DNA of 64,000 bases from Escherichia phage saus132: sequence record NC_047884.1. The stretch is one strand, 5' to 3'. Every line of letters begins with the position of its first letter. Position 1 is the first letter of the stretch. A program made the position numbers and the translations under genes. The notes under the pieces are model-generated. The model was not told the DNA's origin and searched no databases. It worked only from the letters and a program-made list of their open reading frames with translations. This document shows positions 1 to 64,000 of this stretch, piece after piece.

Positions 1-70
1 AGTCACTCAGAATTGAACTGAGTTCCACTGCTTGCAAGGCAGTAAGTTTAACCAAATAACCTATGACCCC
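1..70 (-). tRNA. tRNA-Ala (anticodon UGC), partial; 3' acceptor end lies beyond window start
   Basis: Minus strand: acceptor GGGGTCA, U8, D stem GGTT/AACT, anticodon stem ACTGC/GCAGT with loop CTTGCAA, T arm CTCAG-TTCAATT-CTGAG; G3:U70 pair consistent with Ala identity. Confidence 0.6.
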
Positions 71-75
71 GAATT

Positions 76-154
76 TGGTGGAGAATAACGGAATCGAACC
101 GTTCTGATGTCCTCGGTGCAAGCGAGGTGTCCACTCCATGCAGACCCATTCCCC
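76..154 (-). tRNA. tRNA-like gene, anticodon UGC (Ala-type G3:U70), atypical G8 and 7-nt variable loop
   Basis: Minus strand: acceptor GGGGAAT/ATTCTCC, anticodon arm CCTCG-CTTGCAC-CGAGG, T arm AACGG-TTCGATT-CCGTT, encoded CCA. Confidence 0.45.
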
Positions 155-488
155 AAAATCTTTAAGTTTACTAAGGCTATTAGCTCGGTGTGCGTATTAC
201 CCTCAGACATTATCCAGTAGAGGATAACCGCTCTTCACAAACCCGATACACTATTCAGTTGCCGCTGAATCTAGTGGACTAATCTAGAACTTCTCCCGAG
301 TCGTAGGGATCGTGCTTTTTGGCAGCCAGTCCTAGGTCGAGCTAATACCTTAGTGAACTAAATTGATGGATATCAGACTAATTTTGCTACGGCGTTTATC
401 CTGAGGATCTCTTTTTCGGTAGCTCTGCTAGTGTAGACGTCATACACCTGATATCTAGGCAGCTATTTTCACATCAATTTATATAAAT

Positions 489-517
489 ATTATAACAAGA
501 AATTAAGCATTAAGCAA
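489..517 (-). promoter_or_regulatory. sigma70-type early promoter with conserved downstream UTR; drives ORF-free region and tRNA-Ala genes
   Basis: Minus strand -35 TTGCTT, 17-bp spacer, -10 TATAAT. Confidence 0.55.
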
Positions 518-869
518 GTACATTTTTAGCGATTTCTTGTAGTTCCTTAACGTCGCTAACGAAAAGGTAATCAGAGCTTCCAGAGTGCATACTCTGCATA
601 ACCACACCACCATCCGGTGCATCTTCTTTCAAAGTAATACCTAACCAGAACTTGGCAAAACTAGGTGTTACCTCACCTTGACTTGCCTTGAACACATCGC
701 CTTCTGTGATCTCTTGACCAGTGGAGAGTCCCATGTATGGTACGTTCAGATCAATATCTTTGTAGAACTCAGCTAGATCTTGCTCGAAATCCCAACCTTT
801 AGAGATAGCGAACTCCATTGTTACATGACCGAAATAGCCTTGAACCTTGCTTGATAATTGCATTTGCAA
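510..869 (-). CDS. hypothetical protein (119 aa)
   Basis: Clean ORF on the strand of flanking tRNA genes; no recognisable motif. Confidence 0.5.
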   Translation of the reverse strand: MQMQLSSKVQGYFGHVTMEFAISKGWDFEQDLAEFYKDIDLNVPYMGLSTGQEITEGDVFKASQGEVTPSFAKFWLGITLKEDAPDGGVVMQSMHSGSSDYLFVSDVKELQEIAKNVLA

Positions 870-888
870 TTCCTTATTTTGAGTTAAT

Positions 889-962
889 TGGTACTCGGTG
901 ATAGAATCGAACTATCGCAACCGCCGTGTAAAGACGGGGTTCTCCCATTAAACTAACCGAGC
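889..962 (-). tRNA. tRNA-Val (UAC)
   Basis: Acceptor GCTCGGT/ACCGAGT, anticodon arm CCGTC-TTTACAC-GGCGG, T arm GATAG-TTCGATT-CTATC, CCA encoded. Confidence 0.6.
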
Positions 963-1095
963 AAAAGACGTCCTATAATATAGGCTTCAACTACAAATTC
1001 ACAGAAACCTGCTAAAAACATACCTATTGTAAAATCGGCAGAGAATACATAGGAATCTTTTATTTTCTGCTTCATTAAGTAAAACCAGATAGTCA

Positions 1096-1413
1096 TTAAA
1101 ATCTCTCCATTCTAAAGCCAATGAAGTAAGGTGCATTACATGGAACATGCTTAAGATCTTTAAGAGTAATTTTACGTCCTAAGCGTCGTTCCATACAAGT
1201 GAAACATAGAACAATATCTTTGGGCTGCTCTTTTCTTATCTGATCCCAGACCCAATCTTCAACCATACACATTTCATGGTATTGTTCACAGTCTCGACAA
1301 TAGTGACACTGATGTTCTGGTACTTTTTGATTTTTAATACACAGTTCAGTAAAGCGTTTTCCGGCTCTGCCAGACATTTCTGATATTGTTTCTAGAACTT
1401 TGTTAATATTCAT
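1096..1413 (-). CDS. Cys/His-rich small protein (105 aa), probable zinc binding
   Basis: ORF with HxCHYCxxC and CFTC clusters. Confidence 0.5.
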   Translation of the reverse strand: MNINKVLETISEMSGRAGKRFTELCIKNQKVPEHQCHYCRDCEQYHEMCMVEDWVWDQIRKEQPKDIVLCFTCMERRLGRKITLKDLKHVPCNAPYFIGFRMERF

Positions 1414-1430
1414 AACAAATTCCTTTAAAT

Positions 1431-1509
1431 TGGTAGACCGCCTGGGACTCGAACCCAGAACCTTCCGGTTAAAAGCCGGGTGCTGCTAAACCAATTGAGC
1501 TAGCGATCT
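1431..1509 (-). tRNA. tRNA-Lys (UUU)
   Basis: Acceptor AGATCGC/GCGGTCT, anticodon loop CTTTTAA, T arm CTGGG-TTCGAGT-CCCAG, CCA encoded. Confidence 0.7.
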
Positions 1510-1511
1510 AT

Positions 1512-1676
1512 TTAGTACATATATACTTCTTTAATAGAGTAGACTTTTAAGTAAGGATGATTAATACCAAATTCCGCCATCACTTCGTTTTCATCTTTAC
1601 CGTAATGGGCTAGTGGATACTTCTTACGATCTTTGCTAGAACGTAGATCACTTACTTTTAAGCGAAATAATTTCAT
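1512..1676 (-). CDS. small hypothetical protein (54 aa)
   Basis: ATG with weak SD between two tRNA genes; hand-translated MKLFRLKVSDLRSSKDRKKYPLAHYGKDENEVMAEFGINHPYLKVYSIKEVYMY; below track cutoff. Confidence 0.3.
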   Translation of the reverse strand: MKLFRLKVSDLRSSKDRKKYPLAHYGKDENEVMAEFGINHPYLKVYSIKEVYMY

Positions 1677-1697
1677 TTCGAAATCCTTCTATTAAAT

Positions 1698-1775
1698 TGG
1701 AAGCGGGTGTAGGAATCGAACCTACCTCTTTCTAGCTTATGAGACTAGCGATCTCTACCAGAGATCTAACCCGCA
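1698..1775 (-). tRNA. tRNA with CAU anticodon (Met or Ile2)
   Basis: D stem GATC/GATC, anticodon arm CTAGT-CTCATAA-GCTAG, T arm GTAGG-TTCGATT-CCTAC, CCA encoded; 1-72 pair imperfect. Confidence 0.55.
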
Positions 1776-1781
1776 ATTGTT

Positions 1782-1859
1782 TGGTCTCCGTGGGAGGATT
1801 TGAACCCCCGACCCTACCGCCCCAAACGGAACGCTCTGGCCAAACTGAGCTACACGGAG
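1782..1859 (-). tRNA. tRNA-Pro (UGG)
   Basis: Acceptor CTCCGTG/CACGGAG, anticodon loop TTTGGGG (G37), T arm GGGGG-TTCAAAT-CCTCC, CCA encoded; one U-U mismatch in anticodon stem. Confidence 0.55.
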
Positions 1860-2336
1860 AATATTATCTTTTTAACCATAGTAAGGTTATACCTAACATG
1901 GTAAATCCAGTACCCAGCCCAATACTTTTTTCTATGAAATTGAAGGTATCAGTATTGACTGCGGTAATTAGTATAGGTATAGACCATAGTACCATGAATA
2001 CTTGAGCTATCTTATATTTCACTTTGCTTTCCTTCTTAACATTTTATAAGATATATTATACAGAGAATTAAGCAAAGTAGCAAATGAATTTTTAATAAAT
2101 TTACTTATTGCGTAGGCCACCTGGAGGGTTCAAGCCCCACGGCTGACAAAGAAGTTTGCGAGACTTCTCTTAAACGCCAGAATAGACCCGCCGATCTATC
2201 GGAACCTACTCAATAAGTAAACTTTCATTTACTTACACCTACCTGGTCGGGAGGATTTTCAGCGACTAGAACCGGCCGGAAACTCATCGCCTTGTTTATC
2301 TAGGAGTCCGTTCTCTAGGAAGCAGAAACCTAAATT

Positions 2337-2410
2337 TGGTGCGGTCGGAGGGAATCGAACCCTCAACTTCTGGTTGGCAACCAAAAATTATACCTTTTAA
2401 CTACGAACGC
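2337..2410 (-). tRNA. tRNA-Gly (GCC)
   Basis: Anticodon arm TTTGG-TTGCCAA-CCAGA, T arm GAGGG-TTCGATT-CCCTC, CCA encoded. Confidence 0.65.
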
Positions 2411-2608
2411 ATAATAAGTCAATCTAGGCAGGACTTGAACCTGCTATCACTTGTGCGGATTTACGAGAACCATTCTTTCACTCGAATCGAACGAGCTTCT
2501 ACCCTCGGCAAGCTGGTGTCCCCTCTCCACCACGCTAGAATGTTTGATAAAGAGTCCGGTGTAGCAATCCGTAAGGGTGCACCTACTGTAGCCTTTACTC
2601 TTTAAATT

Positions 2609-2685
2609 TGGTACACCCACTAGGACTTGAACCTAGAACCCTCCGCTTAAGAGGCGGTAGCTCTAACCATTGAGCTATGGATGTA
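2609..2685 (-). tRNA. tRNA with anticodon CUU (Lys-decoding); identity uncertain
   Basis: Acceptor ACATCCA/TGGGTGT, D stem GCTC/GAGC, anticodon arm ACCGC-CTCTTAA-GCGGA (27-43 mismatch), T arm CTAGG-TTCAAGT-CCTAG, CCA encoded. Confidence 0.5.
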
Positions 2686-2690
2686 TTATT

Positions 2691-2767
2691 TGGCGCGACC
2701 GATGGGATTCGAACCCACATTCTCTCCCGTGACAGGGGAGTACCATTACCAAGCCAGCCCCGATCGC
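2691..2767 (-). tRNA. tRNA-Asp (GUC)
   Basis: Acceptor GCGATCG/CGGTCGC, anticodon arm CTCCC-CTGTCAC-GGGAG, T arm GTGGG-TTCGAAT-CCCAT, CCA encoded. Confidence 0.75.
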
Positions 2768-2776
2768 ATAATTTGT

Positions 2777-2962
2777 TTACTCAGCTTTGAGTTTTTCGAT
2801 AGCTTCCTCAACCTCTTTTAGAGCTTCACGACGTGCATTCTGTTGCTGCATATCTTGAATTAATGTCAGTTTTTGGTTTTCAATTTCTTGATCCCAAACC
2901 TTAATATTATTAATCAGACTATCACGATCAGCTTCTAGTCGAGCAATTGCACGAGTTGTCAT
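2777..2962 (-). CDS. small coiled-coil protein (61 aa)
   Basis: ORF immediately upstream of a tRNA block, same strand. Confidence 0.4.
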   Translation of the reverse strand: MTTRAIARLEADRDSLINNIKVWDQEIENQKLTLIQDMQQQNARREALKEVEEAIEKLKAE

Positions 2963-3065
2963 ATCTATTTCCTCAGTTGTTAATGAAAAATGGTATCTGT
3001 GACTGAATTCGATATCAGCAATGATAGCTGGTTGGCTACCGGTTTACTTAACTCTACACAGAATT

Positions 3066-3143
3066 TGGCGGTTCCTGCTGGATTCGAACCAGCAACCCTC
3101 AACTTAACAAGATGCCGCTCTAACCAATTAGAGCTAAGGAACC
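3066..3143 (-). tRNA. tRNA-Asn (GUU)
   Basis: Acceptor GGTTCCT/AGGAACC, D stem GCTC/GAGC, anticodon loop TTGTTAA, T arm GCTGG-TTCGAAT-CCAGC; anticodon stem has mismatches. Confidence 0.55.
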
Positions 3144-3638
3144 ATATAAGTCAGAACTAGAGTTAATACGTTCTAGATATTTACTAAGATCCCTAGAATT
3201 TATACTAAACCACTCATGTTCTTTTAAGTCTTTGAAATATTGGTGAATTTGTTTTTCACCTTTTCGTTTGTCAAACCAAAACGACCAATGCTCTAGTTTA
3301 TAGTCCCTATAAGGACTATAAGTTTGATACTGAGCTAATCTCTCTTTTGGATTTTGACTCATACCTATTTTATACTGGTTTTTCCATGCAGGATTACTGA
3401 TACAGTATACAAAACCTTCAGAAATAGGAAGCTTATTTTCCTGTTTAAACTTTATAAAGGAAAGTGCGGCAAGTTTCCTCGAATACAGAGTATTTGTATT
3501 CTTTTTGGTATTACCACTGGTTCCTGAAAGATTTATATACTCTTCCATAAATCTTTGGATTAGTTCTGTGGTTATGTAGAAAGGCTCATTAGTAACAATG
3601 CCTTTCTCTACCAAGCTGTCAAAAACTTTTGTATGCAC
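3120..3638 (-). CDS. T5orf172-domain (GIY-YIG-like) protein, 172 aa
   Basis: Motif GFVYCISNP...YKIGMSQNPKERLAQY matches the T5orf172 consensus as recalled; 3' end overlaps tRNA-Asn by about 24 nt. Confidence 0.55.
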   Translation of the reverse strand: MHTKVFDSLVEKGIVTNEPFYITTELIQRFMEEYINLSGTSGNTKKNTNTLYSRKLAALSFIKFKQENKLPISEGFVYCISNPAWKNQYKIGMSQNPKERLAQYQTYSPYRDYKLEHWSFWFDKRKGEKQIHQYFKDLKEHEWFSINSRDLSKYLERINSSSDLYGSLALIG

Positions 3639-3659
3639 TACTTCTTTCCTTTAGTAATT

Positions 3660-3734
3660 TGGAGCATCCTGTTGGAATTGAACCAACCTAGACGATTTTG
3701 CAGACCGTCACCTAAGCCACTCGGACAAGGATGC
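3660..3734 (-). tRNA. tRNA-Cys (GCA)
   Basis: Acceptor GCATCCT/AGGATGC, anticodon arm ACGGT-CTGCAAA-ATCGT, T arm GTTGG-TTCAATT-CCAAC, CCA encoded. Confidence 0.65.
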
Positions 3735-3737
3735 AAA

Positions 3738-4010
3738 TTAATCTACTTCACACATATCATCATAGCCACAAGTTGGGCATTCCCAATGACATTCGTCATG
3801 CTCACCGCATTGAGCACATTCATAAATCTTTGGCTTTTCAACTTCTTCTAGATTAATAAATTCTAGATCATCGAAGTTACCAATGGATCTGGCATAGTAA
3901 CCATCGCCTGCGTCATAACCTGATTTACCACACTCACACATCTTAAACTCACGCAGATGTGTGAAGATATGTTCAGAGCCACAACACTTAAATTTAACTA
4001 ACTTTTTCAT
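3738..4010 (-). CDS. Cys-rich zinc-ribbon protein (90 aa)
   Basis: Several CxxC pairs (CCGSEH, CECG, CAQCG, CPTCG); early promoter immediately upstream. Confidence 0.5.
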   Translation of the reverse strand: MKKLVKFKCCGSEHIFTHLREFKMCECGKSGYDAGDGYYARSIGNFDDLEFINLEEVEKPKIYECAQCGEHDECHWECPTCGYDDMCEVD

Positions 4011-4038
4011 TTGCTTCTCCAGTTCAATTTATGTAATA

Positions 4039-4067
4039 ATTATACAGAACTTTAAGCGGTTAAGCAA
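4039..4067 (-). promoter_or_regulatory. early promoter cassette
   Basis: Minus strand -35 TTGCTT, 17 bp, -10 TATAAT. Confidence 0.55.
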
Positions 4068-4347
4068 CTACATTTTTCAGAAATATGATGCCTTTCTTTT
4101 TCTTCTTATACTTCCACGTTAACGGGTTCTGTCGATTATGAACGCTTGAGATCTTTGTCTCGTCAAAGTTCTTCAATACCATGTAATCACAGGCCAACTG
4201 TTCTAGTGGAATGTGATCTCCGTCAAAAGCGTAAACGTAAGGCTGTTGACTGGCACGATAATGATAGACTTTGTTAATTCTGCGTTTCAGTGACTTATCC
4301 GCACAGTAAATAAAGAAGTTTTCAGGATGCATCAGCATCTCCTTCAA
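4060..4347 (-). CDS. hypothetical protein (95 aa)
   Basis: ORF; no recognisable motif. Confidence 0.45.
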   Translation of the reverse strand: MKEMLMHPENFFIYCADKSLKRRINKVYHYRASQQPYVYAFDGDHIPLEQLACDYMVLKNFDETKISSVHNRQNPLTWKYKKKKKGIIFLKNVVA

Positions 4348-4349
4348 AT

Positions 4350-4424
4350 TGGTGCACCCTGTTCGAATTGAACGAACCTCTCAAGCTCTTCAGGCAAGCG
4401 CTAATCCATCTCAGCTAAAGGTGC
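4350..4424 (-). tRNA. tRNA-Phe (GAA)
   Basis: Acceptor GCACCTT/AGGGTGC, D stem GCTG/TAGC, anticodon loop CTGAAGA, T arm GTTCG-TTCAATT-CGAAC; two U-U mismatches in anticodon stem. Confidence 0.55.
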
Positions 4425-4430
4425 AAATAT

Positions 4431-4508
4431 TGGCAAACCTACTAGGACTCGAACCTAGACCGTACGGTTTTGGAGACCGACATGCTGTCCAGTAACACTC
4501 TAGGAATG
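4431..4508 (-). tRNA. tRNA-Trp (CCA); acceptor stem poorly paired
   Basis: Anticodon arm TCGGT-CTCCAAA-ACCGT, T arm CTAGG-TTCGAGT-CCTAG, CCA encoded; 5' boundary approximate. Confidence 0.45.
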
Positions 4509-4515
4509 CAGAAAT

Positions 4516-4592
4516 TGGCGTCCTGTGCGGGGATCGAACCCGCAAATCCTACCTTGAAAGGGTAGTGACTTTACCAGTTTGTCTAACAGGAC
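4516..4592 (-). tRNA. tRNA-Glu (UUC)
   Basis: Acceptor GTCCTGT/ACAGGAC, anticodon arm CTACC-CTTTCAA-GGTAG, T arm GCGGG-TTCGATC-CCCGC, CCA encoded. Confidence 0.8.
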
Positions 4593-4599
4593 TTAAATT

Positions 4600-4690
4600 T
4601 GGTGTTGGATGATGGAGTCGAACCACCCGAGACCCTTCCGAGTCGGCAGATTTACAGTCTACTTCGCTACCTCTACGATACTAATCCAAC
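4600..4690 (-). tRNA. tRNA-Tyr (GUA), long variable arm
   Basis: Acceptor GTTGGAT/ATCCAAC, anticodon arm GTAGA-CTGTAAA-TCTGC, long variable arm, T arm GGTGG-TTCGACT-CCATC, 91 nt with CCA. Confidence 0.75.
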
Positions 4691-4814
4691 ATATTTGAAT
4701 GAAAAGTAAGTCGGTTAAACTCAAGGTGGAATATTTCAGGATTTCCTGACTTTACCCCTAAAAGCAACTCGCTTAATTACTTCTCATTCAGATATGTTTC
4801 CAAATTAGATAAAT

Positions 4815-4843
4815 ATTATATCAAGTTTTAAGGCACTGAGCAA
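4815..4843 (-). promoter_or_regulatory. promoter for tRNA block Tyr-Glu-Trp-Phe; -35 overlaps a 12-bp-stem hairpin (4833-4871)
   Basis: Minus strand -35 TTGCTC, 17 bp, -10 TATAAT; inverted repeat GCACTGAGCAAG/CTTGCTCAGTGC. Confidence 0.5.
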
Positions 4844-4879
4844 GTCAAATTTTAAAGAACTTGCTCAGTGCTGTATCAG

Positions 4880-5173
4880 TTAATCAAATGAAGGAGTGAC
4901 TTTCAAAGTGAATGGAAGTTCGAATACCTCTTCACCTTCATCAGTAACAGTGACTACTCGACCCTCTAGCTTATTCATGCTGATTTCAACATCAGCCGTA
5001 GCATCAGGAGCCATACCAGCCTCAATACATTGAGCTTTGATCTCTGGAAGAAGTTCTACATTGTAGAAATAAAGCCACTCGATCTCACCTTCCCAACCAC
5101 CCCAGGATTTACATACTGAGCTTTCAATACCAGTTGCTGCAAAACGTTTTAACATTCTGATTCCTCTCATCAA
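4880..5173 (-). CDS. hypothetical protein (97 aa)
   Basis: ORF downstream of early promoter cassette. Confidence 0.5.
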   Translation of the reverse strand: MMRGIRMLKRFAATGIESSVCKSWGGWEGEIEWLYFYNVELLPEIKAQCIEAGMAPDATADVEISMNKLEGRVVTVTDEGEEVFELPFTLKVTPSFD

Positions 5174-5184
5174 CTTATATAACT

Positions 5185-5214
5185 ATTATAGCAGAAATCT
5201 TAAGCAAAAAGCAA
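5185..5214 (-). promoter_or_regulatory. early promoter cassette
   Basis: Minus strand -35 TTGCTT, 18 bp, -10 TATAAT. Confidence 0.5.
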
Positions 5215-5244
5215 GTACATTTTTAAAATTTCTGCTTGGAGGAG

Positions 5245-5517
5245 TTAAACTCCTGATTCTTCAGCCAGATCAAGCCCAACCAATGTGATTGCCATAATAG
5301 CCGCGCCATGTTCTTTCTCTCCTAGCTCTTTGGCTTGAGTGAGAATATTGAGGAATTGCTTTTGAAAATCTGCAACTTCTTCTGTCATGCCTGCTTCAGC
5401 AATAATTCCTTTCAGCATAAAGCGTTGTGCCGTAATTTCAGGATTAGCCATTTGTTTTCTCCAGTTATTTAGAATGTAAGCCAAACTTAGGATCATAGCG
5501 ATCGTAAGTAGTACCAT
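5245..5517 (-). CDS. hypothetical protein (90 aa)
   Basis: ORF; hydrophobic N-terminal segment. Confidence 0.45.
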   Translation of the reverse strand: MVLLTIAMILSLAYILNNWRKQMANPEITAQRFMLKGIIAEAGMTEEVADFQKQFLNILTQAKELGEKEHGAAIMAITLVGLDLAEESGV

Positions 5518-5602
5518 TAGTTGAAGCCTTGATGCTATGAAAACGACAATACATAAATTTACGCAGTGCTTTCTTAATAGCTTTCATTTTATTTCCTTAA
5601 TT

Positions 5603-5679
5603 TGGTAGGGGTGGTGGGATTCGAACCCACAAAACCTGAATTTTAAGTCCAGTACCTATGCCAATTCGATTACACCCCC
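5603..5679 (-). tRNA. tRNA with anticodon UAA (Leu-decoding) but short variable loop (type I)
   Basis: Acceptor GGGGGTG/CACCCCT, A73, anticodon arm CTGGA-CTTAAAA-TTCAG, T arm GTGGG-TTCGAAT-CCCAC, CCA encoded. Confidence 0.55.
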
Positions 5680-5687
5680 ATGTAATC

Positions 5688-6041
5688 TTAGCGAATCTCT
5701 AAACCCTGGAAATATCGAGGGAATGGAGAGCCAACTTCAAAATTGATGCCCCAGTTAAGTTCAACGAGTTCAGATTTATTAAGATCTAGGCCATTACCTT
5801 CAAAGATATAGCCGTAAACCGCAGGGAACATAGCTGCTAGATCTTCCATATCGGAATGAGCATTGTGTTCTTCACGTAACTGCTCAAACTCTTCAAAGAA
5901 CTTTTCTAGGAAGAACTCAGGTACGATGAACGTTACCACATCAGTAGAATCATCAGTACGATACACCGTAGCTTGGAACAAGCCAACACCTAAAAGGTTT
6001 ATTGCCGGAGTAGTAAAAATATCCATCTTAACCTCGCTCAA
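5688..6041 (-). CDS. hypothetical protein (117 aa)
   Basis: ORF; no recognisable motif. Confidence 0.45.
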   Translation of the reverse strand: MSEVKMDIFTTPAINLLGVGLFQATVYRTDDSTDVVTFIVPEFFLEKFFEEFEQLREEHNAHSDMEDLAAMFPAVYGYIFEGNGLDLNKSELVELNWGINFEVGSPFPRYFQGLEIR

Positions 6042-6213
6042 TGTCTAGAGAAATACCACATTCAGGATTAATACCAGAACCATTACAATATGTACAAACG
6101 TATGTATTATACCGTGTATCACCGGGTTCAGCATCGTTCCACTCACCTACTCCGAAGCATTTTGGGCAGGCACACTCTTCTAGCTCTTGCTTGAGTTCTT
6201 GAAATTTGGACAT
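6028..6213 (-). CDS. small zinc-finger protein (61 aa)
   Basis: CPKCFGVGEW and CTYCNGSG resemble DnaJ-type CxxCxGxG zinc finger repeats. Confidence 0.45.
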   Translation of the reverse strand: MSKFQELKQELEECACPKCFGVGEWNDAEPGDTRYNTYVCTYCNGSGINPECGISLDIERG

Positions 6214-6221
6214 ATAGTCTC

Positions 6222-6410
6222 CTAGTTAATTACTTTTGAGGCTTCTAAAGCATTGACGTAGTAAACGTCTTCTACTTTATACATATAGTCTACTACTTTG
6301 TCCATAGCATGTAGTTCAGATGTAGCCTTTACTAGTCTGTACCCTTGTTTAAACTCGTCCGAATGTTCTCTATCTTGTGCAAATTTAACAGAAACTATGA
6401 ATAATTCCAT
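6222..6410 (-). CDS. hypothetical protein (62 aa)
   Basis: ORF; no recognisable motif. Confidence 0.4.
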   Translation of the reverse strand: MELFIVSVKFAQDREHSDEFKQGYRLVKATSELHAMDKVVDYMYKVEDVYYVNALEASKVIN

Positions 6411-6429
6411 TAGTTGTCCTTATTTAATT

Positions 6430-6507
6430 TGGTGGCTCCCGGAGGATTCGAACCTACCTACCTTTCGCTTATGAGGCGACGGCTCATACCAAATGAGCTT
6501 GAGAACC
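6430..6507 (-). tRNA. tRNA with CAU anticodon (Met or Ile2), second copy
   Basis: Acceptor GGTTCTC/GGGAGCC, D stem GCTC/GAGC, anticodon arm GTCGC-CTCATAA-GCGAA, T loop TTCGAAT, CCA encoded. Confidence 0.6.
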
Positions 6508-6512
6508 AAATT

Positions 6513-6606
6513 TGGAGGAAGATGCCAGATTCGAACTGGCACACCGTGTCTCCACAGCTACTGGCTGTTTAGCAAACAGCTCCCTTACCTTTAGGGTTAA
6601 TCTTCC
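6513..6606 (-). tRNA. tRNA-Ser (GCU), long variable arm
   Basis: Acceptor GGAAGAT/ATCTTCC, anticodon arm GCTGT-TTGCTAA-ACAGC, long variable arm, T arm GCCAG-TTCGAAT-CTGGC, 94 nt with CCA. Confidence 0.8.
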
Positions 6607-6622
6607 AAATTTATGAATATAT

Positions 6623-6650
6623 TATATTAGAAATTTAGCTTCATGGCAAG
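6623..6650 (-). promoter_or_regulatory. promoter driving tRNA-Ser and tRNA(CAU)
   Basis: Minus strand -10 TATAAT plus conserved UTR-like sequence; -35 TTGCCA at suboptimal spacing. Confidence 0.45.
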
Positions 6651-7028
6651 AAAATTTTTCAAGTTTTCTGTATTCATTTCATCTAAATCCATGAGGGAAG
6701 TAAACCCATTTAGTTTTTTAGCAAAATTCTCACCAGCAGAATCATTATCGCCTACGGCTACTACTTTAAAAGGTTGTAATTTTAGCTGCTTTAGCAATGC
6801 TTTGCTAGGGGAAGATCCTAGCATTGCTAGTGCGGGATATCCCGCGTTGTGTAGTGCCACAGCTTTAAATACAGATTCTGCAACTAATACTAGGTCTTCA
6901 TTACCTGTAAGAGTTTCTAAACCCCATAGACATTGAGTAGAAGAATGCGTAAAATATTTAGCTTCAGAAGGACATTTTCCATGACCTTTAGCTGCACTAG
7001 GGTTATATGTTTGATATCCACGTAACAT
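6627..7028 (-). CDS. Toprim-domain protein (133 aa from first ATG); frame stays open upstream to an in-frame TAA at 7113-7115 that follows a 10-codon ATG-initiated leader
   Basis: Toprim-like Glu (LVLVAESVF) and DxD (VVAVGDNDSAGE) motifs; promoter and strong SD lie upstream of the ATG at 7143, not of the ATG at 7028. Confidence 0.5.
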   Translation of the reverse strand: MLRGYQTYNPSAAKGHGKCPSEAKYFTHSSTQCLWGLETLTGNEDLVLVAESVFKAVALHNAGYPALAMLGSSPSKALLKQLKLQPFKVVAVGDNDSAGENFAKKLNGFTSLMDLDEMNTENLKNFLAMKLNF

Positions 7029-7176
7029 GCCAGAGAAATCATACAGTGGAACTGTTAACCATCCATGTGGAGAGAGCCAACAGTGATACTTATCACTATC
7101 AAAGCCCCTAGATTAAAGATGTTGTTTTAACTCGTCAACAGTCATATATGACTCCTATCTATAATTTATAGAATAT

Positions 7177-7205
7177 ATTATATAGAAAATTTCGGCATTA
7201 AGCAA
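7177..7205 (-). promoter_or_regulatory. early promoter cassette upstream of Toprim-gene leader
   Basis: Minus strand -35 TTGCTT, 17 bp, -10 TATAAT. Confidence 0.6.
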
Positions 7206-7213
7206 GTGAAATT

Positions 7214-7510
7214 TTACTGAACACTGCACTGATACACTTGTTTGATACGTGTCACTGACTTCTTAGTTGGATTGATAGAAGAACCTTGCCACCAACGTGA
7301 TTCTGAGCTGAGAACAGCACCAGGAACAGCTTGTTCTTTTGGCAGAACAATATCAAAACATTGCTCACCCATATTATCTTTAATGTGTGACCAAATATCC
7401 AAAGTAAATCGTTCTAGCTTATTACAAACTTGAACTTGACAAAGTTCCTGTTGTGGAGCAGCAAATACAGAAGTAGATACTAGAGTCAATGCAAGTACAA
7501 TGCGTTTCAT
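7214..7510 (-). CDS. small secreted protein (98 aa) with cleavable signal peptide
   Basis: MKRIVLALTLVSTSVFAAPQQ signal-like N-terminus; start moved to ATG after SD GAGAGAGG (track start is a TTG inside the UTR). Confidence 0.5.
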   Translation of the reverse strand: MKRIVLALTLVSTSVFAAPQQELCQVQVCNKLERFTLDIWSHIKDNMGEQCFDIVLPKEQAVPGAVLSSESRWWQGSSINPTKKSVTRIKQVYQCSVQ

Positions 7511-7540
7511 ATTTGATTCCTCTCTCAAATTTATAAATAT

Positions 7541-7569
7541 ATTATACAGAAATTTTCTATATTAAGCAA
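7541..7569 (-). promoter_or_regulatory. early promoter cassette
   Basis: Minus strand -35 TTGCTT, 17 bp, -10 TATAAT, then ATATATTTATAAATTTGAGAGAGG UTR with SD. Confidence 0.65.
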
Positions 7570-7616
7570 GTGAAAATTTCTGTATAATAGCCCTCTAAGC
7601 GAGGGCTATAACTACT

Positions 7617-8309
7617 TTATTTGTTAACGCGTACAAAGTATCCTTTATAGGCTCCCATAATAGAGTTACCTAAGAATACTAGCCACATTGCTAGGATTGC
7701 ATAAGATGCACCTGTAGATTGAGCAGTTACAAGCCAAATGTATACAGTACCAATGTTAATAGCAATCCAGATCAGCCATTGTTCAGCATATTGTTTGACC
7801 ATAAGCCACATAGCAATCACACTACCAACCGCAGTAAATGCGTCAAGCATTGGGAATGGATCAGCGGTAGTAGCAAGGAAGCTGCCGTAACCTAAAGTAG
7901 CTACTGCTAGAATCCCTAGAGTCAGCAGAGCTTGGGCTTTAGTCAGAACCTTAGTTGGAACATCTGGCAGATTACTTGGCTTATTTTTATGCCATAAGTA
8001 CATTCCATAAAACTGCATAGGAACGTAGTATAGCAGGTTTAGTGCAGCGTTACCATAAAGATCTGCGTTTAAAGCTGTAATACCATATGTAAGAACACCC
8101 ACTAAGCCCCAAATATAGTTGGAAACACGTCCTTTTGCAACCAGAATAACACAAACCACATTGGTTATTGCAGTAGCCCAATCTAGAGCTGTACCATTAT
8201 AGTTTGCTAAACTAATGAAGACAACCGCTATGAACAGCCACAGATATTCCAGAGGTTTCCAGTTTTTAAAGTCATTTACGAGATAGTTAGTCATATTAAA
8301 ACTCTCCAA
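7617..8309 (-). CDS. pnuC: PnuC-like nicotinamide riboside transporter (230 aa)
   Basis: Size and multi-helix hydrophobic profile typical of PnuC; directly downstream of and overlapping the NadR-like gene. Confidence 0.65.
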   Translation of the reverse strand: MESFNMTNYLVNDFKNWKPLEYLWLFIAVVFISLANYNGTALDWATAITNVVCVILVAKGRVSNYIWGLVGVLTYGITALNADLYGNAALNLLYYVPMQFYGMYLWHKNKPSNLPDVPTKVLTKAQALLTLGILAVATLGYGSFLATTADPFPMLDAFTAVGSVIAMWLMVKQYAEQWLIWIAINIGTVYIWLVTAQSTGASYAILAMWLVFLGNSIMGAYKGYFVRVNK

Positions 8310-9351
8310 CGTTAAAGTGATGAATCAGCCAGTCTACTGCGTTTACTGCTTCGTCCATACGAACTTTGTAGTCCGGGGAGTCGATGTAAACAGTACGCCC
8401 TTCAGGGAACTGATTTGGAAATTCTTTCTTCATCTGCTCGAACAGTTCAGAAGTAATTGAACGATCGGAGTTAATACGTAAACCATCATCTACCCACTTG
8501 ACAGTAGGCGCTAGAACAATTACTAAATCGTAATGTTCTTCTTTTGCAATTGCTGTAACCACAGGGTTCTTACTATGTTCATAAAGTCTGTGGTAGAACT
8601 CAGTAATAAAAGCATTTGTATCCACAAACATGATCTTATTTGCAGTACGTTCTGCTTCAAACTCTAGCTCTTTGTGTCTGAACGCAATTTTACTATAGTC
8701 TTCGCTGGTAAGCAGATTTTCGTTACCAACTAGATCAACTTCACAATACGTTCGGCCATATTCTTCTACCCACGAAGTGTTGTATAGCTTCGCAAGGTAT
8801 TTTGTTAAAGTAGTCTTTCCTGAGCTTTCAGTCCCAATGATTACAACCTTACGCACGTAATCTTTACGAACTACGCTAGGAAGAAACTCCCAATACTTCA
8901 TAAGATCATTACGAATCATTGTAGCTGAGATTGGAACACGAGTCCGATCAGAATCTACAATATAATGACCAAACTTCGGCAGATATTTCTTATATTCTGC
9001 ATCATAGTCTAGTTCGCTAGAGAAAATGGTGATCTCAGGCAAATGTCCGTAATTTTCATTAAGGATTCTAGCATATTCCGGCCAACCATTCGGATATTCA
9101 GGAATATCATCTTCAATAGTGTACTCTACCGAAATGTGCTCAATATCCGCGTAAGTTTGTTCTAACCAACGAAGTCGATTCTTTAACTGTAATACTTCCT
9201 GATCACGTGTGTTCTGCTTATCCAACCAACGATTATCATGACTAACTACAACAATAACTCGTTCACACATAGTTGCTGCTGTGTTTATTAGGTTAATATG
9301 ACCACGCGTTAATGGTGCGAACTTACCAATTACTAGACCAGTCTTAATCAT
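8296..9351 (-). CDS. nadR: NadR-like bifunctional NMN adenylyltransferase / ribosylnicotinamide kinase
   Basis: N-terminal GKFAPLTRGH nucleotidyltransferase motif; C-terminal P-loop GTESSGKTTL; start taken at ATG after SD, not the track start inside the promoter. Confidence 0.75.
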   Translation of the reverse strand: MIKTGLVIGKFAPLTRGHINLINTAATMCERVIVVVSHDNRWLDKQNTRDQEVLQLKNRLRWLEQTYADIEHISVEYTIEDDIPEYPNGWPEYARILNENYGHLPEITIFSSELDYDAEYKKYLPKFGHYIVDSDRTRVPISATMIRNDLMKYWEFLPSVVRKDYVRKVVIIGTESSGKTTLTKYLAKLYNTSWVEEYGRTYCEVDLVGNENLLTSEDYSKIAFRHKELEFEAERTANKIMFVDTNAFITEFYHRLYEHSKNPVVTAIAKEEHYDLVIVLAPTVKWVDDGLRINSDRSITSELFEQMKKEFPNQFPEGRTVYIDSPDYKVRMDEAVNAVDWLIHHFNVGEF

Positions 9352-9381
9352 ATTTGATTCCTCTCTCAAATTTATAAATAT

Positions 9382-9410
9382 ATTATACAGAGAATTTAGC
9401 ATTCAAGCAA
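9382..9410 (-). promoter_or_regulatory. early promoter cassette for nadR-pnuC operon
   Basis: 29-nt block identical to the cassette at 7541; -35 TTGCTT, 17 bp, -10 TATAAT. Confidence 0.65.
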
Positions 9411-9562
9411 TCGAATTTTTTAACTTTTTAGTGGAAAAAATCTCAAGGCATTTAGTGGTAGCACGTTGTTGCTACAATAATAGTATATGATTCTAAAGAA
9501 TTAAAGAATTAAATACTAAAGACCTTAGTTGAATAACTTATGGGCTTTTCTTTTGCCTTAAA

Positions 9563-9601
9563 TACAGAAAAGCCCGCGCTCTCGGAGGAAACGCGGGCTT
9601 A
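9563..9601 (-). terminator. rho-independent terminator after SPFH gene
   Basis: GC-rich hairpin AAGCCCGCG...CGCGGGCTT then U-run on minus strand. Confidence 0.7.
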
Positions 9602-9623
9602 TTTCGAAGATTACGTGTAACTA

Positions 9624-10568
9624 TTACTTATTACGCATATCCATAATCATCTGGCCATCATAACCAGTACCTACAACAGTCTGAGGAACGCCACCCTGAT
9701 ATTTTTCAGCGCGTTTCATATCAACTTCCAGCTGTTTCCAGCGAATCATCTCTGGAGTGATGGTACGCTGCAGAGCGGTGTTAGCTTCAGCTTCTTTCTT
9801 AGCCGCATACAGTTTAGCATCTGCGTCACGTTCGTTAGCTACTGCCATATTTTCACGAGCAGAACGATCAGCCTCAGCTTGCTTAACTTTCTGCTGTGCT
9901 TCTTGTTCAACACGAGCTAGTTCAGCTTTTGCAGCGTTAACTTGTTCTTCACGAACTTTGGTGTTTTGTACCTGTTCCATGATTACCGGTGGCAGAGTAA
10001 TATCCTGAAGGAATACTTGCTTAACGGTGTAGCCATAAGGACGCGCATACTCTTCTACTTCTTGCTGAATAGCGGTTTGCAGTTGAGCCTGAATCTTAGC
10101 GTCGAACAGATCTTGTGCTTTTGGTACAGACTTACCAAACTCACGAATCGTAGACAGCATCTTCTCTTCAACGTACTTGTTCAGAGCTTGATCCTGAGTA
10201 CCTGCGTTAACACGGTTCATAGGAGCTTTAGCACCATCAAACTGCAACATAACGGTAATGTCAACTGTAGACTTAAACTTATCCTGGCTAGGAACCTGAA
10301 GTTTATCCAGTTTCATAGAAATATCTTTCGTACTAAAAGTATCAAAAGAGGCGAATGGGTTGACAATATGGAACCCCGGCAATACAGGATTAGGACTAAC
10401 TTTACCCAGGAAAGTCTGAGTTTTAACCGTACCGTCCTGAACAACTGTATAGGAATTGAGAGCCAGAATAAGAGCGCCAAGACCAACTACAGCACCAACA
10501 CCCCAACGTTTAATAGTACGAATTACTTTTTGATCGGAAGTCAGTTCTTTAGTGTTTTTAGTAAACAT
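9624..10568 (-). CDS. SPFH/band-7 (HflK/C, prohibitin-like) membrane protein
   Basis: N-terminal TM helix, central SPFH-like region, C-terminal Ala/Glu/Gln-rich coiled coil; rho-independent terminator downstream. Confidence 0.6.
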   Translation of the reverse strand: MFTKNTKELTSDQKVIRTIKRWGVGAVVGLGALILALNSYTVVQDGTVKTQTFLGKVSPNPVLPGFHIVNPFASFDTFSTKDISMKLDKLQVPSQDKFKSTVDITVMLQFDGAKAPMNRVNAGTQDQALNKYVEEKMLSTIREFGKSVPKAQDLFDAKIQAQLQTAIQQEVEEYARPYGYTVKQVFLQDITLPPVIMEQVQNTKVREEQVNAAKAELARVEQEAQQKVKQAEADRSARENMAVANERDADAKLYAAKKEAEANTALQRTITPEMIRWKQLEVDMKRAEKYQGGVPQTVVGTGYDGQMIMDMRNK

Positions 10569-10579
10569 ATATTTCCTTA

Positions 10580-10780
10580 TTATTTAGAAGAGTTAGCTAC
10601 TACAGTTACTTTAGTTGCAGAAATAAACAGGCTAGCATCCACAGCAAATTCAGGAGCTTTGATATCTCCGTTATGAAATATGACTATACCGGAGACTACT
10701 TCAAATGCTAGCGCTGTAACATCGGTGGTATTTACTTGTGAATGTTCACCTACTACTTTTACTATATATCGTGTTTTCAC
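10580..10780 (-). CDS. hypothetical protein (66 aa)
   Basis: Short ORF between SPFH gene and tRNA-Arg. Confidence 0.35.
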   Translation of the reverse strand: MKTRYIVKVVGEHSQVNTTDVTALAFEVVSGIVIFHNGDIKAPEFAVDASLFISATKVTVVANSSK

Positions 10781-10806
10781 TTTATTTTCCTAGCAGTTAA
10801 TAAAAT

Positions 10807-10881
10807 TGGCCGAGGTGACAGGATTCGAACCTGCATAAAGGAATTTAGAAGACTCCTGCCTATCCCTTAGACTACACCCCG
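10807..10881 (-). tRNA. tRNA-Arg (UCU)
   Basis: Acceptor CGGGGTG/CACCTCG, anticodon arm GGAGT-CTTCTAA-ATTCC, T arm GCAGG-TTCGAAT-CCTGT, CCA encoded. Confidence 0.7.
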
Positions 10882-11740
10882 TTTAGGTATTTTTAAGAAC
10901 TCTTATAAAAGCTCTTAAAGATACCCGACGGTAGGTAGGGTCAGCCCCCTCAGATTAAGCTCTGCAGCCCTTCCGTCAGACAATATCTTCCAGTTTAAGT
11001 CAGGGTGACTTTGTGGTTATGTTCTCCGTATGTGAAGAACTCGGTTAGGCTTAGGTCATGACTCCCAGCCTACTGCTGCCGCTCAACAGGAATTATCGCG
11101 AATTACCTGTACTATTGGGCACCATTAGTGACATCTCTCATGTCAGCGTTTCCCACTCTCATATTCACGCGGTCTGTTAGAATCGCACCTCCGATTTTCG
11201 ATGCGAAGCTGGATGCCTAGTCTCAGGTTAAACGGGGCACACACTAGGCAGTGATCCCGAGTTCCGAGTTTGGTTGAGGCCGTCAGGTTTCCTCGTGGTT
11301 TAGCTGTTTCGATTCTAACCTAATACTGATCAGGTGGCGTACCTCCTGAACTGTCATAGTATGTACTCCAGCAGCGAATGCTTATCCGGTATAAGCCCGA
11401 GTTATCTGATTCTTTCCGACCGCAGGATTCGAACCTGCATCTTCCACCAGTTACGGTTTGATATTACCGTTTATACTAGGACGGCAGTGTTATCACATAA
11501 GTCAGTTCGACACCCCACTAACATAAACTAGAGAAGAGTTTACGAGATTTCGGGACAGCTCCCGAGTTTTCCGCAGATTTTCAGTTCCCTATCAATAGCA
11601 ATAAGCGTTAGCTCGTAGCCTCTCTCAGAGTACTTACTAGTCTCCAACTCACCGACTCTATTCAGTGGAATAGCTATCCTAGTAGGAATCACTAAACTCA
11701 CTCAGCGTAATCGGCTCGCTGTTCTCTAATTTATGAATCT

Positions 11741-11769
11741 ATTATACAGAATTTTGAGGCGTTTAGCAA
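11741..11769 (-). promoter_or_regulatory. early promoter facing an 860-nt ORF-free region and tRNA-Arg
   Basis: Minus strand -35 TTGCTA, 17 bp, -10 TATAAT. Confidence 0.6.
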
Positions 11770-11777
11770 ATCAATTT

Positions 11778-12221
11778 TTAATTAAATTCGCCAGCAACCT
11801 GAGCAGCAATGCCACCGTCGTAACGACCAGGAAACTCTTCCTTAATCGCTTTCATCAGCATACCTTTTGTAATCCCAGGGTTCAACTTAACTAATTCTGC
11901 AAAGTATTTGCGAATCTCAGAATCAGATAACTGAGGCGGCAGATACTGTTGTAGCCATTTGTTCAGTATATACTCATACTGAGCAGACTGCAAGCTATAA
12001 TTATCAAGGTCTTGACCGTGAAGTTTAGCTTTCGTCTGATTAATGCTTTTCAGTTGAGCTTTTAGATAAGATACAAACTGTTCAGAAGTAATGAAGTCTT
12101 TATCAACACGCTGAAGATCTCCGATTATGGTCTGGTAGCTTTTAGCTACTTCTTTATCAGAACCATCAACCTTAGATTCCTGCAAAGCCCTACGCAAAAC
12201 ATCTAGAATATTCTCTTCCAT
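11778..12221 (-). CDS. hypothetical protein (147 aa)
   Basis: ORF; no recognisable motif. Confidence 0.5.
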   Translation of the reverse strand: MEENILDVLRRALQESKVDGSDKEVAKSYQTIIGDLQRVDKDFITSEQFVSYLKAQLKSINQTKAKLHGQDLDNYSLQSAQYEYILNKWLQQYLPPQLSDSEIRKYFAELVKLNPGITKGMLMKAIKEEFPGRYDGGIAAQVAGEFN

Positions 12222-12259
12222 TATTTAATTCCCAGTGCTTGGTTAAAAGATTGTTCTGT

Positions 12260-12391
12260 CATAACTGCCGAGACTTTAGCGAAATCAAACTTCTTAGGGT
12301 TTGTAGTAATTTCAGCAACGTTAGTAGTTTTAACTGTTTTCGTAGTACGGATACCACGAGTATTAACACCAATAATTACAACTGATTTCAT
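12260..12391 (-). CDS. small hypothetical protein (43 aa)
   Basis: ATG with SD GAGAGGAAG directly downstream of early promoter 12423-12451; hand-translated; below track cutoff. Confidence 0.3.
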
Positions 12392-12422
12392 ATTTCGCTT
12401 CCTCTCATTAATTTATGAAAGT

Positions 12423-12451
12423 ATTATACAGAAATTTAAGGCTTTAAGCAA
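12423..12451 (-). promoter_or_regulatory. early promoter cassette
   Basis: Minus strand -35 TTGCTT, 17 bp, -10 TATAAT. Confidence 0.6.
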
Positions 12452-12459
12452 TCGAATTT

Positions 12460-12927
12460 TTAAGTTTTCTTAACCACAGGCTTGTAGAATGTATGGCCTT
12501 GAATCTTCGTTGTTTTCTTAAACTTCTTTGTCCAGTACGGTTTATCTTTACCACTATGGAAGTATAACGCTCCATGTGTTGGATCTTGTGGTAAATCAAC
12601 GTAGTATATCACTCTAGCTAAATTCTTAGCAACTTGCCAAGCCTCATCGGTTTTATCAACTTTTGGTCTCCTGGCCACCCAAGAGAACTGGTTAGACTGA
12701 TATACTACTTTACAGTAAGAATCAGGAAAAGTACCAGAGTTAACACGGTTTTTAGTAACCTGTGCAACTGCGATCATTCCTTTAGTGCCCTCACCTCGTG
12801 CTTCGAAGTAGATATTTTTTGCAATGCAATCAATCTGCTTTGAGTCGTAGGTCGCATGACTATTGAAGCTATAGGTTAGGGCAGCTATTAAAAGCAAAGC
12901 TGCCTTCATTTTATTTACTCCGGCCAA
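12460..12927 (-). CDS. secreted cell-wall hydrolase, SleB/CwlJ-like
   Basis: Signal peptide MKAALLLIAALTYSFNSHA; NIYFEARGE motif characteristic of SleB-type hydrolase domain. Confidence 0.55.
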   Translation of the reverse strand: MAGVNKMKAALLLIAALTYSFNSHATYDSKQIDCIAKNIYFEARGEGTKGMIAVAQVTKNRVNSGTFPDSYCKVVYQSNQFSWVARRPKVDKTDEAWQVAKNLARVIYYVDLPQDPTHGALYFHSGKDKPYWTKKFKKTTKIQGHTFYKPVVKKT

Positions 12928-13232
12928 TCGTACTCAATACGATTAGGGCTTTCTTGATACCCTTCGTCTAAGAGATCATTACGCATGGTCTCTTTAGCTA
13001 CTGGGTTCGAGGTTACTAGTACCACTTTCTTGGGTCTCTGACCAAATTCTAGGAGTAAACGAAGAATTTGATAACCTTCCATACCATCTACAGCCAGATC
13101 GTTATCCATATAAACGAAATGACCTGTGGTATCGGTTTTATTCAGAAACTCAACAGCGGCTTCGGGGGTTCGAATGATAATGTCCATTCCATGAAGGTTA
13201 CGCACATCATCAATCAGAATATGAAAAATCAT
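12915..13232 (-). CDS. hypothetical protein (105 aa)
   Basis: ORF downstream of early promoter cassette. Confidence 0.5.
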   Translation of the reverse strand: MIFHILIDDVRNLHGMDIIIRTPEAAVEFLNKTDTTGHFVYMDNDLAVDGMEGYQILRLLLEFGQRPKKVVLVTSNPVAKETMRNDLLDEGYQESPNRIEYDWPE

Positions 13233-13262
13233 AATAGCCTCGTCTCATCAATTTAAAAATAT

Positions 13263-13291
13263 ATTATACAGAAAACTAAACTAATTAGCAA
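13263..13291 (-). promoter_or_regulatory. early promoter cassette
   Basis: Minus strand -35 TTGCTA, 17 bp, -10 TATAAT. Confidence 0.6.
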
Positions 13292-13675
13292 ATACATTTT
13301 TAAATTGAGAGACTAGTAAACCGATAAACAGCCTAGAGGCGCCACAGGCCATATCTTATGAGCCATGTACCTTTGATCTAGGGTTTGAATCATCAACGAA
13401 TACTTTGCATCTTTTAGCTTTAGAAGGTTAGAAGTTTGAGTGCTTTTAACTTTTCAGCTTTCATACTTGAGCGTTGATCTTTGAAGTTGTGTTGGTACTA
13501 CCAACGACCTTTTGTTTTTACGTGTCAGATTAAATGTCTGATGTAATAAACATAATCTCCAATAGATTATACTTTATAGTATGGTCAGCGGTCTTATTTA
13601 ACCTCGTATTTCAACCGCTGCTGCGAGGTAAGATGCTTGGGCTTTCGTCTACCGATTTACTAGTCTTTTAAATTA

Positions 13676-14314
13676 TTACTCTACTTCGATAAAAGTAGAG
13701 GCGTTGGACTCAGACAGAACAAAGTCAACGTTAGTTGCAAAGTCCTGGTATTCTTCGTCGTGTTGCTTGATCAGCTTTTCCAGCTCCAGCGGATCGATCA
13801 GGAACGGAGTGTTCTTGAGTTCCAGCAGGTTAAGCTGCATCTTAACTTCATCCTCGGAAGTCTTCTTGTCGCGGGTAGCCATGGTATCCTGCAAACGCTC
13901 ATACTTGGCATCAAACTGAGCCTTCTGAGTGTTAAACTTAACAGTAGCAGCATGGAACTGCTTACGCATGTTAGCCAGCAACTGAGCCTTGAGTTCCATA
14001 GAACGCTTAGCTTCGATTGCTTCCGCAACAGTCATAGAGCGAGAGCCGATCTCTACAACAGTTTCAGCATTGCTCTTGATCAGCGCAGCTTTCAGACGAT
14101 CACGCTGGGACATCATATCCAGCAGAGACTGGAAATCAGTCTTAATACGAGTAGACAGAGCATCTACTTCGATTGCAGCGCCAACTACAACTTGGTTCTT
14201 GTCCTTACCTTCACCAACAGCAATCAAAAGCTGTTGTTCAGTAGCTTTACGGATTTTAGCTTCCAGAGACTTGATAGTTGCCAGAGCACGAGTTTTAGAG
14301 ATACGAGTAGTCAT
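13676..14314 (-). CDS. hypothetical coiled-coil protein (212 aa)
   Basis: Long ORF, charged and heptad-like composition. Confidence 0.55.
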   Translation of the reverse strand: MTTRISKTRALATIKSLEAKIRKATEQQLLIAVGEGKDKNQVVVGAAIEVDALSTRIKTDFQSLLDMMSQRDRLKAALIKSNAETVVEIGSRSMTVAEAIEAKRSMELKAQLLANMRKQFHAATVKFNTQKAQFDAKYERLQDTMATRDKKTSEDEVKMQLNLLELKNTPFLIDPLELEKLIKQHDEEYQDFATNVDFVLSESNASTFIEVE

Positions 14315-14367
14315 TATTTGCTTCCTTATATGAAGTTTGAGATTTGAATTTGTTTTAAAATGGTCTA

Positions 14368-14550
14368 TTACAGACCGATTGCCAGCAGAGTGCGCAGAAC
14401 AGTATCAGAACTGTTATCAATATTCGGATTAGCGCGATTCAGCACGTTAAAGATTTTCTGGATGCCGGACTGACGCTCAGCCATACGACGCAGACCCAGG
14501 TTACGTTTTGCTACTTTACCATTTTTACGGACGTTTTTAGATACTGGCAT
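14368..14550 (-). CDS. small basic protein (60 aa)
   Basis: ORF downstream of promoter cassette; Lys/Arg-rich. Confidence 0.4.
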   Translation of the reverse strand: MPVSKNVRKNGKVAKRNLGLRRMAERQSGIQKIFNVLNRANPNIDNSSDTVLRTLLAIGL

Positions 14551-14590
14551 AATTATTTTCCTTTTGTTGTTCTCTCAAATTTATGAATAT

Positions 14591-14619
14591 ATTATACAGA
14601 ATTTTGGAGCTGAAAGCAA
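14591..14619 (-). promoter_or_regulatory. early promoter cassette
   Basis: Minus strand -35 TTGCTT, 17 bp, -10 TATAAT. Confidence 0.6.
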
Positions 14620-14620
14620 A

Positions 14621-15322
14621 TCAAATTTTGATTTTTTCGATCATGATGGCTACACAATAACTTTCAACTAAAGCATCGAATGCTGGATCATGCTTCACGG
14701 GATAGATTCCATAACGAATGGTGTCCATCTTTTCCATTTTAGCTTTTGCCCAGCTAGCACCTTCGGCTTCTAGATCTTTATAACTATAACCAGCTTGCAT
14801 CCACTGATTACGGAAAGATCGAACGTTACCTAAGTTCCAGAATTTCCACGGAACTATTTCTTCATGGGTTCCGGCATGGAACGTATTTGCAGAGTAGATA
14901 GTCATATCAAACTCTGGGCCATTGCCGTAATACAGAGCATTATCTCCTAGAGACAATTCCATAATGTTCTGAGCCATAGAGAAGGCAGCGTAATTAGAAC
15001 CTACATCATTAGTGCAGTGATGCTTACCATCACGGAAGGCAATCAGTTTCGGATTGCGATTAGTCAATGCTTCTACTATATGGCAAGCTGAAGTACTCAG
15101 TCTAGCTTGTTCCATCCAGAATGCAATAGTAGAGGCAGTTACCTTAGCACCCGCATTAAGCTGATCCTGAACGTCTAGAGTAACGAAAACCAGATCAGGA
15201 TCTTTATCAATTCCGTGCATCGCTACAAAAGCGAAAGAAGGCATTGCGATATGAGTAGTACCGCAATTTCCTGGAGTACCTAGAGATTCAATGTCCAGCA
15301 TACCAAAGGGCTTGAATTTCAT
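14621..15322 (-). CDS. putative DEDD-type 3'-5' exonuclease (233 aa)
   Basis: N-terminal LDIESLG (DxE) and C-terminal HDPAFDA (H-x4-D) motifs. Confidence 0.45.
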   Translation of the reverse strand: MKFKPFGMLDIESLGTPGNCGTTHIAMPSFAFVAMHGIDKDPDLVFVTLDVQDQLNAGAKVTASTIAFWMEQARLSTSACHIVEALTNRNPKLIAFRDGKHHCTNDVGSNYAAFSMAQNIMELSLGDNALYYGNGPEFDMTIYSANTFHAGTHEEIVPWKFWNLGNVRSFRNQWMQAGYSYKDLEAEGASWAKAKMEKMDTIRYGIYPVKHDPAFDALVESYCVAIMIEKIKI

Positions 15323-15352
15323 AATTATGTCCTTTATTGTTGTAGAAAACTA

Positions 15353-15565
15353 TTAAAGAGCTGTCTCTTTAATAGACTCCCACTGTTTGGGGTCTTTCAG
15401 AGGAATTTCCTCTTCTTCAAACAGGTCTGTTCCATTTTCGTTAACATCCCAGTTTTCTTCCATGATTTCTTCTAGAAGCTCATGTTTAGAAAGACGAGTG
15501 TAGTCTCTAGCAGACTTATGAGTGCTAGCACGGTTAAAATCATTCTTTGCAACGAAGTTACGCAT
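15353..15565 (-). CDS. hypothetical acidic protein (70 aa)
   Basis: ORF. Confidence 0.4.
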   Translation of the reverse strand: MRNFVAKNDFNRASTHKSARDYTRLSKHELLEEIMEENWDVNENGTDLFEEEEIPLKDPKQWESIKETAL

Positions 15566-15573
15566 AGTTTCTC

Positions 15574-15598
15574 CAAATAAGAGGGGCTTTCGCCCCCT
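15574..15598 (-). terminator. rho-independent terminator
   Basis: Hairpin GGGGC-TTTC-GCCCC with U-rich tail on minus strand. Confidence 0.55.
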
Positions 15599-15606
15599 GA
15601 TTTAAA

Positions 15607-15822
15607 TTACTTGCCCAGTAGTTTAAGGATATTTTCCTTAATAGTTTGAGCAGATTTTTCACTCTTATTGGTTTCAGCCAGTTTCAGAGCGAGTTCTTCC
15701 TGCTGTTTCTGAATATCAGCAGCAGTTTTCTGGTCAGCTTCAATACGAGCTTGAAGTTCATCAGTAATAGTGGTAAAGGAAGCAACGATTTCAGTAACGG
15801 AACGTGGTTTCTTAGAGAACAT
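15607..15822 (-). CDS. hypothetical coiled-coil protein (71 aa)
   Basis: ORF followed by terminator hairpin. Confidence 0.45.
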   Translation of the reverse strand: MFSKKPRSVTEIVASFTTITDELQARIEADQKTAADIQKQQEELALKLAETNKSEKSAQTIKENILKLLGK

Positions 15823-15854
15823 AAAAATATCCTTAATTAGTCAGAGAAAGAGTT

Positions 15855-15878
15855 AATATATGGGGCTTTCGCCCCATC
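15855..15878 (-). terminator. terminator-like hairpin
   Basis: Hairpin GGGGC-TTTC-GCCCC; weak U tract. Confidence 0.4.
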
Positions 15879-15883
15879 AATCA

Positions 15884-16399
15884 TTACTTCGCTTTACGCT
15901 TACGAGCAGGTTTAGCGGATTTACGATCAGAAGCACCAGTAAACTTAATACCGATACCATAGCACAGAGCGCGAACGTTGTCACGGCTGTACTCTACACC
16001 GAAGATATTCGGTTTAACGGAGCCAAACTGTCCACGCGATTCACGCATTACGTCAGCCATTGGCTTACGCTTCTGATTGACTGCTTTTTCGTAGTCTTTC
16101 AGAGCCATACCGTTGCGGGCGAACATTTCAGCACCGCCGTTAAAGCTCAGAGTTACCGGTACAGACTTATGACCTTCACCCTTGATGAACACAACCTGCT
16201 TAGCAGTTGCGCGAGTAGAGTTCTTGGCCTTCGGCTTCTGGCGAACCGGAGCCGGAGACTTCAGGGCAGTCTGAGCCTGAGCATCAGTAGGATGCTTACG
16301 CAGATGACGTTCCAGACGAGCCTTACGATTGGCTTCGGTCTGAGCGAAAGTTTTAACTGCCGGAGCTGCCTGAGTTTTTGCGTTTTTCTGCTTAGCCAT
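15884..16399 (-). CDS. highly basic protein (171 aa), possible nucleic-acid binding
   Basis: Lys/Arg/Ala-rich N- and C-termini; promoter cassette upstream. Confidence 0.5.
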   Translation of the reverse strand: MAKQKNAKTQAAPAVKTFAQTEANRKARLERHLRKHPTDAQAQTALKSPAPVRQKPKAKNSTRATAKQVVFIKGEGHKSVPVTLSFNGGAEMFARNGMALKDYEKAVNQKRKPMADVMRESRGQFGSVKPNIFGVEYSRDNVRALCYGIGIKFTGASDRKSAKPARKRKAK

Positions 16400-16437
16400 T
16401 ATTTGTTTTCCTTTTTGTTGATCAATTTATGAGATAT

Positions 16438-16466
16438 ATTATACGAAATTTTGAAGCGTTTAGCAA
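16438..16466 (-). promoter_or_regulatory. early promoter cassette
   Basis: Minus strand -35 TTGCTA, 17 bp, -10 TATAAT. Confidence 0.6.
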
Positions 16467-16482
16467 ATGAATTTTTTAAAAA

Positions 16483-16761
16483 TTATCTGCCAATCATCTT
16501 AGCTTGTTCCTCACTGGAAACGTACTGATAACCACCCTTGTTATACGCAGGAGCAGTACACAGTTTCTTGCGCTCAATTTCTTCTTGAGCTTTGCGTTCC
16601 CTTTCGGCTAATTCTTCGTCTAGGTAAACTAGACGTTGCTCCGGAGGTGGTGGAAGCCTAGTTTCTGGCTCACCAATATTTGCCTTTCTGATCTGACGCG
16701 GAGGTTGTGCGCGTTTTCTCAAAGGTTTAAATCCTAATGAATTTGAGTTGTAAATTCGCAT
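16483..16761 (-). CDS. hypothetical protein (92 aa)
   Basis: ORF downstream of promoter cassette. Confidence 0.45.
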   Translation of the reverse strand: MRIYNSNSLGFKPLRKRAQPPRQIRKANIGEPETRLPPPPEQRLVYLDEELAERERKAQEEIERKKLCTAPAYNKGGYQYVSSEEQAKMIGR

Positions 16762-16788
16762 AAAGCCCTCCTCACTTTCAATACGAAT

Positions 16789-16817
16789 ATTATACTAAAT
16801 TCGAGGGCTTTAAGCAA
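16789..16817 (-). promoter_or_regulatory. early promoter cassette
   Basis: Minus strand -35 TTGCTT, 17 bp, -10 TATAAT. Confidence 0.6.
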
Positions 16818-16837
16818 GTGAATTTTTAATTTATTTA

Positions 16838-17326
16838 TTACATCTCAGCAAGTTCTTGCTCAGTAATTACAGTATTGCATAGAGCATCAACTTCTTCGTT
16901 ACCACGAATACCTGAGTGACCTTTAACCTTAACAAAGGTTGGGTTAGTATCATGGAAATTAATATACTGTTGAGTTAGTTTAAACGCTTCTTGCCAGAGT
17001 TCTAGATTAAGAGGAGTTTCACCATCTCCTTTCTTCCATCCTTTCTTCTGCCAAGACCACATCCAGCTTTCCATACCATTTTTGCAGTAAGCAGAATCAG
17101 TGTATATAATTACTGGACGATTATCTTTCTTAGTAGACCAACGAAGAACTTCAACAATTGCAGTGAGTTCCATTTCATTGTTAGTAGTTTTAGGACTGAA
17201 GCCAGATTTAGAGCCAATACGATCATCATTATCATTATAGACAACGAATCCCCACGCACCTAAACCAGGATTGCCTTTACATGCACCATCTGTATATATG
17301 TGGAAAACCGACATTATTTGCTCCAA
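16838..17326 (-). CDS. rnhA: ribonuclease H
   Basis: YTDGAC, EMEL, YTDSAY and GHSGxxGNEEVDALC motifs of RNase HI. Confidence 0.85.
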   Translation of the reverse strand: MEQIMSVFHIYTDGACKGNPGLGAWGFVVYNDNDDRIGSKSGFSPKTTNNEMELTAIVEVLRWSTKKDNRPVIIYTDSAYCKNGMESWMWSWQKKGWKKGDGETPLNLELWQEAFKLTQQYINFHDTNPTFVKVKGHSGIRGNEEVDALCNTVITEQELAEM

Positions 17327-17583
17327 TCAATTTCAAGCCAAAAACCTTCACGCTGTTCATACTTAGCTTCCACAACATAACCTAGTTTGCTAAGTTTTTG
17401 CATAACGCTATTTCTAGCGTTTTCTGAGTATTCAGTCAATCCCTGGATGTGACAGTTAAATTCTTTATCTTTGATAGCTTTGTCAATCTCTACGGCAATA
17501 AGTGATTCTAAATCAAGTACTTCCTTTTTAATACTAGCAATAGTATTTTGTTTTGCTTCTAAAGCAGATAAAAGAATAGACAT
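17314..17583 (-). CDS. hypothetical protein (89 aa)
   Basis: ORF. Confidence 0.45.
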   Translation of the reverse strand: MSILLSALEAKQNTIASIKKEVLDLESLIAVEIDKAIKDKEFNCHIQGLTEYSENARNSVMQKLSKLGYVVEAKYEQREGFWLEIDWSK

Positions 17584-17585
17584 AT

Positions 17586-18164
17586 TTATTCTCCAATTAC
17601 TAAAACATCATGTTGAGAAGATACACCACACATATAATCTGCACAATGCGTAAAAGCCAGATCAATGATTTCAAATATATCATCTACATCTAAATCTGTG
17701 GCTCGACAATCCGCAATAGCTAAACCTGTACGAATACTGGAAAGTACATCTTCTCCTCCACAGCCTACACCGGCATATTCAACTTCTAGGATAGAAGCAT
17801 TAGATTGGAAAATAAAGATTCTTCCTTTGTAGAGCATAATAAATTGTCCCAGATTAGGTTCAGCATATTTTTCATTTTTCTTTTCGCCAAAATCTTTCTG
17901 GTTAAACATATCACGTAATTTAGGTACTATTTCCGTATATAAATATTTATCATCGGAAATATCTGCTAAACGTGGTGGTATAGTAAAGCTATGCTCTAGT
18001 AATTGTCCCATGTAGAAGGAACTAGTGTATCCGAAGTACAAATCATCGGAGATTTTGAATACTTTCGGATTTTTAACCAGCAGTTTCGTATAGCCATTAG
18101 AACCCATACGATCACCAGCTAAGTATACTTTATCTTTATATTTAAATGCTACTATGGCTGTCAT
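17586..18164 (-). CDS. Ntn-hydrolase, HslV/proteasome-beta-like protein (192 aa)
   Basis: N-terminal MTAIVAF (Thr2 nucleophile position), VYLAGD and AGVGCGG motifs resemble HslV. Confidence 0.4.
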   Translation of the reverse strand: MTAIVAFKYKDKVYLAGDRMGSNGYTKLLVKNPKVFKISDDLYFGYTSSFYMGQLLEHSFTIPPRLADISDDKYLYTEIVPKLRDMFNQKDFGEKKNEKYAEPNLGQFIMLYKGRIFIFQSNASILEVEYAGVGCGGEDVLSSIRTGLAIADCRATDLDVDDIFEIIDLAFTHCADYMCGVSSQHDVLVIGE

Positions 18165-18194
18165 TATTAAATCCTTCTGTCAAATTAGAAGTAT

Positions 18195-18223
18195 ATTATA
18201 TTTGAATTTCACTAAGTAAGCAA
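18195..18223 (-). promoter_or_regulatory. early promoter cassette
   Basis: Minus strand -35 TTGCTT, 17 bp, -10 TATAAT. Confidence 0.6.
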
Positions 18224-18262
18224 ATGAAATTTAAATATAATAGCCCCGAAGGGCTATTTGAA

Positions 18263-18616
18263 TTAGATTATAATCAAGATTATTAGGGCGTATGTCAGAT
18301 AATGCAGTAACTGATCAAATCCTAAAGCTATCCAAAACTTAGCATCGCTTATAGCATATTTACAGCGTTGTGCTTTCCAATAATCTATAATAAAGTGTAG
18401 AATTAATTCCATAATAGCTAAAGCTATAGACATTCCTGGTGATGTGAATAGGATTAGAATTGCAAATGTTAACCCAGCATGTACTAGCGAATGGGTTAAT
18501 AATGGAAGTTTCCACCCTATTTTATGCGTCTTTCTTAGCATATATGGTGTTTGGAGTGGATAATCGGCCATAAAATGTTTTAGAAAGAATATGACAAATA
18601 ATAGTATAATTAACAT
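18263..18616 (-). CDS. small integral membrane protein (117 aa)
   Basis: Several hydrophobic helices. Confidence 0.5.
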   Translation of the reverse strand: MLIILLFVIFFLKHFMADYPLQTPYMLRKTHKIGWKLPLLTHSLVHAGLTFAILILFTSPGMSIALAIMELILHFIIDYWKAQRCKYAISDAKFWIALGFDQLLHYLTYALIILIII

Positions 18617-18619
18617 ATG

Positions 18620-19474
18620 TTACACCGTAAATGGATATGCAATAGCAGGATGGTGTTCATAGCCATGAACAGTAAAATCATCCTTACTTACCCACGTTAA
18701 TACATCATCCAAAGTTCTAATATTTGGATTGATTTCTAAAGTAGGAGGTGCAAAAGGTTCACGATCGAATTGCTTGTGCTCCATCAGAACATTATACTGA
18801 TCTTCATAGATATGAAGATTGATAATCTTTTGACGAGCAATACCTGGCTTAAGACCTGTAATCTGTGCCATAATAGCTAGAAGTGCATAGCATTGTACCA
18901 TATTAAATACTTGGCCCAGCAAGAAATCATTAGACCTCTGGAAAGAGTTTAGGTATAGTGTATCACCTAAAATAGAGAATTGATGGGTATGCATACACGG
19001 ACGTAGGCATCCTTTACGAAATTCCCCAGGGTTCCAAAAAGTTAAAATTTCTCCACGATCGTCAATCCCTCTTTTCAAATTATGATAGACTTTGGCTAAC
19101 TGATCAAATACCATACCATCAGAATTAGTCCAATGACGTCCTTGAACACCATAGACTCGTCCCATATCATCCTCGCCTTTACGGAATGGATTACCTAGCC
19201 AGGCAATATTTTCATTTGCATTAGCATTCCATGTATTAACACCAATAGCGCGGAATTGTGCTGCTGAGTCGTACCCACGGAGATATCCGATCATTTCCAT
19301 TATTGCTTGTTTAGCAAATGCTTTACGAGTAGTTACTAGCGGCAGTTCTCCTGCTCCTACGTTAAAGGTAAAGTCTGCATCAATAATGGTTAGGCAACGA
19401 ACCCCTGTTCTAGGATTCGTTACCCATACACCCTCTTCAATAATACGTTTTCCAGTTTCAATATATTGGCGCAT
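18620..19474 (-). CDS. thyA: thymidylate synthase
   Basis: [12 protein letters not shown] and PCMHTHQF motifs resembling ThyA signatures; overlaps DHFR stop (ATGA). Confidence 0.75.
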
Positions 19475-20001
19475 TAATAAGTCACCAGTTCTTGTACAAA
19501 AGATAAACTTTTGTCTGCATTATGCCCTACTGCATAGTCCATCCTAGTTGCTGTTGAATTAGTCATAGTAATATGATGGTGAAGATGTACATCAGCAGAT
19601 AATGGTGTAACTGAATTAATAGTAGATACATACGCCATATCTAGATGATTATTGACGTACATTTCAAGAAGCAGAGTTGCTCCTCCTAATACTACAGTTA
19701 CTTCTTCCTTGAGGAAATCAGGCAGACTGTACCCAATATTACTTATGCGTGTGGCTGATCCTACAGAGTTCGGTAGTGGTCTATTTGCATAAATAAATAG
19801 GTCAGAATCCCCTAGTATTCTTTTTTGCAGAGTCTCAGGGAATGCTAACCAAGTTCCTGCTCCTACAATAATATTGTCAGGTGCTAGAGAATCCAAAGTA
19901 GCATAGAAGATATCTAGTTCTTCTTTGAAAGAACCCCAAGGGAGTTTACCATTGAGGCCGAACTCCCCATTCGGCCCAGTTGCATAGATTGCTGCTATCA
20001 T
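19474..20001 (-). CDS. dihydrofolate reductase
   Basis: N-terminal [22 protein letters not shown] typical of DHFR; operon context with thyA and nrdB. Confidence 0.7.
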
Positions 20002-21146
20002 TAGAACATACCCTCAAATTCGTTGCCAAGATCTTTCAGAGTATCCATAGATGTTTCTGTGACTTGACCTACACGATATGCTGCGCCAATCTGAATCTCT
20101 TGCGGAGCAGGTTGTAAAGATGTAGTATCCAACCAGTTCATGATCCACGGAATAGGGTTCTTAGTAATTACAGGTAAGTGGCTTGGCCATTCTACACCAA
20201 TGTGCATAAATGCGTTACGTCCTACAAAGTAAAGGTATTCTTCAAGCAGTTCTGCGTTCAAACCAATCAGACTACGGCCTTTAAAGATAAAGTGACCCCA
20301 TTCAATCTCAGTTTTCAGAGTTTTTAGGAGTTGTGTTGGTGCTTTAGCTAATGCTTCATCTACCAGATCTTTATCAAATTGCTGAAACATAATCTGGATG
20401 ATAGCTTTAGACATTTGAGTATGTAGAGCTTCATCTTTAGCGATTAATTGCAGGTTCTTAGCAATACCTTGCAGAATATCGTTCTCTGCTAGAGCAAAGG
20501 TACATGCAAAGGATGCGTAGAACTGCATTGCTTCCAGACCGTAGATTGCAAAGTAAGCATCTAACAGCTTAGCCTGAGTTTCACGTTTAACTTCAGGGAA
20601 CTCAGTTTCTGGATAAGTATTATCACCACGATGATCACGTACTGCAAGGAAATACTGACCTAACAGATACAATTCATCAAACAGTTCAACAGAATCTGCG
20701 ATACGTGCAAATGCTTCTTGGTTTTTAGTTACAGAATCAATAAATTCTGCTGGATCAGTCAGAACGTTACGAATAATATTACTATACGCACGGCTGTGCA
20801 GATCTTCGAAGTAGCTCCACTGCTTGAGCATACCCTCCAATTCAGGACGGCTTACAAGCGGCATAATAGCTGCTTCAGGAGCACGGCTAATGAAAGAATC
20901 TGTTTGGGTCTGCCATGCTAAGTTCAGGAGAGTAATTTCCTGAATATCACGCGGAAGGTTTGGCCATTGTTTCTTATCGGCTTCCAGACTGATTTCAGTT
21001 TCAGTCCAAAATTGAGAACGTTGCAGAAGTGCTAGACGCTCAAGTTCAGGATGTGCTACACGAACGTAATCTGCGATACCAAGAGAATCGCCCAGGAAAA
21101 GGTCAGCGTTAGTATGATCCCAATTCAGGTTTAGTAAAGTAGTCAT
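20001..21146 (-). CDS. nrdB: ribonucleotide reductase class I small (beta) subunit
   Basis: Size and ferritin-like helical composition; adjacent to nrdA. Confidence 0.8.
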   Translation of the reverse strand: MTTLLNLNWDHTNADLFLGDSLGIADYVRVAHPELERLALLQRSQFWTETEISLEADKKQWPNLPRDIQEITLLNLAWQTQTDSFISRAPEAAIMPLVSRPELEGMLKQWSYFEDLHSRAYSNIIRNVLTDPAEFIDSVTKNQEAFARIADSVELFDELYLLGQYFLAVRDHRGDNTYPETEFPEVKRETQAKLLDAYFAIYGLEAMQFYASFACTFALAENDILQGIAKNLQLIAKDEALHTQMSKAIIQIMFQQFDKDLVDEALAKAPTQLLKTLKTEIEWGHFIFKGRSLIGLNAELLEEYLYFVGRNAFMHIGVEWPSHLPVITKNPIPWIMNWLDTTSLQPAPQEIQIGAAYRVGQVTETSMDTLKDLGNEFEGMF

Positions 21147-21177
21147 TGATTTTCCTCTTTCTCACTATTTCAGGAAT

Positions 21178-21206
21178 ATTATAGCAAATCTGGTAGCGAT
21201 TAGCAA
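21178..21206 (-). promoter_or_regulatory. promoter for nrdB-DHFR-thyA operon
   Basis: Minus strand -35 TTGCTA, 17 bp, -10 TATAAT. Confidence 0.6.
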
Positions 21207-21212
21207 GTAAAA

Positions 21213-21695
21213 TTATAAACTATCAAGCTCCAATAGTTTAGCATCGCGCCATTCTATAGCATCCTCTAATTCTTTAAATGTTTTAGTATGTTTTACACCT
21301 TTCCTAGCTATTTGGACTTGATAAGATCCACTTGCTTTTTGGTGTATATTTTTAATACCTAACTTATTGTCCTTATGTGCTCCAACGTTCTTTCCATTAC
21401 TAAATCTGTTAGAGGCTAGTAAATTAATTGCTCTATTATCATGACGTATTCTATTATCATGATCTACTTCTTTTGGGATGTACCCATGCGTAATATAGAA
21501 TGCTAGGATATGTGCGTAGTATTTTGTACCTCTTACCTGCATTACTATGTATCCTGAGCATTTTTCCAAAGAGCCTGCCTCTTTGCCTGCAAACTTAGTA
21601 TTAAATGATTTATCTTCTCTAGGTTTGTGGGTAAAGATTCCGGTTTCTGGATTATAGTCAAATAACTCAGCTATTTCTTTGTATTTTTCTTCCAT
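21213..21695 (-). CDS. HNH homing endonuclease
   Basis: HNH core DHDNRIRHDNRAINLLASN; lies between nrdA and nrdB. Confidence 0.7.
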   Translation of the reverse strand: MEEKYKEIAELFDYNPETGIFTHKPREDKSFNTKFAGKEAGSLEKCSGYIVMQVRGTKYYAHILAFYITHGYIPKEVDHDNRIRHDNRAINLLASNRFSNGKNVGAHKDNKLGIKNIHQKASGSYQVQIARKGVKHTKTFKELEDAIEWRDAKLLELDSL

Positions 21696-21723
21696 AATCT
21701 AAAATTACAGCCATTATAGGCCT

Positions 21724-21747
21724 AATAAAGGGGCTTTCGCCCCTTAT
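21724..21747 (-). terminator. terminator after nrdA
   Basis: Hairpin AAGGGGC-TTTC-GCCCCTT then U-run on minus strand. Confidence 0.55.
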
Positions 21748-21750
21748 TTA

Positions 21751-24144
21751 TTATAATTGACAACCACCAGATGCGCATCCAGCAGCAGCTTCCTCTCCTG
21801 CACCTCCACCATTTTCAGTGTTGAAGTTTGCATAATAAAAGGTTTTCCAACCGTACTTAACAGCAGTCATAAAGTCACGAACTACTACTGGGCCGGGAAT
21901 GATTTCATTCTCGAACTTGGTGTAGTCATAGTACATATTCGTACTGATAGACTGGCTGAAGAATTTCTGCATGGTTGCTACCCATTTGATCCACTCGATA
22001 CGATCTACATCATAAGCCAGTTTATAGCTCATTAATGTATCCCAATCAGTTGCACCTGGAGCAATTGCAATTACTTTATTCACTGCACTACCCTTGATAG
22101 ATACGATCTTACGGGGCGGTTCGATAGAGTTAGTAACACCTAGCAGTACAGAGGAACTTTCACCTGGCATCTGAGCAGTCAGAACAGAGTTGCGCATACC
22201 ATATTTCAGAATATCTGCACGCAGAGATTCCCAATCCATTTCTAGACCTACAGTTACCAGTTCATCAACAGTTTTCTTGTACGTGTCGATTACCAGAGTT
22301 CCTTGCGAAGGCTTAGTACGATTAAACCAGTCACATGCACCTTGTTCTTTAGCCAGACGTACAGAGGCTTTATGTAGGAAGTAGGACAGCTTTTCAGCTT
22401 CACGGTGAATCCAGTTACGTGCTTCAACACCTTCGTAAGCCAAACCTTCTGCTGCCATTGCACCTGCTGCGTTCATCAGACCAATACCAACGTTACGACG
22501 TTTCTTAGCCGTGTATTCCATAGTTGGGAATGGATAATCCTGAATCTCGATGATTGTATCAACGAATTTCAGAAGGATGTAGCAAGTTTTCTCCCATTCA
22601 GCCAGAGATTCCATGCGGCCTAGTACAACACCACCTAAGTTACACAGAGATACTTCACCAATATCTTCTGGACGCATATCGTCTAACTGATCTTGGGTTT
22701 TATACAGTTCCGTAACGTGATGGAATGGACGGGTTGGCTGAGTAATTTCAACACAAAGGTTGGTCATACGAATCGGGTCAAGGAAGTTACCATGACGGTT
22801 AGATTCACCAATGTGATGAGCATACATACGCCCTGTTTCCATACGGATACGTAACCAAGTATCTAGGATTTCTTTTGCAGAGATTCTAGGAGCTGCTGGA
22901 ATTGTTTTTCCTTCGTGGTCGATCTTTGTAAGAGATGCCACACGTTTCTCCGCTGCCACGTAGATTTCTTCAAACTTAGCCTCATCTTCACCATAAAACG
23001 CTTCATGAACTTCTGGTGCGTAGAAGTAGGACATTAGCGTAATATCTTCGTTTTTCAGGTAACGTTTTAACAGAAGGTTGTTAAAGCTCAGAGAATAATC
23101 CATCTTATCGATTTTATTCTCGTCTGTAGCACGTTGCTGCTTAACCTGCATCAACTGAATGATTTCAGGATCGAAGTATGGATAAGACACAGTAGCAGAA
23201 CCGCCACGGGTTTGCTGAGTGTTAGCTTTTACTGAACGGTCAATGTGTCGATAATATGGCAGTTTTCCGGAATGCGGGAATGCCCCATTTCGCACCGGAT
23301 CAGCAATTGATCGGCTTTCAAGATGATACCCGATTCCCGCTCTGGCTGCGACCATTTTGAAGACGATATGCTCGGCTGTGTCGATTGAATCCAGCGTGTC
23401 AGTGGAATCCACGAGGCAACAACTAGCAAATCCACGGTCACTAGAGCGCAGGCCAACCAGTGGCGGCGTAGGAACGTTGATTTTGTGGAGCGACATTGCA
23501 TTGTAGAGGTCGATTGCATCTAGAATTGTCCAGTTAGGTTGAGATAACATCGCCATTGCCATACCCATGTAGGCAAACTGCGGGGTTTCATAAATTTCAC
23601 CAGTTGCAATATTACGACGAGAATACTTGTCGAAGAACTGTTTCAGTCCACCACTGGTGAATAAACGATCGCGATCATGATCAATAACTTGGTTCAGAGC
23701 GTCAAACTGATCATCGCTAATCCATGCACTCATGTCTTCCCAAGCGCCAACACGAACCATATGATCGTGGAAGAAACGCAGAGAAGGTGGTTCGAAGGAA
23801 TCATATAGGCGTTTACGCATCTGCGCAAGACGTAATTCCTTTGCTGGCACATCGTATGCTGGGTTATCTTTGATAAGACCTTCAGCGGCTTTAATTAACG
23901 CATCCATTAGGGTATCGGAATCTACAACACCTTTAGGTAGAGTTTTTTGAGCAGACATAGTGATGGCTGACCAGCTCACATCAACTGTTTTGCAGCCATA
24001 TACTGCCCAACCATTGAGTTTTTCAGGAGCAAAGTCTTCTACAGTACCGTCACGTTTAATTACTTTTGTAATTCTAAAGTCCATTGCGGTTTCCTTTTTA
24101 TAGTTCTCAGGATTTAGATAGTATTCTACTTTGTTTTGAGTCAT
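21751..24144 (-). CDS. nrdA: ribonucleotide reductase class I large (alpha) subunit
   Basis: 797 aa; NLCVEITQP active-site motif; C-terminal Cys pair. Confidence 0.85.
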   Translation of the reverse strand: MTQNKVEYYLNPENYKKETAMDFRITKVIKRDGTVEDFAPEKLNGWAVYGCKTVDVSWSAITMSAQKTLPKGVVDSDTLMDALIKAAEGLIKDNPAYDVPAKELRLAQMRKRLYDSFEPPSLRFFHDHMVRVGAWEDMSAWISDDQFDALNQVIDHDRDRLFTSGGLKQFFDKYSRRNIATGEIYETPQFAYMGMAMAMLSQPNWTILDAIDLYNAMSLHKINVPTPPLVGLRSSDRGFASCCLVDSTDTLDSIDTAEHIVFKMVAARAGIGYHLESRSIADPVRNGAFPHSGKLPYYRHIDRSVKANTQQTRGGSATVSYPYFDPEIIQLMQVKQQRATDENKIDKMDYSLSFNNLLLKRYLKNEDITLMSYFYAPEVHEAFYGEDEAKFEEIYVAAEKRVASLTKIDHEGKTIPAAPRISAKEILDTWLRIRMETGRMYAHHIGESNRHGNFLDPIRMTNLCVEITQPTRPFHHVTELYKTQDQLDDMRPEDIGEVSLCNLGGVVLGRMESLAEWEKTCYILLKFVDTIIEIQDYPFPTMEYTAKKRRNVGIGLMNAAGAMAAEGLAYEGVEARNWIHREAEKLSYFLHKASVRLAKEQGACDWFNRTKPSQGTLVIDTYKKTVDELVTVGLEMDWESLRADILKYGMRNSVLTAQMPGESSSVLLGVTNSIEPPRKIVSIKGSAVNKVIAIAPGATDWDTLMSYKLAYDVDRIEWIKWVATMQKFFSQSISTNMYYDYTKFENEIIPGPVVVRDFMTAVKYGWKTFYYANFNTENGGGAGEEAAAGCASGGCQL

Positions 24145-24207
24145 TATGCAAGTACAATTTTTCAGATAAAAAGAGCCCGGATATTTTCATACCCAGGCTC
24201 GTCTGTC

Positions 24208-24450
24208 TTACCATTTAAGTTTATCGGCTTGATCAAGTAACTGCTGTTGTATTTCTCGGTTAAAGAGAATATCTACAGAAGTACTTAGTTCATTATAGTT
24301 GAAAGGCCGATTTGGATTAGAGGCTACAATTTTCCACGCTAGGGTAGTCTTAGGACTTTCTTCTCCTTCCTTACGTGTAATCATATTAGCAGCACTCAAT
24401 GAAGTACGGTGGATCTTAGTTTTGCGGTGCAGATGTACGACGTTTCCCAT
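24208..24450 (-). CDS. hypothetical protein (80 aa)
   Basis: ORF between nrdA and phoH. Confidence 0.4.
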   Translation of the reverse strand: MGNVVHLHRKTKIHRTSLSAANMITRKEGEESPKTTLAWKIVASNPNRPFNYNELSTSVDILFNREIQQQLLDQADKLKW

Positions 24451-24451
24451 A

Positions 24452-25213
24452 TTACACCTTCCCCATATCCTTAAAGATATCGTAGAATGCTTTAGACTCT
24501 GGTGAGCGAACGTTGTCGATCAGTTCGATCATAGAGAAAGGAGAGTTTTCGTACTTCTCATAGACTTCCATAAGAAGTGCTAGACCTGAATCACCCTTGA
24601 TGTCTTTCTGAGCTATATCTCCACAGATAATTAGACGACAATCTTGTCCGACACGAGTCAAGAGACAGATCATTGCTTCAACGGAGATATTCTGAGCTTC
24701 ATCGACAATTACATAGGAGTTGTTGAAAGTTCGGCCACGGGCATGTTCGATAGCCAGGAATTTGATTTTCTGACGTTCGACATATCCTTTGTAGGCGTGA
24801 TCACCGATTGCCCATTTCATGCCATCGGCTATTGGTTCCAACCAAGGCTCTAGCTTTTCTGCTAGATCACCTGGGAGCATACCAAGAGATTTACCTAGAG
24901 GTTCGTTCGGACGCACGAGGATCACTTGCTCAATATCTGAGTGAATGTCTACGAGTTCCTGAGCTGCAAGAACGGACGGAATAAAGGTTTTACCAGTACC
25001 TGGTTCACCGATACCCACAGTCACTGTGTTGTTCTTGATCATATTGATATATGATTTTTGCTCACGGTTTTTACCAACTAGGGATTTAGCAACTGGATTG
25101 GCGTAATCACCAGAGAAATCTGCTTGAATTACGTTACTCTCATACTTGTTGCCACGCTTTCTTGAACCATTGCGGTTCTCTCTTTTTTGACGTGCTTTTC
25201 CCATAAATAACAC
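24452..25213 (-). CDS. phoH: PhoH-like ATPase
   Basis: Walker A GEPGTGKTF and Walker B VIVDEAQN. Confidence 0.85.
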   Translation of the reverse strand: MLFMGKARQKRENRNGSRKRGNKYESNVIQADFSGDYANPVAKSLVGKNREQKSYINMIKNNTVTVGIGEPGTGKTFIPSVLAAQELVDIHSDIEQVILVRPNEPLGKSLGMLPGDLAEKLEPWLEPIADGMKWAIGDHAYKGYVERQKIKFLAIEHARGRTFNNSYVIVDEAQNISVEAMICLLTRVGQDCRLIICGDIAQKDIKGDSGLALLMEVYEKYENSPFSMIELIDNVRSPESKAFYDIFKDMGKV

Positions 25214-25277
25214 TCCTATAGTGTACTTCGCTAACAGAGGATCAACAAAAAGATCTTGTTTATCAACTTACAAATAT

Positions 25278-25306
25278 ATTATACCAATATATGCGGGAGA
25301 AAGCAA
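25278..25306 (-). promoter_or_regulatory. promoter for phoH-nrdA block in divergent intergenic region
   Basis: Minus strand -35 TTGCTT, 17 bp, -10 TATAAT. Confidence 0.6.
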
Positions 25307-25498
25307 CTACAATTTTAAATAAGCCTATGATATTGCATTTAAATAAAAAATTTGCTTGCTTTTATTGGGAGATGTATGGTACTAGATAATCATTTTATAT
25401 CGCGTACACGGGCGCGTGATTATACTATTTTTAATAGAGGTTGGCAAATAAAATTTTTTGACTCAGATCATGTTACAGAACTTTATAGTAAAATATTG

Positions 25499-25527
25499 TT
25501 GACATCCGCCTTCGAATGAGTTATAAT
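25499..25527 (+). promoter_or_regulatory. promoter for nrdD
   Basis: -35 TTGACA, 17 bp, -10 TATAAT, SD GAAGGAGGG. Confidence 0.65.
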
Positions 25528-25556
25528 AGTAGTCTTAGTTAGAGAAGGAGGGTATA

Positions 25557-27431
25557 ATGAATCGCAATGAAGAACTAAAATATAAAGGAATGCAGTCCTT
25601 AATTCGAAACTGCAAAGAAATTATCGAAGGTTCAGCAGATGAAGAGCTGCTGTTTAATAATGCCAATAAGCCCTCAGAACGTTTCCCTACACAAAGGGAT
25701 ATGCTTGCAGGGGAATTGAGTAAATATCTGATTCTGGAAGAAATGCCAATCCAGATTCGAAATGCTCACATGATTGGTGATATTCACTTCCATGATGCTG
25801 ATTACGCTGCGTTAGGTATGACTAACTGTTGCCTGGTTGCTTTGGAAGATATGTTGAAGAATGGTATGAAGGTTGGTAATGCTGAAATCAGTACGCCAAA
25901 CTCCATTACTACTGCGGCTGCTATTACAGCTCAGATTATCACTCAGGTTAGCTCACACCAATATGGTGGTACTTCTGTAGACCGATTAGATGAAGTATTG
26001 GCTCCTTATGTTCGTAAGTCTTACGATAAGAATCATGCGTTTGCAAAACGTTGGACTAAGGATGAAGCCAAAGCATCTGTAATGGCTACGGAAATGACTG
26101 AGAAAGAAGTTTACGATGCCTGTCAAGGTCTAGAGTATGAAATCAATACGATGTTCAACTCTAATGGTCAGAGTCCATTTATTACCTTTGGTTTTGGTCT
26201 AGGAACTTCCTGGGAAGCACGTCTTGTACAGAAAGCAATCTTAGAAGTGCGTATGGATGGTTTGGGTATCAATAAACGTACAGCTATCTTCCCTAAACTG
26301 GTATTTGTTTTGCGTGATGGCGTAAATATGAAACCTGGTGATGTTAACTATGATATCAAGAAGTTAGCTATGAAATGTACTGCTGAACGTATGTATCCTG
26401 ACTACATCAGTTATGATAAGGTTGTAGAAGTTACGGGAGACTACAAAGTCTCTATGGGCTGTCGTTCATTCCTGGCTGCTGCGGAAGATGGTGAAACTTC
26501 TGGTCGTAACAACTTAGGCGTTGTTTCCGTAAACCTTCCTCGAATCGCTATCGAAGCGGAAGGAAATATTGATCTATTCTTCGATCTGCTTGAGCTGCGT
26601 GTGGATACCGCGTTAAAAGCATTGGAGTGGAGGGTTGATCGCTTAAAATACATCCAAGCTAAAGCTGCGCCCATCCTCTATATGTCAGGAGCCTTTGGAT
26701 TACGTCTGGGGCCAGATGAATATGTGTTTGATCATTTCTACAAGCGTGCTTCTGTATCTCTAGGATATATTGGTTGCCACGAAATGTTGCAGCTCATGTT
26801 TGGTAAAGATGTAGATACAATGTCTGAGTCTTGTATCAAGTTCGTTCAACGTGTGCTACAATACATGCGTGATCGTGCTGATCAGAAGAAGGAAGAGACT
26901 CAATTAGGGTATAGTCTGTATGCTACACCATCTGAATCTCTATGTGATCGCTTCTGTCGTCTAGATCGTGAGTATTTCCCAGAGCATGAAGATATTCTGG
27001 CTAAAGGATATTACACTAACTCTCATCACCTTGATGTGGAGCGTAAGGTTGCTCCGAACGTGAAGTTCGATTATGAGTCTAACTTTACCCCAATTGCTTC
27101 TGGTGGGTGCATTTCCTATGTGGAATTGCCTGATATGAAACGATTCCCAGATGCGCTGGAGTGGGTTATTAACTATGCTGCAAGTAAAGTTCATTACTTC
27201 GGTATTAATACTCCAGTAGACTCTTGTGGGGAATGTGGATTCTTGGGTGAAACTATAGCTTCTGAGGATGGTTTCAAATGCCCAATTTGTGGCAACCATG
27301 ATCCTGAGACTCTTGAGGTAACTCGTCGAGTTTGCGGATATCTTGGAAATCCAGGTGCTCGTCCATTTAACCCAGGTAAACAACATGAGGTTATGGGTCG
27401 AGTGAAACATCAGGACATTCGCGCTAAATAA
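25557..27431 (+). CDS. nrdD: anaerobic ribonucleoside-triphosphate reductase
   Basis: C-terminal glycyl-radical motif RVCGYLG and CPICGNHD zinc site; SD GGAGGG. Confidence 0.85.
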   Translation: MNRNEELKYKGMQSLIRNCKEIIEGSADEELLFNNANKPSERFPTQRDMLAGELSKYLILEEMPIQIRNAHMIGDIHFHDADYAALGMTNCCLVALEDMLKNGMKVGNAEISTPNSITTAAAITAQIITQVSSHQYGGTSVDRLDEVLAPYVRKSYDKNHAFAKRWTKDEAKASVMATEMTEKEVYDACQGLEYEINTMFNSNGQSPFITFGFGLGTSWEARLVQKAILEVRMDGLGINKRTAIFPKLVFVLRDGVNMKPGDVNYDIKKLAMKCTAERMYPDYISYDKVVEVTGDYKVSMGCRSFLAAAEDGETSGRNNLGVVSVNLPRIAIEAEGNIDLFFDLLELRVDTALKALEWRVDRLKYIQAKAAPILYMSGAFGLRLGPDEYVFDHFYKRASVSLGYIGCHEMLQLMFGKDVDTMSESCIKFVQRVLQYMRDRADQKKEETQLGYSLYATPSESLCDRFCRLDREYFPEHEDILAKGYYTNSHHLDVERKVAPNVKFDYESNFTPIASGGCISYVELPDMKRFPDALEWVINYAASKVHYFGINTPVDSCGECGFLGETIASEDGFKCPICGNHDPETLEVTRRVCGYLGNPGARPFNPGKQHEVMGRVKHQDIRAK

Positions 27432-27436
27432 TGAAT

Positions 27437-27470
27437 CAGCCAGGTTGCTAGTCGACCTGGCTTTTATTTT
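27437..27470 (+). terminator. rho-independent terminator after nrdD
   Basis: Hairpin AGCCAGGT...ACCTGGCT then TTTTATTTT. Confidence 0.7.
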
Positions 27471-27473
27471 ATT

Positions 27474-27502
27474 TGCTTTCGAGCTAAAACTTAGGTATAA
27501 TT
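27474..27502 (+). promoter_or_regulatory. promoter
   Basis: -35 TTGCTT, 17 bp, -10 TATAAT. Confidence 0.6.
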
Positions 27503-27518
27503 GTACAAGGAGGGCTAA

Positions 27519-28205
27519 ATGGTACGAAGGAAGTTAGATAAAGACACTATCAATAAAGATTTAGAGCCTAGAAGAATTAAGCTAATAAGTGAGTATTCTG
27601 GAATCCTTAATAAAGGCACATTCATATGTAGTGTAGGTCATACATGGGAAGCTACTGTTAATAATGTAAGGAATAGCAAATCTGGCTGTCCAATATGCGC
27701 AGGTACTTTTAAACTTACTAAAGATTCGGTAAATGAAGGGTTACGTAGTAGGGGTATTACTCTTATTGGAGAGTATAAAAATAATGCTACTAAAACTCTT
27801 TTTGAATGTGAGCATGGGCATAGGTGGGAAGCCACAGTAGGCAATGTAAAGAATAAAAATTCTGGGTGTCCTGTGTGCGATACTGATTGGAATACCCCTG
27901 GTTTTATATACATTATGTGTAGTAGTATGGGAACTAAAATAGGAATTAGTATCTCTCCTGAAAGACGGTGGAAAGAGATAGTTAAAAGCTCCAATATACT
28001 AGATTTATATATTTTTGGTGTCTATTCAATAGATTCTGGTACCAAATCTAAAAGTAGGTCTATCGAGAAACAGACTCATGAATATTTTTCAGAATATAGA
28101 TTAAAGTATACAGGATTTGCTGGATGTACTGAATTCTTTGATATATCTCCCATAGCCGTAGAAAAGCACTTAATTAATAATGGGTGTATAAAGGTAGAAA
28201 AATAA
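27519..28205 (+). CDS. zinc-ribbon repeat protein with C-terminal T5orf172 (GIY-YIG-like) domain
   Basis: Two repeats CxxGHxWEATVxNVxNxxSGCPxC, then GFIYIMCSSMGTKIGIS. Confidence 0.5.
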   Translation: MVRRKLDKDTINKDLEPRRIKLISEYSGILNKGTFICSVGHTWEATVNNVRNSKSGCPICAGTFKLTKDSVNEGLRSRGITLIGEYKNNATKTLFECEHGHRWEATVGNVKNKNSGCPVCDTDWNTPGFIYIMCSSMGTKIGISISPERRWKEIVKSSNILDLYIFGVYSIDSGTKSKSRSIEKQTHEYFSEYRLKYTGFAGCTEFFDISPIAVEKHLINNGCIKVEK

Positions 28206-28214
28206 ATAAAGTAC

Positions 28215-28245
28215 TTGCTTATATTACTTTTATTTGATATTATAT
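28215..28245 (+). promoter_or_regulatory. promoter
   Basis: -35 TTGCTT, about 17 bp, AT-rich -10, conserved UTR-like sequence. Confidence 0.5.
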
Positions 28246-28270
28246 TATTATAAATTAGAGAGGAGGGTGT

Positions 28271-28630
28271 ATGAAATTAAAACCATTTATTGTTGTATCT
28301 AAACTAGGGCATTATCACGTAGGAGTAGATACAATTCAGGAAGCTATTTTTGCTGCTACAGGTGATTACTCATTACTAGAAGGTATTGGGTATCCTACAT
28401 TACTAGGAGACTTCGTAGAGCAAGAACTAGATATTACTGTCTATAATCCTATATATGAAGAACCTGAAGACTTAAAAGAGACTCTAGAATTTGTATACTG
28501 GAACCACTTACAAGTATTTAATGTTACCTCTAATGGCACAGAGGATTTCTCTTCTGCTATTAAGTATTATATTAAACAAGTTTACTATGATTATTTCTAT
28601 GAGGATATTGGAGCGGAGCTAAAAGTATGA
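28271..28630 (+). CDS. hypothetical protein (119 aa)
   Basis: ORF with SD GAGGAGGG. Confidence 0.5.
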   Translation: MKLKPFIVVSKLGHYHVGVDTIQEAIFAATGDYSLLEGIGYPTLLGDFVEQELDITVYNPIYEEPEDLKETLEFVYWNHLQVFNVTSNGTEDFSSAIKYYIKQVYYDYFYEDIGAELKV

Positions 28631-28830
28631 AAAACGTAAAACATCTTAAGTATCGCTTAATTTACAACGGACGTATGGAAATAGAAGATCTAGCTCAGCT
28701 AGCGATCAATTCAGATGAAGTTACAGTTCGTGCTTTGTCCATCGAGAAGCTGCGTGCTTCTTACGAAAATCGTATTATGGAATTAGAGGAGAAACTTTAT
28801 GGCATTCTCGAGTCAGAAGCTACCAGGTGA
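28627..28830 (+). CDS. hypothetical protein (67 aa)
   Basis: ORF overlapping upstream stop. Confidence 0.4.
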   Translation: MKNVKHLKYRLIYNGRMEIEDLAQLAINSDEVTVRALSIEKLRASYENRIMELEEKLYGILESEATR

Positions 28831-29044
28831 AAATGTTAGTCTTATTGATCTGAATAAGCTCAATCAAGAGTTTCAGGGAGTTTTAATGAAGCACTGGGAA
28901 ACTGGTTATAAGGATGGTGTTGAATCCTGTGCTACTATGCTAGAAGTTCTTGCTGATAACCTAGTGGAGAAAGGCAATAAAGAATTAGCTGAGCTGTTAG
29001 ACAGTATTGGGCAAAACTTTAGAGAACAGGTGAAAAATGCGTAG
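28799..29044 (+). CDS. hypothetical protein (81 aa)
   Basis: ORF. Confidence 0.4.
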   Translation: MAFSSQKLPGENVSLIDLNKLNQEFQGVLMKHWETGYKDGVESCATMLEVLADNLVEKGNKELAELLDSIGQNFREQVKNA

Positions 29045-29888
29045 ACTAATCGTTGTTAGTGGTGCAGGTTTGAGTGTAGATAGTGGTGTTCGTGCTTTCC
29101 GTACTGATACTGCTAGTGGGAAATCCTTGTGGGATGAGTACGATCTAGAGGAAGTATGTAGCTTGCCTAACTTTGAAGCTGGCTTCCGTCGCTTCTGTGG
29201 TGAAGATGATCCTAACTACTTCAGTGCTCGTTTCCCTGGCATTGATGAAGATGGTAACGATCTGTATCTCAAGACTCATGAGTTCTACAACATGCGTCGT
29301 CAGGAATTACAGACTGTTGAGCCTAACATTGCCCATCTGCGAATTGCAGAATGGTTCCAGCGTTATGGTGCGGATAGCGTGAAGAACTTCACTACTAACG
29401 TTGATGACCTTCTGGAGCGCGCTGGTATCCCTCGTGATGAAATCATCCATGCTCACGGATACTTGAAAGAGGTGATCTATCGTCGGGGTCGCAATCAAAT
29501 CATCGAAGATGTTGGATACACTGCAATTGTTCCTGAAGATTACGAATGGGTAAAACCAAACGTGGTGTTCTTTGGTGAAACAGCTCCGTGGTACATGGGT
29601 CAGATCAACCTGTTTGATACGCTTACTAGCAATGATATGGTTATTGTGGTGGGTTGTAGCAACCAAGTTATCAACTTCAACTGGGAATTATTCCCTGCTG
29701 TATGTCGTGGAACTAAGATGATGGTTGTTAACCCTCAAGTTCGTTATGATGAACAGCTTGAGTATGAGAAACGTGGTGTTACTGTATGGCGGGCTGGAGC
29801 TGCCGAAGTTTTTGGTAACAAGAATTTCATTGGTCAAGTAGAAGCCTTTATGGAAGGAACTATTTATGCACCGCAAGAGCATGTGTGA
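29037..29888 (+). CDS. SIR2-like NAD-binding protein (283 aa)
   Basis: VVSGAGLSVDSGVRAFR NAD-binding motif and IHAHGY catalytic His region; no clear CxxC...CxxC zinc ribbon. Confidence 0.6.
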   Translation: MRRLIVVSGAGLSVDSGVRAFRTDTASGKSLWDEYDLEEVCSLPNFEAGFRRFCGEDDPNYFSARFPGIDEDGNDLYLKTHEFYNMRRQELQTVEPNIAHLRIAEWFQRYGADSVKNFTTNVDDLLERAGIPRDEIIHAHGYLKEVIYRRGRNQIIEDVGYTAIVPEDYEWVKPNVVFFGETAPWYMGQINLFDTLTSNDMVIVVGCSNQVINFNWELFPAVCRGTKMMVVNPQVRYDEQLEYEKRGVTVWRAGAAEVFGNKNFIGQVEAFMEGTIYAPQEHV

Positions 29889-30048
29889 TCTTTTAGTATG
29901 GCCGGACGGTAGTTGGTGCTACCGTTTCGAATTTGCTACCGATGACTTCTCATGGAAGAGTGATGATTTCTGCGTTATCTATGAGGATACAGCAGAATGG
30001 AAAGAGTTCCTTATTAAGGAGGGAGAATATGGTGAAGAAGATTTTTAA
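29866..30048 (+). CDS. hypothetical protein (60 aa)
   Basis: ORF. Confidence 0.35.
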   Translation: MHRKSMCDLLVWPDGSWCYRFEFATDDFSWKSDDFCVIYEDTAEWKEFLIKEGEYGEEDF

Positions 30049-30214
30049 GGGTATCTGGAAGGGTCTAGTATGGTTTGTCAACCTAATTGGTATGATTACC
30101 ATTTATTCTCTGTTCCTATCTGTTATGTGGGGTAAAGGTGAGCTGAAGGTTCCGGTTCCTTTTACTGATGAAGTTAAAGTCTGGACGTGGGATGCTACTG
30201 GTGGAAATAAGTAA
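30029..30214 (+). CDS. small membrane protein (61 aa)
   Basis: ATG after SD AAGGAGGGAG; hydrophobic core. Confidence 0.4.
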   Translation: MVKKIFKGIWKGLVWFVNLIGMITIYSLFLSVMWGKGELKVPVPFTDEVKVWTWDATGGNK

Positions 30215-30707
30215 TACTCCTGTGATTTTCCTGGATATTGATGGGGTACTCAATTCGAGCATCTCTCACCATCATGCTCTAGACAGTGAAAAGCTGTTCT
30301 TTGGCAGTGATTGGGTTTATAAGCCATTACTCCAGGTTTTTCAGAACTTTCTTAAACCCTCCCCAATAATGATTGTTGGGGTCTCTTCATGGTTTTCTGT
30401 ACGAAATGAAATGGAGAACGTTCAGATTATGACCGGACTCGGTTTGATCGATCGTTTCCTTGGTACAACAGATTTTACTGGAGGTGGTTTATATCGGGGT
30501 AATTCTGTTTTACGTTTCGTCGAAAAACATAAGCTCAAGCATTGGTGTGTCTTAGACGATGCTGGTGCTATGATGTATCAATTTCCTACTGTTATTGTAA
30601 ATGGCAGGACTGGAGTAAACCTTCAAGATTTAAATGCTATAAGCTATATGCTGGAATTTAGTCCAGATCTTGAAATGTGTAAGGCTCTTCAGAAACTTAA
30701 GGTATAA
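30168..30707 (+). CDS. HAD-superfamily phosphatase-like protein
   Basis: N-terminal VIFLDIDGVLN (DxDG) motif; start may be ATG at 30192. Confidence 0.5.
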   Translation: MKLKSGRGMLLVEISNTPVIFLDIDGVLNSSISHHHALDSEKLFFGSDWVYKPLLQVFQNFLKPSPIMIVGVSSWFSVRNEMENVQIMTGLGLIDRFLGTTDFTGGGLYRGNSVLRFVEKHKLKHWCVLDDAGAMMYQFPTVIVNGRTGVNLQDLNAISYMLEFSPDLEMCKALQKLKV

Positions 30708-30709
30708 GC

Positions 30710-31138
30710 ATGTTCAATAATATTTTCATGAAAGAGGTAAATCCTATGCTCCTCAACTTCTGGCGTTCTCTCCCTAATGGTATGTATAATGAAACCATCA
30801 ATCTGCTTAAGATTTGGTGTGAGAATAATGATATCTTCTTATCCTTTAAAGGCCCACTAGAGGAAGCTCCATGTATTGGAGTTAGTGTGGATTTAGGTGA
30901 GGGAGTAGAAGAGATTGTAGACTGGAAAGAACTCGATGAAATGGGTCTGGTTTTTGCCTTAAATCATAAGCTGTTTATGCCTGCAAATCACCGTCTTATT
31001 GTAAATTATCGCACTGGTGAAGCTCCTGCTTTCCAGGTAAATGAACGTGAGGGCTGGTCATATTCGCCCGAGGAAGTAAATGAGGGGATTCAGAAACTTC
31101 GTCGTTTCGGGTATATGATCCCAGGTTTAACTGCTTAA
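30710..31138 (+). CDS. hypothetical protein (142 aa), paralog of next gene
   Basis: Shares FALNxxxF...ETGExP and LxRxGxxxPGL motifs with 31148-31543. Confidence 0.5.
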   Translation: MFNNIFMKEVNPMLLNFWRSLPNGMYNETINLLKIWCENNDIFLSFKGPLEEAPCIGVSVDLGEGVEEIVDWKELDEMGLVFALNHKLFMPANHRLIVNYRTGEAPAFQVNEREGWSYSPEEVNEGIQKLRRFGYMIPGLTA

Positions 31139-31147
31139 GGAGGCAGA

Positions 31148-31543
31148 ATGGAACAAGTATTTTGGCGTCAGATAGATCCTAGTTTGGTAGAGCGTGCTGA
31201 GGGGCTCCTTGCACGTTGGTTGGGGGTTGACAAGGTTAGTGTAACATTTCCGTTTACTTCTGTAACAGACCCTAGTGTAGGTGTCTTTGTGGACGAAGAT
31301 GAAGATGATGGTTGGGAAGCTGACTGGAATGAATTGTCCAGTATGGGCTTGATTGTTGCCCTCAACTTCTCTATATTCCATCCACGTGGCTTAGCCATTA
31401 CACGTGACCCCGAAACTGGTGAATCCCCTTATCTTTTGCAAGTAGAAGATGATATTTGGGAGTACACCGAAGATATTCTCGAAGAAGCTAAAGGTCAATT
31501 AAATCGCATTGGGATCTATGTTCCAGGCCTAAATGATGATTGA
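31148..31543 (+). CDS. hypothetical protein (131 aa), paralog of previous gene
   Basis: Tandem paralog; SD AAGGAGG. Confidence 0.5.
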   Translation: MEQVFWRQIDPSLVERAEGLLARWLGVDKVSVTFPFTSVTDPSVGVFVDEDEDDGWEADWNELSSMGLIVALNFSIFHPRGLAITRDPETGESPYLLQVEDDIWEYTEDILEEAKGQLNRIGIYVPGLNDD

Positions 31544-31634
31544 TTTTCATTAGTCCAATCCTGATTACCGAGTCATTTTGGCTCGGTTTTCTCTGTGCTC
31601 AAAGACACTGATAGCACCTTCGGAAAAATTTTAC

Positions 31635-31663
31635 TTGCAGGATGCTCAAAATCTTGATATAAT
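31635..31663 (+). promoter_or_regulatory. promoter with conserved UTR-like sequence but no ORF for about 500 nt
   Basis: -35 TTGCAG, 17 bp, -10 TATAAT. Confidence 0.55.
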
Positions 31664-32159
31664 ATTTATATTGAATTGAGAGACATTAGTAAAAATTGAT
31701 TTTGCTAATTTTTCTTGTTTACAATCCGCAATACGGAACAGTTAGGCTGCCCCATTAAGGGTTGTTTTAACTATTACTAGTGTTTATACTGCATTAGTTA
31801 ATTATCAATTAAGTGATCTGCGTACCCTGAATTCGGAAAGGTAAATCCAAACCGTGCATATTTAGCTCGTTATATAGGCAGAGCTTTATATGGGGGTGCG
31901 AACGAAAAGAGCAGCGAATGGTGACACGTCCAGTAGCCACCTACCAATAGGATAGTGAGGGCAATCAGAATCGGCTTAGCGGCCAATGACCTAGGTTCTG
32001 ATCTGGATAAGAGTTAAGAGAGCGCAGCACTGAGGTATGATAACTTATTCATACTGCTTGATGATGATTAATGTTTGTGTAAATGGTAGTAATAGTTGTT
32101 CTATTCTTTTGAATAGTCCTAAAGAAAGATATCCGAATAACCAACATAGGAGTATTGTT

Positions 32160-34949
32160 GTGTTCTCAATCCTACAAGGTCACGCAGGATTTTCCAGAGA
32201 TAAAGCCACTGGCATCTGGAAAGAGATCAAAGTGGAAGACTACACCTTTGCAAAGCGATTCTCTAAAGAGCATCCAGAAGGTAAACCAGCTTCCATGCCC
32301 TTCAAATTTGATGTACTTGAAGAACTTGACCCGCAAAACCTTGCTGAAATGTTACCTATCATGCGTCGTCTTACCAAAGACCCGCATATTGTAGCTATTC
32401 GTGGTAAATGTTTAGCTCCAAAAGATAATGTGCGTCGTACCAGAGGAAACTTTAATGTATCCAATCCTAGTCATATTATTGCTATGGACGTGGATGGTAT
32501 TGTAGATACTGGTGGCTATGACAAGTTTAATCTTGTCGGCATGGCACGTCATATTATTAAGATGTTGAATAGTATTAGTGAGGATATGTTTCCTCTTGAT
32601 GCAGGGTTTATTGCTCATGCATCGTCTTCGGCTGGCTTAAAACCAGGTATCCGAATGCACTTAATGCTAGAATCTAATGTCAAGGTAACGCAGGGGCAAT
32701 TAAAATTCCTATTTACATCCATCAATGACAGTAGTAAGCAAAAGTATGGCTTTGATATTGCTGACTTAGCTTATTATTCTTCTGTTCAGCTTCACTATTT
32801 CGCAGATCCCTTATTTGATGATGGTATAGTCGATCCGTTTAAAGCGGAGAATAAACCACGTCTTGTGTATGTTAAGGGTTCGAAAGTGAATCTACCCAAT
32901 AACCTAGTTGACTTTGAAACAACTAGAGGTGAGTTTAAAGAAGAATTCTACTCCTTACTTGACCAAATTAAAGGCAAGAAGGCTGCATCTGATAAAGTGG
33001 AAGAAACCATCAGCGAACTAGAAGAAGCTGAGGATGGGGTGTACCTGCGTATTATCCCAAAACTTTATCACAGAGCGTTAGAAGATGGTGTTGACTTTAC
33101 GTGGTTAGAACGTGAGATTAAACCAGCTTTATCTGAGTATATTGCGACTAAAGATAATAGTCGTAATATTCAAGATTACTTTAATAACGGTCGTAAGCAG
33201 GCTCTCAAAGCCTTTGTAAATAACTCCAAACGTGAGATTCCACCAAACTTAAAAGGTGTACCATTAAAACGTCTAGACACAGATTCTCCACCAGAAGTTC
33301 CATACCTGAAAATTAACATTGTACCACCAAAAGGACATTTAACATTTGTTAAGGCAAGTCTTGGTACGGGTAAAACTACAGCAGTAACTAAGTGGCTAGA
33401 TGCAGGTGTTCTTCCAGGGAACTTTATTGCAATCACAAATACTAGGGCACTTGTATCTTCTAACGCGAAGAAATTCGGTGCTGGCCAGTATGATAAGTCA
33501 GTTGATATGCTGAACTTCAAACGTGGTGCTATTGATCGTATGTCTTCAACTATTCACTCTATCCATAAGTTCAAGAGCTTTGTGGGTCAGATTGATACGA
33601 TCTTTATTGATGAATGTGATGCAGTAATGAACGATCTGTTATTCGCTCCGGTTGTTAAAAACCGTCGTGAATGTATTCAGGTTCTTCGTGATATTCTTAT
33701 TACTGCAAAAACGGTGATCTTATCTGATGGGGATATCAGTGCAGAAACGATTGAAGCCTATGGTTCTTTGATTGATTTTGATAAACCGGTTGCGTTCTAT
33801 AATCATCACCGTAAAATGCTGGCAAAAGCTCATGCTTATGAATTCCCTGACGAATCCAGTATTTGGGTTGCACTTCAAACATCTCTAGAGATGGGTGAGA
33901 AGTCAATCCTAGTATCTGACTGTGGACCAGATGAACTGAATGAAAAGGGAATGGCATTACGTCGTAATACGGGTGCGTTAGTTAAAGAAATTCACTCAAA
34001 CTCTACGTCTGATGTAGATATCCGTCGTATTCTGGATTATACAACTAATGAGCTAATTGATCAACAGATTGATTGTTTGTTATGTAGTCCATCTGTAACG
34101 AGTGGTGTTGACTTTAACTATTTTGATAACGTATTCGTAATCACTAGAACCTCAAACCAAGCGCCAAACATGCGTTTTCAAGCAATCAGGCGCGACCGTG
34201 GTGCTCAGAACATTTATTATTTTATTGATAAATCTACGAGTGGATTTTCTGCGGGTTCCGAGCAATATAATATTGACGAAGGTTGGATTGAGTTAGCCCA
34301 ACAACTGTACGCACGTCGCCGTGAGCTGGAATCTAGAAACTATACCAGTACTTTGCGTTATTATCTTCTCGATCAAGGTGCAACTATCGATATTTTCAGC
34401 GAAAGCTGGGGAACTATCGAAGGTGCAGGCAAAGAGTATATAGAAGAGCGAATCAAAGCTATTTTGCACTCAACTCCTGAATATTGCGCACCACGTCATG
34501 CAGACGCCTATGAAGCCAAGTTACTTCTGGTTCGCTATTATCATCTGGATTCTATTAAAGATGTAATAGTGGAACACGTTGAACAGTATATTAAGGATAA
34601 ACCAAACGATAGAGCTGCATTCTTCCATAAGATGCACGACATGTTCTGGGAAGATATTAAAAAGTGTTCAAACGTAACAATCAAACCGTTTATCGAAGCT
34701 CTTAAGAATAAGAAGAAGGATTTCTTCCTTAAGACAGGTCAGAGCGCTAACCCAAAATATGCTCGTATGTATCTTGGCATGATGGGTATCGGTAAAGATC
34801 TGGATACGGAAAAGATTGTGGACTGGTACAGAACTTACTGTAAGATCGAATGTATGCCGATTCCAGTTAAGTTTATGACAGATGAAGAACGTCAGATGCA
34901 TGAGGAAGCTCTTGCTGAATTGGGGGCTAGAAATGACAGCGAAGAATAA
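32160..34949 (+). CDS. putative replication helicase / origin-binding protein (about 930 aa)
   Basis: Walker A FVKASLGTGKTT and Walker B IFIDECDA; start set at GTG 32160 after SD AGGAG (track start ATG 32037 has no SD). Confidence 0.55.
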   Translation: MFSILQGHAGFSRDKATGIWKEIKVEDYTFAKRFSKEHPEGKPASMPFKFDVLEELDPQNLAEMLPIMRRLTKDPHIVAIRGKCLAPKDNVRRTRGNFNVSNPSHIIAMDVDGIVDTGGYDKFNLVGMARHIIKMLNSISEDMFPLDAGFIAHASSSAGLKPGIRMHLMLESNVKVTQGQLKFLFTSINDSSKQKYGFDIADLAYYSSVQLHYFADPLFDDGIVDPFKAENKPRLVYVKGSKVNLPNNLVDFETTRGEFKEEFYSLLDQIKGKKAASDKVEETISELEEAEDGVYLRIIPKLYHRALEDGVDFTWLEREIKPALSEYIATKDNSRNIQDYFNNGRKQALKAFVNNSKREIPPNLKGVPLKRLDTDSPPEVPYLKINIVPPKGHLTFVKASLGTGKTTAVTKWLDAGVLPGNFIAITNTRALVSSNAKKFGAGQYDKSVDMLNFKRGAIDRMSSTIHSIHKFKSFVGQIDTIFIDECDAVMNDLLFAPVVKNRRECIQVLRDILITAKTVILSDGDISAETIEAYGSLIDFDKPVAFYNHHRKMLAKAHAYEFPDESSIWVALQTSLEMGEKSILVSDCGPDELNEKGMALRRNTGALVKEIHSNSTSDVDIRRILDYTTNELIDQQIDCLLCSPSVTSGVDFNYFDNVFVITRTSNQAPNMRFQAIRRDRGAQNIYYFIDKSTSGFSAGSEQYNIDEGWIELAQQLYARRRELESRNYTSTLRYYLLDQGATIDIFSESWGTIEGAGKEYIEERIKAILHSTPEYCAPRHADAYEAKLLLVRYYHLDSIKDVIVEHVEQYIKDKPNDRAAFFHKMHDMFWEDIKKCSNVTIKPFIEALKNKKKDFFLKTGQSANPKYARMYLGMMGIGKDLDTEKIVDWYRTYCKIECMPIPVKFMTDEERQMHEEALAELGARNDSEE

Positions 34950-35166
34950 AAAGTGGGAAACAAGGAAGTTTCCCGTAAAAGAACGTAAAACTTCTGTTTA
35001 CGATACTGCGGAGAAACTATGTAGGGTTGTACCACCTCGTCTCGCGGGCATCCCTAACGTCTCCATATGGTTACTTAAACAACGGAAGACTCGTGTGTCT
35101 CTTCGCATTGGCTTTGAGTTAGATAAAGTCTATGCTGAACTTGCTTCTTTGCTCAAAGAATCGTAA
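34932..35166 (+). CDS. hypothetical basic protein (78 aa)
   Basis: ORF overlapping helicase stop. Confidence 0.35.
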
Positions 35167-35174
35167 AAATTTAT

Positions 35175-35203
35175 TTGCTTTCAGAAAAATTTTTCTGTAT
35201 AAT
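35175..35203 (+). promoter_or_regulatory. promoter
   Basis: -35 TTGCTT, 17 bp, -10 TATAAT, conserved UTR and SD. Confidence 0.65.
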
Positions 35204-35234
35204 AGATTCATAAATTTGAGAGAGGAGTTTAAAT

Positions 35235-35939
35235 ATGGCTGGTTCTCGTAGAAAGAAACTTATCCATGAAATCCCTGATGAAACCTTTAAAAAGGTTATT
35301 GAACATCTAGAGAATGGTGGTACTAAGAAAGCAGCATGTGAAATGCTCGGCGTTTCTTCTAACCCAACTATGGAACGAATGATCGAGGAATGGAGAGATC
35401 GTCAGGTTCAAGTTGCGGAAATGAAAAAGAAGAAGCGCGGAACACTGATTGAAGGTGTTGAGCTTGCAAACGTAATTGAACAGTATCTTTCTGGTGATTC
35501 TTTTGAAGAAATCGCTGATCGTAATTATCGTTCTGTAGCGATGATTAAATCTGTTCTAGAACGTTACGGTGCTCTGCTTCGTTTAAATGATACTGTTGAT
35601 CCATTGAATCCTCCATTGATTCCTGATGATGCAATGGCAGAGGAATTTGAAGTTGGTGAACTTGTTTGGGTTCCTGGCTATCAGTGTATTGGTGAAATCA
35701 AGAAAGCAATGACTAACCCAGTTGGTTGCTATCGTGTTTGGTTGTTATCAGAAGGTAAACAACAGAACGTTCACTATATGCACTACGAATTAGCTTCTGT
35801 TAAACATCTGGAAAAGCTGGGAGTTGATGTTAAAGCTCTTGGCTTTAAATGGAGCCGTGAAGAAGTTATCACGTTGGTTAATGAAGCTGTTAAAGCTGCA
35901 CTGAAACTCGATAAAGAGAAAGGAAAACGCCGTGAGTAA
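35235..35939 (+). CDS. putative HTH DNA-binding protein (234 aa)
   Basis: N-terminal HTH-like GGTKKAACEMLGVSSNPTMERMIE; promoter cassette upstream. Confidence 0.5.
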   Translation: MAGSRRKKLIHEIPDETFKKVIEHLENGGTKKAACEMLGVSSNPTMERMIEEWRDRQVQVAEMKKKKRGTLIEGVELANVIEQYLSGDSFEEIADRNYRSVAMIKSVLERYGALLRLNDTVDPLNPPLIPDDAMAEEFEVGELVWVPGYQCIGEIKKAMTNPVGCYRVWLLSEGKQQNVHYMHYELASVKHLEKLGVDVKALGFKWSREEVITLVNEAVKAALKLDKEKGKRRE

Positions 35940-36186
35940 ACTAACTGATCTGTTAAAAGCTGGAGACGTAAAATATCTCCAGCGAGATAGCTGGGAAAAT
36001 AATACTTATTCTACCACTATCATCAAAGTAGATGTTGATAATAACAACATTATAGAATTTACTTGGTGGTGGTCTAAAGATGGGCGCACTAAACCCACGC
36101 TAGACGATGCATCGTGGAAAACCACTGAGCTAACTCTAGACGAAGCCCTAGCTGACGATTGGGAGATCGTTGAACTAGATGTGTAG
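35932..36186 (+). CDS. hypothetical protein (84 aa)
   Basis: ORF. Confidence 0.45.
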   Translation: MSKLTDLLKAGDVKYLQRDSWENNTYSTTIIKVDVDNNNIIEFTWWWSKDGRTKPTLDDASWKTTELTLDEALADDWEIVELDV

Positions 36187-36206
36187 CAGTTACTGAAAAA
36201 TTTCAG

Positions 36207-36235
36207 TTGCTCAATCCTATAATTCTTGATATAAT
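36207..36235 (+). promoter_or_regulatory. promoter
   Basis: -35 TTGCTC, 17 bp, -10 TATAAT. Confidence 0.55.
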
Positions 36236-36293
36236 ATTCTCATAGTTTGAAAGAACTATTCTGTTTAATTCTTAATTAAGGAAATTCAAAAAT

Positions 36294-36704
36294 ATGACTA
36301 CTCCAACTCAGTGGACTGATGAACTGTTCGAAAAAATGTCTTCCGATTACGTTGCTCGTATGGAGCAATTCCCAGAAGATGAGCGTCCGGGCGTTAGCAT
36401 GGAAATTGTTAGCGAAATTGCTCAGGAAAATGGTGTAACTCCGAACGGTTTCCGTATGAAGCTGACCAAAGCAGGTCTGTATATCAAGAAAGCTGCTGGC
36501 TCTACTTCTAAATCAAGCGCATCTACTGGAGAAAAAGCTTCTGGTGGTTCTCGTACTTCCAAAGCTCAGGCTCACTCCGATCTTCGCTCTGCATTCTCTG
36601 ATGCTGGCTTAGCACCGGACTTCCTGGACGACGCAATCATCGACAAGCTGACTGGTAAAGCAGCTGCTCATCTGGCAGAAGCTATCAGAGCTATCACTAA
36701 GTAA
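36294..36704 (+). CDS. hypothetical protein (136 aa) with one HTH-like module; host-like codon usage
   Basis: Module EIAQENGVTPNGFRMKLTKAGLYIK; codons rich in CTG/CGT/GCT/GGT. Confidence 0.5.
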   Translation: MTTPTQWTDELFEKMSSDYVARMEQFPEDERPGVSMEIVSEIAQENGVTPNGFRMKLTKAGLYIKKAAGSTSKSSASTGEKASGGSRTSKAQAHSDLRSAFSDAGLAPDFLDDAIIDKLTGKAAAHLAEAIRAITK

Positions 36705-36740
36705 TTCTTAGATAAATCCACCAACACAAGGAATACAGTT

Positions 36741-37037
36741 ATGAATAAAGCTGAAATTATTGCTCAATGCGAAAAATTTGGTGAGTTTTATCTTCATTAC
36801 GAAAAACTTCGTCAGAAAGGAACCACGTATCTTCAGGGTACGATGGAATTTGATCCAGCTCAGGATAAATACCTGGCTGAGCGTATTAAACGTGAGCGCA
36901 TCCGTAAGCCGAAAGAGGATGAAATCCTCGTTTTCTCTCGTACTAACGATAGCTTCCGTTTCATTCCTGTTGCGAAAGTTCGCCGTGTGACGAGCCTCCA
37001 GTCAGAGTTAGATCGTGCTTCTCCAGTAGGCCGATAA
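36741..37037 (+). CDS. hypothetical protein (98 aa)
   Basis: ORF followed by terminator. Confidence 0.5.
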   Translation: MNKAEIIAQCEKFGEFYLHYEKLRQKGTTYLQGTMEFDPAQDKYLAERIKRERIRKPKEDEILVFSRTNDSFRFIPVAKVRRVTSLQSELDRASPVGR

Positions 37038-37045
37038 GAAACCAA

Positions 37046-37070
37046 TTAGCCCCTATATGGGGCTTTTTGT
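37046..37070 (+). terminator. rho-independent terminator
   Basis: Hairpin AGCCCC-TATAT-GGGGCT then TTTTTG. Confidence 0.65.
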
Positions 37071-37087
37071 GTATTTGGGATATGTAA

Positions 37088-37396
37088 ATGAGCGATCAGG
37101 TAAATCAAAACTATGAAGGACACGTTGACGACCAGTCCATCATGCTTTGGGAGAAGGAGGGGGAACAAGTAAGACTAACCGTATCTGAATTTCGTGGGAA
37201 TCTATACATGGGAATTCGTTACTGGCTCCAAGATATTACTGGAGAGTGGTTTCCAACGAAATCCGGCTTCTCTTTTCCTTATACCCTAGAAACTACATCA
37301 CAGCTATTCTACGCTTTTACGCAAATCCTCAGTGAATCCGAGGTCTTGCATGAAGTACAGAAACGAGCTGAAGAACTCAAAGCCAAGAATGCCTAG
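37088..37396 (+). CDS. hypothetical protein (102 aa)
   Basis: ORF. Confidence 0.45.
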   Translation: MSDQVNQNYEGHVDDQSIMLWEKEGEQVRLTVSEFRGNLYMGIRYWLQDITGEWFPTKSGFSFPYTLETTSQLFYAFTQILSESEVLHEVQKRAEELKAKNA

Positions 37397-37423
37397 TTCT
37401 TGGCTTTTTCTTTATAAATGTAC

Positions 37424-37452
37424 TTGCTTTCATCCCTATTTTCTTATATAAT
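37424..37452 (+). promoter_or_regulatory. promoter
   Basis: -35 TTGCTT, 17 bp, -10 TATAAT, conserved UTR. Confidence 0.6.
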
Positions 37453-37481
37453 AGTTATATAAATTAATGAGAGGGGTGAAT

Positions 37482-37754
37482 ATGAAAAAGATAAAAATAA
37501 GTCCACTTAAACCTTTACCGTACATAGGACAGTCTTTAGTTCTTTCCTGGGAAGAAAAGCTCAATGGAGAGAAGGTACGTATGGTTCGACAGGGGTATAA
37601 ACTTATATCTCTCGCTTACGAAGCAAACACATTAGTTGCTGATATTTACTCTCCAATAACTCAAAGAGTGGGAAGTACTACCTATCTTTGCTTATGTAAG
37701 AACTTTACATGGCAGGGGGATACTATTCAGCCTAAAGCATATGAGGTACAGTAA
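37482..37754 (+). CDS. hypothetical protein (90 aa)
   Basis: ATG after SD GAGAGGGG. Confidence 0.45.
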   Translation: MKKIKISPLKPLPYIGQSLVLSWEEKLNGEKVRMVRQGYKLISLAYEANTLVADIYSPITQRVGSTTYLCLCKNFTWQGDTIQPKAYEVQ

Positions 37755-37949
37755 ATGGCAATAACACTTCCAAAGATTCAAGCAAAACTTAATTTGCTCT
37801 CCATAGCAAGAATCAATTACCAGGATAGTATCGGCACTCCAAACCAGAAAGCGTACAAAGATGCGTGGTTGAAAGAAGCTGCTGATTTAGCTGGTATGGC
37901 TGCGCAGTATAGTAAAGAACTCAAAATGGAAATCGCAGATGATGAATAA
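37755..37949 (+). CDS. hypothetical protein (64 aa)
   Basis: ATG directly after upstream TAA, SD GAGGT 9 nt upstream. Confidence 0.4.
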   Translation: MAITLPKIQAKLNLLSIARINYQDSIGTPNQKAYKDAWLKEAADLAGMAAQYSKELKMEIADDE

Positions 37950-38913
37950 TGTAAAAGACTTTATTAAACGTTGTCAAGAAGCGTACTACCAGGGAATGAG
38001 TCTTATTTCCGATGAAGAATATGATCGTCTGATTAAAAGATTCCCACTAGAGGAAGAAATCGGACCGAAAGGTGATATCCCTCATTTGTATCGTATGTAT
38101 TCTTTGCAGAAAGTCTATTACGATCGTGGTGATAAAGCTCCATTCAACCCACTTGGTCAGGTTGAAACTGATAAGTTAGATGGTTGTGCGATTTCTCTAT
38201 TATATATTAATGGTGAATTTATTCAAGCGTTAACTCGTGGTAACGGTATTCTAGGGAATGATGTAACGCATAATGTTAAAATGCTGAACATCCCTAAAAC
38301 TATCTCCCAAAAAGTTCCAACTCAAATCACTGGTGAAGTTCTCATCACTAAAGAAGTAGAGAACAAACGTAACTATGCTTCCGGTGCTATTAACTTGAAA
38401 GATAGTGATGATTTCATGCAACGTATTGGTGAAGGTGGTTTAATCTTCGTTGCATATGGTATCCAGTGTTCAGCGGAAACAGTCGGTATTACAGAAGCCT
38501 ATTTAAAAGATATGCTTTGGCTAGAGAATGAGAACTTCTTGACAGTTGTTAATGTTCGTTCCTTCTTTAAGTGGATTCCGACGGATGGTAAAGTTGTTCG
38601 TATTAATGATAACAACAAATTCTTCCGTGAAGGTTGGACTAATAAATTTCCTCGCGGTGCATTTGCTATTAAAGAGGATGAAGAAGGCGAAATTACCACA
38701 CTTGTTAAAGTTGAATGGCAAGTAGGGGCTTCTGGTAAAGTAACTCCAGTTGGTTATTTCGAACCGGTGATTATTGATGATGCCACAATCGTTAAAGCAA
38801 CTCTTAATAACGTTGATTATATTAACGCTCTCGATTTAGAGATCGGTTGCCAGATTCGAGTGATTCGTGCTGGTGGTGTAATCCCTTGTATAGTAGAGCG
38901 AGTATACGACTAA
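37939..38913 (+). CDS. NAD-dependent DNA ligase, adenylation-domain part
   Basis: KxDG adenylation motif (VETDKLDGCAIS). Confidence 0.75.
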   Translation: MMNNVKDFIKRCQEAYYQGMSLISDEEYDRLIKRFPLEEEIGPKGDIPHLYRMYSLQKVYYDRGDKAPFNPLGQVETDKLDGCAISLLYINGEFIQALTRGNGILGNDVTHNVKMLNIPKTISQKVPTQITGEVLITKEVENKRNYASGAINLKDSDDFMQRIGEGGLIFVAYGIQCSAETVGITEAYLKDMLWLENENFLTVVNVRSFFKWIPTDGKVVRINDNNKFFREGWTNKFPRGAFAIKEDEEGEITTLVKVEWQVGASGKVTPVGYFEPVIIDDATIVKATLNNVDYINALDLEIGCQIRVIRAGGVIPCIVERVYD

Positions 38914-38963
38914 TTCGTAACCCTTTGCTACCCGTTTACCATGTCGGAATTATAAAGTGGTTA

Positions 38964-38992
38964 TTGACATTTTCGCCGCTTAGGTATATACT
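38964..38992 (+). promoter_or_regulatory. promoter in the gap between the two ligase ORFs
   Basis: -35 TTGACA, 17 bp, -10 TATACT. Confidence 0.55.
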
Positions 38993-39056
38993 ATTATCAT
39001 TCAGTTGAGGGATAGAAAGTTATGGCGAGGGTAAGCAAAGTTAGTTAAAATTGTAG

Positions 39057-39085
39057 TTGCTAAATGCTTAAATACTTGCTATAAT
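39057..39085 (+). promoter_or_regulatory. promoter immediately upstream of ligase C-terminal ORF
   Basis: -35 TTGCTA, 17 bp, -10 TATAAT, conserved UTR. Confidence 0.6.
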
Positions 39086-39115
39086 ATTTATATAAATTGA
39101 TAAGGAAGAAATTTG

Positions 39116-39895
39116 ATGAAAATCGAAATTCCAACACAATGTCCCTCTTGTGGTTCTAAGCTAGATCTTGTCAACGGGCAATTATTCTGTAGGAATAAGT
39201 CCAACTGTCCAGCACAATCAAGTAAGTTAATCGAGAACTTCTGCACAAAAATGAAGTTAAAGGGCTTTGGCCCGAAAACTATTGAGAAGCTGGAACTGAC
39301 TAAGATCTCAGAACTGTTTTACCTGACCGAAGAAGATTTGGTCGGAGCTGTGGGTAGCAAGGTTGCCGCTAAGTTGATTAGCGAGTTAAATACTAAGGTT
39401 CGCGGAGACATTGACTTTGGTTCGGTTCTCGGTTCTTTAGGAATTCCTCTTATTGGAGAGGTTGCAGCAAAGAAACTGTCCCAAAATTGCACTAGCTTCC
39501 ACGATGTGAAGGCTGACGGCAAGGCTGGAGAAAATTACAAAACCTGGCTAAATTCCCCACAAGGCAAGGATGTTATTGAATTACCATGGAAATTCTCAAC
39601 TGGTATTCGAGGTACTAAAGCTGATATCATCATTACGGATGATTTAGTTGCCCAGCCAAATGGAATCACGATCTGTATTACCGGATCTTTGCAAGATTTT
39701 GCAAATCGAACGGATGCAACAAACTATTTAGAAAGTCTAGGATATACGGTTAAGAAATCCGTTACCAAAGACGTCAAATACCTAATCTGTGAGGATGAAT
39801 CAAAACGTTCTTCCTCATCTTATAAGAAAGCCGAAACGAATGGGATAGAAATCCTGTCGATTAAAGAACTATTGGAGAAAAATAATAATGTCTAA
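39116..39895 (+). CDS. NAD-dependent DNA ligase, C-terminal part (zinc finger, HhH, BRCT-like)
   Basis: Cys4 site CPSCGSKL...CRNKSNCP; own promoter and SD upstream. Confidence 0.7.
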   Translation: MKIEIPTQCPSCGSKLDLVNGQLFCRNKSNCPAQSSKLIENFCTKMKLKGFGPKTIEKLELTKISELFYLTEEDLVGAVGSKVAAKLISELNTKVRGDIDFGSVLGSLGIPLIGEVAAKKLSQNCTSFHDVKADGKAGENYKTWLNSPQGKDVIELPWKFSTGIRGTKADIIITDDLVAQPNGITICITGSLQDFANRTDATNYLESLGYTVKKSVTKDVKYLICEDESKRSSSSYKKAETNGIEILSIKELLEKNNNV

Positions 39896-40655
39896 ACTGA
39901 ACTGGAACGTAGAAGGTGTAACCGAGTCTCTGAAAGCAAAAGCCACTGCTCTGGGTGTTGCTGTAATCTCTCAAGAACAAGTAGCTGCTATCGCTGCTGA
40001 ACTGGCTACCGAGACTGGTAAAGACGTTACCGCTCGCTCTGTTGGCTCTAAGCTGCGTAAAGAAGGTTTCGAAGTACAGAAAGCTAACGAAGTACAGAAA
40101 TCCCCGTGGACTCCTGAGCAGGAAGCTGAACTAGTTGATTTCCTGAACGCTCATGCTGGTCAGTATACTTACGCTGAAATCGCTGCTGCTGTAGCTGGTG
40201 GTCAGTTCGGTGCTAAGCAGGTACAGGGTAAGATCCTGAGTCTGGAAATGACTGCTTCTGTTAAGCCAACTGAAAAAGCTGCTGCTGTTCGTTCCTTCAC
40301 TCCTGACGAAGAAACTGATTTCGTTAATCAGGTTGTTGCTGGTGCTACTATTGAAGCTATCGCTGCTCACTTCGGTCGTAATATTAAGCAGATCCGTGGT
40401 AAAGCTCTGAGCCTGCTTCGTGAAGGTCGTATCGCTGCTATGCCGGTACAGGAAACATCAAGTGCTAAGACTCGTGAAGATCTGTTAGAAGGTCTGGATC
40501 TGGCTTCCATGACTGTTGCAGAAGTTGCTGAGAAAACTGGTAAGTCTGAGCGCGGTGTTAAATCTATGCTGTCTCGTCGTGGTCTGGTTGCTAAGGACTA
40601 TGATGGTGCTGCTAAGCGTGCTAAACTGGATGCAAAAGCTGCGGCTGCTGAATAA
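39888..40655 (+). CDS. protein with four tandem HTH-like modules (255 aa); host-like codon usage
   Basis: Repeated modules (ELATETGKDVTARSVGSKLRKEGFEVQK, EAIAAHFGRNIKQIRGKALSLLREG, EVAEKTGKSERGVKSMLSRRGLVAKD); terminator downstream. Confidence 0.5.
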   Translation: MSKLNWNVEGVTESLKAKATALGVAVISQEQVAAIAAELATETGKDVTARSVGSKLRKEGFEVQKANEVQKSPWTPEQEAELVDFLNAHAGQYTYAEIAAAVAGGQFGAKQVQGKILSLEMTASVKPTEKAAAVRSFTPDEETDFVNQVVAGATIEAIAAHFGRNIKQIRGKALSLLREGRIAAMPVQETSSAKTREDLLEGLDLASMTVAEVAEKTGKSERGVKSMLSRRGLVAKDYDGAAKRAKLDAKAAAAE

Positions 40656-40671
40656 TCTGGTAAATTAAACC

Positions 40672-40706
40672 TAAGGGGAGGGGGCTATGCTCCTTCCCCT
40701 TTTTGC
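40672..40706 (+). terminator. rho-independent terminator
   Basis: G/C-rich imperfect hairpin AAGGGGAGG...CCTTCCCC then TTTTTG. Confidence 0.55.
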
Positions 40707-40737
40707 ATTTAGAAGGCACGAAAGCGTGCAAAGGAGA

Positions 40738-42210
40738 ATGACCTTGTTTAACGTGCAAGCTGTAGTGTTGAAGATGCTTCTCGCTTCTGAACAGAAGCAA
40801 ATAGCATTGGAAACATTCTCAAAACTGCATAAAGATCATTTTAATGACGCTTTCTCCTCAATTTACCAAGCCGTCCAGAATTATTATAAGAAATATAACG
40901 CAATGCCGTCCATTGACGCACTGATGCTTGAGGCCAATAGGAACGCCCGCCTTTCTCAAGCTCTTGTCGTCTTAGCTAACACTCAAATTCCAGAAGTGAG
41001 CATGGAACAGGCACTTGAAGTCCTAGAAGCTGAATATACACAGGATCTATTCCTGAAACTTCTAGAAACAGACGTGCTTCAAGATTTAACAATGCTGGAT
41101 CAGGGAGAAATTCTCAATCGAGTTGCCTCCCTTCACTTAAAATTAGAAGAGAAAGTAACGAATACTGGAAAGGTATTCAACGCAGACACAATGCGTATTT
41201 TCCAGAGAGAAGAAGATACCAAACTGAACTTGATCGCTCTTGGTATTTGTAATGAGTTCGACGCTCAAATTGGTTTAGCTCGCACAGAAACGTTACTGCT
41301 TGGTGGTTGGCGTGGTACTGGTAAATCCATTATCTGTTCAAACATACAGGTTCAGCAATATTTGAATGGAGACATTGCTCCATATTTCTCAATTGAGATG
41401 AAAGAGCACGAAGTGTTTAGACGTAATCTGGCTATGTTAGCTGGAGTATCTGCATTAGCAATGCGTAATAACACTCTTGAAGGTGCTGCTCTGTTGAGAT
41501 TAGCCAGAACTAGGGCTAGAATGTTTAATGGTGGTGAAGAGCTTTTCGATAGTTTCGTTAAGCAATACACTATGGCTAAAATGAGTGACTTCTATGATAT
41601 GGAAAGTAAACTCCTTGAAGGCTATGAGCTTCACACTCCTATGATCATCGTTTACGATCCTGAACTGTCTATTACGACGGTTGACGTAGAATTAAATAAA
41701 CTAGTTGCTAAGTATGGTGATAAGGTTACTGTAGCTCTTCTAGACTATATTAACCAAACAAGACTTCCAGATTCAAAGACCATTGACATGTATGACTGGA
41801 AAGAACAGATGGTTGTTAGTTCGTCTTTCAAATCTATCTGCCAGAAACATAACGTGGCTGGTGTTGCTCCTTACCAGATTGACCAAGATGGTAGAACGCG
41901 TATGTCTAAAGGGATTCTTGATTCCGCAGATATGGCTGCTAATCTTAATGCTGCAAAAGCTGATAATGGTCAAGGTGCTATTATGTTTGACTTCGTTAAG
42001 ACTCGTTCCTCTGATAGTGTGAAGTTTATGCCTAAGATGAACTGGGAAACTCTGCGAATGGATAACACTACCAACCTAGCAATGGAAGATATTGCGCAAA
42101 TGGAAGCTGAGTTCGTTATTCCTATTGAAAAGGATAAACCAGCTCAACCTAAACGTGCTAAGAAAGACAAAGCTGAAAATTCAACAGGTGAACAGGCCAG
42201 CGATATATGA
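40738..42210 (+). CDS. putative replicative helicase (DnaB/RecA-fold ATPase)
   Basis: Walker A-like GGWRGTGKS; start at ATG after SD AAGGAGA (track start lies in the upstream terminator). Confidence 0.6.
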   Translation: MTLFNVQAVVLKMLLASEQKQIALETFSKLHKDHFNDAFSSIYQAVQNYYKKYNAMPSIDALMLEANRNARLSQALVVLANTQIPEVSMEQALEVLEAEYTQDLFLKLLETDVLQDLTMLDQGEILNRVASLHLKLEEKVTNTGKVFNADTMRIFQREEDTKLNLIALGICNEFDAQIGLARTETLLLGGWRGTGKSIICSNIQVQQYLNGDIAPYFSIEMKEHEVFRRNLAMLAGVSALAMRNNTLEGAALLRLARTRARMFNGGEELFDSFVKQYTMAKMSDFYDMESKLLEGYELHTPMIIVYDPELSITTVDVELNKLVAKYGDKVTVALLDYINQTRLPDSKTIDMYDWKEQMVVSSSFKSICQKHNVAGVAPYQIDQDGRTRMSKGILDSADMAANLNAAKADNGQGAIMFDFVKTRSSDSVKFMPKMNWETLRMDNTTNLAMEDIAQMEAEFVIPIEKDKPAQPKRAKKDKAENSTGEQASDI

Positions 42211-43097
42211 GTAGAATAACAGAACTACTTGATCTGAAAGGCATTGAATACAAAGACACAGGTGGGGACATCCTCATCTGTTGTCTCAATCCAGATCATG
42301 ATGATAAACACCCAAGCTTGCGTATTGATCCTGAATCAGGTATTATGCATTGCTTGAGCTGTGGCTTCGGTAGAGGAATACCGAGCATTTACCATTATTT
42401 TAATGAGACTCAGTACAGACAGTCCCCAAGATTGTCACAAGTACATAAAAAGATTTCAGAGATTAGGAATGGATCTACGAATCTTGCAATTCCTGAATCT
42501 GCTTACCTTTTCGAAGGTGATTTCCGAGGTATCAGTTCTAAGACCTTGAAGAAATATTTTGCTTTCCAACATCAAGCAGACTGGGAAGGCAGAATTGTAT
42601 TCCCAATAACAGATGCTGTTGGACGCAATATCCTATTCCTGGGACGTTCTATAAACAGTTCTGCCCCTCCTAAATACTTAGTAAAACCAAAACAAGTTTC
42701 ACCACCGATTTTCCCTGTACGATATAATACACCAGTTCTTGTTCTAGTTGAAGGTATCTTTGATATGTTAAATCTAGAAGACAATGGTGTAGATTATGCT
42801 TCTTGCTGCTTTGGTACACATCAGTTTACATCTGATAACATTGCGGATAAGTTTAGTCCTTACATTATTGCTGGAGTAAGAGTAGTTGTTATCTTGCTAG
42901 ATAATGATGCCTCTGGTAATAAAGCTGCCCAAGCACTAGCGAAGCTAATTCGTACAAAAACACGTTTAACACCTGTAGTTGGTAACTTCCTTCTTCCAGA
43001 AGGCAAAGACCCAGGTGACTTAAATAAAGAAGAGATCGATATGTTGGCTCAACGTATTGAAATTTTAGTTGCCGAATCGCTCAAAGATTTGGTATAA
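42207..43097 (+). CDS. DNA primase (zinc-binding plus Toprim)
   Basis: Zinc motif CCLNPDHDDKHPSL...HCLSCG; Toprim EGIFD and LLDNDASG. Confidence 0.8.
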   Translation: MSRITELLDLKGIEYKDTGGDILICCLNPDHDDKHPSLRIDPESGIMHCLSCGFGRGIPSIYHYFNETQYRQSPRLSQVHKKISEIRNGSTNLAIPESAYLFEGDFRGISSKTLKKYFAFQHQADWEGRIVFPITDAVGRNILFLGRSINSSAPPKYLVKPKQVSPPIFPVRYNTPVLVLVEGIFDMLNLEDNGVDYASCCFGTHQFTSDNIADKFSPYIIAGVRVVVILLDNDASGNKAAQALAKLIRTKTRLTPVVGNFLLPEGKDPGDLNKEEIDMLAQRIEILVAESLKDLV

Positions 43098-43159
43098 TAT
43101 ATTGGTAAGTTAGAGAAGAAACACTGAAGTTATACTTACTTACCAAAAGGAGACTAAAT

Positions 43160-45727
43160 TTGAAAATTGCAGTAGTTGATAAAGCTCTAAATAACACTCG
43201 TTATGATAAACACTTCCAGCTTTATGGTGAGGAAGTTGATGTATTCCATATGTGTAACGAGAAGTTATCTGGCCGTTTGCTGAAAAAGCATATTACAATC
43301 GGAACTCCAGATAACCCGTTCGATCCGAACGATTACGATTTTGTTGTACTAGTTGGTGCTGAACCTTTCCTGTATTTCGCAGGTAAGAAAGGTATCGGTG
43401 ATTATACTGGTAAACGTGTAGAGCATGGAGGCTATGCCAACTGGATTGCAAGTATTAGTCCAGCTCAGCTACACTTTAAACCTGAAATGAAACCAGTTTT
43501 CGATGCAACTGTTGAAAGTATTCATGACATTATTAATGGTCGTGAGAAGATTGCAAAAGCTGGTGATTATCGTCCTATTACTGATCCAGATGAAGCTGAA
43601 GAATACATCAAGATGGTGTATAATATGGTTATCGGACCTATCGCATTCGACTCCGAAACCTCAGCTCTGTATGCTCGTGATGGTTATCTTCTTGGTGTTT
43701 CTATGTCTCACCAAGAGTATCAGGGTGTCTATATTGACTCTGACAGCATTACCGAAGTAGCTGTACATTATCTCCAGAAAATTCTGGATAGCAAGAATCA
43801 TCAGATCGTTTTTCATAACTTGAAGTTCGATATGCACTTTTACTCCTATCATCTAGGACTTTCCTTCGAGAAAGCACATAAAGAGCGTAGACTTCATGAT
43901 ACCATGTTGCAACACTATGTTCTTGATGAACGTCGTGGTACTCACGGCTTGAAATCTCTGGCTATGAAGTATACTGACATGGGCGATTATGACTTTGAAC
44001 TGGATAAGTTCAAGGATGATTATTGCAAGGCACATAAGATCAAAAAAGAGGATTTCAGCTATGATCTGATTCCTTTTGATATTATGTGGCCATATGCTGC
44101 AAAAGATACCGATGCTACTCTGCGTCTGCATAACTTCTTCTTACCAAAAATTGAGAAGAACGAAAAGCTTTGCAGTCTATACTACGAAGTTCTGATGCCT
44201 GGTTGTGTATTCCTGCAACGTGTTGAAGATCGTGGTGTACCGATTTCCGTTGATCGCTTGAAAGAAGCTCAGTATCAGTTGACACATCGATTAAATATGG
44301 CTCGTGAGAAGCTGTATACTTATCCAGAAGTCGTTCAGCTGGAGAAGAATCAGAACGAAGCGTTTAACCCGAACTCTGTTAAGCAACTCCGTGTTCTTCT
44401 GTTTGATTATGTTGGTTTGACTCCAACTGGTAAACTGACGGATACAGGTGCAGATTCTACAAATGCAGAAGCTCTGAATGAACTGGCTACTCAGCACCCG
44501 ATTGCTAAAACTCTGCTAGAGATTCGTAAGCTGACTAAGCTGATCTCTACTTATGTTGAGAAGATTCTTCTGAGCATCGATGCAGATGGTTGCATTCGTA
44601 CCGGTTTCCACGAACACATGACTACTTCTGGTCGTCTGAGTTCTTCTGGTAAGCTAAACCTGCAACAGTTACCACGTGATGAATCTATTATCAAGGGTTG
44701 TGTAGTAGCTCCCCCTGGATATCGTGTAATCGCATGGGACTTAACAACTGCGGAAGTTTATTACGCTGCTGTACTGTCTGGTGACAGAAACATGCAACAA
44801 GTATTTATCAACATGAAGAATGAGCCGGATAAATACCCTGACTTCCACTCAAACATCGCACACATGGTATTTAAACTGACCTGTGAACCACGTGATGTTA
44901 AAAAGCTGTTCCCAGCTCTGCGTCAGGCTGCTAAGGCAATTACCTTCGGTATTCTGTATGGTTCTGGCCCAGCGAAAGTAGCTCATTCTGTTAACGAAGC
45001 TCTTCTGGAACAGGCTGCTAAGACAGGTGAACCGTTTGTTGAATGTACCGTTGCAGATGCTAAGGACTATATCGAAACTTACTTCGGTCAGTTCCCTCAG
45101 CTTAAGCGTTGGATTGATAAGTGCCACGATCAGATCAAGAACTTTGGATTCATCTATAGTCACTTTGGTCGTAAGCGTCGTCTGCACAACATCCATTCCG
45201 AAGATCGTGGTGTTCAGGGTGAAGAAATCCGTTCTGGATTTAACGCAATCATTCAGTCTGCATCTTCTGATAGCCTGTTGTTAGGTGCTATTGATGCTGA
45301 TGAAGAAATCCTGTCACTGGGTCTAGGAAAAGAGATGAAGATCGTCATGTTGGTTCACGACTCCGTGGTTGCCATTGTACGTGAAGATCTGATCGATCAG
45401 TATAACGAGATTCTGATTCGTAACATCCAGAAGGATCGTGGTATTAGTATCCCTGGCTGCCCAATCGGTATTGATTCTGATTCTGAGAAAGGTGGTTCTC
45501 GCGACTACTCTTGTGGTAAGATGAAGAAACAGCACCCATCAATCGCTTGTATTGATGATGATGAATATACTCGTTATGTTAAGGGTGTATTACTCGATGC
45601 AGATTTCGAGTATAAGAAGTTAGCTGCAATGGATAAAGAGCATCCAGACCACAGCAAGTACAAGGATGATAAGTTTATTGCTGTATGTAAAGATCTGGAT
45701 AATGTGAAAAGGATTTTAGGTGCTTGA
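43160..45727 (+). CDS. DNA polymerase, family A, with 3'-5' exonuclease domain (855 aa)
   Basis: Exo I FDSETSAL, motif B RQAAKAITFGILYG, motif C VHDS; length matches T5 polymerase as recalled; TTG start. Confidence 0.9.
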   Translation: MKIAVVDKALNNTRYDKHFQLYGEEVDVFHMCNEKLSGRLLKKHITIGTPDNPFDPNDYDFVVLVGAEPFLYFAGKKGIGDYTGKRVEHGGYANWIASISPAQLHFKPEMKPVFDATVESIHDIINGREKIAKAGDYRPITDPDEAEEYIKMVYNMVIGPIAFDSETSALYARDGYLLGVSMSHQEYQGVYIDSDSITEVAVHYLQKILDSKNHQIVFHNLKFDMHFYSYHLGLSFEKAHKERRLHDTMLQHYVLDERRGTHGLKSLAMKYTDMGDYDFELDKFKDDYCKAHKIKKEDFSYDLIPFDIMWPYAAKDTDATLRLHNFFLPKIEKNEKLCSLYYEVLMPGCVFLQRVEDRGVPISVDRLKEAQYQLTHRLNMAREKLYTYPEVVQLEKNQNEAFNPNSVKQLRVLLFDYVGLTPTGKLTDTGADSTNAEALNELATQHPIAKTLLEIRKLTKLISTYVEKILLSIDADGCIRTGFHEHMTTSGRLSSSGKLNLQQLPRDESIIKGCVVAPPGYRVIAWDLTTAEVYYAAVLSGDRNMQQVFINMKNEPDKYPDFHSNIAHMVFKLTCEPRDVKKLFPALRQAAKAITFGILYGSGPAKVAHSVNEALLEQAAKTGEPFVECTVADAKDYIETYFGQFPQLKRWIDKCHDQIKNFGFIYSHFGRKRRLHNIHSEDRGVQGEEIRSGFNAIIQSASSDSLLLGAIDADEEILSLGLGKEMKIVMLVHDSVVAIVREDLIDQYNEILIRNIQKDRGISIPGCPIGIDSDSEKGGSRDYSCGKMKKQHPSIACIDDDEYTRYVKGVLLDADFEYKKLAAMDKEHPDHSKYKDDKFIAVCKDLDNVKRILGA

Positions 45728-46217
45728 TTTCAAATTGCCCGTATATGCTTTACGGGCGTTTGTATCAATTGAGCAGGAAGGTGATTATTCCGTAATTACA
45801 ACAAGATATAATAAATATGTGCTAGATAACAGGAAGTTGCCTGGCACATTCTCTCAACGTAGATTAGACCTATTCGAGAAGCGGAAAGAATTACCTTATA
45901 AGCTCTATCCTATTCGTGGTAGAATATCAATGTTGTCCCAATTAGTTGGGTCAAAGCGTAGCCAGTTCATAGATTCTGATGGAAATCTTATTAATTGGAA
46001 GAAAACTACGTTCTATGATGTTATCACGTCTAAAGTTCTGCATTCTGCAAGAATTTATAATGGAAAGTATCAATGTTATGTGGCCAAAGTTCCATATCCA
46101 TTCGTACTATCCTATGTTCCAGCTTATATAAGCTATATTCTGGTAAATAATAGCCCTGTTATTTACCAAGTCCATCAAGAGGAGCCTGAAATTCCTAGAC
46201 TTAGAATAAAATTATGA
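45720..46217 (+). CDS. hypothetical protein (165 aa)
   Basis: ORF overlapping polymerase stop. Confidence 0.45.
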   Translation: MLDFKLPVYALRAFVSIEQEGDYSVITTRYNKYVLDNRKLPGTFSQRRLDLFEKRKELPYKLYPIRGRISMLSQLVGSKRSQFIDSDGNLINWKKTTFYDVITSKVLHSARIYNGKYQCYVAKVPYPFVLSYVPAYISYILVNNSPVIYQVHQEEPEIPRLRIKL

Positions 46218-47560
46218 AGGTTGTTATATCTAATAAAGCCTATTTCAAGCCCGATGATGAACTCTGGGATTACTGTAGTAAACAAACTACTTATCACATC
46301 GAGACAATGACTAGTAAATACCCTATTATGTATAAGAATAGTGGTGTTGTTGCTAAAGAGATTAAGTGGATTCCCGTTACGCGTCTGGATTTACTAGAGG
46401 CTAAGGGAGTAAAATACGAATTAGTTGATAAACGCACGTTATCTCCGGTAGAAATACCAGAACCTCAGTTCAAGCTACGTGAAGAAGATCAGCTTCCTAT
46501 ATATGAAGAGTGTGATGATACTTGTATTATCAATGGTAAGCCTGGATTTGGTAAAACTATCTTAGCTCTAGCTCTTGCGTATAAGTTTGGTCAGAAAACT
46601 CTGGTAATCTGCACTAACACATCCATTCGTGAAATGTGGGCTGCAGAAGTTCGTAAATGGTTTGGGTTCGAGCCTGGTATTATAGGTTCTGGAAAGTATA
46701 ATATTGATCCACCAATCGTGGTCAGTAATATACAAACAGTGAACAAACATGCGAATAATCTTTCTAAGGTATTCGGTACTGTTATAGTTGATGAAGTTCA
46801 CCACTGTGTAGCTACAACTTTCACTAATTTCCTAGAGATCTCATGTGCTCGCTACAAGATCGGTCTATCAGGTACATTAAAACGTAAAGATGGGCTACAA
46901 GTTATGTTCAAAGATTTCTTTGGATATAAGATCTTTAGTCCCCCTGTTAATAACACTGTTCCACCCACAATCCATAGGTACTCCGTACCTGTCGAGTTAT
47001 CAGGAAACCAGAACGTACCGTGGGCACTACGTGCTAATGATGTATATAATCATCCTGAATATCGGGAAACTATTATAAACCTAGCACATTTATATGTGTC
47101 TATGGGGCATAAGGTTCTCTTTGTAAGTGATAGGACGGAACTAATCCAAACAATATTAGAAGCTCTCGCACAACGTGGTGTTACAACCTATGAGATTATA
47201 GGTGCAACTCCTTTGGATGACCGATTGAGAATCCAGAAAGATGTAGCGGAGGGCGGACCCTGTGTGCTTGCAGCAGCTCAGAGTATCTTCTCAGAAGGTA
47301 TTTCTCTTAACGAGCTGTCTTGTTTAATAATGGGAAGTCTCATTAATAATGAATCTCTCATAGAACAGTTAGCAGGCCGCGTTCAACGTATTGTTGACGG
47401 AAAGTTAGATCCGATTGTTGTAGATTTAATTATGAAAGGAGGTACTGGTTTAAGACAGGCTTCTGGACGTATGGCCGTGTATCGCAATAATGCATGGAAA
47501 ACTATTACTATGACTCCGGAGAAAGCAGTTAGATTAGCCCAGGAAGTATTTAAGGCATAA
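46214..47560 (+). CDS. SF2 DNA helicase
   Basis: Walker A GKPGFGKT and DEVH box VIVDEVHH. Confidence 0.8.
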   Translation: MKVVISNKAYFKPDDELWDYCSKQTTYHIETMTSKYPIMYKNSGVVAKEIKWIPVTRLDLLEAKGVKYELVDKRTLSPVEIPEPQFKLREEDQLPIYEECDDTCIINGKPGFGKTILALALAYKFGQKTLVICTNTSIREMWAAEVRKWFGFEPGIIGSGKYNIDPPIVVSNIQTVNKHANNLSKVFGTVIVDEVHHCVATTFTNFLEISCARYKIGLSGTLKRKDGLQVMFKDFFGYKIFSPPVNNTVPPTIHRYSVPVELSGNQNVPWALRANDVYNHPEYRETIINLAHLYVSMGHKVLFVSDRTELIQTILEALAQRGVTTYEIIGATPLDDRLRIQKDVAEGGPCVLAAAQSIFSEGISLNELSCLIMGSLINNESLIEQLAGRVQRIVDGKLDPIVVDLIMKGGTGLRQASGRMAVYRNNAWKTITMTPEKAVRLAQEVFKA

Positions 47561-47561
47561 A

Positions 47562-48092
47562 ATGATAACACAAGATAAGCTCAAAGAACTTTTCGAGTAT
47601 AACCCAGATACAGGTGATTTTACTCGTAGAGTAGCTAAAGGTAGAGCTGCAAAAGGAAGTATTGCTGGATCTCGTAACTCTAATGGTTATGTCTATATAA
47701 AAATAGATAAAATATCTTATCCTGCACATAGGCTTGCCTTCCTATACGTGGAAGGCAGGCTTCCTGAAGAGATAGACCATATTAATCGTATAAGATGGGA
47801 TAATAGGTGGAATAACTTGCGAGAGACCACACATCAACAAAACTGCAGAAATAGAAACACTAGAAGTACTTCTGGATATTTAGGCGTACATTGGGATAAT
47901 AATTCTTCTAAATGGAAGGTAGAGATAACTAACTGTATAGGTGTTAAAATATACGGTGGGTTATTCCCTTATGAGGAATTAGAGTTAGCTATAGATAAAG
48001 CTAATGAACTTAGAGCACAGCATCTAGGCATGGATTCCAGACAAGAACTATTCAAAGGATATATTTGTCGACGTGAGGACTTAGATAAGTAA
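47562..48092 (+). CDS. HNH homing endonuclease
   Basis: HNH core DHINRIRWDNRWNNLRETTHQQN; N-terminus similar to the nrd HNH. Confidence 0.75.
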   Translation: MITQDKLKELFEYNPDTGDFTRRVAKGRAAKGSIAGSRNSNGYVYIKIDKISYPAHRLAFLYVEGRLPEEIDHINRIRWDNRWNNLRETTHQQNCRNRNTRSTSGYLGVHWDNNSSKWKVEITNCIGVKIYGGLFPYEELELAIDKANELRAQHLGMDSRQELFKGYICRREDLDK

Positions 48093-48100
48093 AATTGCAT

Positions 48101-48129
48101 TTGGCAACTGCTCATAATTATTGTATAAT
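48101..48129 (+). promoter_or_regulatory. orphan promoter cassette (no ORF follows; hairpin 48155-48178 downstream)
   Basis: -35 TTGGCA, 17 bp, -10 TATAAT, UTR ATACACATAAATTTGAGAGAG. Confidence 0.5.
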
Positions 48130-48201
48130 ATACACATAAATTTGAGAGAGAAAGTTTCGGATTGATAAGAAAGTCCGAAGCAGAAAAATAAAAATTGTAC
48201 T

Positions 48202-48230
48202 TGTCAAATCCTCCCGATTTAATGTATAAT
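48202..48230 (+). promoter_or_regulatory. promoter
   Basis: -35 TTGTCA, 17 bp, -10 TATAAT, conserved UTR then ATG. Confidence 0.6.
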
Positions 48231-48257
48231 ATATACATAAATTGATGAGAGACAAAA

Positions 48258-48620
48258 ATGAAATTCTTTGATTACGAGAGAATTTACCTCTTAGCTAGAG
48301 GAAACTCCGACCTGATTGTCAAGCTATTTAATAGAATGCTTGCAGAGCCTGATGCTCACCAGTTACTGGTCGGTTCTTCATTCATCTTGAATGAATCAAC
48401 TATTGTTGATAACCCTTACAAATTGTCTAATAGACAACTGGCAGAATATCTAGGAATTCTAAGTCTACGAAATTATGCCGAATATAAGTTTACAAACGAT
48501 CCGAGTTTGGACATGCAATATGTCCCCATATGGATACCACGTTCTGTAATCGACACTAACCCACTAATTGCAATCAATAAATCGAAGATAATCTTTAAAG
48601 AGGAAATAAAATATGGCTAA
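48258..48620 (+). CDS. hypothetical protein (120 aa)
   Basis: ORF after promoter cassette. Confidence 0.5.
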   Translation: MKFFDYERIYLLARGNSDLIVKLFNRMLAEPDAHQLLVGSSFILNESTIVDNPYKLSNRQLAEYLGILSLRNYAEYKFTNDPSLDMQYVPIWIPRSVIDTNPLIAINKSKIIFKEEIKYG

Positions 48621-49386
48621 GTCTTGGGGCGAAACTACTGGCGGTTCTAACGATAAAATCGACTTCCTGAAATTCAACAACGGTGTAACTCGTGTTCGTA
48701 TCGTTTCTGGTGTTCTTCCACGTTATGTCTACTGGCTGACTAACAAAGATGGTAATGCAGCTCCGTTTGAGTGCCTGCGTTTCAACCGTACTAAAGAGAG
48801 CTTCGTTCGCGGTAAAGCTGACCCGATTCACGAAATGGGCTTCTTCGAGAAAGAGCTGGACAAAGATGGTAATCGTGTTCCGCTGAAACCGAAGAAAAAC
48901 TACATCGCTTTCGTTATCGACCGTTCTGATAACAAACTGAAAGTTATGGAAGTTAAAGCTACGATCCTGAAAGGCATCCAGTCTATCATGAAGCAGCTGA
49001 AACTGTCCGACCCGTTCGATATCGATATTTCTATCGAGAAGAAAGGTAAAGGCTTCGATACTGAGTACGATGTACAGCAGATCGCAGCAATGCAGTTCCA
49101 GATGGCTCTGAAAGATCCTACTAGCGCAGAAGCTAAACTGCACGCCGCAGATGCCGATATCCTCGGTGAAGCTATGTGTGATGATACTGGTGAGTTCATC
49201 AAGTTTGAAAAAGTTCCTTCTCTGGAAGAAACCTACCCGGTTCCGTCCTACGAAGAGCAGAAAGAAGCTATTCTCGCCTTCATGGAAGGTCGTGAGAAGC
49301 AAGACGGCGGTGACGCTAAGTCTGGTGGTGATGCTGGTTCTCAGAAAGGCATCGACGCTGAAGCTGCTAGCGATCTGGACGACTAA
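48613..49386 (+). CDS. putative ssDNA-binding protein (257 aa)
   Basis: Acidic C-terminal tail (ASDLDD) typical of SSBs, host-like codon usage, position before recombination nuclease genes. Confidence 0.45.
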   Translation: MAKSWGETTGGSNDKIDFLKFNNGVTRVRIVSGVLPRYVYWLTNKDGNAAPFECLRFNRTKESFVRGKADPIHEMGFFEKELDKDGNRVPLKPKKNYIAFVIDRSDNKLKVMEVKATILKGIQSIMKQLKLSDPFDIDISIEKKGKGFDTEYDVQQIAAMQFQMALKDPTSAEAKLHAADADILGEAMCDDTGEFIKFEKVPSLEETYPVPSYEEQKEAILAFMEGREKQDGGDAKSGGDAGSQKGIDAEAASDLDD

Positions 49387-49391
49387 TAAAC

Positions 49392-49420
49392 CAAGGGGAG
49401 CTACGGCTCCCTTTCTTTTT
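49392..49420 (+). terminator. rho-independent terminator after SSB-like gene
   Basis: Hairpin AAGGGGAGC-TACG-GCTCCCTT then TCTTTTT. Confidence 0.7.
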
Positions 49421-49425
49421 AACTT

Positions 49426-50403
49426 ATGAGAATACTATTTAGTGCTGATCATCATATCAAATTAGGACAAGATAAAGTTCCAAAGGAATGGCAGAAGCGT
49501 CGCTTCCTGATGCTAGGAGAACGGTTAAATGACATATTCCATAATCATAACTGTGATCTGCATATTGCTGGTGGTGATATTCTTGATGTTGCCGACCCAT
49601 CGTCGGAAGAAATAGAACTTCTTGAACAGTTCATGTCAAGACTTGACCATTCAGGCAAGATCTTCACTGGGAACCATGAAATGTTAACTAAAACTATTTC
49701 ATGTCTGTATCATTATGCAGGAGTTATTAATAAAGTAACAAACGGAAATTGGGAAGTCATTACTAAACCATATCGTTCTCCTGAATTTGATATTATCCCT
49801 TATGATGAAATCCACAAACCAAAGTGGAAACCATCTGAGTCAAAACTATGTTTCACGCATGTTCGTGGTGAAATCCCTCCACATGTAAAACCAGAGATTG
49901 ATCTAACGAGGTATAACTGTTATGACACTGTAATTGCTGGCGATTTACATTCTTATACTAATAGTCAAACTGTTGGTTCTACTAGACTTCTTTATCCAGG
50001 ATCTCCATTAACTACATCGTTCCATAGAGAACGAACAAAAGGTACAAATGGTTGTTTTATCATTGATACCGACACATTAAAAGTAGAATGGATTGAACTT
50101 GGTGACTTACCACAACTGATTCGTAAAACAATCGGAGTTGGTGAGGAAATGGAGCCTAGTGACTATGACCGTGTAATTTATGAAGTCACTGGTGACGTCG
50201 TTCAGTTAAAGTCTATTAAAGATTCTGATCTCTTAGATAAAAAGATTAACCATCGAGTTACTAAAGATGCTAAGTTAAATCTTGTTGATCTTGATATGTT
50301 AGGCGAGCTTGAGCTTTACTTCCGTGAAGTTGAAAAGCTGTCTCAAGACGACATTGATAGAATCTTGGCTAGAGCTGCTAAATATGTCAAAGATTATAAT
50401 TAA
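49426..50403 (+). CDS. SbcD/Mre11-like nuclease
   Basis: Phosphoesterase motifs ADHH, GGDILD, GNHE. Confidence 0.85.
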   Translation: MRILFSADHHIKLGQDKVPKEWQKRRFLMLGERLNDIFHNHNCDLHIAGGDILDVADPSSEEIELLEQFMSRLDHSGKIFTGNHEMLTKTISCLYHYAGVINKVTNGNWEVITKPYRSPEFDIIPYDEIHKPKWKPSESKLCFTHVRGEIPPHVKPEIDLTRYNCYDTVIAGDLHSYTNSQTVGSTRLLYPGSPLTTSFHRERTKGTNGCFIIDTDTLKVEWIELGDLPQLIRKTIGVGEEMEPSDYDRVIYEVTGDVVQLKSIKDSDLLDKKINHRVTKDAKLNLVDLDMLGELELYFREVEKLSQDDIDRILARAAKYVKDYN

Positions 50404-52222
50404 GACACTAAAATTCAGCAACGTTATGTCTTACGGTAAGGATACCGTAATTCATTTCGATAAGAATCCAGTTACTCAGTTAATCGGAGGAAACGGTCTA
50501 GGGAAGTCCACTATTGCTACTGTTATTGAGGAATTGTTTTATAACAAGAACTCACGTGGTATCAAGAAGGACGCCCTATTCTCTTGGGGTTCTCCGAAGA
50601 AAGAGTATGATATGCATGCTTACTTCTCGAAAGATGAAGATGAGTATGAATTGCATAAAGTAGTTAAATCAACTGCTAAGGTTACACTGATTAAGAATGG
50701 AGAAGATATCAGTGGACACACAGCAACTCAAACGTACAAGATGATTGAAGAGATTATGGGTGGTGACTTCCAAACATTCACTAAACTAATCTATCAATCT
50801 GTTGGTTCCAATCTAGACTTCCTCAAAGCAACTGATGCAACACGTAAAGCTTTTCTTGTTAATCTGTTCAATCAGGAACAGTATAAAGAGATGTCAGAAA
50901 CTATTAAGGCTGATCGTAAAGAAGTGGCAAGTACGTTAAGTAACTTGCAAGGCCAGATGGCCGTAATTACGAAGATCCTCAATGGAAAAGGTAATCTCGG
51001 AAGTTTACAGGAGCCAGTTGAAGTTCCAGAATTTGATGAAGAACCGTTAGCACAAGAACTTACTGAATCGAAAATTAAGGCGGCATTAGCCAAGTCACAA
51101 GAGGCTAATATTACTAAACTCCGTAATTTGGACAAAGCTGTACAAGTTGCCGAACAATCTTTCGAGCCTTTCAAAAATTTCCCTGCGCCCACCGACCAAT
51201 CTGAAGAGATCTCAAGTGTTACGCGTGACTTAACGATTGTTGCCTCACGTGCGGGAGAAGTCAAGAAACGTTATCAGAAGTTTAAGCAAGAGGCTTCAAA
51301 TACTGAATGTCCTACTTGTGGTACGCATCTTGATACAACTGCTGCTCAAAAAGCAATGGATATGGCTAGAACAGAATATGATCCTCTGTTTAAAGAGAAA
51401 CAATCTCTTGAAGCTACATTGGAGCAGTTGAAGAAAGAACAAGTCGAGTACACTGCGTATACTAGAGCTAAGGATGCTTTGGATAAGGCAATAGAAGCTA
51501 GGGACGAGTTCAAAAATTCAATGAGTGATGCTTCTTTTGAAGAACTCAATGTGCAAATCCTACAGGTGCAAATCCGACAATTAGAACAGGAAATCGCTGA
51601 TGGCCGTTCTAAAGTTGCAATTGCCAAAGAGCATAATGTAAATGTCGAATTAGCCAATGCAAAATATAAAGCGAAACTAGAACAGATTGAAAAAGCTGAG
51701 GCAGAAATGTCTGAGATAACGTCCAAACTGGATGGAGTATCAGAAGCTGTTGCTGATCTTGATATTCTGATCGCTGCATTGAAAAATCTGGTAGGATATA
51801 AACTAGAGCATAGTGTGAAAGTATTTGAGGAATTGATTAATAAATATCTTTCTATTATGACTGGTGGTAAGTTCGCACTTGGATTTGAACTTGATGAAAC
51901 TAAATTACAAGTAGTAATCTTCAATGATGGAAACCGCACCAGTATGGAGAACTGCTCTACAGGTCAGCAAAGTAGAATTAACCTAGCAACTCTGTTAGCA
52001 ATTCGAATGCTGTTAACATCTATTAGTAAAGTTAATATTAATCTTCTGTTCCTTGACGAAGTTATTAGCTTTATTGATACGAAAGGACTTGATACTCTCG
52101 TTGAATTATTAAATGAGGAGGATAGTCTGAATTCTATCATTGTTTCTCATGGGCATACGCATCCATTAGCCCATAAGATTACTGTCAAAAAAGATGCAGA
52201 AGGATTTTCCTACTTAGAATAA
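50384..52222 (+). CDS. SbcC/Rad50-like ATPase
   Basis: N-terminal Walker A GGNGLGKST, central coiled coil, C-terminal Walker B LLFLDE; start at in-frame ATG 50384. Confidence 0.85.
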   Translation: MSKIIIKTLKFSNVMSYGKDTVIHFDKNPVTQLIGGNGLGKSTIATVIEELFYNKNSRGIKKDALFSWGSPKKEYDMHAYFSKDEDEYELHKVVKSTAKVTLIKNGEDISGHTATQTYKMIEEIMGGDFQTFTKLIYQSVGSNLDFLKATDATRKAFLVNLFNQEQYKEMSETIKADRKEVASTLSNLQGQMAVITKILNGKGNLGSLQEPVEVPEFDEEPLAQELTESKIKAALAKSQEANITKLRNLDKAVQVAEQSFEPFKNFPAPTDQSEEISSVTRDLTIVASRAGEVKKRYQKFKQEASNTECPTCGTHLDTTAAQKAMDMARTEYDPLFKEKQSLEATLEQLKKEQVEYTAYTRAKDALDKAIEARDEFKNSMSDASFEELNVQILQVQIRQLEQEIADGRSKVAIAKEHNVNVELANAKYKAKLEQIEKAEAEMSEITSKLDGVSEAVADLDILIAALKNLVGYKLEHSVKVFEELINKYLSIMTGGKFALGFELDETKLQVVIFNDGNRTSMENCSTGQQSRINLATLLAIRMLLTSISKVNINLLFLDEVISFIDTKGLDTLVELLNEEDSLNSIIVSHGHTHPLAHKITVKKDAEGFSYLE

Positions 52223-52225
52223 AAC

Positions 52226-52708
52226 ATGGCCGTAGATAGTAGAGAGAAAGGTAAACGTGGTGAATATCAGGTAAGAGATATACTGCGTGAACGTACAGGT
52301 CTTGAGTGGGAACGTGTTCCAGGTTCTGGTGCTTTTGGCCAGAGCCATGGACTGAAAGGTGACATCTACCTTCCACCACAAAGCGGACACATTAGTAAAT
52401 ACTGCTTCGAAGTTAAGTGGTATAAAGATGATAACATATCAAGTAATTTATTTAACGTTGGTGAATCCACTCTAGAGAAGTGGTGGCAGCAGTGTTCCCG
52501 TGAAGGTGAACAGATGAACTCCAAACCAGCTTTAATATTCAAGAAAGACAGAGGACAGTGGTTAATTGCTTTGGATAGCTCAGACCCGATGGTCGACAAC
52601 TTAATGAGTCGTACCCATATGGTGTTAAATAAGAAAGACATGGAAATCGTAATCGGGTTATTCGAACCGTGGTTACATCACGCATCTGTTGAGGACTTAA
52701 TTAAATAA
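52226..52708 (+). CDS. putative PD-(D/E)xK nuclease (160 aa)
   Basis: GDIYL...EVK arrangement resembles D...ExK core. Confidence 0.45.
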   Translation: MAVDSREKGKRGEYQVRDILRERTGLEWERVPGSGAFGQSHGLKGDIYLPPQSGHISKYCFEVKWYKDDNISSNLFNVGESTLEKWWQQCSREGEQMNSKPALIFKKDRGQWLIALDSSDPMVDNLMSRTHMVLNKKDMEIVIGLFEPWLHHASVEDLIK

Positions 52709-53583
52709 TGAGTAAATCCTGGGGAAAATTTATTGAAGAGGAAGAAGCTGAGCTGGCTTCTCGTCGCAACCTAATGATTGTTGATGGAACTAACTTAGGC
52801 TTCCGCTTCAAACATAATAATAGTAAGAAACCATTCGCTTCAAGTTATGTTTCTACAATTCAATCTTTAGCAAAATCCTATTCAGCTAGAACTACAATCG
52901 TTCTCGGCGATAAAGGAAAGTCTGTATTCCGTTTAGAACATCTTCCCGATTACAAAGGGAACCGTGACGAAAAGTATGCACAACGTACAGAAGAAGAGAA
53001 AGCACTAGATGAACAGTTCTTCGAGTATCTTCGTGATGCTTTCGAGTTGTGTGAAACCACATTCCCAACTTTCACTATTCGTGGTGTAGAAGCAGACGAT
53101 ATGGCAGCTTATATTGTTAAGCTCATTGGTCATTTATATGATCACGTTTGGCTGATCTCTACTGATGGTGACTGGGATACTCTATTAACTGATCGAGTTT
53201 CTCGCTTCTCCTTCACCACACGTCGTGAGTACCATCTTCGTGATATGTATGAACATCATAACGTTGATGATGTAGATCAGTTTATCTCTCTGAAAGCAAT
53301 TATGGGAGATCTTGGTGATAACATCCGTGGTGTTGAAGGCATCGGTGCAAAACGTGGTTATAATATTATCCGTGAATTTGGTAATGTTCTGGATATTATT
53401 GATCAACTCCCTCTGCCTGGGAAACAGAAATATATACAGAATCTAAATGCATCGGAGGAGTTGCTTTTCCGAAATTTGATTCTGGTTGATTTACCGACCT
53501 ATTGTATAGATGCTATTGCTGCTGTGGGTCAAGACGTACTAGATAAGTTTACGAAAGATATTTTGGAGATCGCAGGACAATGA
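52708..53583 (+). CDS. flap endonuclease / 5'-3' exonuclease (291 aa)
   Basis: N-terminal MSKSWGKFIEEEE...MIVDGTNLGFR and length match T5 flap endonuclease as recalled. Confidence 0.9.
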   Translation: MSKSWGKFIEEEEAELASRRNLMIVDGTNLGFRFKHNNSKKPFASSYVSTIQSLAKSYSARTTIVLGDKGKSVFRLEHLPDYKGNRDEKYAQRTEEEKALDEQFFEYLRDAFELCETTFPTFTIRGVEADDMAAYIVKLIGHLYDHVWLISTDGDWDTLLTDRVSRFSFTTRREYHLRDMYEHHNVDDVDQFISLKAIMGDLGDNIRGVEGIGAKRGYNIIREFGNVLDIIDQLPLPGKQKYIQNLNASEELLFRNLILVDLPTYCIDAIAAVGQDVLDKFTKDILEIAGQ

Positions 53584-54026
53584 TTAAAATTAAACTAACT
53601 CATCCAGATTGCATGCCAAAGATTGGTTCTAATGATGCCGCAGGTATGGATCTGCGTGCATTCTTTGGTACTAACCTTGCAGCAGATTTACGTGCTATTG
53701 CACCAGGCAAATCCCTTATGATTGACACCGGTGTCGCGGTGGAAATTCCGCGAGGTTGGTTTGGTCTGGTAGTTCCTCGCAGCTCTTTAGGTAAGCGTAA
53801 ACTGATGATCGCAAACACCGCAGGAGTGATCGACTCAGACTACCGTGGTACTATTAAGATGAACCTTTATAACTATGGTTCTGAAATGCAAACTCTGGAG
53901 AATTTCGAGAGACTTTGTCAGCTAGTAGTACTACCACACTACTCAACTCATCATTTTGAAATCGTTGACGAACTAGAGGAGACTGATCGTGGAGAAGGCG
54001 GCTTTGGAAGCTCAGGAAGTAAGTAA
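53580..54026 (+). CDS. dut: dUTPase
   Basis: dUTPase motifs AGMDL, PRSSL, GVIDSDYRG, RGEGGFGSSG. Confidence 0.9.
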   Translation: MIKIKLTHPDCMPKIGSNDAAGMDLRAFFGTNLAADLRAIAPGKSLMIDTGVAVEIPRGWFGLVVPRSSLGKRKLMIANTAGVIDSDYRGTIKMNLYNYGSEMQTLENFERLCQLVVLPHYSTHHFEIVDELEETDRGEGGFGSSGSK

Positions 54027-54255
54027 TTTTGTTGGTCCTACTATGGTAGGAGTAGGCGTAGATCAATCTAACTTTTACAAGATTGACGTTAAATACGTTG
54101 AACCTGAGAAAATAGTACTGAGAGTTGGTGCATCTGGTGTAGTAGAACAGTGGGATGAAGAAGGATTTATCGCACTTTGCACTGAATCTCAAGATCCTAT
54201 GCTTAAAGCCATGCTAGCAGTATATAACTTAGGTAGTATTGCAGGTAGTAGATAA
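53989..54255 (+). CDS. hypothetical protein (88 aa)
   Basis: ORF overlapping dut 3' end, before bidirectional terminator. Confidence 0.35.
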   Translation: MEKAALEAQEVSNFVGPTMVGVGVDQSNFYKIDVKYVEPEKIVLRVGASGVVEQWDEEGFIALCTESQDPMLKAMLAVYNLGSIAGSR

Positions 54256-54257
54256 TA

Positions 54258-54295
54258 AGAAACCCCAGTGGACAATCCACTGGGGTTTCTTTATA
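54258..54295. terminator. bidirectional terminator between convergent early (plus) and tail (minus) transcription units
   Basis: 12-bp perfect stem AAACCCCAGTGG/CCACTGGGGTTT with A/T tracts on both sides. Confidence 0.7.
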
Positions 54296-54314
54296 TTACG
54301 TATATATATATATA

Positions 54315-55640
54315 TTATGAGTTATCTGGCGTAATGAGCTCGCTCACAAGTTTTTTCAGTTCGTCTAGCTCTTGTTCTAAAGTAGCAACTTTTAGTTTCA
54401 ATTCGTCTGTTTCCTTCTGTTGCTTATCATTATCCTCAATTATTTCTTTAATTGCGTTGGTGAGTAACGCCGTCACACCTGCATAGTTAATTGAAAGATA
54501 ATCCGTGTCTGCTACTTTGTAGACAGCTTCTGGTAAAACAGTTACAACGTCTTGAGCAATTAAACCAGCTTCTTCCGTGTAAAAAGAATGTTCGTTTTCC
54601 TCTAAGCTATTACGTTTGAAGTAGGTGTATCCCTGTAAGACTTTAACTTTATCTTTTGCGGATACTATTTCTTTTAACTGAGCTTTAAGGCGTATATCAG
54701 ATGTGCTTTGCCATGCGACGGCCGTAGCTTGTCCCGCGCTATTGAAACCATAAGATGTATTTCCAACTAGAAGACGCTGGTAGGGGTTCCCATCCCCATA
54801 AATAACAACATCAGCGCCAGATGCAAAAGTATCACCCCATCTAACTGATTTCCAAATATTTACACCGCCGTCCCTAGACGGGATTTCCACTAACAGACCA
54901 GCCGCCCGATCTCGCCATTCACCATGACCGCCAGCTTGCACTTGACCCGCTATAAGCGCACTACCGGCCCCAGCACGAACACCGTATACATACATACCAC
55001 GAGAGTCATTAGGCGCTGAACTGGAGATAGCGCGTAGGGTGGAAAATCCATTCCCATTAAAAGTACAGAGATTAAGTGAATCGGTATAAACATCTAAAAC
55101 ACCATCACTACGCTGTGCAAATCCAGTGTCACTATCACCAATAGCAATAGATCGAGCACCTAAACCCTGTGCGTCACCCGGAGTACCAATTGACATACGA
55201 TCGGTTACTGCTAATGTTGCTGTACGGGATTTGCCAGAAACACCCAAAGCGTTAATAGATAAAAGCCCTGAATTATTGAACGTACAATATGATTCTATAT
55301 TATTTGATAGATTCTTAGTGTGAATTACGGTTTGGGTTTCACCAGTGGCACCATTAATCGCATTATAAAAACGCGATTGGGAACGTGCCGAGCCTGACGT
55401 AGAATATAATGTACTATGATAGATCCCACCATTAGTAGATTCAATATCATAACGAGTAAGAGCATTAACACCGCTAAAGGTAACAGTTTGACCTTCGCCT
55501 AATCGAAGATTAGTACGAGCACCGTTTACATCTGTTGCACCTGTACCGCCAGCACCAATAGGAAGAGCTGATGTAGCGTTATCGCTATTTCTAGCAACTC
55601 GCCAATCGCCATTATTAGCAATCCGGAGTTCATATGTGGC
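54315..55640 (-). pseudogene. ltf: L-shaped tail fibre distal segment with C-terminal S74 chaperone domain; in frame with upstream segment, no own ATG/SD
   Basis: 442 sense codons directly after the TAA in the same frame; Gly-rich fibre sequence; C-terminal TSDIRLK...coiled coil matches the autoproteolytic chaperone-domain signature. Confidence 0.65.
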
Positions 55641-57242
55641 TTATGGGTTAGTAAATGCGTTATAATCACCTAAAGTAGTTCCAGTTGTTTGTCTAACAGA
55701 ATCAACGCCGAGATTCCCTCGAGCTGAAACTTTATCTGTAAGGTCCGCGAGGTTCTGGTCCTTTTTCAAAGACGCTTGCATAACCTGTGCTGCAGATGCA
55801 GCCGCTGTCTCCGCTCTATCTGCTGCACTGGTGGCGTTAGTAGCTTTCTCACTTGCCGTTGTAGCGCTACCAGCGGCCTCTGTAGCCTTTTGCGTAGCTG
55901 TGGTAGCCTTTTGTGTAGCTAAAGCCGCAGCATCTTCTGCTGCTTCTCTCAGCGGTGTCATTGCGTTCAGTGATTCAGTTTTAGCAGTATTAATAGCGTT
56001 AACACCAGCGACCTTGGCTGTGTTAACACCACCAATCGCGCTAGATTTAGCACTTCCTATTGCCGTTAACGCTGCGTCTTTTGACTGGGTAATGCTGGTT
56101 GTTGCATCCGTTTTAGCGGTATTAATTTCTCCAACAGCACCGTCTTTAATAGTTTGCGTGTCGCTCTTTAACTGCTCAACGTCGGACTTAAGATTCTGTA
56201 CTGTGATCACAGCTTGCATAGCAGTACTCGCGCTACCTGATGCAGCTTGTTGAGCTAACTTAGCAGCGTCTTCACTAGCTTTTGAGTTAATTTCGCTAGT
56301 CTTTGCATTAGTTTCTGAATTTTTTGCTGCTAATGCTGATGTAGAGGCTTGTGTAGCGAATGTTTCTGCTTCATCTCTGAATCCTTTGGATTCAGAGGCA
56401 GAGGCAGCGGATAGGGCAGCATTAGTCTCACTATTTTTTGCTGCTGCTGCATATGCTGCTGCATTAGTCTCACTAGTTTTTGCCTTAGTCTCACTAGTTT
56501 TTGCATTAGTCTCACTAGTTTTTGCATTAGTCTCACTAGTTTTTGCCTTAGTCTCACTAGTTTTTGCATTAGTCTCACTAGTTTTTGCTGCTATTTGTGA
56601 TGTAGCAGCAGCATTTTTACTTGCTAATGCATTAGTTTCGCTAGTAGCAGCATTCATAGCCGAAGTAGCTGCCGCTAATTCGGAAGCTTTAGCGTTAGTC
56701 TCTGAAACTTCAGCGTTAGTCTCAGAAGTTTTTGCTGCTGTTTGTGAAGCTGCTGCCGCATTTTTACTTGCTAATGCATTAGTTTCAGAAGTCTTGGCAT
56801 TAGTCTCAGAAGTTTTTGCGTTAGTTTCAGAAGTTTTTGCTGCGTTTTTGCTTGCTAAAGCTGCTATTTCAGAAGCCTTAGCACTAGTTTCAGAAGTCTT
56901 GGCATTAGTTTCTGAAGTTTTAGCATTTGTAGCAGAAGTTGCTGCGGCTGTTTGAGAGGCGGCAGCTGCATTTTTACTAGTTAATGCATTAGTCTCGGAA
57001 GTCTTAGCGTTTGTCTCAGAAGTTTTTGCATTGATTTCTGATGTTTTTGCAGCATTCTCAGAATCTTTTGCTGCCGCAGCAGAAGCAGCAGAGGCCTCAA
57101 CAGCCGCTGTTAGTTGACCAGCAGTAATAGAACTAATAGAATTACCTAAAACTACTGTATATTTAGGATACTTACTAGCAGTAGTTGTAGTGTCATCTAT
57201 GTTCAGAGTCTGCTGTACAATAATTTTAGTTTTAAGTGCCAT
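55641..57242 (-). CDS. ltf: L-shaped tail fibre, N-terminal 533-codon segment ending at in-frame TAA (55641-55643)
   Basis: Fibrous Ala/Thr/Ser/Asn-rich heptad repeats; first gene after the pb4-like gene; frame continues past the TAA. Confidence 0.7.
   Translation of the reverse strand: MALKTKIIVQQTLNIDDTTTTASKYPKYTVVLGNSISSITAGQLTAAVEASAASAAAAKDSENAAKTSEINAKTSETNAKTSETNALTSKNAAAASQTAAATSATNAKTSETNAKTSETSAKASEIAALASKNAAKTSETNAKTSETNAKTSETNALASKNAAAASQTAAKTSETNAEVSETNAKASELAAATSAMNAATSETNALASKNAAATSQIAAKTSETNAKTSETKAKTSETNAKTSETNAKTSETKAKTSETNAAAYAAAAKNSETNAALSAASASESKGFRDEAETFATQASTSALAAKNSETNAKTSEINSKASEDAAKLAQQAASGSASTAMQAVITVQNLKSDVEQLKSDTQTIKDGAVGEINTAKTDATTSITQSKDAALTAIGSAKSSAIGGVNTAKVAGVNAINTAKTESLNAMTPLREAAEDAAALATQKATTATQKATEAAGSATTASEKATNATSAADRAETAAASAAQVMQASLKKDQNLADLTDKVSARGNLGVDSVRQTTGTTLGDYNAFTNP
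56419..57080. repeat. tandem 21-bp repeat array inside ltf (6 near-perfect copies 56461-56586, degenerate copies flanking), encoding heptad repeats of type TSETNAK
   Basis: Direct reading: GCATTAGTCTCACTAGTTTTT / GCCTTAGTCTCACTAGTTTTT repeated head-to-tail. Confidence 0.85.
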
Positions 57243-57664
57243 TATTTAGTTACTCCATCGCTGATGTATACTTTACCTTCCATAATACGGAAAGAATTGA
57301 CTTCAGAGCCAATCACATCACGAGTCATTAGGATATCATAATAACCAGCAAAACGTTGTCTTGGGTTATACTTATCACGTTCTTTAGATGCTTTTTCACC
57401 AATATTAGTAGTGTCTACAATGGAAAGACTAATTGCAGCAGCACCTTGAGCAGCATCAATAACATGAGTTTTAAAGTTAGCTAGAACCTCGGCGTTCTCA
57501 TCTAGACTAGATTTAATAGTTCCTCGGAGTGAATATCCGGTTAAGTTAATAGGAACTTCTGTTGGTGGATATACACTGTCGTCAACATCCATAAACTGCA
57601 TGATAAGACCATAAGGCACTTTCTCATCAACAATAATATCAATAACTCGGTTTTCTGTACTCAT
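57242..57664 (-). CDS. small tail protein (140 aa), possibly collar/fibre-attachment
   Basis: Position between pb4-like and ltf genes; 1-nt ATGA overlap with ltf. Confidence 0.4.
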
Positions 57665-57669
57665 TATAA

Positions 57670-59727
57670 TTACCTTATATGGATATACCCACTATTTAGG
57701 TCTATCTTCATCTTGTAGTATGCTTCAGGGTTTCCTGATAACGCAGCATTTCTATCGTATATTATATTAACACCTATTTGTGATAAGAAGGCATTTCCTG
57801 CCACAATCTTATCAGCAGTTACAGTTCCATTAACAATCATGTTGCCATGAAGAACCATTGCAGGGTTAATCCATCCACCCCCGTTCCATTGGCGGGTAAA
57901 TGCTGTTTGTGGAGCATTACTGTTAAATTGTGTTAAGACATCGTATTTAACTGGAGGTTTTCCAAAGTTATTTTGGAAGAATGCATTAGCCTGTCCATCA
58001 TCCCAACCACCTAATCCAGGAATACCCATGGAGTACATCCCAGGACCACGCTGTCCATCACGCCCTATAGTACCTTCAGTACCACTCCACTGAACCACAT
58101 CAGACCAGCTAGTACCTTCAAGAAGTTTGTTAGTAACTGGATCAAGTGTACCAGTAGTAGTATAGATATTTTGTGTCATATCTGTACGATTAGGTGGAGT
58201 TTTTGACCAACCAGGAGGTGGATAATCTTGTTCTAGCGGTTTGGTGGGTAGAGATGTTGCTAACTTATAAACAAATACTGTTTGTTTACCCTGTAATCCA
58301 GTACCAATATCTACGTCACCATTTGGTGTTCCAATTACTACACCACTAGAAATACGTAGGGTAGTACCATCATAACGTATCCATTGTGTAGCATTACCAA
58401 TATCTAATTTAGCTTTGGCAGAGGTATTATCCATGCCCATCCAAATACCAGAGTTATTATCTCCCCAAGATTTACCTTGAGTGTAAATTGCTGGATTATC
58501 TTTACCAGACAAGTTAGTCATAATAAAGTTTGCAGCATTAATATCTCTAGTGATTACTTTACCATCAACGTTAACAACACGGTTTATAGGGTCGAAAGAA
58601 ATAGGTGCTTTACCTTCTCTATCTAGCAGACCAATGTTAATAGCACCAGTAGCTGCATCAATTAGGAATGTTTGTCTCCATATTTCCCCATCTTTCATAC
58701 TACCCTTAATAAAGGCATAGTTAACATCAATACCCGTCTCATTGACAAAACTATTATCTAGAGGAGTATCTTCATTCAGAATAAATGTTACAGGAGCTGA
58801 TTCTGTTATATCTTGTTTGTTTGGTCCCCAGGCAATTGATGAAACCTTAAAGGTATGTTCAACTTTCCATGGGAATGATATAATCGTTGCAGCTCTAGCA
58901 GCACCCACGTTTATCTTTTGAGCTTTAGCCCATCCGGTTTTAGCGTATTCCTCGGAGTTTATATAAGTAACCAAGAACTCACGAACATTAGCACCAGCAC
59001 CGCGTTCCCAATCCCACTCAATTCTAACATCATATCGTTCTTTACCATCAGCAATTCGTGCAGCTTTAAAAACAATATCGATAGGTGCAGTAGGAGGAAC
59101 AAAATTATAAGCTACAGTTAGAATACTAGGGGACTCATAGTAACCAGAAGAATCAACTGTAACACCATCAGGCATAGTTACTTGACCAGATATTCTGATC
59201 TTATAATCTCCGATAGGAACTCCACCAAATTTAATAGTAGAACCTAAAGCCCCAATGTAATACTTAGTCCAAGGACTATCTTCCGTGGCTGTACTTTTTA
59301 ACTCAATAGTACAGTAACTTGCTTCACCAGTAGTTTCCACAACAACTATCGGTGCGCCCACCCCAACATCCACTGGTTCTGACTCAGACCTTGCTGTAAC
59401 AATTATTGGCTTCTCTTTTGTTTTAAAGTTAGTTTCATTAGAGAGGTTAATACCAATTTTTGCATTTAAAAGTTCTGAGTCAATAATTGAGTCATAAAAA
59501 GCTCCCTGAACCTGATAGGTAGTTGAGGGAGTTAAATTATTGATCATAACAAAGAAAGTGTCGATCCCAGTGAAATCTCTTCTATCCACTTCTTCGCCAA
59601 GTTTAAGCCAGAATGATCTACCGATAACATCGTAGTCGGTATAGATAGAATGCTGGATATACGCCATCGTATACCCAGTCATAATACTATTTAAGACCAT
59701 CTTGGCTGGTGCATTATTAGAAATCAT
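57670..59727 (-). CDS. tail baseplate protein, T5 pb4-like (685 aa)
   Basis: Size and gene order relative to T5 (pb4 about 688 aa). Confidence 0.55.
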
Positions 59728-62577
59728 TTAAATAGATGCCCAATCCACAGATTGCTCGCCATTATCACCTTCTGCTCTTATACGGAAGCGTAACTTCCTA
59801 TTAATACCTAGAGCATCCTCGTTATGAAGAGCATAGTCTGCCTTATTGTATATCAGTAGATAATCGTAGACATACTGATCTTCAATTCGTACACTTCTTA
59901 ATAAACGATCTAGGTTATCGTAGATTTCGAGAGTGTAGAAGATTCCATCAATGATATCTTCTTCTGGAATTCTATCCCAGGCCAACTTAACGTCTGGTCC
60001 TACAAACTCCGATGCATCTCCTGAAGCTGTATTAGTAACCCTGAAATTACTAACGACGCTTAAGTTTTTAGCAGAGTTAAGTTCTACCGATAGTGTTACA
60101 GGAGAACTTCGTCTACCATTAATATCTACAGCTCTAATCTCAAAGACTGCTAAACCAGCAGGTTCTCCAATAATTTCTTGGATCATTCGTAGATTTGGAT
60201 TAGTTTCTAGTTGCTGTACGATATAAGGATCAGCATGTCCAGAATGAACGATGGAGTAATAAACAACGTTATTAGTTAAGCTAGGAAGCCAAGATAGCTC
60301 ACCATTCTTACCAATAGATCCTACTTGTCCACCCGGTGTTGGTGTGTACATAAAGTCTCTAGGGGGCAGTACGTTATTACTAACATCAGGGATATCGTTA
60401 CCACTATTATCAACCTGCTCGGAGTTAATGAATACATCCTCACCATACTCTTGCAGTGTAATATTAATCTTACCTTCTCTAGAGTTTTCAACTTCATCAA
60501 CTAGGAAGTATTTCTTATCCCAACCATAACGACCATATGTAAAAGCAACCGGATCGTTAGGCTCAATACCTATGAAATGATATGGTAATGAGAATGTGAG
60601 AGTTCGTGAGTAACGAGATTTTTTCAGTTCTCTATCTGCAAAGCTACGTGCAGTATAATAGTTAGTGATGTTTGCAAAAGAAAGCTGAAGTTTTTTATCT
60701 AATCCTTTATCTTGTTCTTTAAATACAGAATTAAAGAATGTGATAGAGTTAGTTTTCCAACTTAATGCAGGATCTAATATAGAGGCTTGTACTGAGTTGA
60801 ATTTATTTCTGCCAGTAGTATCTGACAATTCCAGATCACCATAGGTATCTAAGAAGTCAATCTCCAGTGGAGTATTCGAGAACTTCTCAACAGTTATTCT
60901 ATACTGACCAGATAAGTTGTTGATAGCACCCCCATAAGACTCTATTAATCCCTGCACGTTTTTAAATACTGACTCAGAGGTATCGAGAATAGTGTTCATT
61001 TGAACTATTTGTCTATTCTCTCCTACAGCATCAGTCCATCCAACGTATCTCCAGTAGGGTTGCCAAGAAACCTGATAGGATTCATCAATTATATCCAGAA
61101 TAGCTGCTTCTTGAATAAGTTGCTGGAGAGGGAACTGATCAATAGTGATATTAGCACCATAGCGATCAGAGGTTAGGTAGTCCAGAGTTTGCCAGATACC
61201 ATTTAAGCTAGTCTTATCAGCAGTTACTCTACCATCTGAATGATAGATCTTAATCTTCTTACCTTGAACTTCAGCGCTAACTTCTGGAATTTCTGTTCTG
61301 TTTTCATTAATAGTAAAGCGAACAATAGCGTAAGCAGTATCTAACAGTTTATAACGAGAGTCCCAGTATTCTGGTCCATTCTCATTCATGTTCTGTAGGT
61401 AGAAACCTTTCTCTTTTGCAATGTTAACTAGAACATCCGCAGCAGATTGGTCTGCTTTACCATGATAAGTCCAGATACGTATATCGCCATTACCATCGTT
61501 ATACCTATATTCCTGTCCATGAACAGAGGGTTCAGAGCTTGATTGACCAGAAGCAATACGTTGCATGGTATCTCCAGCTACTTTCTTAGTACCAAAGCAA
61601 GTACGAGACTTACTATCGTTAGGATCAATACAGATCATTGGTACATCACCAAAGTAGAAATCTAGAAATCCATCAATCTCACCCTCACAGAAGGCGTATA
61701 CTATATATACGATATTAGGGTTATGCAGCTCAGTATCCGCAAATACGGGGATTCCAGGGATTTTCTGAGTTCCATACACTACTGGAAGGAACTTAGCCGC
61801 TAAGTTAAAATCGATGTCAACTTCCTTAGTCACAGTCTCATAGTATTTCTTTAGGCTATAGCTTCTAGAAAGACCAAATAACTTTTTCTTAGACTGTAAC
61901 TTGTAACGCTCTTCCTGAACCTGATATTTAGCAAGAATAGAAATACTCTTGTTAGCGTGGAAGAATCCATAGTCCTCTTGATATTCAGGTCGCTTAGCAC
62001 CATTAGATGGAACTAATTGGCCAGCAACAATCTCAAGTCCCCTATGGTCAGCATCGTCTGTGAAACGTCCGTTTACTCTATCAAAGTCGTAAAACTGGTT
62101 CGAACAGTTCCATGTGATAGTGGATGTGCTAATTCCAGAAGTACCAATGTTATCCTTAATACCACCACCAGTGATTTTACCACGGAAGTAAAGTAAAGGA
62201 CCATTAGTGTCTGGATCTACAGGAAGAATGTTACCTTCTTCATCAATAACCGCTTGATGGATTGAGATGGATCTATCTAGGAATGATACACCATTTTGGA
62301 CTAGTTTTAATACTTCATCCTCAGCAGTACCTGTGATAGTAAAAGAAAGACTACCAATGGAAAGATCTCTATTTTGTTTATGTGTTGTTATAGACTTAAC
62401 CTTACCGGATGTATAAAGAATCCCATTATATCTTACATCTCTAAAATAATCTGTAAGATATATGTAGGCAGAACTTGATCCAGTAGAGCTTGGCAATTCA
62501 AGAGTAATAAGGCATGCAGTTTTTATTTTATTATTAGTTCTTAAATACTCTCTTGCACTGTCAAGAATTTTCTTCAT
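59728..62577 (-). CDS. baseplate hub protein, T5 pb3-like (949 aa)
   Basis: Length identical to T5 pb3 as recalled; gene order. Confidence 0.6.
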   Translation of the reverse strand: MKKILDSAREYLRTNNKIKTACLITLELPSSTGSSSAYIYLTDYFRDVRYNGILYTSGKVKSITTHKQNRDLSIGSLSFTITGTAEDEVLKLVQNGVSFLDRSISIHQAVIDEEGNILPVDPDTNGPLLYFRGKITGGGIKDNIGTSGISTSTITWNCSNQFYDFDRVNGRFTDDADHRGLEIVAGQLVPSNGAKRPEYQEDYGFFHANKSISILAKYQVQEERYKLQSKKKLFGLSRSYSLKKYYETVTKEVDIDFNLAAKFLPVVYGTQKIPGIPVFADTELHNPNIVYIVYAFCEGEIDGFLDFYFGDVPMICIDPNDSKSRTCFGTKKVAGDTMQRIASGQSSSEPSVHGQEYRYNDGNGDIRIWTYHGKADQSAADVLVNIAKEKGFYLQNMNENGPEYWDSRYKLLDTAYAIVRFTINENRTEIPEVSAEVQGKKIKIYHSDGRVTADKTSLNGIWQTLDYLTSDRYGANITIDQFPLQQLIQEAAILDIIDESYQVSWQPYWRYVGWTDAVGENRQIVQMNTILDTSESVFKNVQGLIESYGGAINNLSGQYRITVEKFSNTPLEIDFLDTYGDLELSDTTGRNKFNSVQASILDPALSWKTNSITFFNSVFKEQDKGLDKKLQLSFANITNYYTARSFADRELKKSRYSRTLTFSLPYHFIGIEPNDPVAFTYGRYGWDKKYFLVDEVENSREGKINITLQEYGEDVFINSEQVDNSGNDIPDVSNNVLPPRDFMYTPTPGGQVGSIGKNGELSWLPSLTNNVVYYSIVHSGHADPYIVQQLETNPNLRMIQEIIGEPAGLAVFEIRAVDINGRRSSPVTLSVELNSAKNLSVVSNFRVTNTASGDASEFVGPDVKLAWDRIPEEDIIDGIFYTLEIYDNLDRLLRSVRIEDQYVYDYLLIYNKADYALHNEDALGINRKLRFRIRAEGDNGEQSVDWASI

Positions 62578-63188
62578 AGACTTTCCCTCAAGGAAAGTGA
62601 AATACCAGTATATGTACCATTGCTATTTAACGTAGAGCCGAAGCTATCTCCATTCATTAATTTAGTTCTAAATAGAATACCATTAAATACCGGTTTCTCA
62701 CTACCCGTAGTAGTAATGAATAGATCAGGATAAACACTTATATTCCAAGTATTTCCTGCTGTGTTGATAGAAGTGATTTTATACACTTTTGGATGATTGG
62801 ACAACTTAAATAAATCGCCTGGTTTAGGCAGTCCACGAAGTGTACCTTTAGTGTACATAATAACTGTTGAACCTTTTTGTCCAGCAGGAATATTTACAGC
62901 ACTAGTATCACCACGAACTCGGAAAGCCTCATATTGTGGTAATAACACATCAATATAGCTACCTGTTCTTTTATAATCTAGGATGAATGAGTCTAATTTA
63001 GCAAATTCATCTGGGAATAATTCTGGATAAGAGATATTAATACCCCAATATTGAGCAGACACCTTAACCTCCCTAACTTTACCATTGGGTAATTCATCAC
63101 GAATCATAGGGTCATTGTCTACTAAGTTAACGCTTTCAAAACCTAACCCTGATAGCTCTGGGTTCGTGTATGGGTCTGGTAGTCTCAT
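62574..63188 (-). CDS. distal tail protein, T5 pb9-like (204 aa)
   Basis: Length identical to T5 pb9 as recalled; follows tape measure gene. Confidence 0.55.
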   Translation of the reverse strand: MRLPDPYTNPELSGLGFESVNLVDNDPMIRDELPNGKVREVKVSAQYWGINISYPELFPDEFAKLDSFILDYKRTGSYIDVLLPQYEAFRVRGDTSAVNIPAGQKGSTVIMYTKGTLRGLPKPGDLFKLSNHPKVYKITSINTAGNTWNISVYPDLFITTTGSEKPVFNGILFRTKLMNGDSFGSTLNSNGTYTGISLSLRESL

Positions 63189-63214
63189 AGTTAATTTCTC
63201 CTCTTAATAACAAT

Positions 63215-63243
63215 ATTATAATAGGATTGGAAAATTTTATCAA
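63215..63243 (-). promoter_or_regulatory. promoter-like element upstream of pb9-like gene
   Basis: Minus strand -35 TTGATA, 17 bp, -10 TATAAT, SD GAGGAG. Confidence 0.4.
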
Positions 63244-63261
63244 GAAATTTTTATTTTTCCA

Positions 63262-63290
63262 TAAAGAAAAGGAGGACATAAAGTCCTCCT
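63262..63290 (-). terminator. hairpin with U tract directly after tape-measure stop codon
   Basis: Stem GGAGGAC/GTCCTCC followed by UUUUCUUU on minus strand. Confidence 0.45.
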
Positions 63291-63296
63291 CCAGTA

Positions 63297-64000
63297 TTAA
63301 GAATTACCAAGTGATTTCAGGGTGGTTCCATTCTCATTAAGAGCCTGTTCCACGGCATCCCTGAAAGCAGCACTGTTACTCGAAGCAAAGTCTCGGAAGC
63401 TAGCCGCATCCATCGTACTGATGTTCAGCACAATAGGTCTACCCGATGTACTCTTTGAAGATCCTTTGAGTTCATCAGTAGGAGTAGCCTTCATCGGAAC
63501 CATAGGAGTGATTACTTCGGTACCATGCTCACCCATCTGGTAACTAACTCCAGGGTACATATTACCACCTTCTGCACGAGGTACGAAAGAGTTCGCATTA
63601 CCAATCCCTTGATCTCCTCTAATATAAGAAAGTTCTCCTGCGTTAGCCGACATAGAAACGTCCACGTTCTTCTGGCGCTCTCCAAGAGACAAGTATTGAG
63701 CTGTATCAGTACCCGAGTCTCCAATAGAAGACATACCAGATGCAGAGGATGCTTGTGCAAGAGACAATGCACCTGCAACACCTGCGGCAATCATAAGAGG
63801 AATAGACCAGGGGTAGGGAACAGCTGTTGCTGCTTGCATCACCGCTACTGCCGTCTGAATAATGATTTGCTTCTTAGCTGCATCCTGCTGGATCTTAACC
63901 TTTTCCGCTTCCAGTTTCTTGAGCTTAGCTTTAGATGCTTCGGATTTACCGTCACGTTTTTGCTCTGCTGCAATAGCCTGATCAATAGCGGATACTTGAT
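63297..64000 (-). CDS. tail tape measure protein (pb2-like), C-terminal part; gene continues beyond window end
   Basis: Frame open to the window edge; Ala/Ser/Gly-rich C-terminus; position upstream of pb9-like gene. Confidence 0.55.
   Translation of the reverse strand, partial: QVSAIDQAIAAEQKRDGKSEASKAKLKKLEAEKVKIQQDAAKKQIIIQTAVAVMQAATAVPYPWSIPLMIAAGVAGALSLAQASSASGMSSIGDSGTDTAQYLSLGERQKNVDVSMSANAGELSYIRGDQGIGNANSFVPRAEGGNMYPGVSYQMGEHGTEVITPMVPMKATPTDELKGSSKSTSGRPIVLNISTMDAASFRDFASSNSAAFRDAVEQALNENGTTLKSLGNS

What the first reader, a model, noticed from the sequence alone, without database searches (positions are those of the whole stretch)
54315..57242. Single in-frame TAA splits the L-shaped tail-fibre gene; chaperone domain stranded downstream
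Seen in sequence: the minus-strand frame from 57242 to 54315 is one continuous 976-codon frame except for one TAA at 55641-55643. The 442 codons after it have no in-frame ATG or SD for 130 codons and end in a TSDIRLK...coiled-coil segment. Established knowledge: that segment matches the autoproteolytic intramolecular chaperone (S74-type) domain needed to fold trimeric fibres. Inference: either a natural or lab-acquired ochre mutation giving a fibre-less phage (viable for T5-like phages), or a stop that is read through, or a sequencing error.
Basis: partly seen in the sequence, partly recalled or inferred. Interest (0 to 1): 0.7.

Follow-up and report, generated by a model that had tools for sequence, protein, structure and literature searches.

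The report
Ochre-truncated lateral tail fibre gene
A single C-to-T change has put a stop codon in the middle of this T5-like phage's side tail fibre gene; this is a known, already published loss-of-function mutation that such phages tolerate, and probably gain from, when grown on laboratory E. coli K-12.

Summary
The window is an exact copy of phage poul149 (MF431738, bases 32001-96000). The minus-strand frame 57242-54315 has 976 codons with one internal TAA at 55641-55643 (codon 534). Four sister isolates that are almost identical genome-wide carry CAA (Gln) there. Homologous fibres in other phages read straight through this position in one gene. The two halves match the two ends of one tail-fibre family profile. 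The stranded 3' part carries the receptor-binding module and a Peptidase_S74 chaperone domain.

No suppressor tRNA, restart codon or conserved stop supports readthrough. Best reading: a real ochre mutation that leaves a 533-residue stub lacking both the receptor-binding tip and the chaperone.

The isolation paper already reports this stop (Svab et al. 2018, PMC5816814). These phages were isolated and grown on rough E. coli K-12 C600/MG1655. On C600, fibre-less mutants of related phages arise readily (Golomidova et al. 2016, PMC4728585).

One modest addition: three independent ochre mutations hit the fibre apparatus among the 12 isolates. One lies in pork27's collar gene, which that paper called "unknown function". 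This pattern suggests selection for fibre loss. Verdict: real, ordinary, already known.

The parts
57242..57664 (-). Collar protein gene for lateral-fibre attachment (p132 / LtfC), 140 aa, intact. Its stop codon overlaps the fibre gene's ATG by one base.
   Evidence: PDB sequence hits to T5 p132 (7qg9_R, E=4e-62) and its DT57C counterpart (8hqz_Q, E=1e-81). Pfam PF23926 LtfC, 52.5 bits against a cut-off of 27.
55641..57242 (-). 5' fragment of the lateral tail fibre gene (ltfA / pb1 orthologue): 533 sense codons plus the premature TAA. This is the only part expected to be translated. It holds the collar-binding N-terminus and the Ala/Ser/Thr/Glu-rich repeat shaft.
   Evidence: Residues 1-231 match DT57C LtfA (8hqz_d, E=1e-34). 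Residues 1-205 are 57% identical to T5 pb1 (E=9e-34). phrog_5481, profile positions 133-529 of 1043, E=2e-145.
57063..57242 (-). Conserved N-terminal ~60 codons ([41 protein letters not shown]...), shared with T5 pb1 and DT57C LtfA. The role as collar-attachment end is inferred from these homologues.
   Evidence: Alignments.
55641..55643 (-). The premature ochre codon TAA (codon 534). It is CAA (Gln) in chee130_1, saus176N, cott162 and chee158. The change is a C-to-T transition on the coding strand (G-to-A at MF431738 position 87643).
   Evidence: Gln is conserved in the tiwna Stf alignment. Listed as 'Q443*' in Table 3B of PMC5816814.
54315..55640 (-). Stranded 3' part of the fibre gene: 441 sense codons plus the natural stop. 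It contains the distal receptor-binding module and the chaperone domain, and is predicted not to be translated.
   Evidence: It is 45-51% identical to the C-terminal parts of single long fibre genes in Bas26 GreteKellenberger, Sds2 and T1-like tiwna. phrog_5481, profile positions 719-1042 of 1043, E=8e-117. No in-frame start with a Shine-Dalgarno sequence.
54318..54701 (-). Intramolecular chaperone domain (Peptidase_S74 type), residues 848-975 of the full frame. Thr847-Ser848 is the predicted cleavage site and Lys853 lies at +5. A C-terminal heptad-like helix follows.
   Evidence: Pfam PF13884. PDB 6f45_A, the chaperone part of S16 gp37, E=9e-14. TSDIRLK lines up with T5 pb1 T1263-S1264...K1269. 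The catalytic roles of those T5 residues come from PMC4690869.
54942..54950 (-). Codons 765-767. Sister isolates carry further changes here: chee158 has an independent CAA-to-TAA at codon 767, and cott162 has A765T. In this window the codons are the intact GCG ... CAA.
   Evidence: Table 3B of PMC5816814.
54315..55196 (-). Deposited CDS P149_0130 ('tail fibers protein', 293 aa, starting at the first in-frame ATG). This is probably an annotation artefact of the split gene.
   Evidence: Annotation. No Shine-Dalgarno-like sequence upstream of the ATG at 55196.
56460..56939 (-). 21-bp tandem repeats (56460-56588 and 56776-56939) that encode the KTSETNA-type heptads of the fibre shaft.
   Evidence: translation.

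Best explanation
This is a genuine loss-of-function ochre mutation (CAA to TAA at Gln534) in the single lateral (L-shaped) tail fibre gene of the T5-like phage poul149.

Shown: translation must stop after 533 residues. The product keeps the collar-binding N-terminus and the repeat shaft. It lacks the distal receptor-binding module and the C-terminal S74 intramolecular chaperone.

Inferred: in T5 pb1 and related fibres that chaperone drives trimer folding. Virions should therefore carry either no lateral fibres or blunt stubs that cannot bind a receptor.

The phage stays viable for three reasons. Its central receptor-binding protein is intact. Lateral fibres of T5-like phages only assist adsorption through O-antigen, so they are dispensable on rough hosts. 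The fibre gene is also the last gene of its minus-strand operon, so the stop causes no polarity on essential genes.

Inferred: the allele was tolerated, and probably enriched, because the phage was isolated and repeatedly propagated on O-antigen-less E. coli K-12 (C600, MG1655). Fibre-less mutants of related phages are known to arise at high frequency on C600. When the mutation arose is not resolved; I put roughly 0.55 on laboratory propagation and 0.35 on before isolation. The confidence given here (0.88) is for the core claim, a real inactivating nonsense mutation in one gene.
For: - Identity: the window is identical to MF431738 32001-96000.
- Ancestral codon: four sister genomes have CAA at codon 534.
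- Few other differences: poul149 and chee130_1 differ genome-wide at only 6 unique positions. Only two of these are in the window: this one and an intergenic one.
- One gene, not two: both halves hit the same family profile, phrog_5481, at its two ends. Homologues are single genes spanning the site, with Gln conserved in tiwna Stf. Of 28 T5-like loci in IMG/VR (26 of them assessable), none has an ltfA split by a stop or frameshift: 20 run from the conserved N-terminus to a C-terminal chaperone domain in one ORF.
- No rescue: no in-frame restart with a Shine-Dalgarno sequence, and none of the 30 tRNAs is a suppressor.
- Chaperone stranded: Pfam S74, the Ser/Lys spacing and a PDB hit.
- Infection route intact: the receptor-binding protein matches phrog_4815 end to end.
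- No polarity: the genes after ltf are convergent.
- Literature: PMC5816814 reports this stop and the K-12 isolation and propagation. PMC4728585 found that about 30% of DT571/2 plaques grown on C600 had lost fibre function, and that an ltfA amber mutant still plaques on C600 and lacks fibres by EM. PMC4690869 states that T5 fibres are 'not absolutely necessary'.
- Parallelism: outside the terminal repeats the five genomes vary at only 4 sites, and 3 of them lie in this gene. Two of those 3 are independent nonsense changes, against 3.9% expected (P about 0.004). pork27, from the other phage group, has E59* in the collar gene. Across both groups, 6 of 9 non-repeat variable sites fall in ltfA plus the collar gene, which together make up 3.5% of the sequence (P about 1e-7). 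The group A site list comes from the paper.
Against: - No phenotype has been shown. The authors state that the stops had no effect on host range (data not shown). No EM or protein data exist for poul149 specifically.
- According to the paper, saus132 and poul149 share the stop plus two other SNPs although they came from different foods. This means the allele predates their separate purification, or that the isolates share laboratory history. A laboratory origin is therefore not proven.
- Split ltfA genes are not common among other cultured T5-like genomes: none among the 26 assessable IMG/VR loci. Propagation in the laboratory does not always select for fibre loss.
- The enrichment P-values were computed after the pattern was seen, rest on very few sites, and depend partly on a published table.
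- Whether the 533-residue fragment folds and attaches to the collar as a stub is unknown.
Confidence: 0.88

Rival explanations
1. The mutation is real, but it is a natural standing polymorphism. On this view the truncated allele was already circulating in the food-borne phage population before any laboratory step, and was not produced or enriched by growth on K-12.
For: According to the paper, saus132 and poul149 come from different foods and share the stop together with two other SNPs (595 and 50473). The 533-residue product is found on exactly two contigs. A shared derived allele implies a common ancestor that existed before the separate plaque purifications.
Against: All six 'independent' isolates of the group are identical apart from 2-5 SNPs, which points to a common recent source or shared laboratory history. 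Three independent ochre hits in the fibre apparatus among 12 K-12-propagated isolates match the documented behaviour on C600. Neither allele of this fibre module was found in IMG/VR.
Confidence: 0.3
2. The TAA is a sequencing or assembly error, and the phage really has an intact gene.
For: It is a single-base difference from four sister genomes. The raw reads could not be inspected here.
Against: The data are Illumina NextSeq 2x150 reads assembled with SPAdes, and substitution errors in a phage consensus are rare. The authors list the same base in a second, separately sequenced isolate, saus132. Two contigs on record carry the truncated product. The authors curated and tabulated the SNP explicitly.
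Confidence: 0.04
3. The stop is read through, either by programmed readthrough or by a suppressor tRNA, so that some full-length fibre is still made.
For: The downstream frame is perfectly intact. That is expected anyway for a very recent mutation. The phage carries a large tRNA set.
Against: The stop is not conserved: sister genomes have CAA and all homologues have a sense codon. No tRNA has an anticodon that reads UAA; the two Gln tRNAs have anticodons TTG and CTG. From my own knowledge: UAA followed by G is an efficient terminator in E. coli, and the supE44 (glnV44) suppressor of C600 reads only UAG. A trimeric fibre would need three readthrough products.
Confidence: 0.02
4. The locus is a genuine two-gene fibre system, with a proximal and a distal subunit whose boundary lies at this point, like LtfA/LtfB in DT57C.
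For: Some T5-like phages do have two fibre genes. Six IMG/VR loci have a shorter LtfA with no chaperone domain, followed by a separate gene that carries one.
Against: There is no start codon or ribosome-binding site for 132-149 codons after the stop. Sister genomes have one continuous gene. In every homologue the junction region aligns inside a single ORF. Both halves map to one family profile.
Confidence: 0.01

Closest known systems
Premature stops in the tail fibre gene (ORF133) of saus132, poul149 and chee158, reported by Svab et al. 2018, Front Microbiol 9:202 (PMC5816814)
   Same: It is this very mutation. Table 3B lists position 87643 G-to-A as 'Q443*' in saus132 and poul149.
   Different: The paper numbers the residue from the wrong end; it is Gln534 of 975. 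It does not identify the gene as the pb1/LtfA orthologue or note the stranded chaperone domain. It does not connect the stops with the K-12 host. It also lists pork27's E59* as a gene of unknown function, whereas that gene is the fibre-attachment collar gene.
Spontaneous and engineered LTF-less mutants of the T5-like phages DT57C and DT571/2 (Golomidova et al. 2016, PMC4728585)
   Same: Same gene family: the N-termini are nearly identical. Same propagation host, E. coli C600. About 30% of plaques had lost fibre function, and a selective advantage on C600 was suspected. The ltfA amber mutant remains viable on rough hosts and lacks fibres by EM.
   Different: Those phages have a branched two-protein fibre (LtfA plus LtfB) and known O-antigen-protected hosts on which the loss can be scored. 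For poul149 no fibre-dependent host is known and no phenotype was measured.
Classical fibre-less mutants of phage T5 (hd/ltf mutants: Saigo 1978; Heller and Braun 1979, 1982)
   Same: They show that L-shaped fibres are dispensable. The fibres only speed adsorption, by about 15-fold, through reversible O-antigen binding. This summary comes from PMC4690869; the primary papers are cited from my own knowledge.
   Different: T5 pb1 is 1396 aa with an unrelated distal domain. Only residues 1-205 and the cleavage motif align.
Laboratory lambda (lambda PaPa), which carries a frameshift in the side tail fibre gene stf, compared with Ur-lambda (Hendrix and Duda 1992; my own knowledge)
   Same: An accessory side fibre of a siphophage was inactivated by a point lesion in a laboratory lineage grown on K-12. 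The phage stayed viable, and the lesion was detected as two adjacent ORFs that form one gene in relatives.
   Different: The lesion is a frameshift, not a nonsense codon. The phage family and receptor (OmpC) are different, and the plaque-size advantage was shown experimentally.
Intramolecular chaperone of T5 pb1, endosialidases and S16 gp37 (Peptidase_S74; Garcia-Doval et al. 2015, PMC4690869)
   Same: The stranded 3' part ends in this domain, with the Thr-Ser...Lys(+5) catalytic arrangement.
   Different: In this genome the domain cannot be translated, so it is a relic.

Membership tests
T5-type lateral (L-shaped) tail fibre protein, pb1 / LtfA | N-terminal region homologous to pb1/LtfA (the end that attaches to the collar) | tested here: met
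   Residues 1-231 match DT57C LtfA (8hqz_d) at E=1e-34. Residues 1-205 are 57% identical to T5 pb1.
T5-type lateral (L-shaped) tail fibre protein, pb1 / LtfA | Gene lies immediately downstream of the p132/LtfC collar gene in the late tail operon | tested here: met
   The upstream 140-aa ORF matches p132. The gene order pb3-pb4-p132-ltf is the same as in T5.
T5-type lateral (L-shaped) tail fibre protein, pb1 / LtfA | One uninterrupted reading frame from the N-terminus to the C-terminal chaperone domain | tested here: not met
   TAA at codon 534. The feature is met in the sister genomes chee130_1, saus176N and cott162. The window therefore holds an inactivated allele of a family member.
T5-type lateral (L-shaped) tail fibre protein, pb1 / LtfA | Forms trimeric fibres on the virion and binds a surface polysaccharide | not testable with these tools
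   This needs EM, virion proteomics or adsorption assays. The receptor of this distal module is unknown.
Peptidase_S74 intramolecular chaperone domain | Match to the family profile above the curated threshold | tested here: met
   PF13884 at 40.8 and 39.3 bits against a cut-off of 22. PDB 6f45_A, chaperone part, E=9e-14.
Peptidase_S74 intramolecular chaperone domain | Catalytic Ser with Lys five residues downstream, preceded by Thr (T5: T1263-S1264...K1269) | tested here: met
   T847-S848-D-I-R-L-K853, aligned to the T5 site. Residue roles are from PMC4690869.
Peptidase_S74 intramolecular chaperone domain | Autoproteolytic release after trimer folding | not testable with these tools
   This is biochemical. 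In this genome the domain is downstream of the stop and should not be made.
Programmed stop-codon readthrough or suppression | The stop codon is conserved at the same position in relatives | tested here: not met
   CAA in four sister genomes. Sense codons in all aligned homologues.
Programmed stop-codon readthrough or suppression | A cognate suppressor tRNA is encoded by the phage | tested here: not met
   None of the 30 tRNAs has a suppressor anticodon (annotation).
Laboratory-selected fibre-less variants of T5-like phages | The phage was propagated on a host lacking the fibre's receptor (rough K-12) | tested here: met
   Isolation and at least three rounds of propagation on C600 and MG1655, according to PMC5816814.
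Laboratory-selected fibre-less variants of T5-like phages | Independent inactivating hits recur in the fibre apparatus in parallel lineages | tested here: met
   Codon 534 (poul149, and saus132 per the paper), codon 767 (chee158) and collar E59* (pork27). Enrichment P is about 1e-7; the calculation is post hoc and rough.
Laboratory-selected fibre-less variants of T5-like phages | The allele arose or rose in frequency during laboratory passage and confers an advantage there | not testable with these tools
   This needs passage or competition experiments, or early-passage sequencing. That saus132 and poul149 share the allele leaves the timing open.

The most novel reading that the evidence does not exclude
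The stop is not just a tolerated defect but one of three independent ochre hits (ltfA codon 534, ltfA codon 767, collar-protein codon 59). These hits arose in two different T5-like lineages grown on rough E. coli K-12. On this reading, lateral fibres are actively costly when their O-antigen receptor is absent, and fibre loss is positively selected within a few laboratory passages. It would follow that a noticeable share of 'wild' phage isolates in databases are already laboratory-adapted in their host-range organs.
Probability: 0.45. Interest if true: 0.3.

Novelty: already known. Interest (0 to 1): 0.15.

Why it matters
The practical value lies mainly in annotation and in handling phage stocks.

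- Annotation: the two 'tail fibers protein' CDSs of poul149 are one inactivated gene. The second CDS (P149_0130) is an artefact.
- Use of the phage: poul149 should be treated as a fibre-defective variant of chee130_1 in host-range or biocontrol work. These phages were proposed as biocontrol agents, and a missing O-antigen-binding fibre could narrow activity on smooth field strains.
- General caution: the cluster of nonsense hits in the fibre apparatus shows how isolating phages on rough K-12 strains can quickly erode accessory receptor-binding organs.

None of this changes current understanding. Dispensability of T5-type lateral fibres has been known since the 1970s, and this particular stop was published in 2018.

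Tried and rejected
- saus132 record: I tried to fetch MF431737 to check the shared stop directly, but it is not in the phage collection. I relied instead on the paper's table and on the two-contig result.
- Allele search: I scanned IMG/VR for either allele (CAA or TAA) of the 34-base junction and found no hits. The natural frequency of the allele could not be assessed.
- Two-gene hypothesis: rejected after inspecting gene structures in Bas26, Sds2, tiwna, GRNsp8, chee24 and 28 IMG/VR loci.
- Suppressor tRNA: looked for and not found.
- Downstream re-initiation: looked for and found no plausible site.
- Motif search: a first regular expression for the chaperone motif was too strict and missed most homologues. 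I replaced it with tblastn using three chaperone sequences.
- Family and structure searches: Pfam finds nothing in the N-terminal 533 residues. Weak PDB hits to RNA polymerase II CTD and to depolymerases are low-complexity repeat matches and were disregarded.
- T5 comparison: T5 pb1 shows no significant similarity to the distal module beyond the cleavage motif.
- Searches held back: I ran no structure prediction and no large protein-database search, because the answer did not depend on them.
Full report
**1. The observation**

Translating window 57242-54315 on the minus strand gives 976 codons. There is one internal stop at codon 534 (TAA, window 55641-55643) plus the terminal stop. ORF listing shows the 533-codon ORF 55641-57242. 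After it, nothing in that frame starts before a TTG at 55247. With the window's composition, a 441-codon stop-free continuation in the same frame has a chance probability of about 3e-13. The first in-frame start-like codons after the stop are TTG at +132 codons and ATG at +149. Neither is preceded by a Shine-Dalgarno-like sequence.

**2. Where the window comes from**

The region is 100% identical to "Bacteriophage T5-like poul149" (MF431738). After fetching the whole genome, the 64-kb window proved to be exactly bases 32001-96000 of that record. Four sister isolates have genomes of the same length: chee130_1, saus176N, cott162 and chee158.

- In chee130_1, saus176N and cott162 the gene is annotated as one 2928-bp CDS.
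- In poul149 it is annotated as two "tail fibers protein" CDSs.
- In chee158 it is split at a different place.

A base-by-base comparison of the gene shows three variable positions:

- Codon 534 is TAA in poul149 and CAA (Gln) in the other four.
- Codon 767 is TAA in chee158 and CAA in the others.
- Codon 765 is ACG (Thr) in cott162 and GCG (Ala) in the others.

The stop is therefore a C-to-T transition of a Gln codon.

**3. What the gene is**

The ORF immediately upstream (57242-57664, 140 aa) is the collar protein that attaches the lateral fibres. It matches T5 p132 (E=4e-62), the DT57C counterpart (E=1e-81) and Pfam LtfC.

The 533-residue fragment matches DT57C LtfA over residues 1-231 (E=1e-34). 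It is 57% identical to T5 pb1 over residues 1-205.

The 441-residue remainder is 45-51% identical to the C-terminal parts of single long lateral-fibre genes. These include Bas26 GreteKellenberger, Sds2 and the T1-like phage tiwna. It ends in a Peptidase_S74 intramolecular chaperone domain (PDB 6f45_A). Its T847-S848...K853 motif lines up with T1263-S1264...K1269 of T5 pb1. Those are the cleavage-site residues described by Garcia-Doval et al. (PMC4690869).

Both fragments hit the same family profile, phrog_5481. The first covers profile positions 133-529 and the second covers 719-1042 of 1043. They are two pieces of one gene.

**4. Is a boundary or a stop normal at this position?**

No. In the alignment of full-length homologues, tiwna Stf reads "...GDYNSFANPQASYELRIANNGEWRV..." against "...GDYNAFTNPQATYELRIANNGDWRV..." in chee130_1. 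The Gln is conserved inside an uninterrupted gene.

I also collected 28 T5-like loci from IMG/VR, using the collar protein as an anchor. Their breakdown is as follows:

- 20 have a single ORF running from the conserved N-terminus to a C-terminal chaperone domain.
- 6 have a different architecture: a shorter LtfA with no chaperone domain, and a chaperone-bearing gene further downstream.
- 1 is cut by the contig end.
- 1 could not be assessed.

None of the 26 assessable loci shows a fibre gene split in frame like this one. In the loci where the segment around codon 534 finds a match, it aligns contiguously in the fibre frame.

**5. Can the stop be bypassed?**

- The phage's tRNAs (18 in the window, the remainder just upstream) include no suppressor. 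The two Gln tRNAs have anticodons TTG and CTG.
- The stop is not conserved in relatives.
- From my own knowledge, UAA followed by G terminates efficiently in E. coli. The supE44 suppressor of C600 reads only UAG.
- There is no plausible restart site.

The distal module and the chaperone should therefore not be made.

**6. Is it a sequencing error?**

Probably not. The genomes were sequenced on Illumina NextSeq (2x150) and assembled with SPAdes. The authors list the same base in a second isolate, saus132. Exactly two contigs on record carry the identical 533-residue product. I could not inspect the reads.

**7. It is already published**

Svab et al. 2018 (PMC5816814) list this change in their Table 3B. 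Position 87643 G-to-A is given as "Q443*" in saus132 and poul149. They also list 86944 ("Q210*", chee158) and 86950 ("A212T", cott162). The residues are numbered from the wrong end of the gene. The authors state that saus132, poul149 and chee158 have premature stop codons in a tail fibre gene, and that this did not seem to affect host specificity (data not shown).

I re-derived their table independently.

- poul149 and chee130_1 differ at 10 positions. These are 4 in each copy of the terminal repeat, plus 50473 and 87643.
- Megablast of the poul149 genome in five chunks gives mismatch counts for the other genomes that match the table exactly.
- Outside the terminal repeats the five genomes vary at only four sites, and three of them lie in this gene.

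**8. Why the phage tolerates it, and probably why it is there**

The phages were isolated on E. coli K-12 C600. They were then purified by at least three rounds on C600 and MG1655 to high titre. These hosts have no O-antigen.

For T5, the fibres are "not absolutely necessary" and only raise the adsorption rate about 15-fold through O-antigen binding (PMC4690869).

For the close relatives DT57C and DT571/2, Golomidova et al. (PMC4728585) report three relevant findings:

- About 30% of plaques grown on C600 had spontaneously lost fibre function. They concluded that fibre-less mutants arise at a high rate and/or have a selective advantage on C600.
- An ltfA amber mutant still plaques on C600 and on O-antigen-less mutants.
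- That mutant shows no fibres by EM.

Two features of this genome fit the same picture. The central receptor-binding protein of poul149 is intact (phrog_4815, full length). The fibre gene is the last gene of its operon and is followed by convergent genes, so no polarity is expected.

**9. A modest addition: parallel hits**

Two of the three changes in this gene are nonsense, against 3.9% expected for random substitutions (P about 0.004). Three of four non-repeat variable sites fall in 2.8% of the non-repeat sequence (P about 9e-5).

The other phage group from the same study shows a related hit. pork27 carries GAA-to-TAA (E59*) in ORF130, which the paper called a gene of unknown function. That ORF is the p132/LtfC collar gene, 87% identical to the one in this window. 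The same group also has two missense changes in its LtfA; I confirmed one of them.

Taking both groups together, 6 of 9 non-repeat variable sites lie in ltfA plus the collar gene. Those two genes make up 3.5% of the sequence, giving P of about 1e-7.

These numbers are post hoc, rest on few sites, and depend partly on the published table. Still, the pattern looks more like selection for fibre loss than mere tolerance. The classical analogue is the stf frameshift of laboratory lambda (my own knowledge).

**10. What remains open**

- When the mutation arose. The sharing between saus132 and poul149 means it predates their separate purification, or that the isolates share laboratory history.
- Whether the 533-residue fragment attaches to the collar as a stub or is degraded.
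- Which host, if any, needs this fibre.

No phenotype has been measured for poul149.

**11. Verdict**

The finding is real and correctly read. It is an ordinary loss-of-function nonsense mutation in a dispensable accessory fibre gene. The specific stop is already reported, and the phenomenon is well known in T5-like phages. Interest is low. Its practical value lies in annotation and in treating poul149 as a fibre-defective stock.

Noticed in passing
L019 (MF431731 pork27) 4648-5070, minus strand; compare L018 (chee24) 4649-5071: pork27 has GAA-to-TAA (E59*) in ORF130. The source paper lists this ORF as a gene of unknown function, but it is the p132/LtfC collar gene for lateral-fibre attachment, 87% identical to window 57242-57664. 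This is a third independent ochre hit on the fibre apparatus among the 12 isolates.
   Followed up: yes
window 54942-54950 (codons 765-767 of the fibre gene): Sister isolate chee158 has an independent CAA-to-TAA at codon 767, and cott162 has A765T two codons away. Together with codon 534, these are three of the only four variable sites outside the terminal repeats in this phage group.
   Followed up: yes
whole genomes MF431736 and MF431738-MF431741 (L010-L015): Phages reported as independent isolates from different foods, from Ukraine and Hungary, have genomes of identical length that differ by only 2-5 SNPs. This suggests a very recent common source or shared laboratory history, and it affects how 'natural' any of the SNPs are.
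   Followed up: partly
window 18473 (MF431738 position 50473): This is the only other difference between poul149 and chee130_1 inside the window. It is a T-to-C change in the intergenic region upstream of the thymidylate synthase gene, shared with saus132 according to the paper. Its function is unknown.
   Followed up: no
MF431738 595-3305 and the mirror copy 113864-116574 (outside the window): All remaining SNPs of the group cluster in the terminal repeat, in and around the A1 gene (first-step-transfer region): 7 of 11 variable sites. This is a second apparent hot spot of change.
   Followed up: no
L006 (Salmonella phage GRNsp8) 4001-6876: The GRNsp8 fibre gene is 96% identical to the window's over the first 1512 bases and then diverges, which marks a mosaic junction near codon 504. 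The gene is itself annotated as frameshifted just before its chaperone domain. This is either another broken fibre gene or a sequencing error.
   Followed up: partly
window 54318-55640; L008 (tiwna): The distal receptor-binding module is shared at 43-48% identity with side tail fibres of T1-like phages (Drexlerviridae: tiwna, Sazh, U136B and others). Fibre tips have evidently been exchanged between phage families. The receptor is unknown.
   Followed up: partly
window 56460-56588 and 56776-56939: 21-bp tandem repeats encode KTSETNA-type heptads in the fibre shaft. The repeat number differs between relatives, as shown by gaps in alignment A1, so shaft length may vary by repeat slippage.
   Followed up: no
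window 59728-62577 and 54315-55196: Deposited annotation problems. The 949-aa gene at 59728-62577 is labelled 'tail length tape-measure protein', although by size and position it corresponds to T5 pb3. P149_0130 (54315-55196) is an artefactual CDS inside the stranded part of the fibre gene.
   Followed up: partly
L033, L034, L036, L037, L040, L041 (IMG/VR T5-like loci), about 7420-12000: A clade of T5-like phages has a shorter LtfA (698-816 aa) with no chaperone domain, plus a separate downstream gene that carries one. In L041 that downstream gene appears fragmented across three reading frames.
   Followed up: no
MK809530 Salmonella phage vB_SenS_SB6: SB6 is 99.9% identical to poul149 over genome positions 25001-50000, but it does not share the distal part of the fibre gene. 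This is strong mosaicism between a Salmonella phage and these E. coli phages.
   Followed up: no
window 37942-38913 and 39116-39895 (record 69942-70913 and 71116-71895): DNA ligase is annotated as two separate CDSs with a gap of about 200 bp between them. From memory, the T5 family has a two-part ligase, but I did not check this.
   Followed up: no

What the first reader, a model, noticed from the sequence alone, without database searches (positions are those of the whole stretch)
56419..57080. Perfect 21-bp tandem repeats inside the tail-fibre gene
Seen in sequence: six head-to-tail 21-bp units (56461-56586) with degenerate copies on both sides, in frame, encoding heptad repeats (TSETNAK). 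Tandem repeats in receptor-binding fibres are prone to slippage and could vary fibre length.
Basis: partly seen in the sequence, partly recalled or inferred. Interest (0 to 1): 0.45.

Follow-up and report, generated by a model that had tools for sequence, protein, structure and literature searches.

The report
Heptad repeats in tail-fibre shaft
The 21-base tandem repeats are real and encode heptads of the three-stranded helical shaft of a T5-like phage's side tail fibre; related phages carry 1, 3, 5 or 6 copies, an ordinary and already understood feature of such fibres.

Summary
The window is T5-like phage poul149 (MF431738, 100% identity). The array lies on the minus strand in ltf, the L-shaped tail-fibre gene (pb1/LtfA homologue).

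- **Observation:** there are six 21-bp units at 56460-56585. They are not all perfect: units 2 and 5 differ by one base (Asn to Lys), so the array is an exact 63-bp block repeated twice.
- **Context:** the units are the youngest part of 34 unbroken heptads (aa 46-283), with Ala at 33/34 'a' positions and Ser at 32/34 'd' positions. This run starts where cryo-EM of DT57C LtfA shows a three-helix coiled coil leaving the collar.
- **Relatives:** the homologous array has 6, 5, 3 or 1 units. All shaft-length differences are multiples of 7 residues. Phage ZBSTP12 differs from BD13 by 1 mismatch plus one clean 84-bp deletion. The five near-identical sister genomes show no copy-number difference.

However, the repeats sit in the proximal shaft, not the receptor-binding tip. 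In this phage ltf also carries a published premature TAA at codon 534.

Verdict: an ordinary member of a known kind, of low interest.

The parts
54315..57242 (-). Complete ltf reading frame (L-shaped tail fibre, pb1/LtfA homologue): 976 codon positions including the final stop, open in one frame except for a single internal TAA
   Evidence: The frame scan shows only the stops at 55643 and 54317; translation. It is an intact 975-aa CDS in sister phages chee130_1, cott162 and saus176N. phrog_5481 'tail fiber protein' matches both halves.
57123..57242 (-). N-terminal collar-binding anchor (aa 1-40)
   Evidence: Almost identical to residues 1-60 of DT57C LtfA, PDB 8HQZ chain d (E 1e-34 overall). 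In DT57C these residues add beta-strands to the LtfC collar, and the helix starts at T40 (PMC10713586). AF2 predicts no helix before residue 41.
56394..57107 (-). 34 heptads in one unbroken register (aa 46-283): Ala/Ser-core coiled-coil shaft
   Evidence: Heptad layout. Ala at 33/34 and Ser at 32/34 of two positions spaced 3 and 4 apart. AF2 predicts helix at 41-116 and 121-275. TRF also finds higher-order periods of 84 and 105 bp.
56460..56585 (-). The reported array: six 21-bp units, equal to an exact 63-bp block repeated twice (56460-56522, 56523-56585). In codon register it spans 56457-56582 (aa 221-262): TSETNAK TSETKAK TSETNAK TSETNAK TSETKAK TSETNAA
   Evidence: All six units use identical codons (ACT AGT GAG ACT AAT/AAG GCA AAA/GCA), whereas older heptads average 13.7/21 identical bases and mostly use TCN codons for Ser.
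56247..56330 (-). Further heptads of the same motif after the SKGFRD break, in a shifted register (aa 305-332: AAKNSETNAKTSEINSKASEDAAK...)
   Evidence: AF2 predicts a break at 276-286 and helix again at 287-401.
55641..55643 (-). Premature ochre stop (TAA) at codon 534; CAA (Gln) in four sister phages
   Evidence: Base-by-base comparison. Published as a premature stop in the tail-fibre gene of saus132 and poul149 (PMC5816814 Table 3).
54519..54701 (-). Peptidase_S74 intramolecular chaperone domain at the C-terminal end of the frame, downstream of the stop
   Evidence: Pfam PF13884, E 4e-10, residues 183-243 of the 310-aa downstream ORF.
57242..57664 (-). LtfC collar protein gene immediately upstream (attachment site of the fibre)
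   Evidence: Pfam PF23926 LtfC, E 7.7e-14; phrog_34807 'collar tail protein for L-shaped tail fibre attachment'.

Best explanation
[quoted passage not shown] Each heptad is A-K-T-S-E-T-N (positions a to g), with small Ala ('a') and Ser ('d') residues in the core. The shaft begins at the collar-binding N-terminus and runs unbroken for about 34 heptads. The six near-identical units are the most recently amplified or homogenised part of this older repeat field. The N-K-N | N-K-N pattern and identical synonymous codons point to duplication of a 63-bp three-unit block, or an equivalent unequal exchange or gene conversion. Because neighbouring units are identical DNA, replication slippage or unequal recombination can add or remove whole heptads. 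Each heptad changes shaft length by about 1 nm (7 x ~0.15 nm rise per residue, textbook coiled-coil geometry) and keeps the coiled-coil register. Only such in-register changes are seen among relatives. Shown here: the repeat anatomy, the reading frame, the a/d conservation, copy-number differences among relatives and the multiple-of-7 rule. Inferred: the trimeric state (from DT57C cryo-EM and from biophysics on homologous PCoil domains), the slippage or recombination mechanism, and any effect on adsorption. In poul149 itself the fibre is truncated after residue 533, so the array is probably functionally irrelevant in this isolate.
For: - Identity of the phage and gene.
- Unbroken register over 34 heptads, with Ala 33/34 and Ser 32/34 at positions spaced 3 and 4 apart.
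- AF2 predicts helix from residue 41 to 275. [quoted passage not shown]
- Homologous Ala/Ser heptad 'PCoil' regions of Stf-like prophage fibres were shown to be trimeric alpha-helical coiled coils by CD and SEC-MALLS, with lengths differing by multiples of seven (PMC3368898). The Ur-lambda Stf proximal coiled coil spans residues 102-393 (PMC12617516).
- Copy number at the homologous site is 6 (poul149, GRNsp8, S114, CitS1, metagenomic P0001), 5 (PMBT31, 1Sgal2PP), 3 (bobsandoy, vaffelhjerte, SE20, rutana, BD13, EPS7, ende and three IMG/VR contigs) or 1 (ZBSTP12).
- The distance from the anchor to the SKGFRDEAE landmark is 159, 243, 250 or 271 aa, always 5 mod 7.
- BD13 and ZBSTP12 differ by 1 mismatch plus one 84-bp deletion bounded by repeat homology.
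- Units in poul149 are DNA-identical, while the six units of S114, CitS1 and GRNsp8 differ at synonymous sites. The array is 2.4-2.7 times more divergent from these relatives than the rest of the first 1035 nt (p 0.03-0.001).
Against: - There is no copy-number difference among the five sequenced sister genomes, and all five lineages sharing this shaft module have exactly six units. Change is therefore not fast, and length may be constrained.
- The excess divergence in the array is modest, and the region downstream of it is also divergent.
- The trimeric coiled coil is not demonstrated for this protein. The AF2 model is a monomer with mean pLDDT 58.7, below 50 for most of residues 234-316, which covers the C-terminal half of the array (aa 221-262).
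- The genome comes from 2x150-bp reads assembled with SPAdes, so a longer true array could in principle have been collapsed.
Confidence: 0.85

Rival explanations
1. A rapidly mutating 'contingency' repeat. The array slips at high frequency within a phage population, creating a standing mix of fibre lengths that helps host adaptation.
For: The units are identical over 20-21 bases and arranged head to tail. Copy number differs among relatives. A lab-selected copy gain of a different 19-aa tandem motif is documented in DT571/2 LtfA (PMC4728585).
Against: The five sister genomes from different food samples have identical arrays, although they differ by point mutations elsewhere in ltf. Five diverged lineages all keep six units. 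The unit length is a multiple of three, so slippage cannot switch expression on and off. The array is in the shaft, not the receptor-binding tip.
Confidence: 0.1
2. A DNA- or RNA-level element, such as protein-binding iterons, a promoter or terminator, or a structured RNA, that merely overlaps the coding sequence.
For: Regular 21-bp spacing is about two helical turns of DNA, as seen in some iteron arrays (general knowledge). One terminator-like hairpin on the + strand abuts the array at 56585-56611.
Against: The motif is conserved as protein, not as DNA. Older copies and the units of relatives differ mainly at third codon positions while keeping xSExNAx. Promoter-like and terminator-like sites are at chance level (7 vs 3.9±2.0 and 3 vs 2.1±1.4), and none lies inside the array. 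There is no Rfam match in 54000-58000. The same heptads occur in fibres of unrelated phages such as lambda Stf and EHEC prophages.
Confidence: 0.02
3. An assembly artefact. The number or uniformity of units is produced by short-read assembly of a repeat rather than being the true sequence.
For: The reads were 2x150 bp, assembled with SPAdes. The array is 126 bp, close to read length.
Against: With an exact period of 63 bp and a total of 126 bp, no 77-mer is repeated inside the array, so k=77 resolves it (my reasoning). Five sister assemblies agree. Independently sequenced relatives with more diverged, easily assembled units also have six.
Confidence: 0.04

Closest known systems
LtfA of phage DT57C / pb1 (Ltf) of phage T5: L-shaped lateral tail fibre, proximal three-helix coiled coil (PDB 8HQZ; PMC10713586)
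   Same: The first ~60 residues are nearly identical. The gene order is the same, after pb4 and the LtfC collar gene. The helix starts at residue 40/41. SExNAK-type heptads follow the anchor. A C-terminal Peptidase_S74 chaperone is present in the frame.
   Different: The shaft here is a long, very regular TSETNAK field with a six-unit near-identical array. DT57C's shaft is more degenerate (alignment), and it carries a second fibre protein, LtfB. Here the gene is interrupted by TAA at codon 534. The distal 1.3 kb has no DNA relative outside the chee130_1 group.
PCoil domain of Stf-like prophage tail-fibre/collagen-like proteins of EHEC (PMC3368898) and the proximal coiled coil of Ur-lambda Stf (PMC12617516)
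   Same: Both show Ala/Ser-rich low-complexity heptads (Ala-x-x-Ala/Ser-x-x-Ser) between an N-terminal attachment domain and distal domains. PCoil was shown experimentally to be trimeric and alpha-helical. Lengths among paralogues differ by multiples of seven, the same rule found here.
   Different: The N-terminal attachment domain differs (PfN/StfN versus the T5-type LtfC-binding anchor). There is no collagen segment here. Pfam gives no hit for the 533-aa N-terminal product.
Tandem 19-aa motif (VDSALADKADIATTYTKME) of DT57C/DT571-2 LtfA with a lab-selected extra copy (PMC4728585)
   Same: It is a tandem repeat inside a T5-like ltf gene whose copy number changed between closely related phages.
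   Different: The motif, period (57 bp) and position (aa 478-542, beyond the helical shaft) all differ. That change was seen after laboratory selection, whereas here only natural relatives were compared.
Simple-sequence contingency loci (phase-variable repeats) of bacteria and phages
   Same: Head-to-tail identical short units are liable to slipped-strand mispairing.
   Different: The unit is a multiple of three, so there is no frame switching. No variation is seen among sister isolates. The effect would be a graded change in length, not an on/off switch.

Membership tests
T5-type L-shaped tail fibre (pb1 / LtfA) | N-terminal anchor homologous to the LtfC-binding N-terminus of LtfA | tested here: met
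   phmmer against PDB: 8hqz_d 'L-shaped tail fiber assembly', E 1e-34, residues 1-60 almost identical.
T5-type L-shaped tail fibre (pb1 / LtfA) | Gene located directly downstream of the collar gene (LtfC/p132) and the straight-fibre gene pb4 in the late tail module | tested here: met
   Pfam LtfC (PF23926) at 57242-57664, the four PB4 domains at 57670-59727 and pb9 domains at 62574-63188. The window is 100% identical to the T5-like phage poul149 genome.
T5-type L-shaped tail fibre (pb1 / LtfA) | C-terminal intramolecular chaperone (Peptidase_S74) on the same polypeptide | tested here: not met
   The domain is present in the same frame (PF13884, E 4e-10), but in this phage it is separated from the N-terminal 533 aa by TAA at 55641-55643. 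The feature is met in the sister phages with CAA. This window therefore holds a nonsense allele of a family member.
T5-type L-shaped tail fibre (pb1 / LtfA) | Assembles as three trimeric fibres on the tail-tip collar and binds O-antigen | not testable with these tools
   Needs EM and adsorption assays. The source paper reports no host-range difference for the stop-codon mutants, with data not shown (PMC5816814).
[quoted passage not shown] | Seven-residue periodicity with conserved a and d positions, unbroken over the domain | tested here: met
   34 consecutive heptads in one register; Ala 33/34 at 'a' and Ser 32/34 at 'd'.
[quoted passage not shown] | Alpha-helical secondary structure | tested here: inconclusive
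   The AF2 monomer model is helical at 41-116 and 121-275. pLDDT is 60-79 up to about residue 200, 55-59 at 201-230 and mostly below 50 beyond that, so most of the array (aa 221-262) is at low confidence. Mean pLDDT is 58.7. CD evidence exists only for homologous PCoil.
[quoted passage not shown] | Trimeric oligomeric state | not testable with these tools
   Inferred from DT57C cryo-EM and SEC-MALLS of PfN-PCoil. Only single-chain prediction was available.
[quoted passage not shown] | Length variants among homologues differ by whole heptads | tested here: met
   Anchor-to-landmark distances are 159, 243, 250 and 271 aa, all 5 mod 7, in 17 Epseptimavirus-type Ltf proteins. The 84-bp deletion in ZBSTP12 is a further example.
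Hypermutable contingency repeat | Copy number differs among very close isolates or within a population | tested here: not met
   The array is identical in poul149, chee130_1, chee158, cott162 and saus176N. Within-population heterogeneity is not testable without reads.
Hypermutable contingency repeat | Copy change alters reading frame or expression | tested here: not met
   The unit is 21 bp, or 7 codons; every observed variant stays in frame.

The most novel reading that the evidence does not exclude
The array may be under concerted evolution with selection on shaft length. Five diverged lineages keep exactly six units (anchor-to-landmark 250 aa) while the DNA content of the units turns over. 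poul149 appears to have lost diverged units and re-duplicated a three-unit block. The only amino-acid variation, N/K/S at the 'g' position next to the core, may tune inter-helix salt bridges with Glu at 'e'. If so, fibre reach would be a selected and quantised trait, set by heptad number and matched to the particular distal receptor-binding module or to O-antigen or capsule depth.
Probability: 0.12. Interest if true: 0.35.

Novelty: new member of a known kind. Interest (0 to 1): 0.15.

Why it matters
The practical value is limited. The result explains why short tandem repeats appear in lateral tail-fibre genes of T5-like phages: they are the DNA footprint of a coiled-coil shaft whose length changes in whole heptads. 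It also offers a clean natural series (1, 3, 5 and 6 units) that could be used to test whether shaft length affects adsorption to O-antigen-bearing hosts. That is relevant to engineering phage fibres. For annotation, the '533-aa tail fibre protein' of poul149 is a nonsense-truncated allele of a 975-aa gene, and repeat counts from short-read assemblies deserve checking.

Tried and rejected
- Pfam gives no family for the 533-aa N-terminal product. PHROGs only say 'tail fiber protein'.
- Rfam gives no match in 54000-58000.
- The promoter and terminator scan is at chance level, with nothing inside the array. The DNA/RNA-element reading was therefore dropped.
- The PDB hits to Klebsiella depolymerase Depo32 (7VYV/7VZ3) looked like a solved example of SExNAK heptads. 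In the paper, however, that helical-bundle domain (up to residue 185) is invisible in the map, so it gives no structural support.
- PDB hits to the RNA polymerase II RPB1 C-terminal domain are low-complexity heptad noise with 0 significant stretches.
- The AF2 monomer model has low confidence (mean pLDDT 58.7, pTM 0.27). It was used only for secondary structure, and no fold search was run because a single long helix gives meaningless matches.
- The IMG/VR scan for two adjacent identical units returned only three contigs, all with three units. It yielded no closer relatives of the six-unit array.
- The search for homologous proteins was saturated by low-complexity words (8000 candidates scored) and did not return the phage's own protein. 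It was used only as a source of Ltf homologues.
- A suppressor tRNA that could read the TAA was looked for. None of the 18 tRNAs in the window has an anticodon complementary to a stop codon. The rest of the genome was not examined.

Full report
**What the window is.** Megablast of 55641-57242 hits Bacteriophage T5-like poul149 (MF431738.1) at 100% identity over 100% of the query. The genus is Epseptimavirus, and window coordinate = record coordinate - 32000. Four sister phages from other food samples match at 99.9%. The genes around the finding form the T5 tail-tip module, all on the minus strand:
- pb9 distal tail protein, 62574-63188
- a pb3-like hub, 59728-62577
- pb4 straight fibre, 57670-59727 (four PB4 Pfam domains)
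- the LtfC collar protein, 57242-57664 (PF23926)
- the gene holding the repeats, which starts at 57242

**Checking the observation.** Tandem Repeats Finder reports 56460-56588, period 21, 6.1 copies, 96% matches, score 244. The consensus 21-mer occurs at 56460, 56481, 56502, 56523, 56544 and 56565. The second and fifth copies carry one mismatch. With up to 3 mismatches allowed there are 8 matches, against 0 in 100 dinucleotide-preserving shuffles.

The exact repeat is a 63-bp block of three units present twice. On the minus strand, in the frame that starts at 57242, the units read TSETNAK TSETKAK TSETNAK TSETNAK TSETKAK TSETNAA (aa 221-262).

The 'degenerate copies on both sides' are part of a much larger field. 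There are 34 heptads in one unbroken register from aa 46 to aa 283 (window 56394-57107). A few more follow a short break at SKGFRD. Higher-order periods of 84 and 105 bp point to older block duplications.

**What the repeats encode.** Across the 34 heptads, one position is Ala in 33 and another is Ser in 32. These two positions are spaced 3 and 4 residues apart, which is the a/d signature of a coiled coil, here with a small-residue core. The heptad is A(a) K(b) T(c) S(d) E(e) T(f) N(g). The only residue that varies inside the six-unit array (N/K, and S in relatives) is the g position.

The first 60 residues are almost identical to LtfA of phage DT57C (PDB 8HQZ chain d; E 1e-34 for the whole match). 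In that cryo-EM structure the N-terminus adds beta-strands to the LtfC collar. A long helix starting at T40 then forms a three-helix coiled coil that leaves the tail tip radially (PMC10713586).

An AlphaFold2 monomer model of the 533-aa product is helical at 41-116, 121-275, 287-401 and 404-510. Its confidence is only moderate to low (mean pLDDT 58.7), as expected for one chain of a trimeric rod.

[quoted passage not shown] Its length differs among paralogues by multiples of seven residues (PMC3368898). The Ur-lambda Stf proximal coiled coil spans residues 102-393 (PMC12617516).

So the repeats are the coding footprint of the proximal shaft of the lateral tail fibre, not of its receptor-binding tip.

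**Protein-level versus DNA-level conservation.** Fourteen canonical heptads outside the array average 13.7 identical bases out of 21. They vary mostly at third codon positions and use mainly TCN for Ser. The six array units are identical except for AAT/AAG and the last codon, and all use AGT for Ser. The old field is thus held together by selection on the protein, and the six units are a recent DNA-level amplification or homogenisation. Promoter-like and terminator-like sites are at chance level with none inside the array, and Rfam finds nothing.

I fetched ltf from eleven other Epseptimavirus phages and added homologues from the protein search. The homologous array lies just N-terminal of the conserved landmark A(A/S)YAAAAK. 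Its unit count varies as follows:

| Units | Phages |
|---|---|
| 6 | poul149, GRNsp8, S114, CitS1, metagenomic protein P0001 |
| 5 | PMBT31, 1Sgal2PP |
| 3 | bobsandoy, vaffelhjerte, SE20, rutana, BD13, EPS7, ende, three IMG/VR contigs |
| 1 | ZBSTP12 |

The distance from the N-terminal SISSITA motif to the SKGFRDEAE landmark is 159, 243, 250 or 271 residues in these proteins. It is always 5 mod 7, so every length difference is a whole number of heptads.

The cleanest event is ZBSTP12 versus BD13. The first 1100 nt of ltf differ by one mismatch plus a single 84-bp (four-heptad) deletion, whose ends lie in the repeated A(T/C)TAGTGA(A/G)ACT sequence.

Repeat counts are therefore not identical across relatives, and gain or loss occurs in register.

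**Limits on the 'slippage-prone' reading.**
- The five sister genomes have identical arrays.
- All five lineages that share this shaft module have exactly six units, although their units differ at synonymous sites and in the N/K/S pattern.
- poul149's array is 2.4-2.7 times more divergent from these relatives than the rest of the first 1035 nt (Fisher p 0.03 to 0.001). The region downstream is also divergent, so this is only modest evidence for faster turnover.
- The picture fits occasional unequal exchange or gene conversion over evolutionary time, not a hypermutable switch.
- Within-population heterogeneity cannot be tested here.
- The genome was assembled from 2x150-bp reads with SPAdes. 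A 2 x 63-bp array is resolvable at k=77, and relatives support six units. A long read would still settle it.

**State of the gene in this phage.** The ltf frame is open from 57242 to 54315 except for one TAA at 55641-55643, codon 534. All four sister genomes examined have CAA (Gln) there. chee158 has an independent Q767 to TAA change, and cott162 has A765T. Otherwise the 3.8 kb compared are identical.

These stops are published (PMC5816814, Table 3), which also shows that saus132 shares poul149's stop. The phages were isolated and propagated on E. coli K-12 strains C600 and MG1655, and the authors saw no host-range effect, with data not shown. Loss of ltf function during passage on C600 has a precedent in DT530(1) (PMC4728585).

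The predicted poul149 product keeps the anchor and essentially the whole helical shaft. It lacks the distal part and the Peptidase_S74 chaperone domain (54519-54701). Whatever heptad number does for fibre reach, it probably has no consequence in this isolate.

**Mechanism, with confidence.**
- Shown: the anatomy, the frame, the a/d pattern, copy-number differences and the multiple-of-seven rule.
- Inferred from homologues: a parallel trimeric coiled coil.
- Inferred from the N-K-N | N-K-N pattern and identical codons: a recent 63-bp block duplication or conversion.
- Inferred from coiled-coil geometry (about 0.15 nm per residue): roughly 1 nm per heptad, 6 nm for the array and 35 nm for residues 41-275.

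I put about 0.85 on this account. The rivals are a hypermutable contingency repeat (0.1), an assembly artefact (0.04) and a DNA/RNA element (0.02).

**Novelty and interest.** The kind is known: Ala/Ser heptad coiled-coil shafts in side tail fibres, with lengths varying in heptad steps. GenBank records of relatives even annotate repeat_region features inside ltf. The specific array and its 1/3/5/6 series are not described in the source paper's main text, as far as I could see. This is a new member of a known kind, of low interest (0.15).

Noticed in passing
window 55641-55643 (minus strand, codon 534 of ltf): A premature ochre stop (TAA) where four sister phages have CAA (Gln). It truncates the 975-aa lateral tail fibre to 533 aa, so GenBank annotates two 'tail fibers protein' CDSs. 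It is already published (Sváb et al. 2018, Table 3) and shared with saus132.
   Followed up: yes
window 54944 and 54950 (codons 767 and 765 of ltf), compared with L003 (chee158) and L004 (cott162): chee158 has an independent Q767->TAA change and cott162 has A765T. By the source paper's Table 3, 3 of 11 polymorphic positions in the chee130_1 group fall in ltf, which is 2.4% of the genome. By my own rough binomial estimate p is about 0.002. This suggests selection on, or relaxation of, the fibre during isolation and propagation on K-12.
   Followed up: partly
window 54315-55730 (distal third of ltf): There is no megablast match in 50,697 phage records outside the five chee130_1-group genomes, apart from the last ~64 bp. 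The homology boundaries with GRNsp8 (~55731) and S114 (~56202) show a mosaic gene. The distal receptor-binding module is unique at the DNA level.
   Followed up: partly
L016 (BD13) vs L013 (ZBSTP12), first 1100 nt of ltf: The two differ by one mismatch plus a single clean 84-bp (four-heptad) in-register deletion bounded by repeat homology. This is a recent natural copy-number change.
   Followed up: yes
L011 (PMBT31) vs L009 (bobsandoy), heptads upstream of the array: The shaft length is the same (271 aa anchor-to-landmark). PMBT31 has two canonical TSETNAK units where bobsandoy has ISETTAI ESSAAAK. This looks like homogenisation (gene conversion) rather than a length change.
   Followed up: no
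L006 (GRNsp8) 237-3112: The ltf homologue of Salmonella phage GRNsp8 is annotated as frameshifted (an indel near record position 30155), another apparently damaged ltf allele in a sequenced isolate.
   Followed up: no
window 56386-56955, plus strand: A 189-aa ORF (TTG start) lies antisense to the repeat field. It is most simply a by-product of the Ala/Ser/Thr-rich codon composition, not a gene.
   Followed up: no
window 76-10881, minus strand: A cluster of 18 tRNA genes, typical of T5-like phages. None has an anticodon complementary to a stop codon, so none could read through the ltf TAA.
   Followed up: partly
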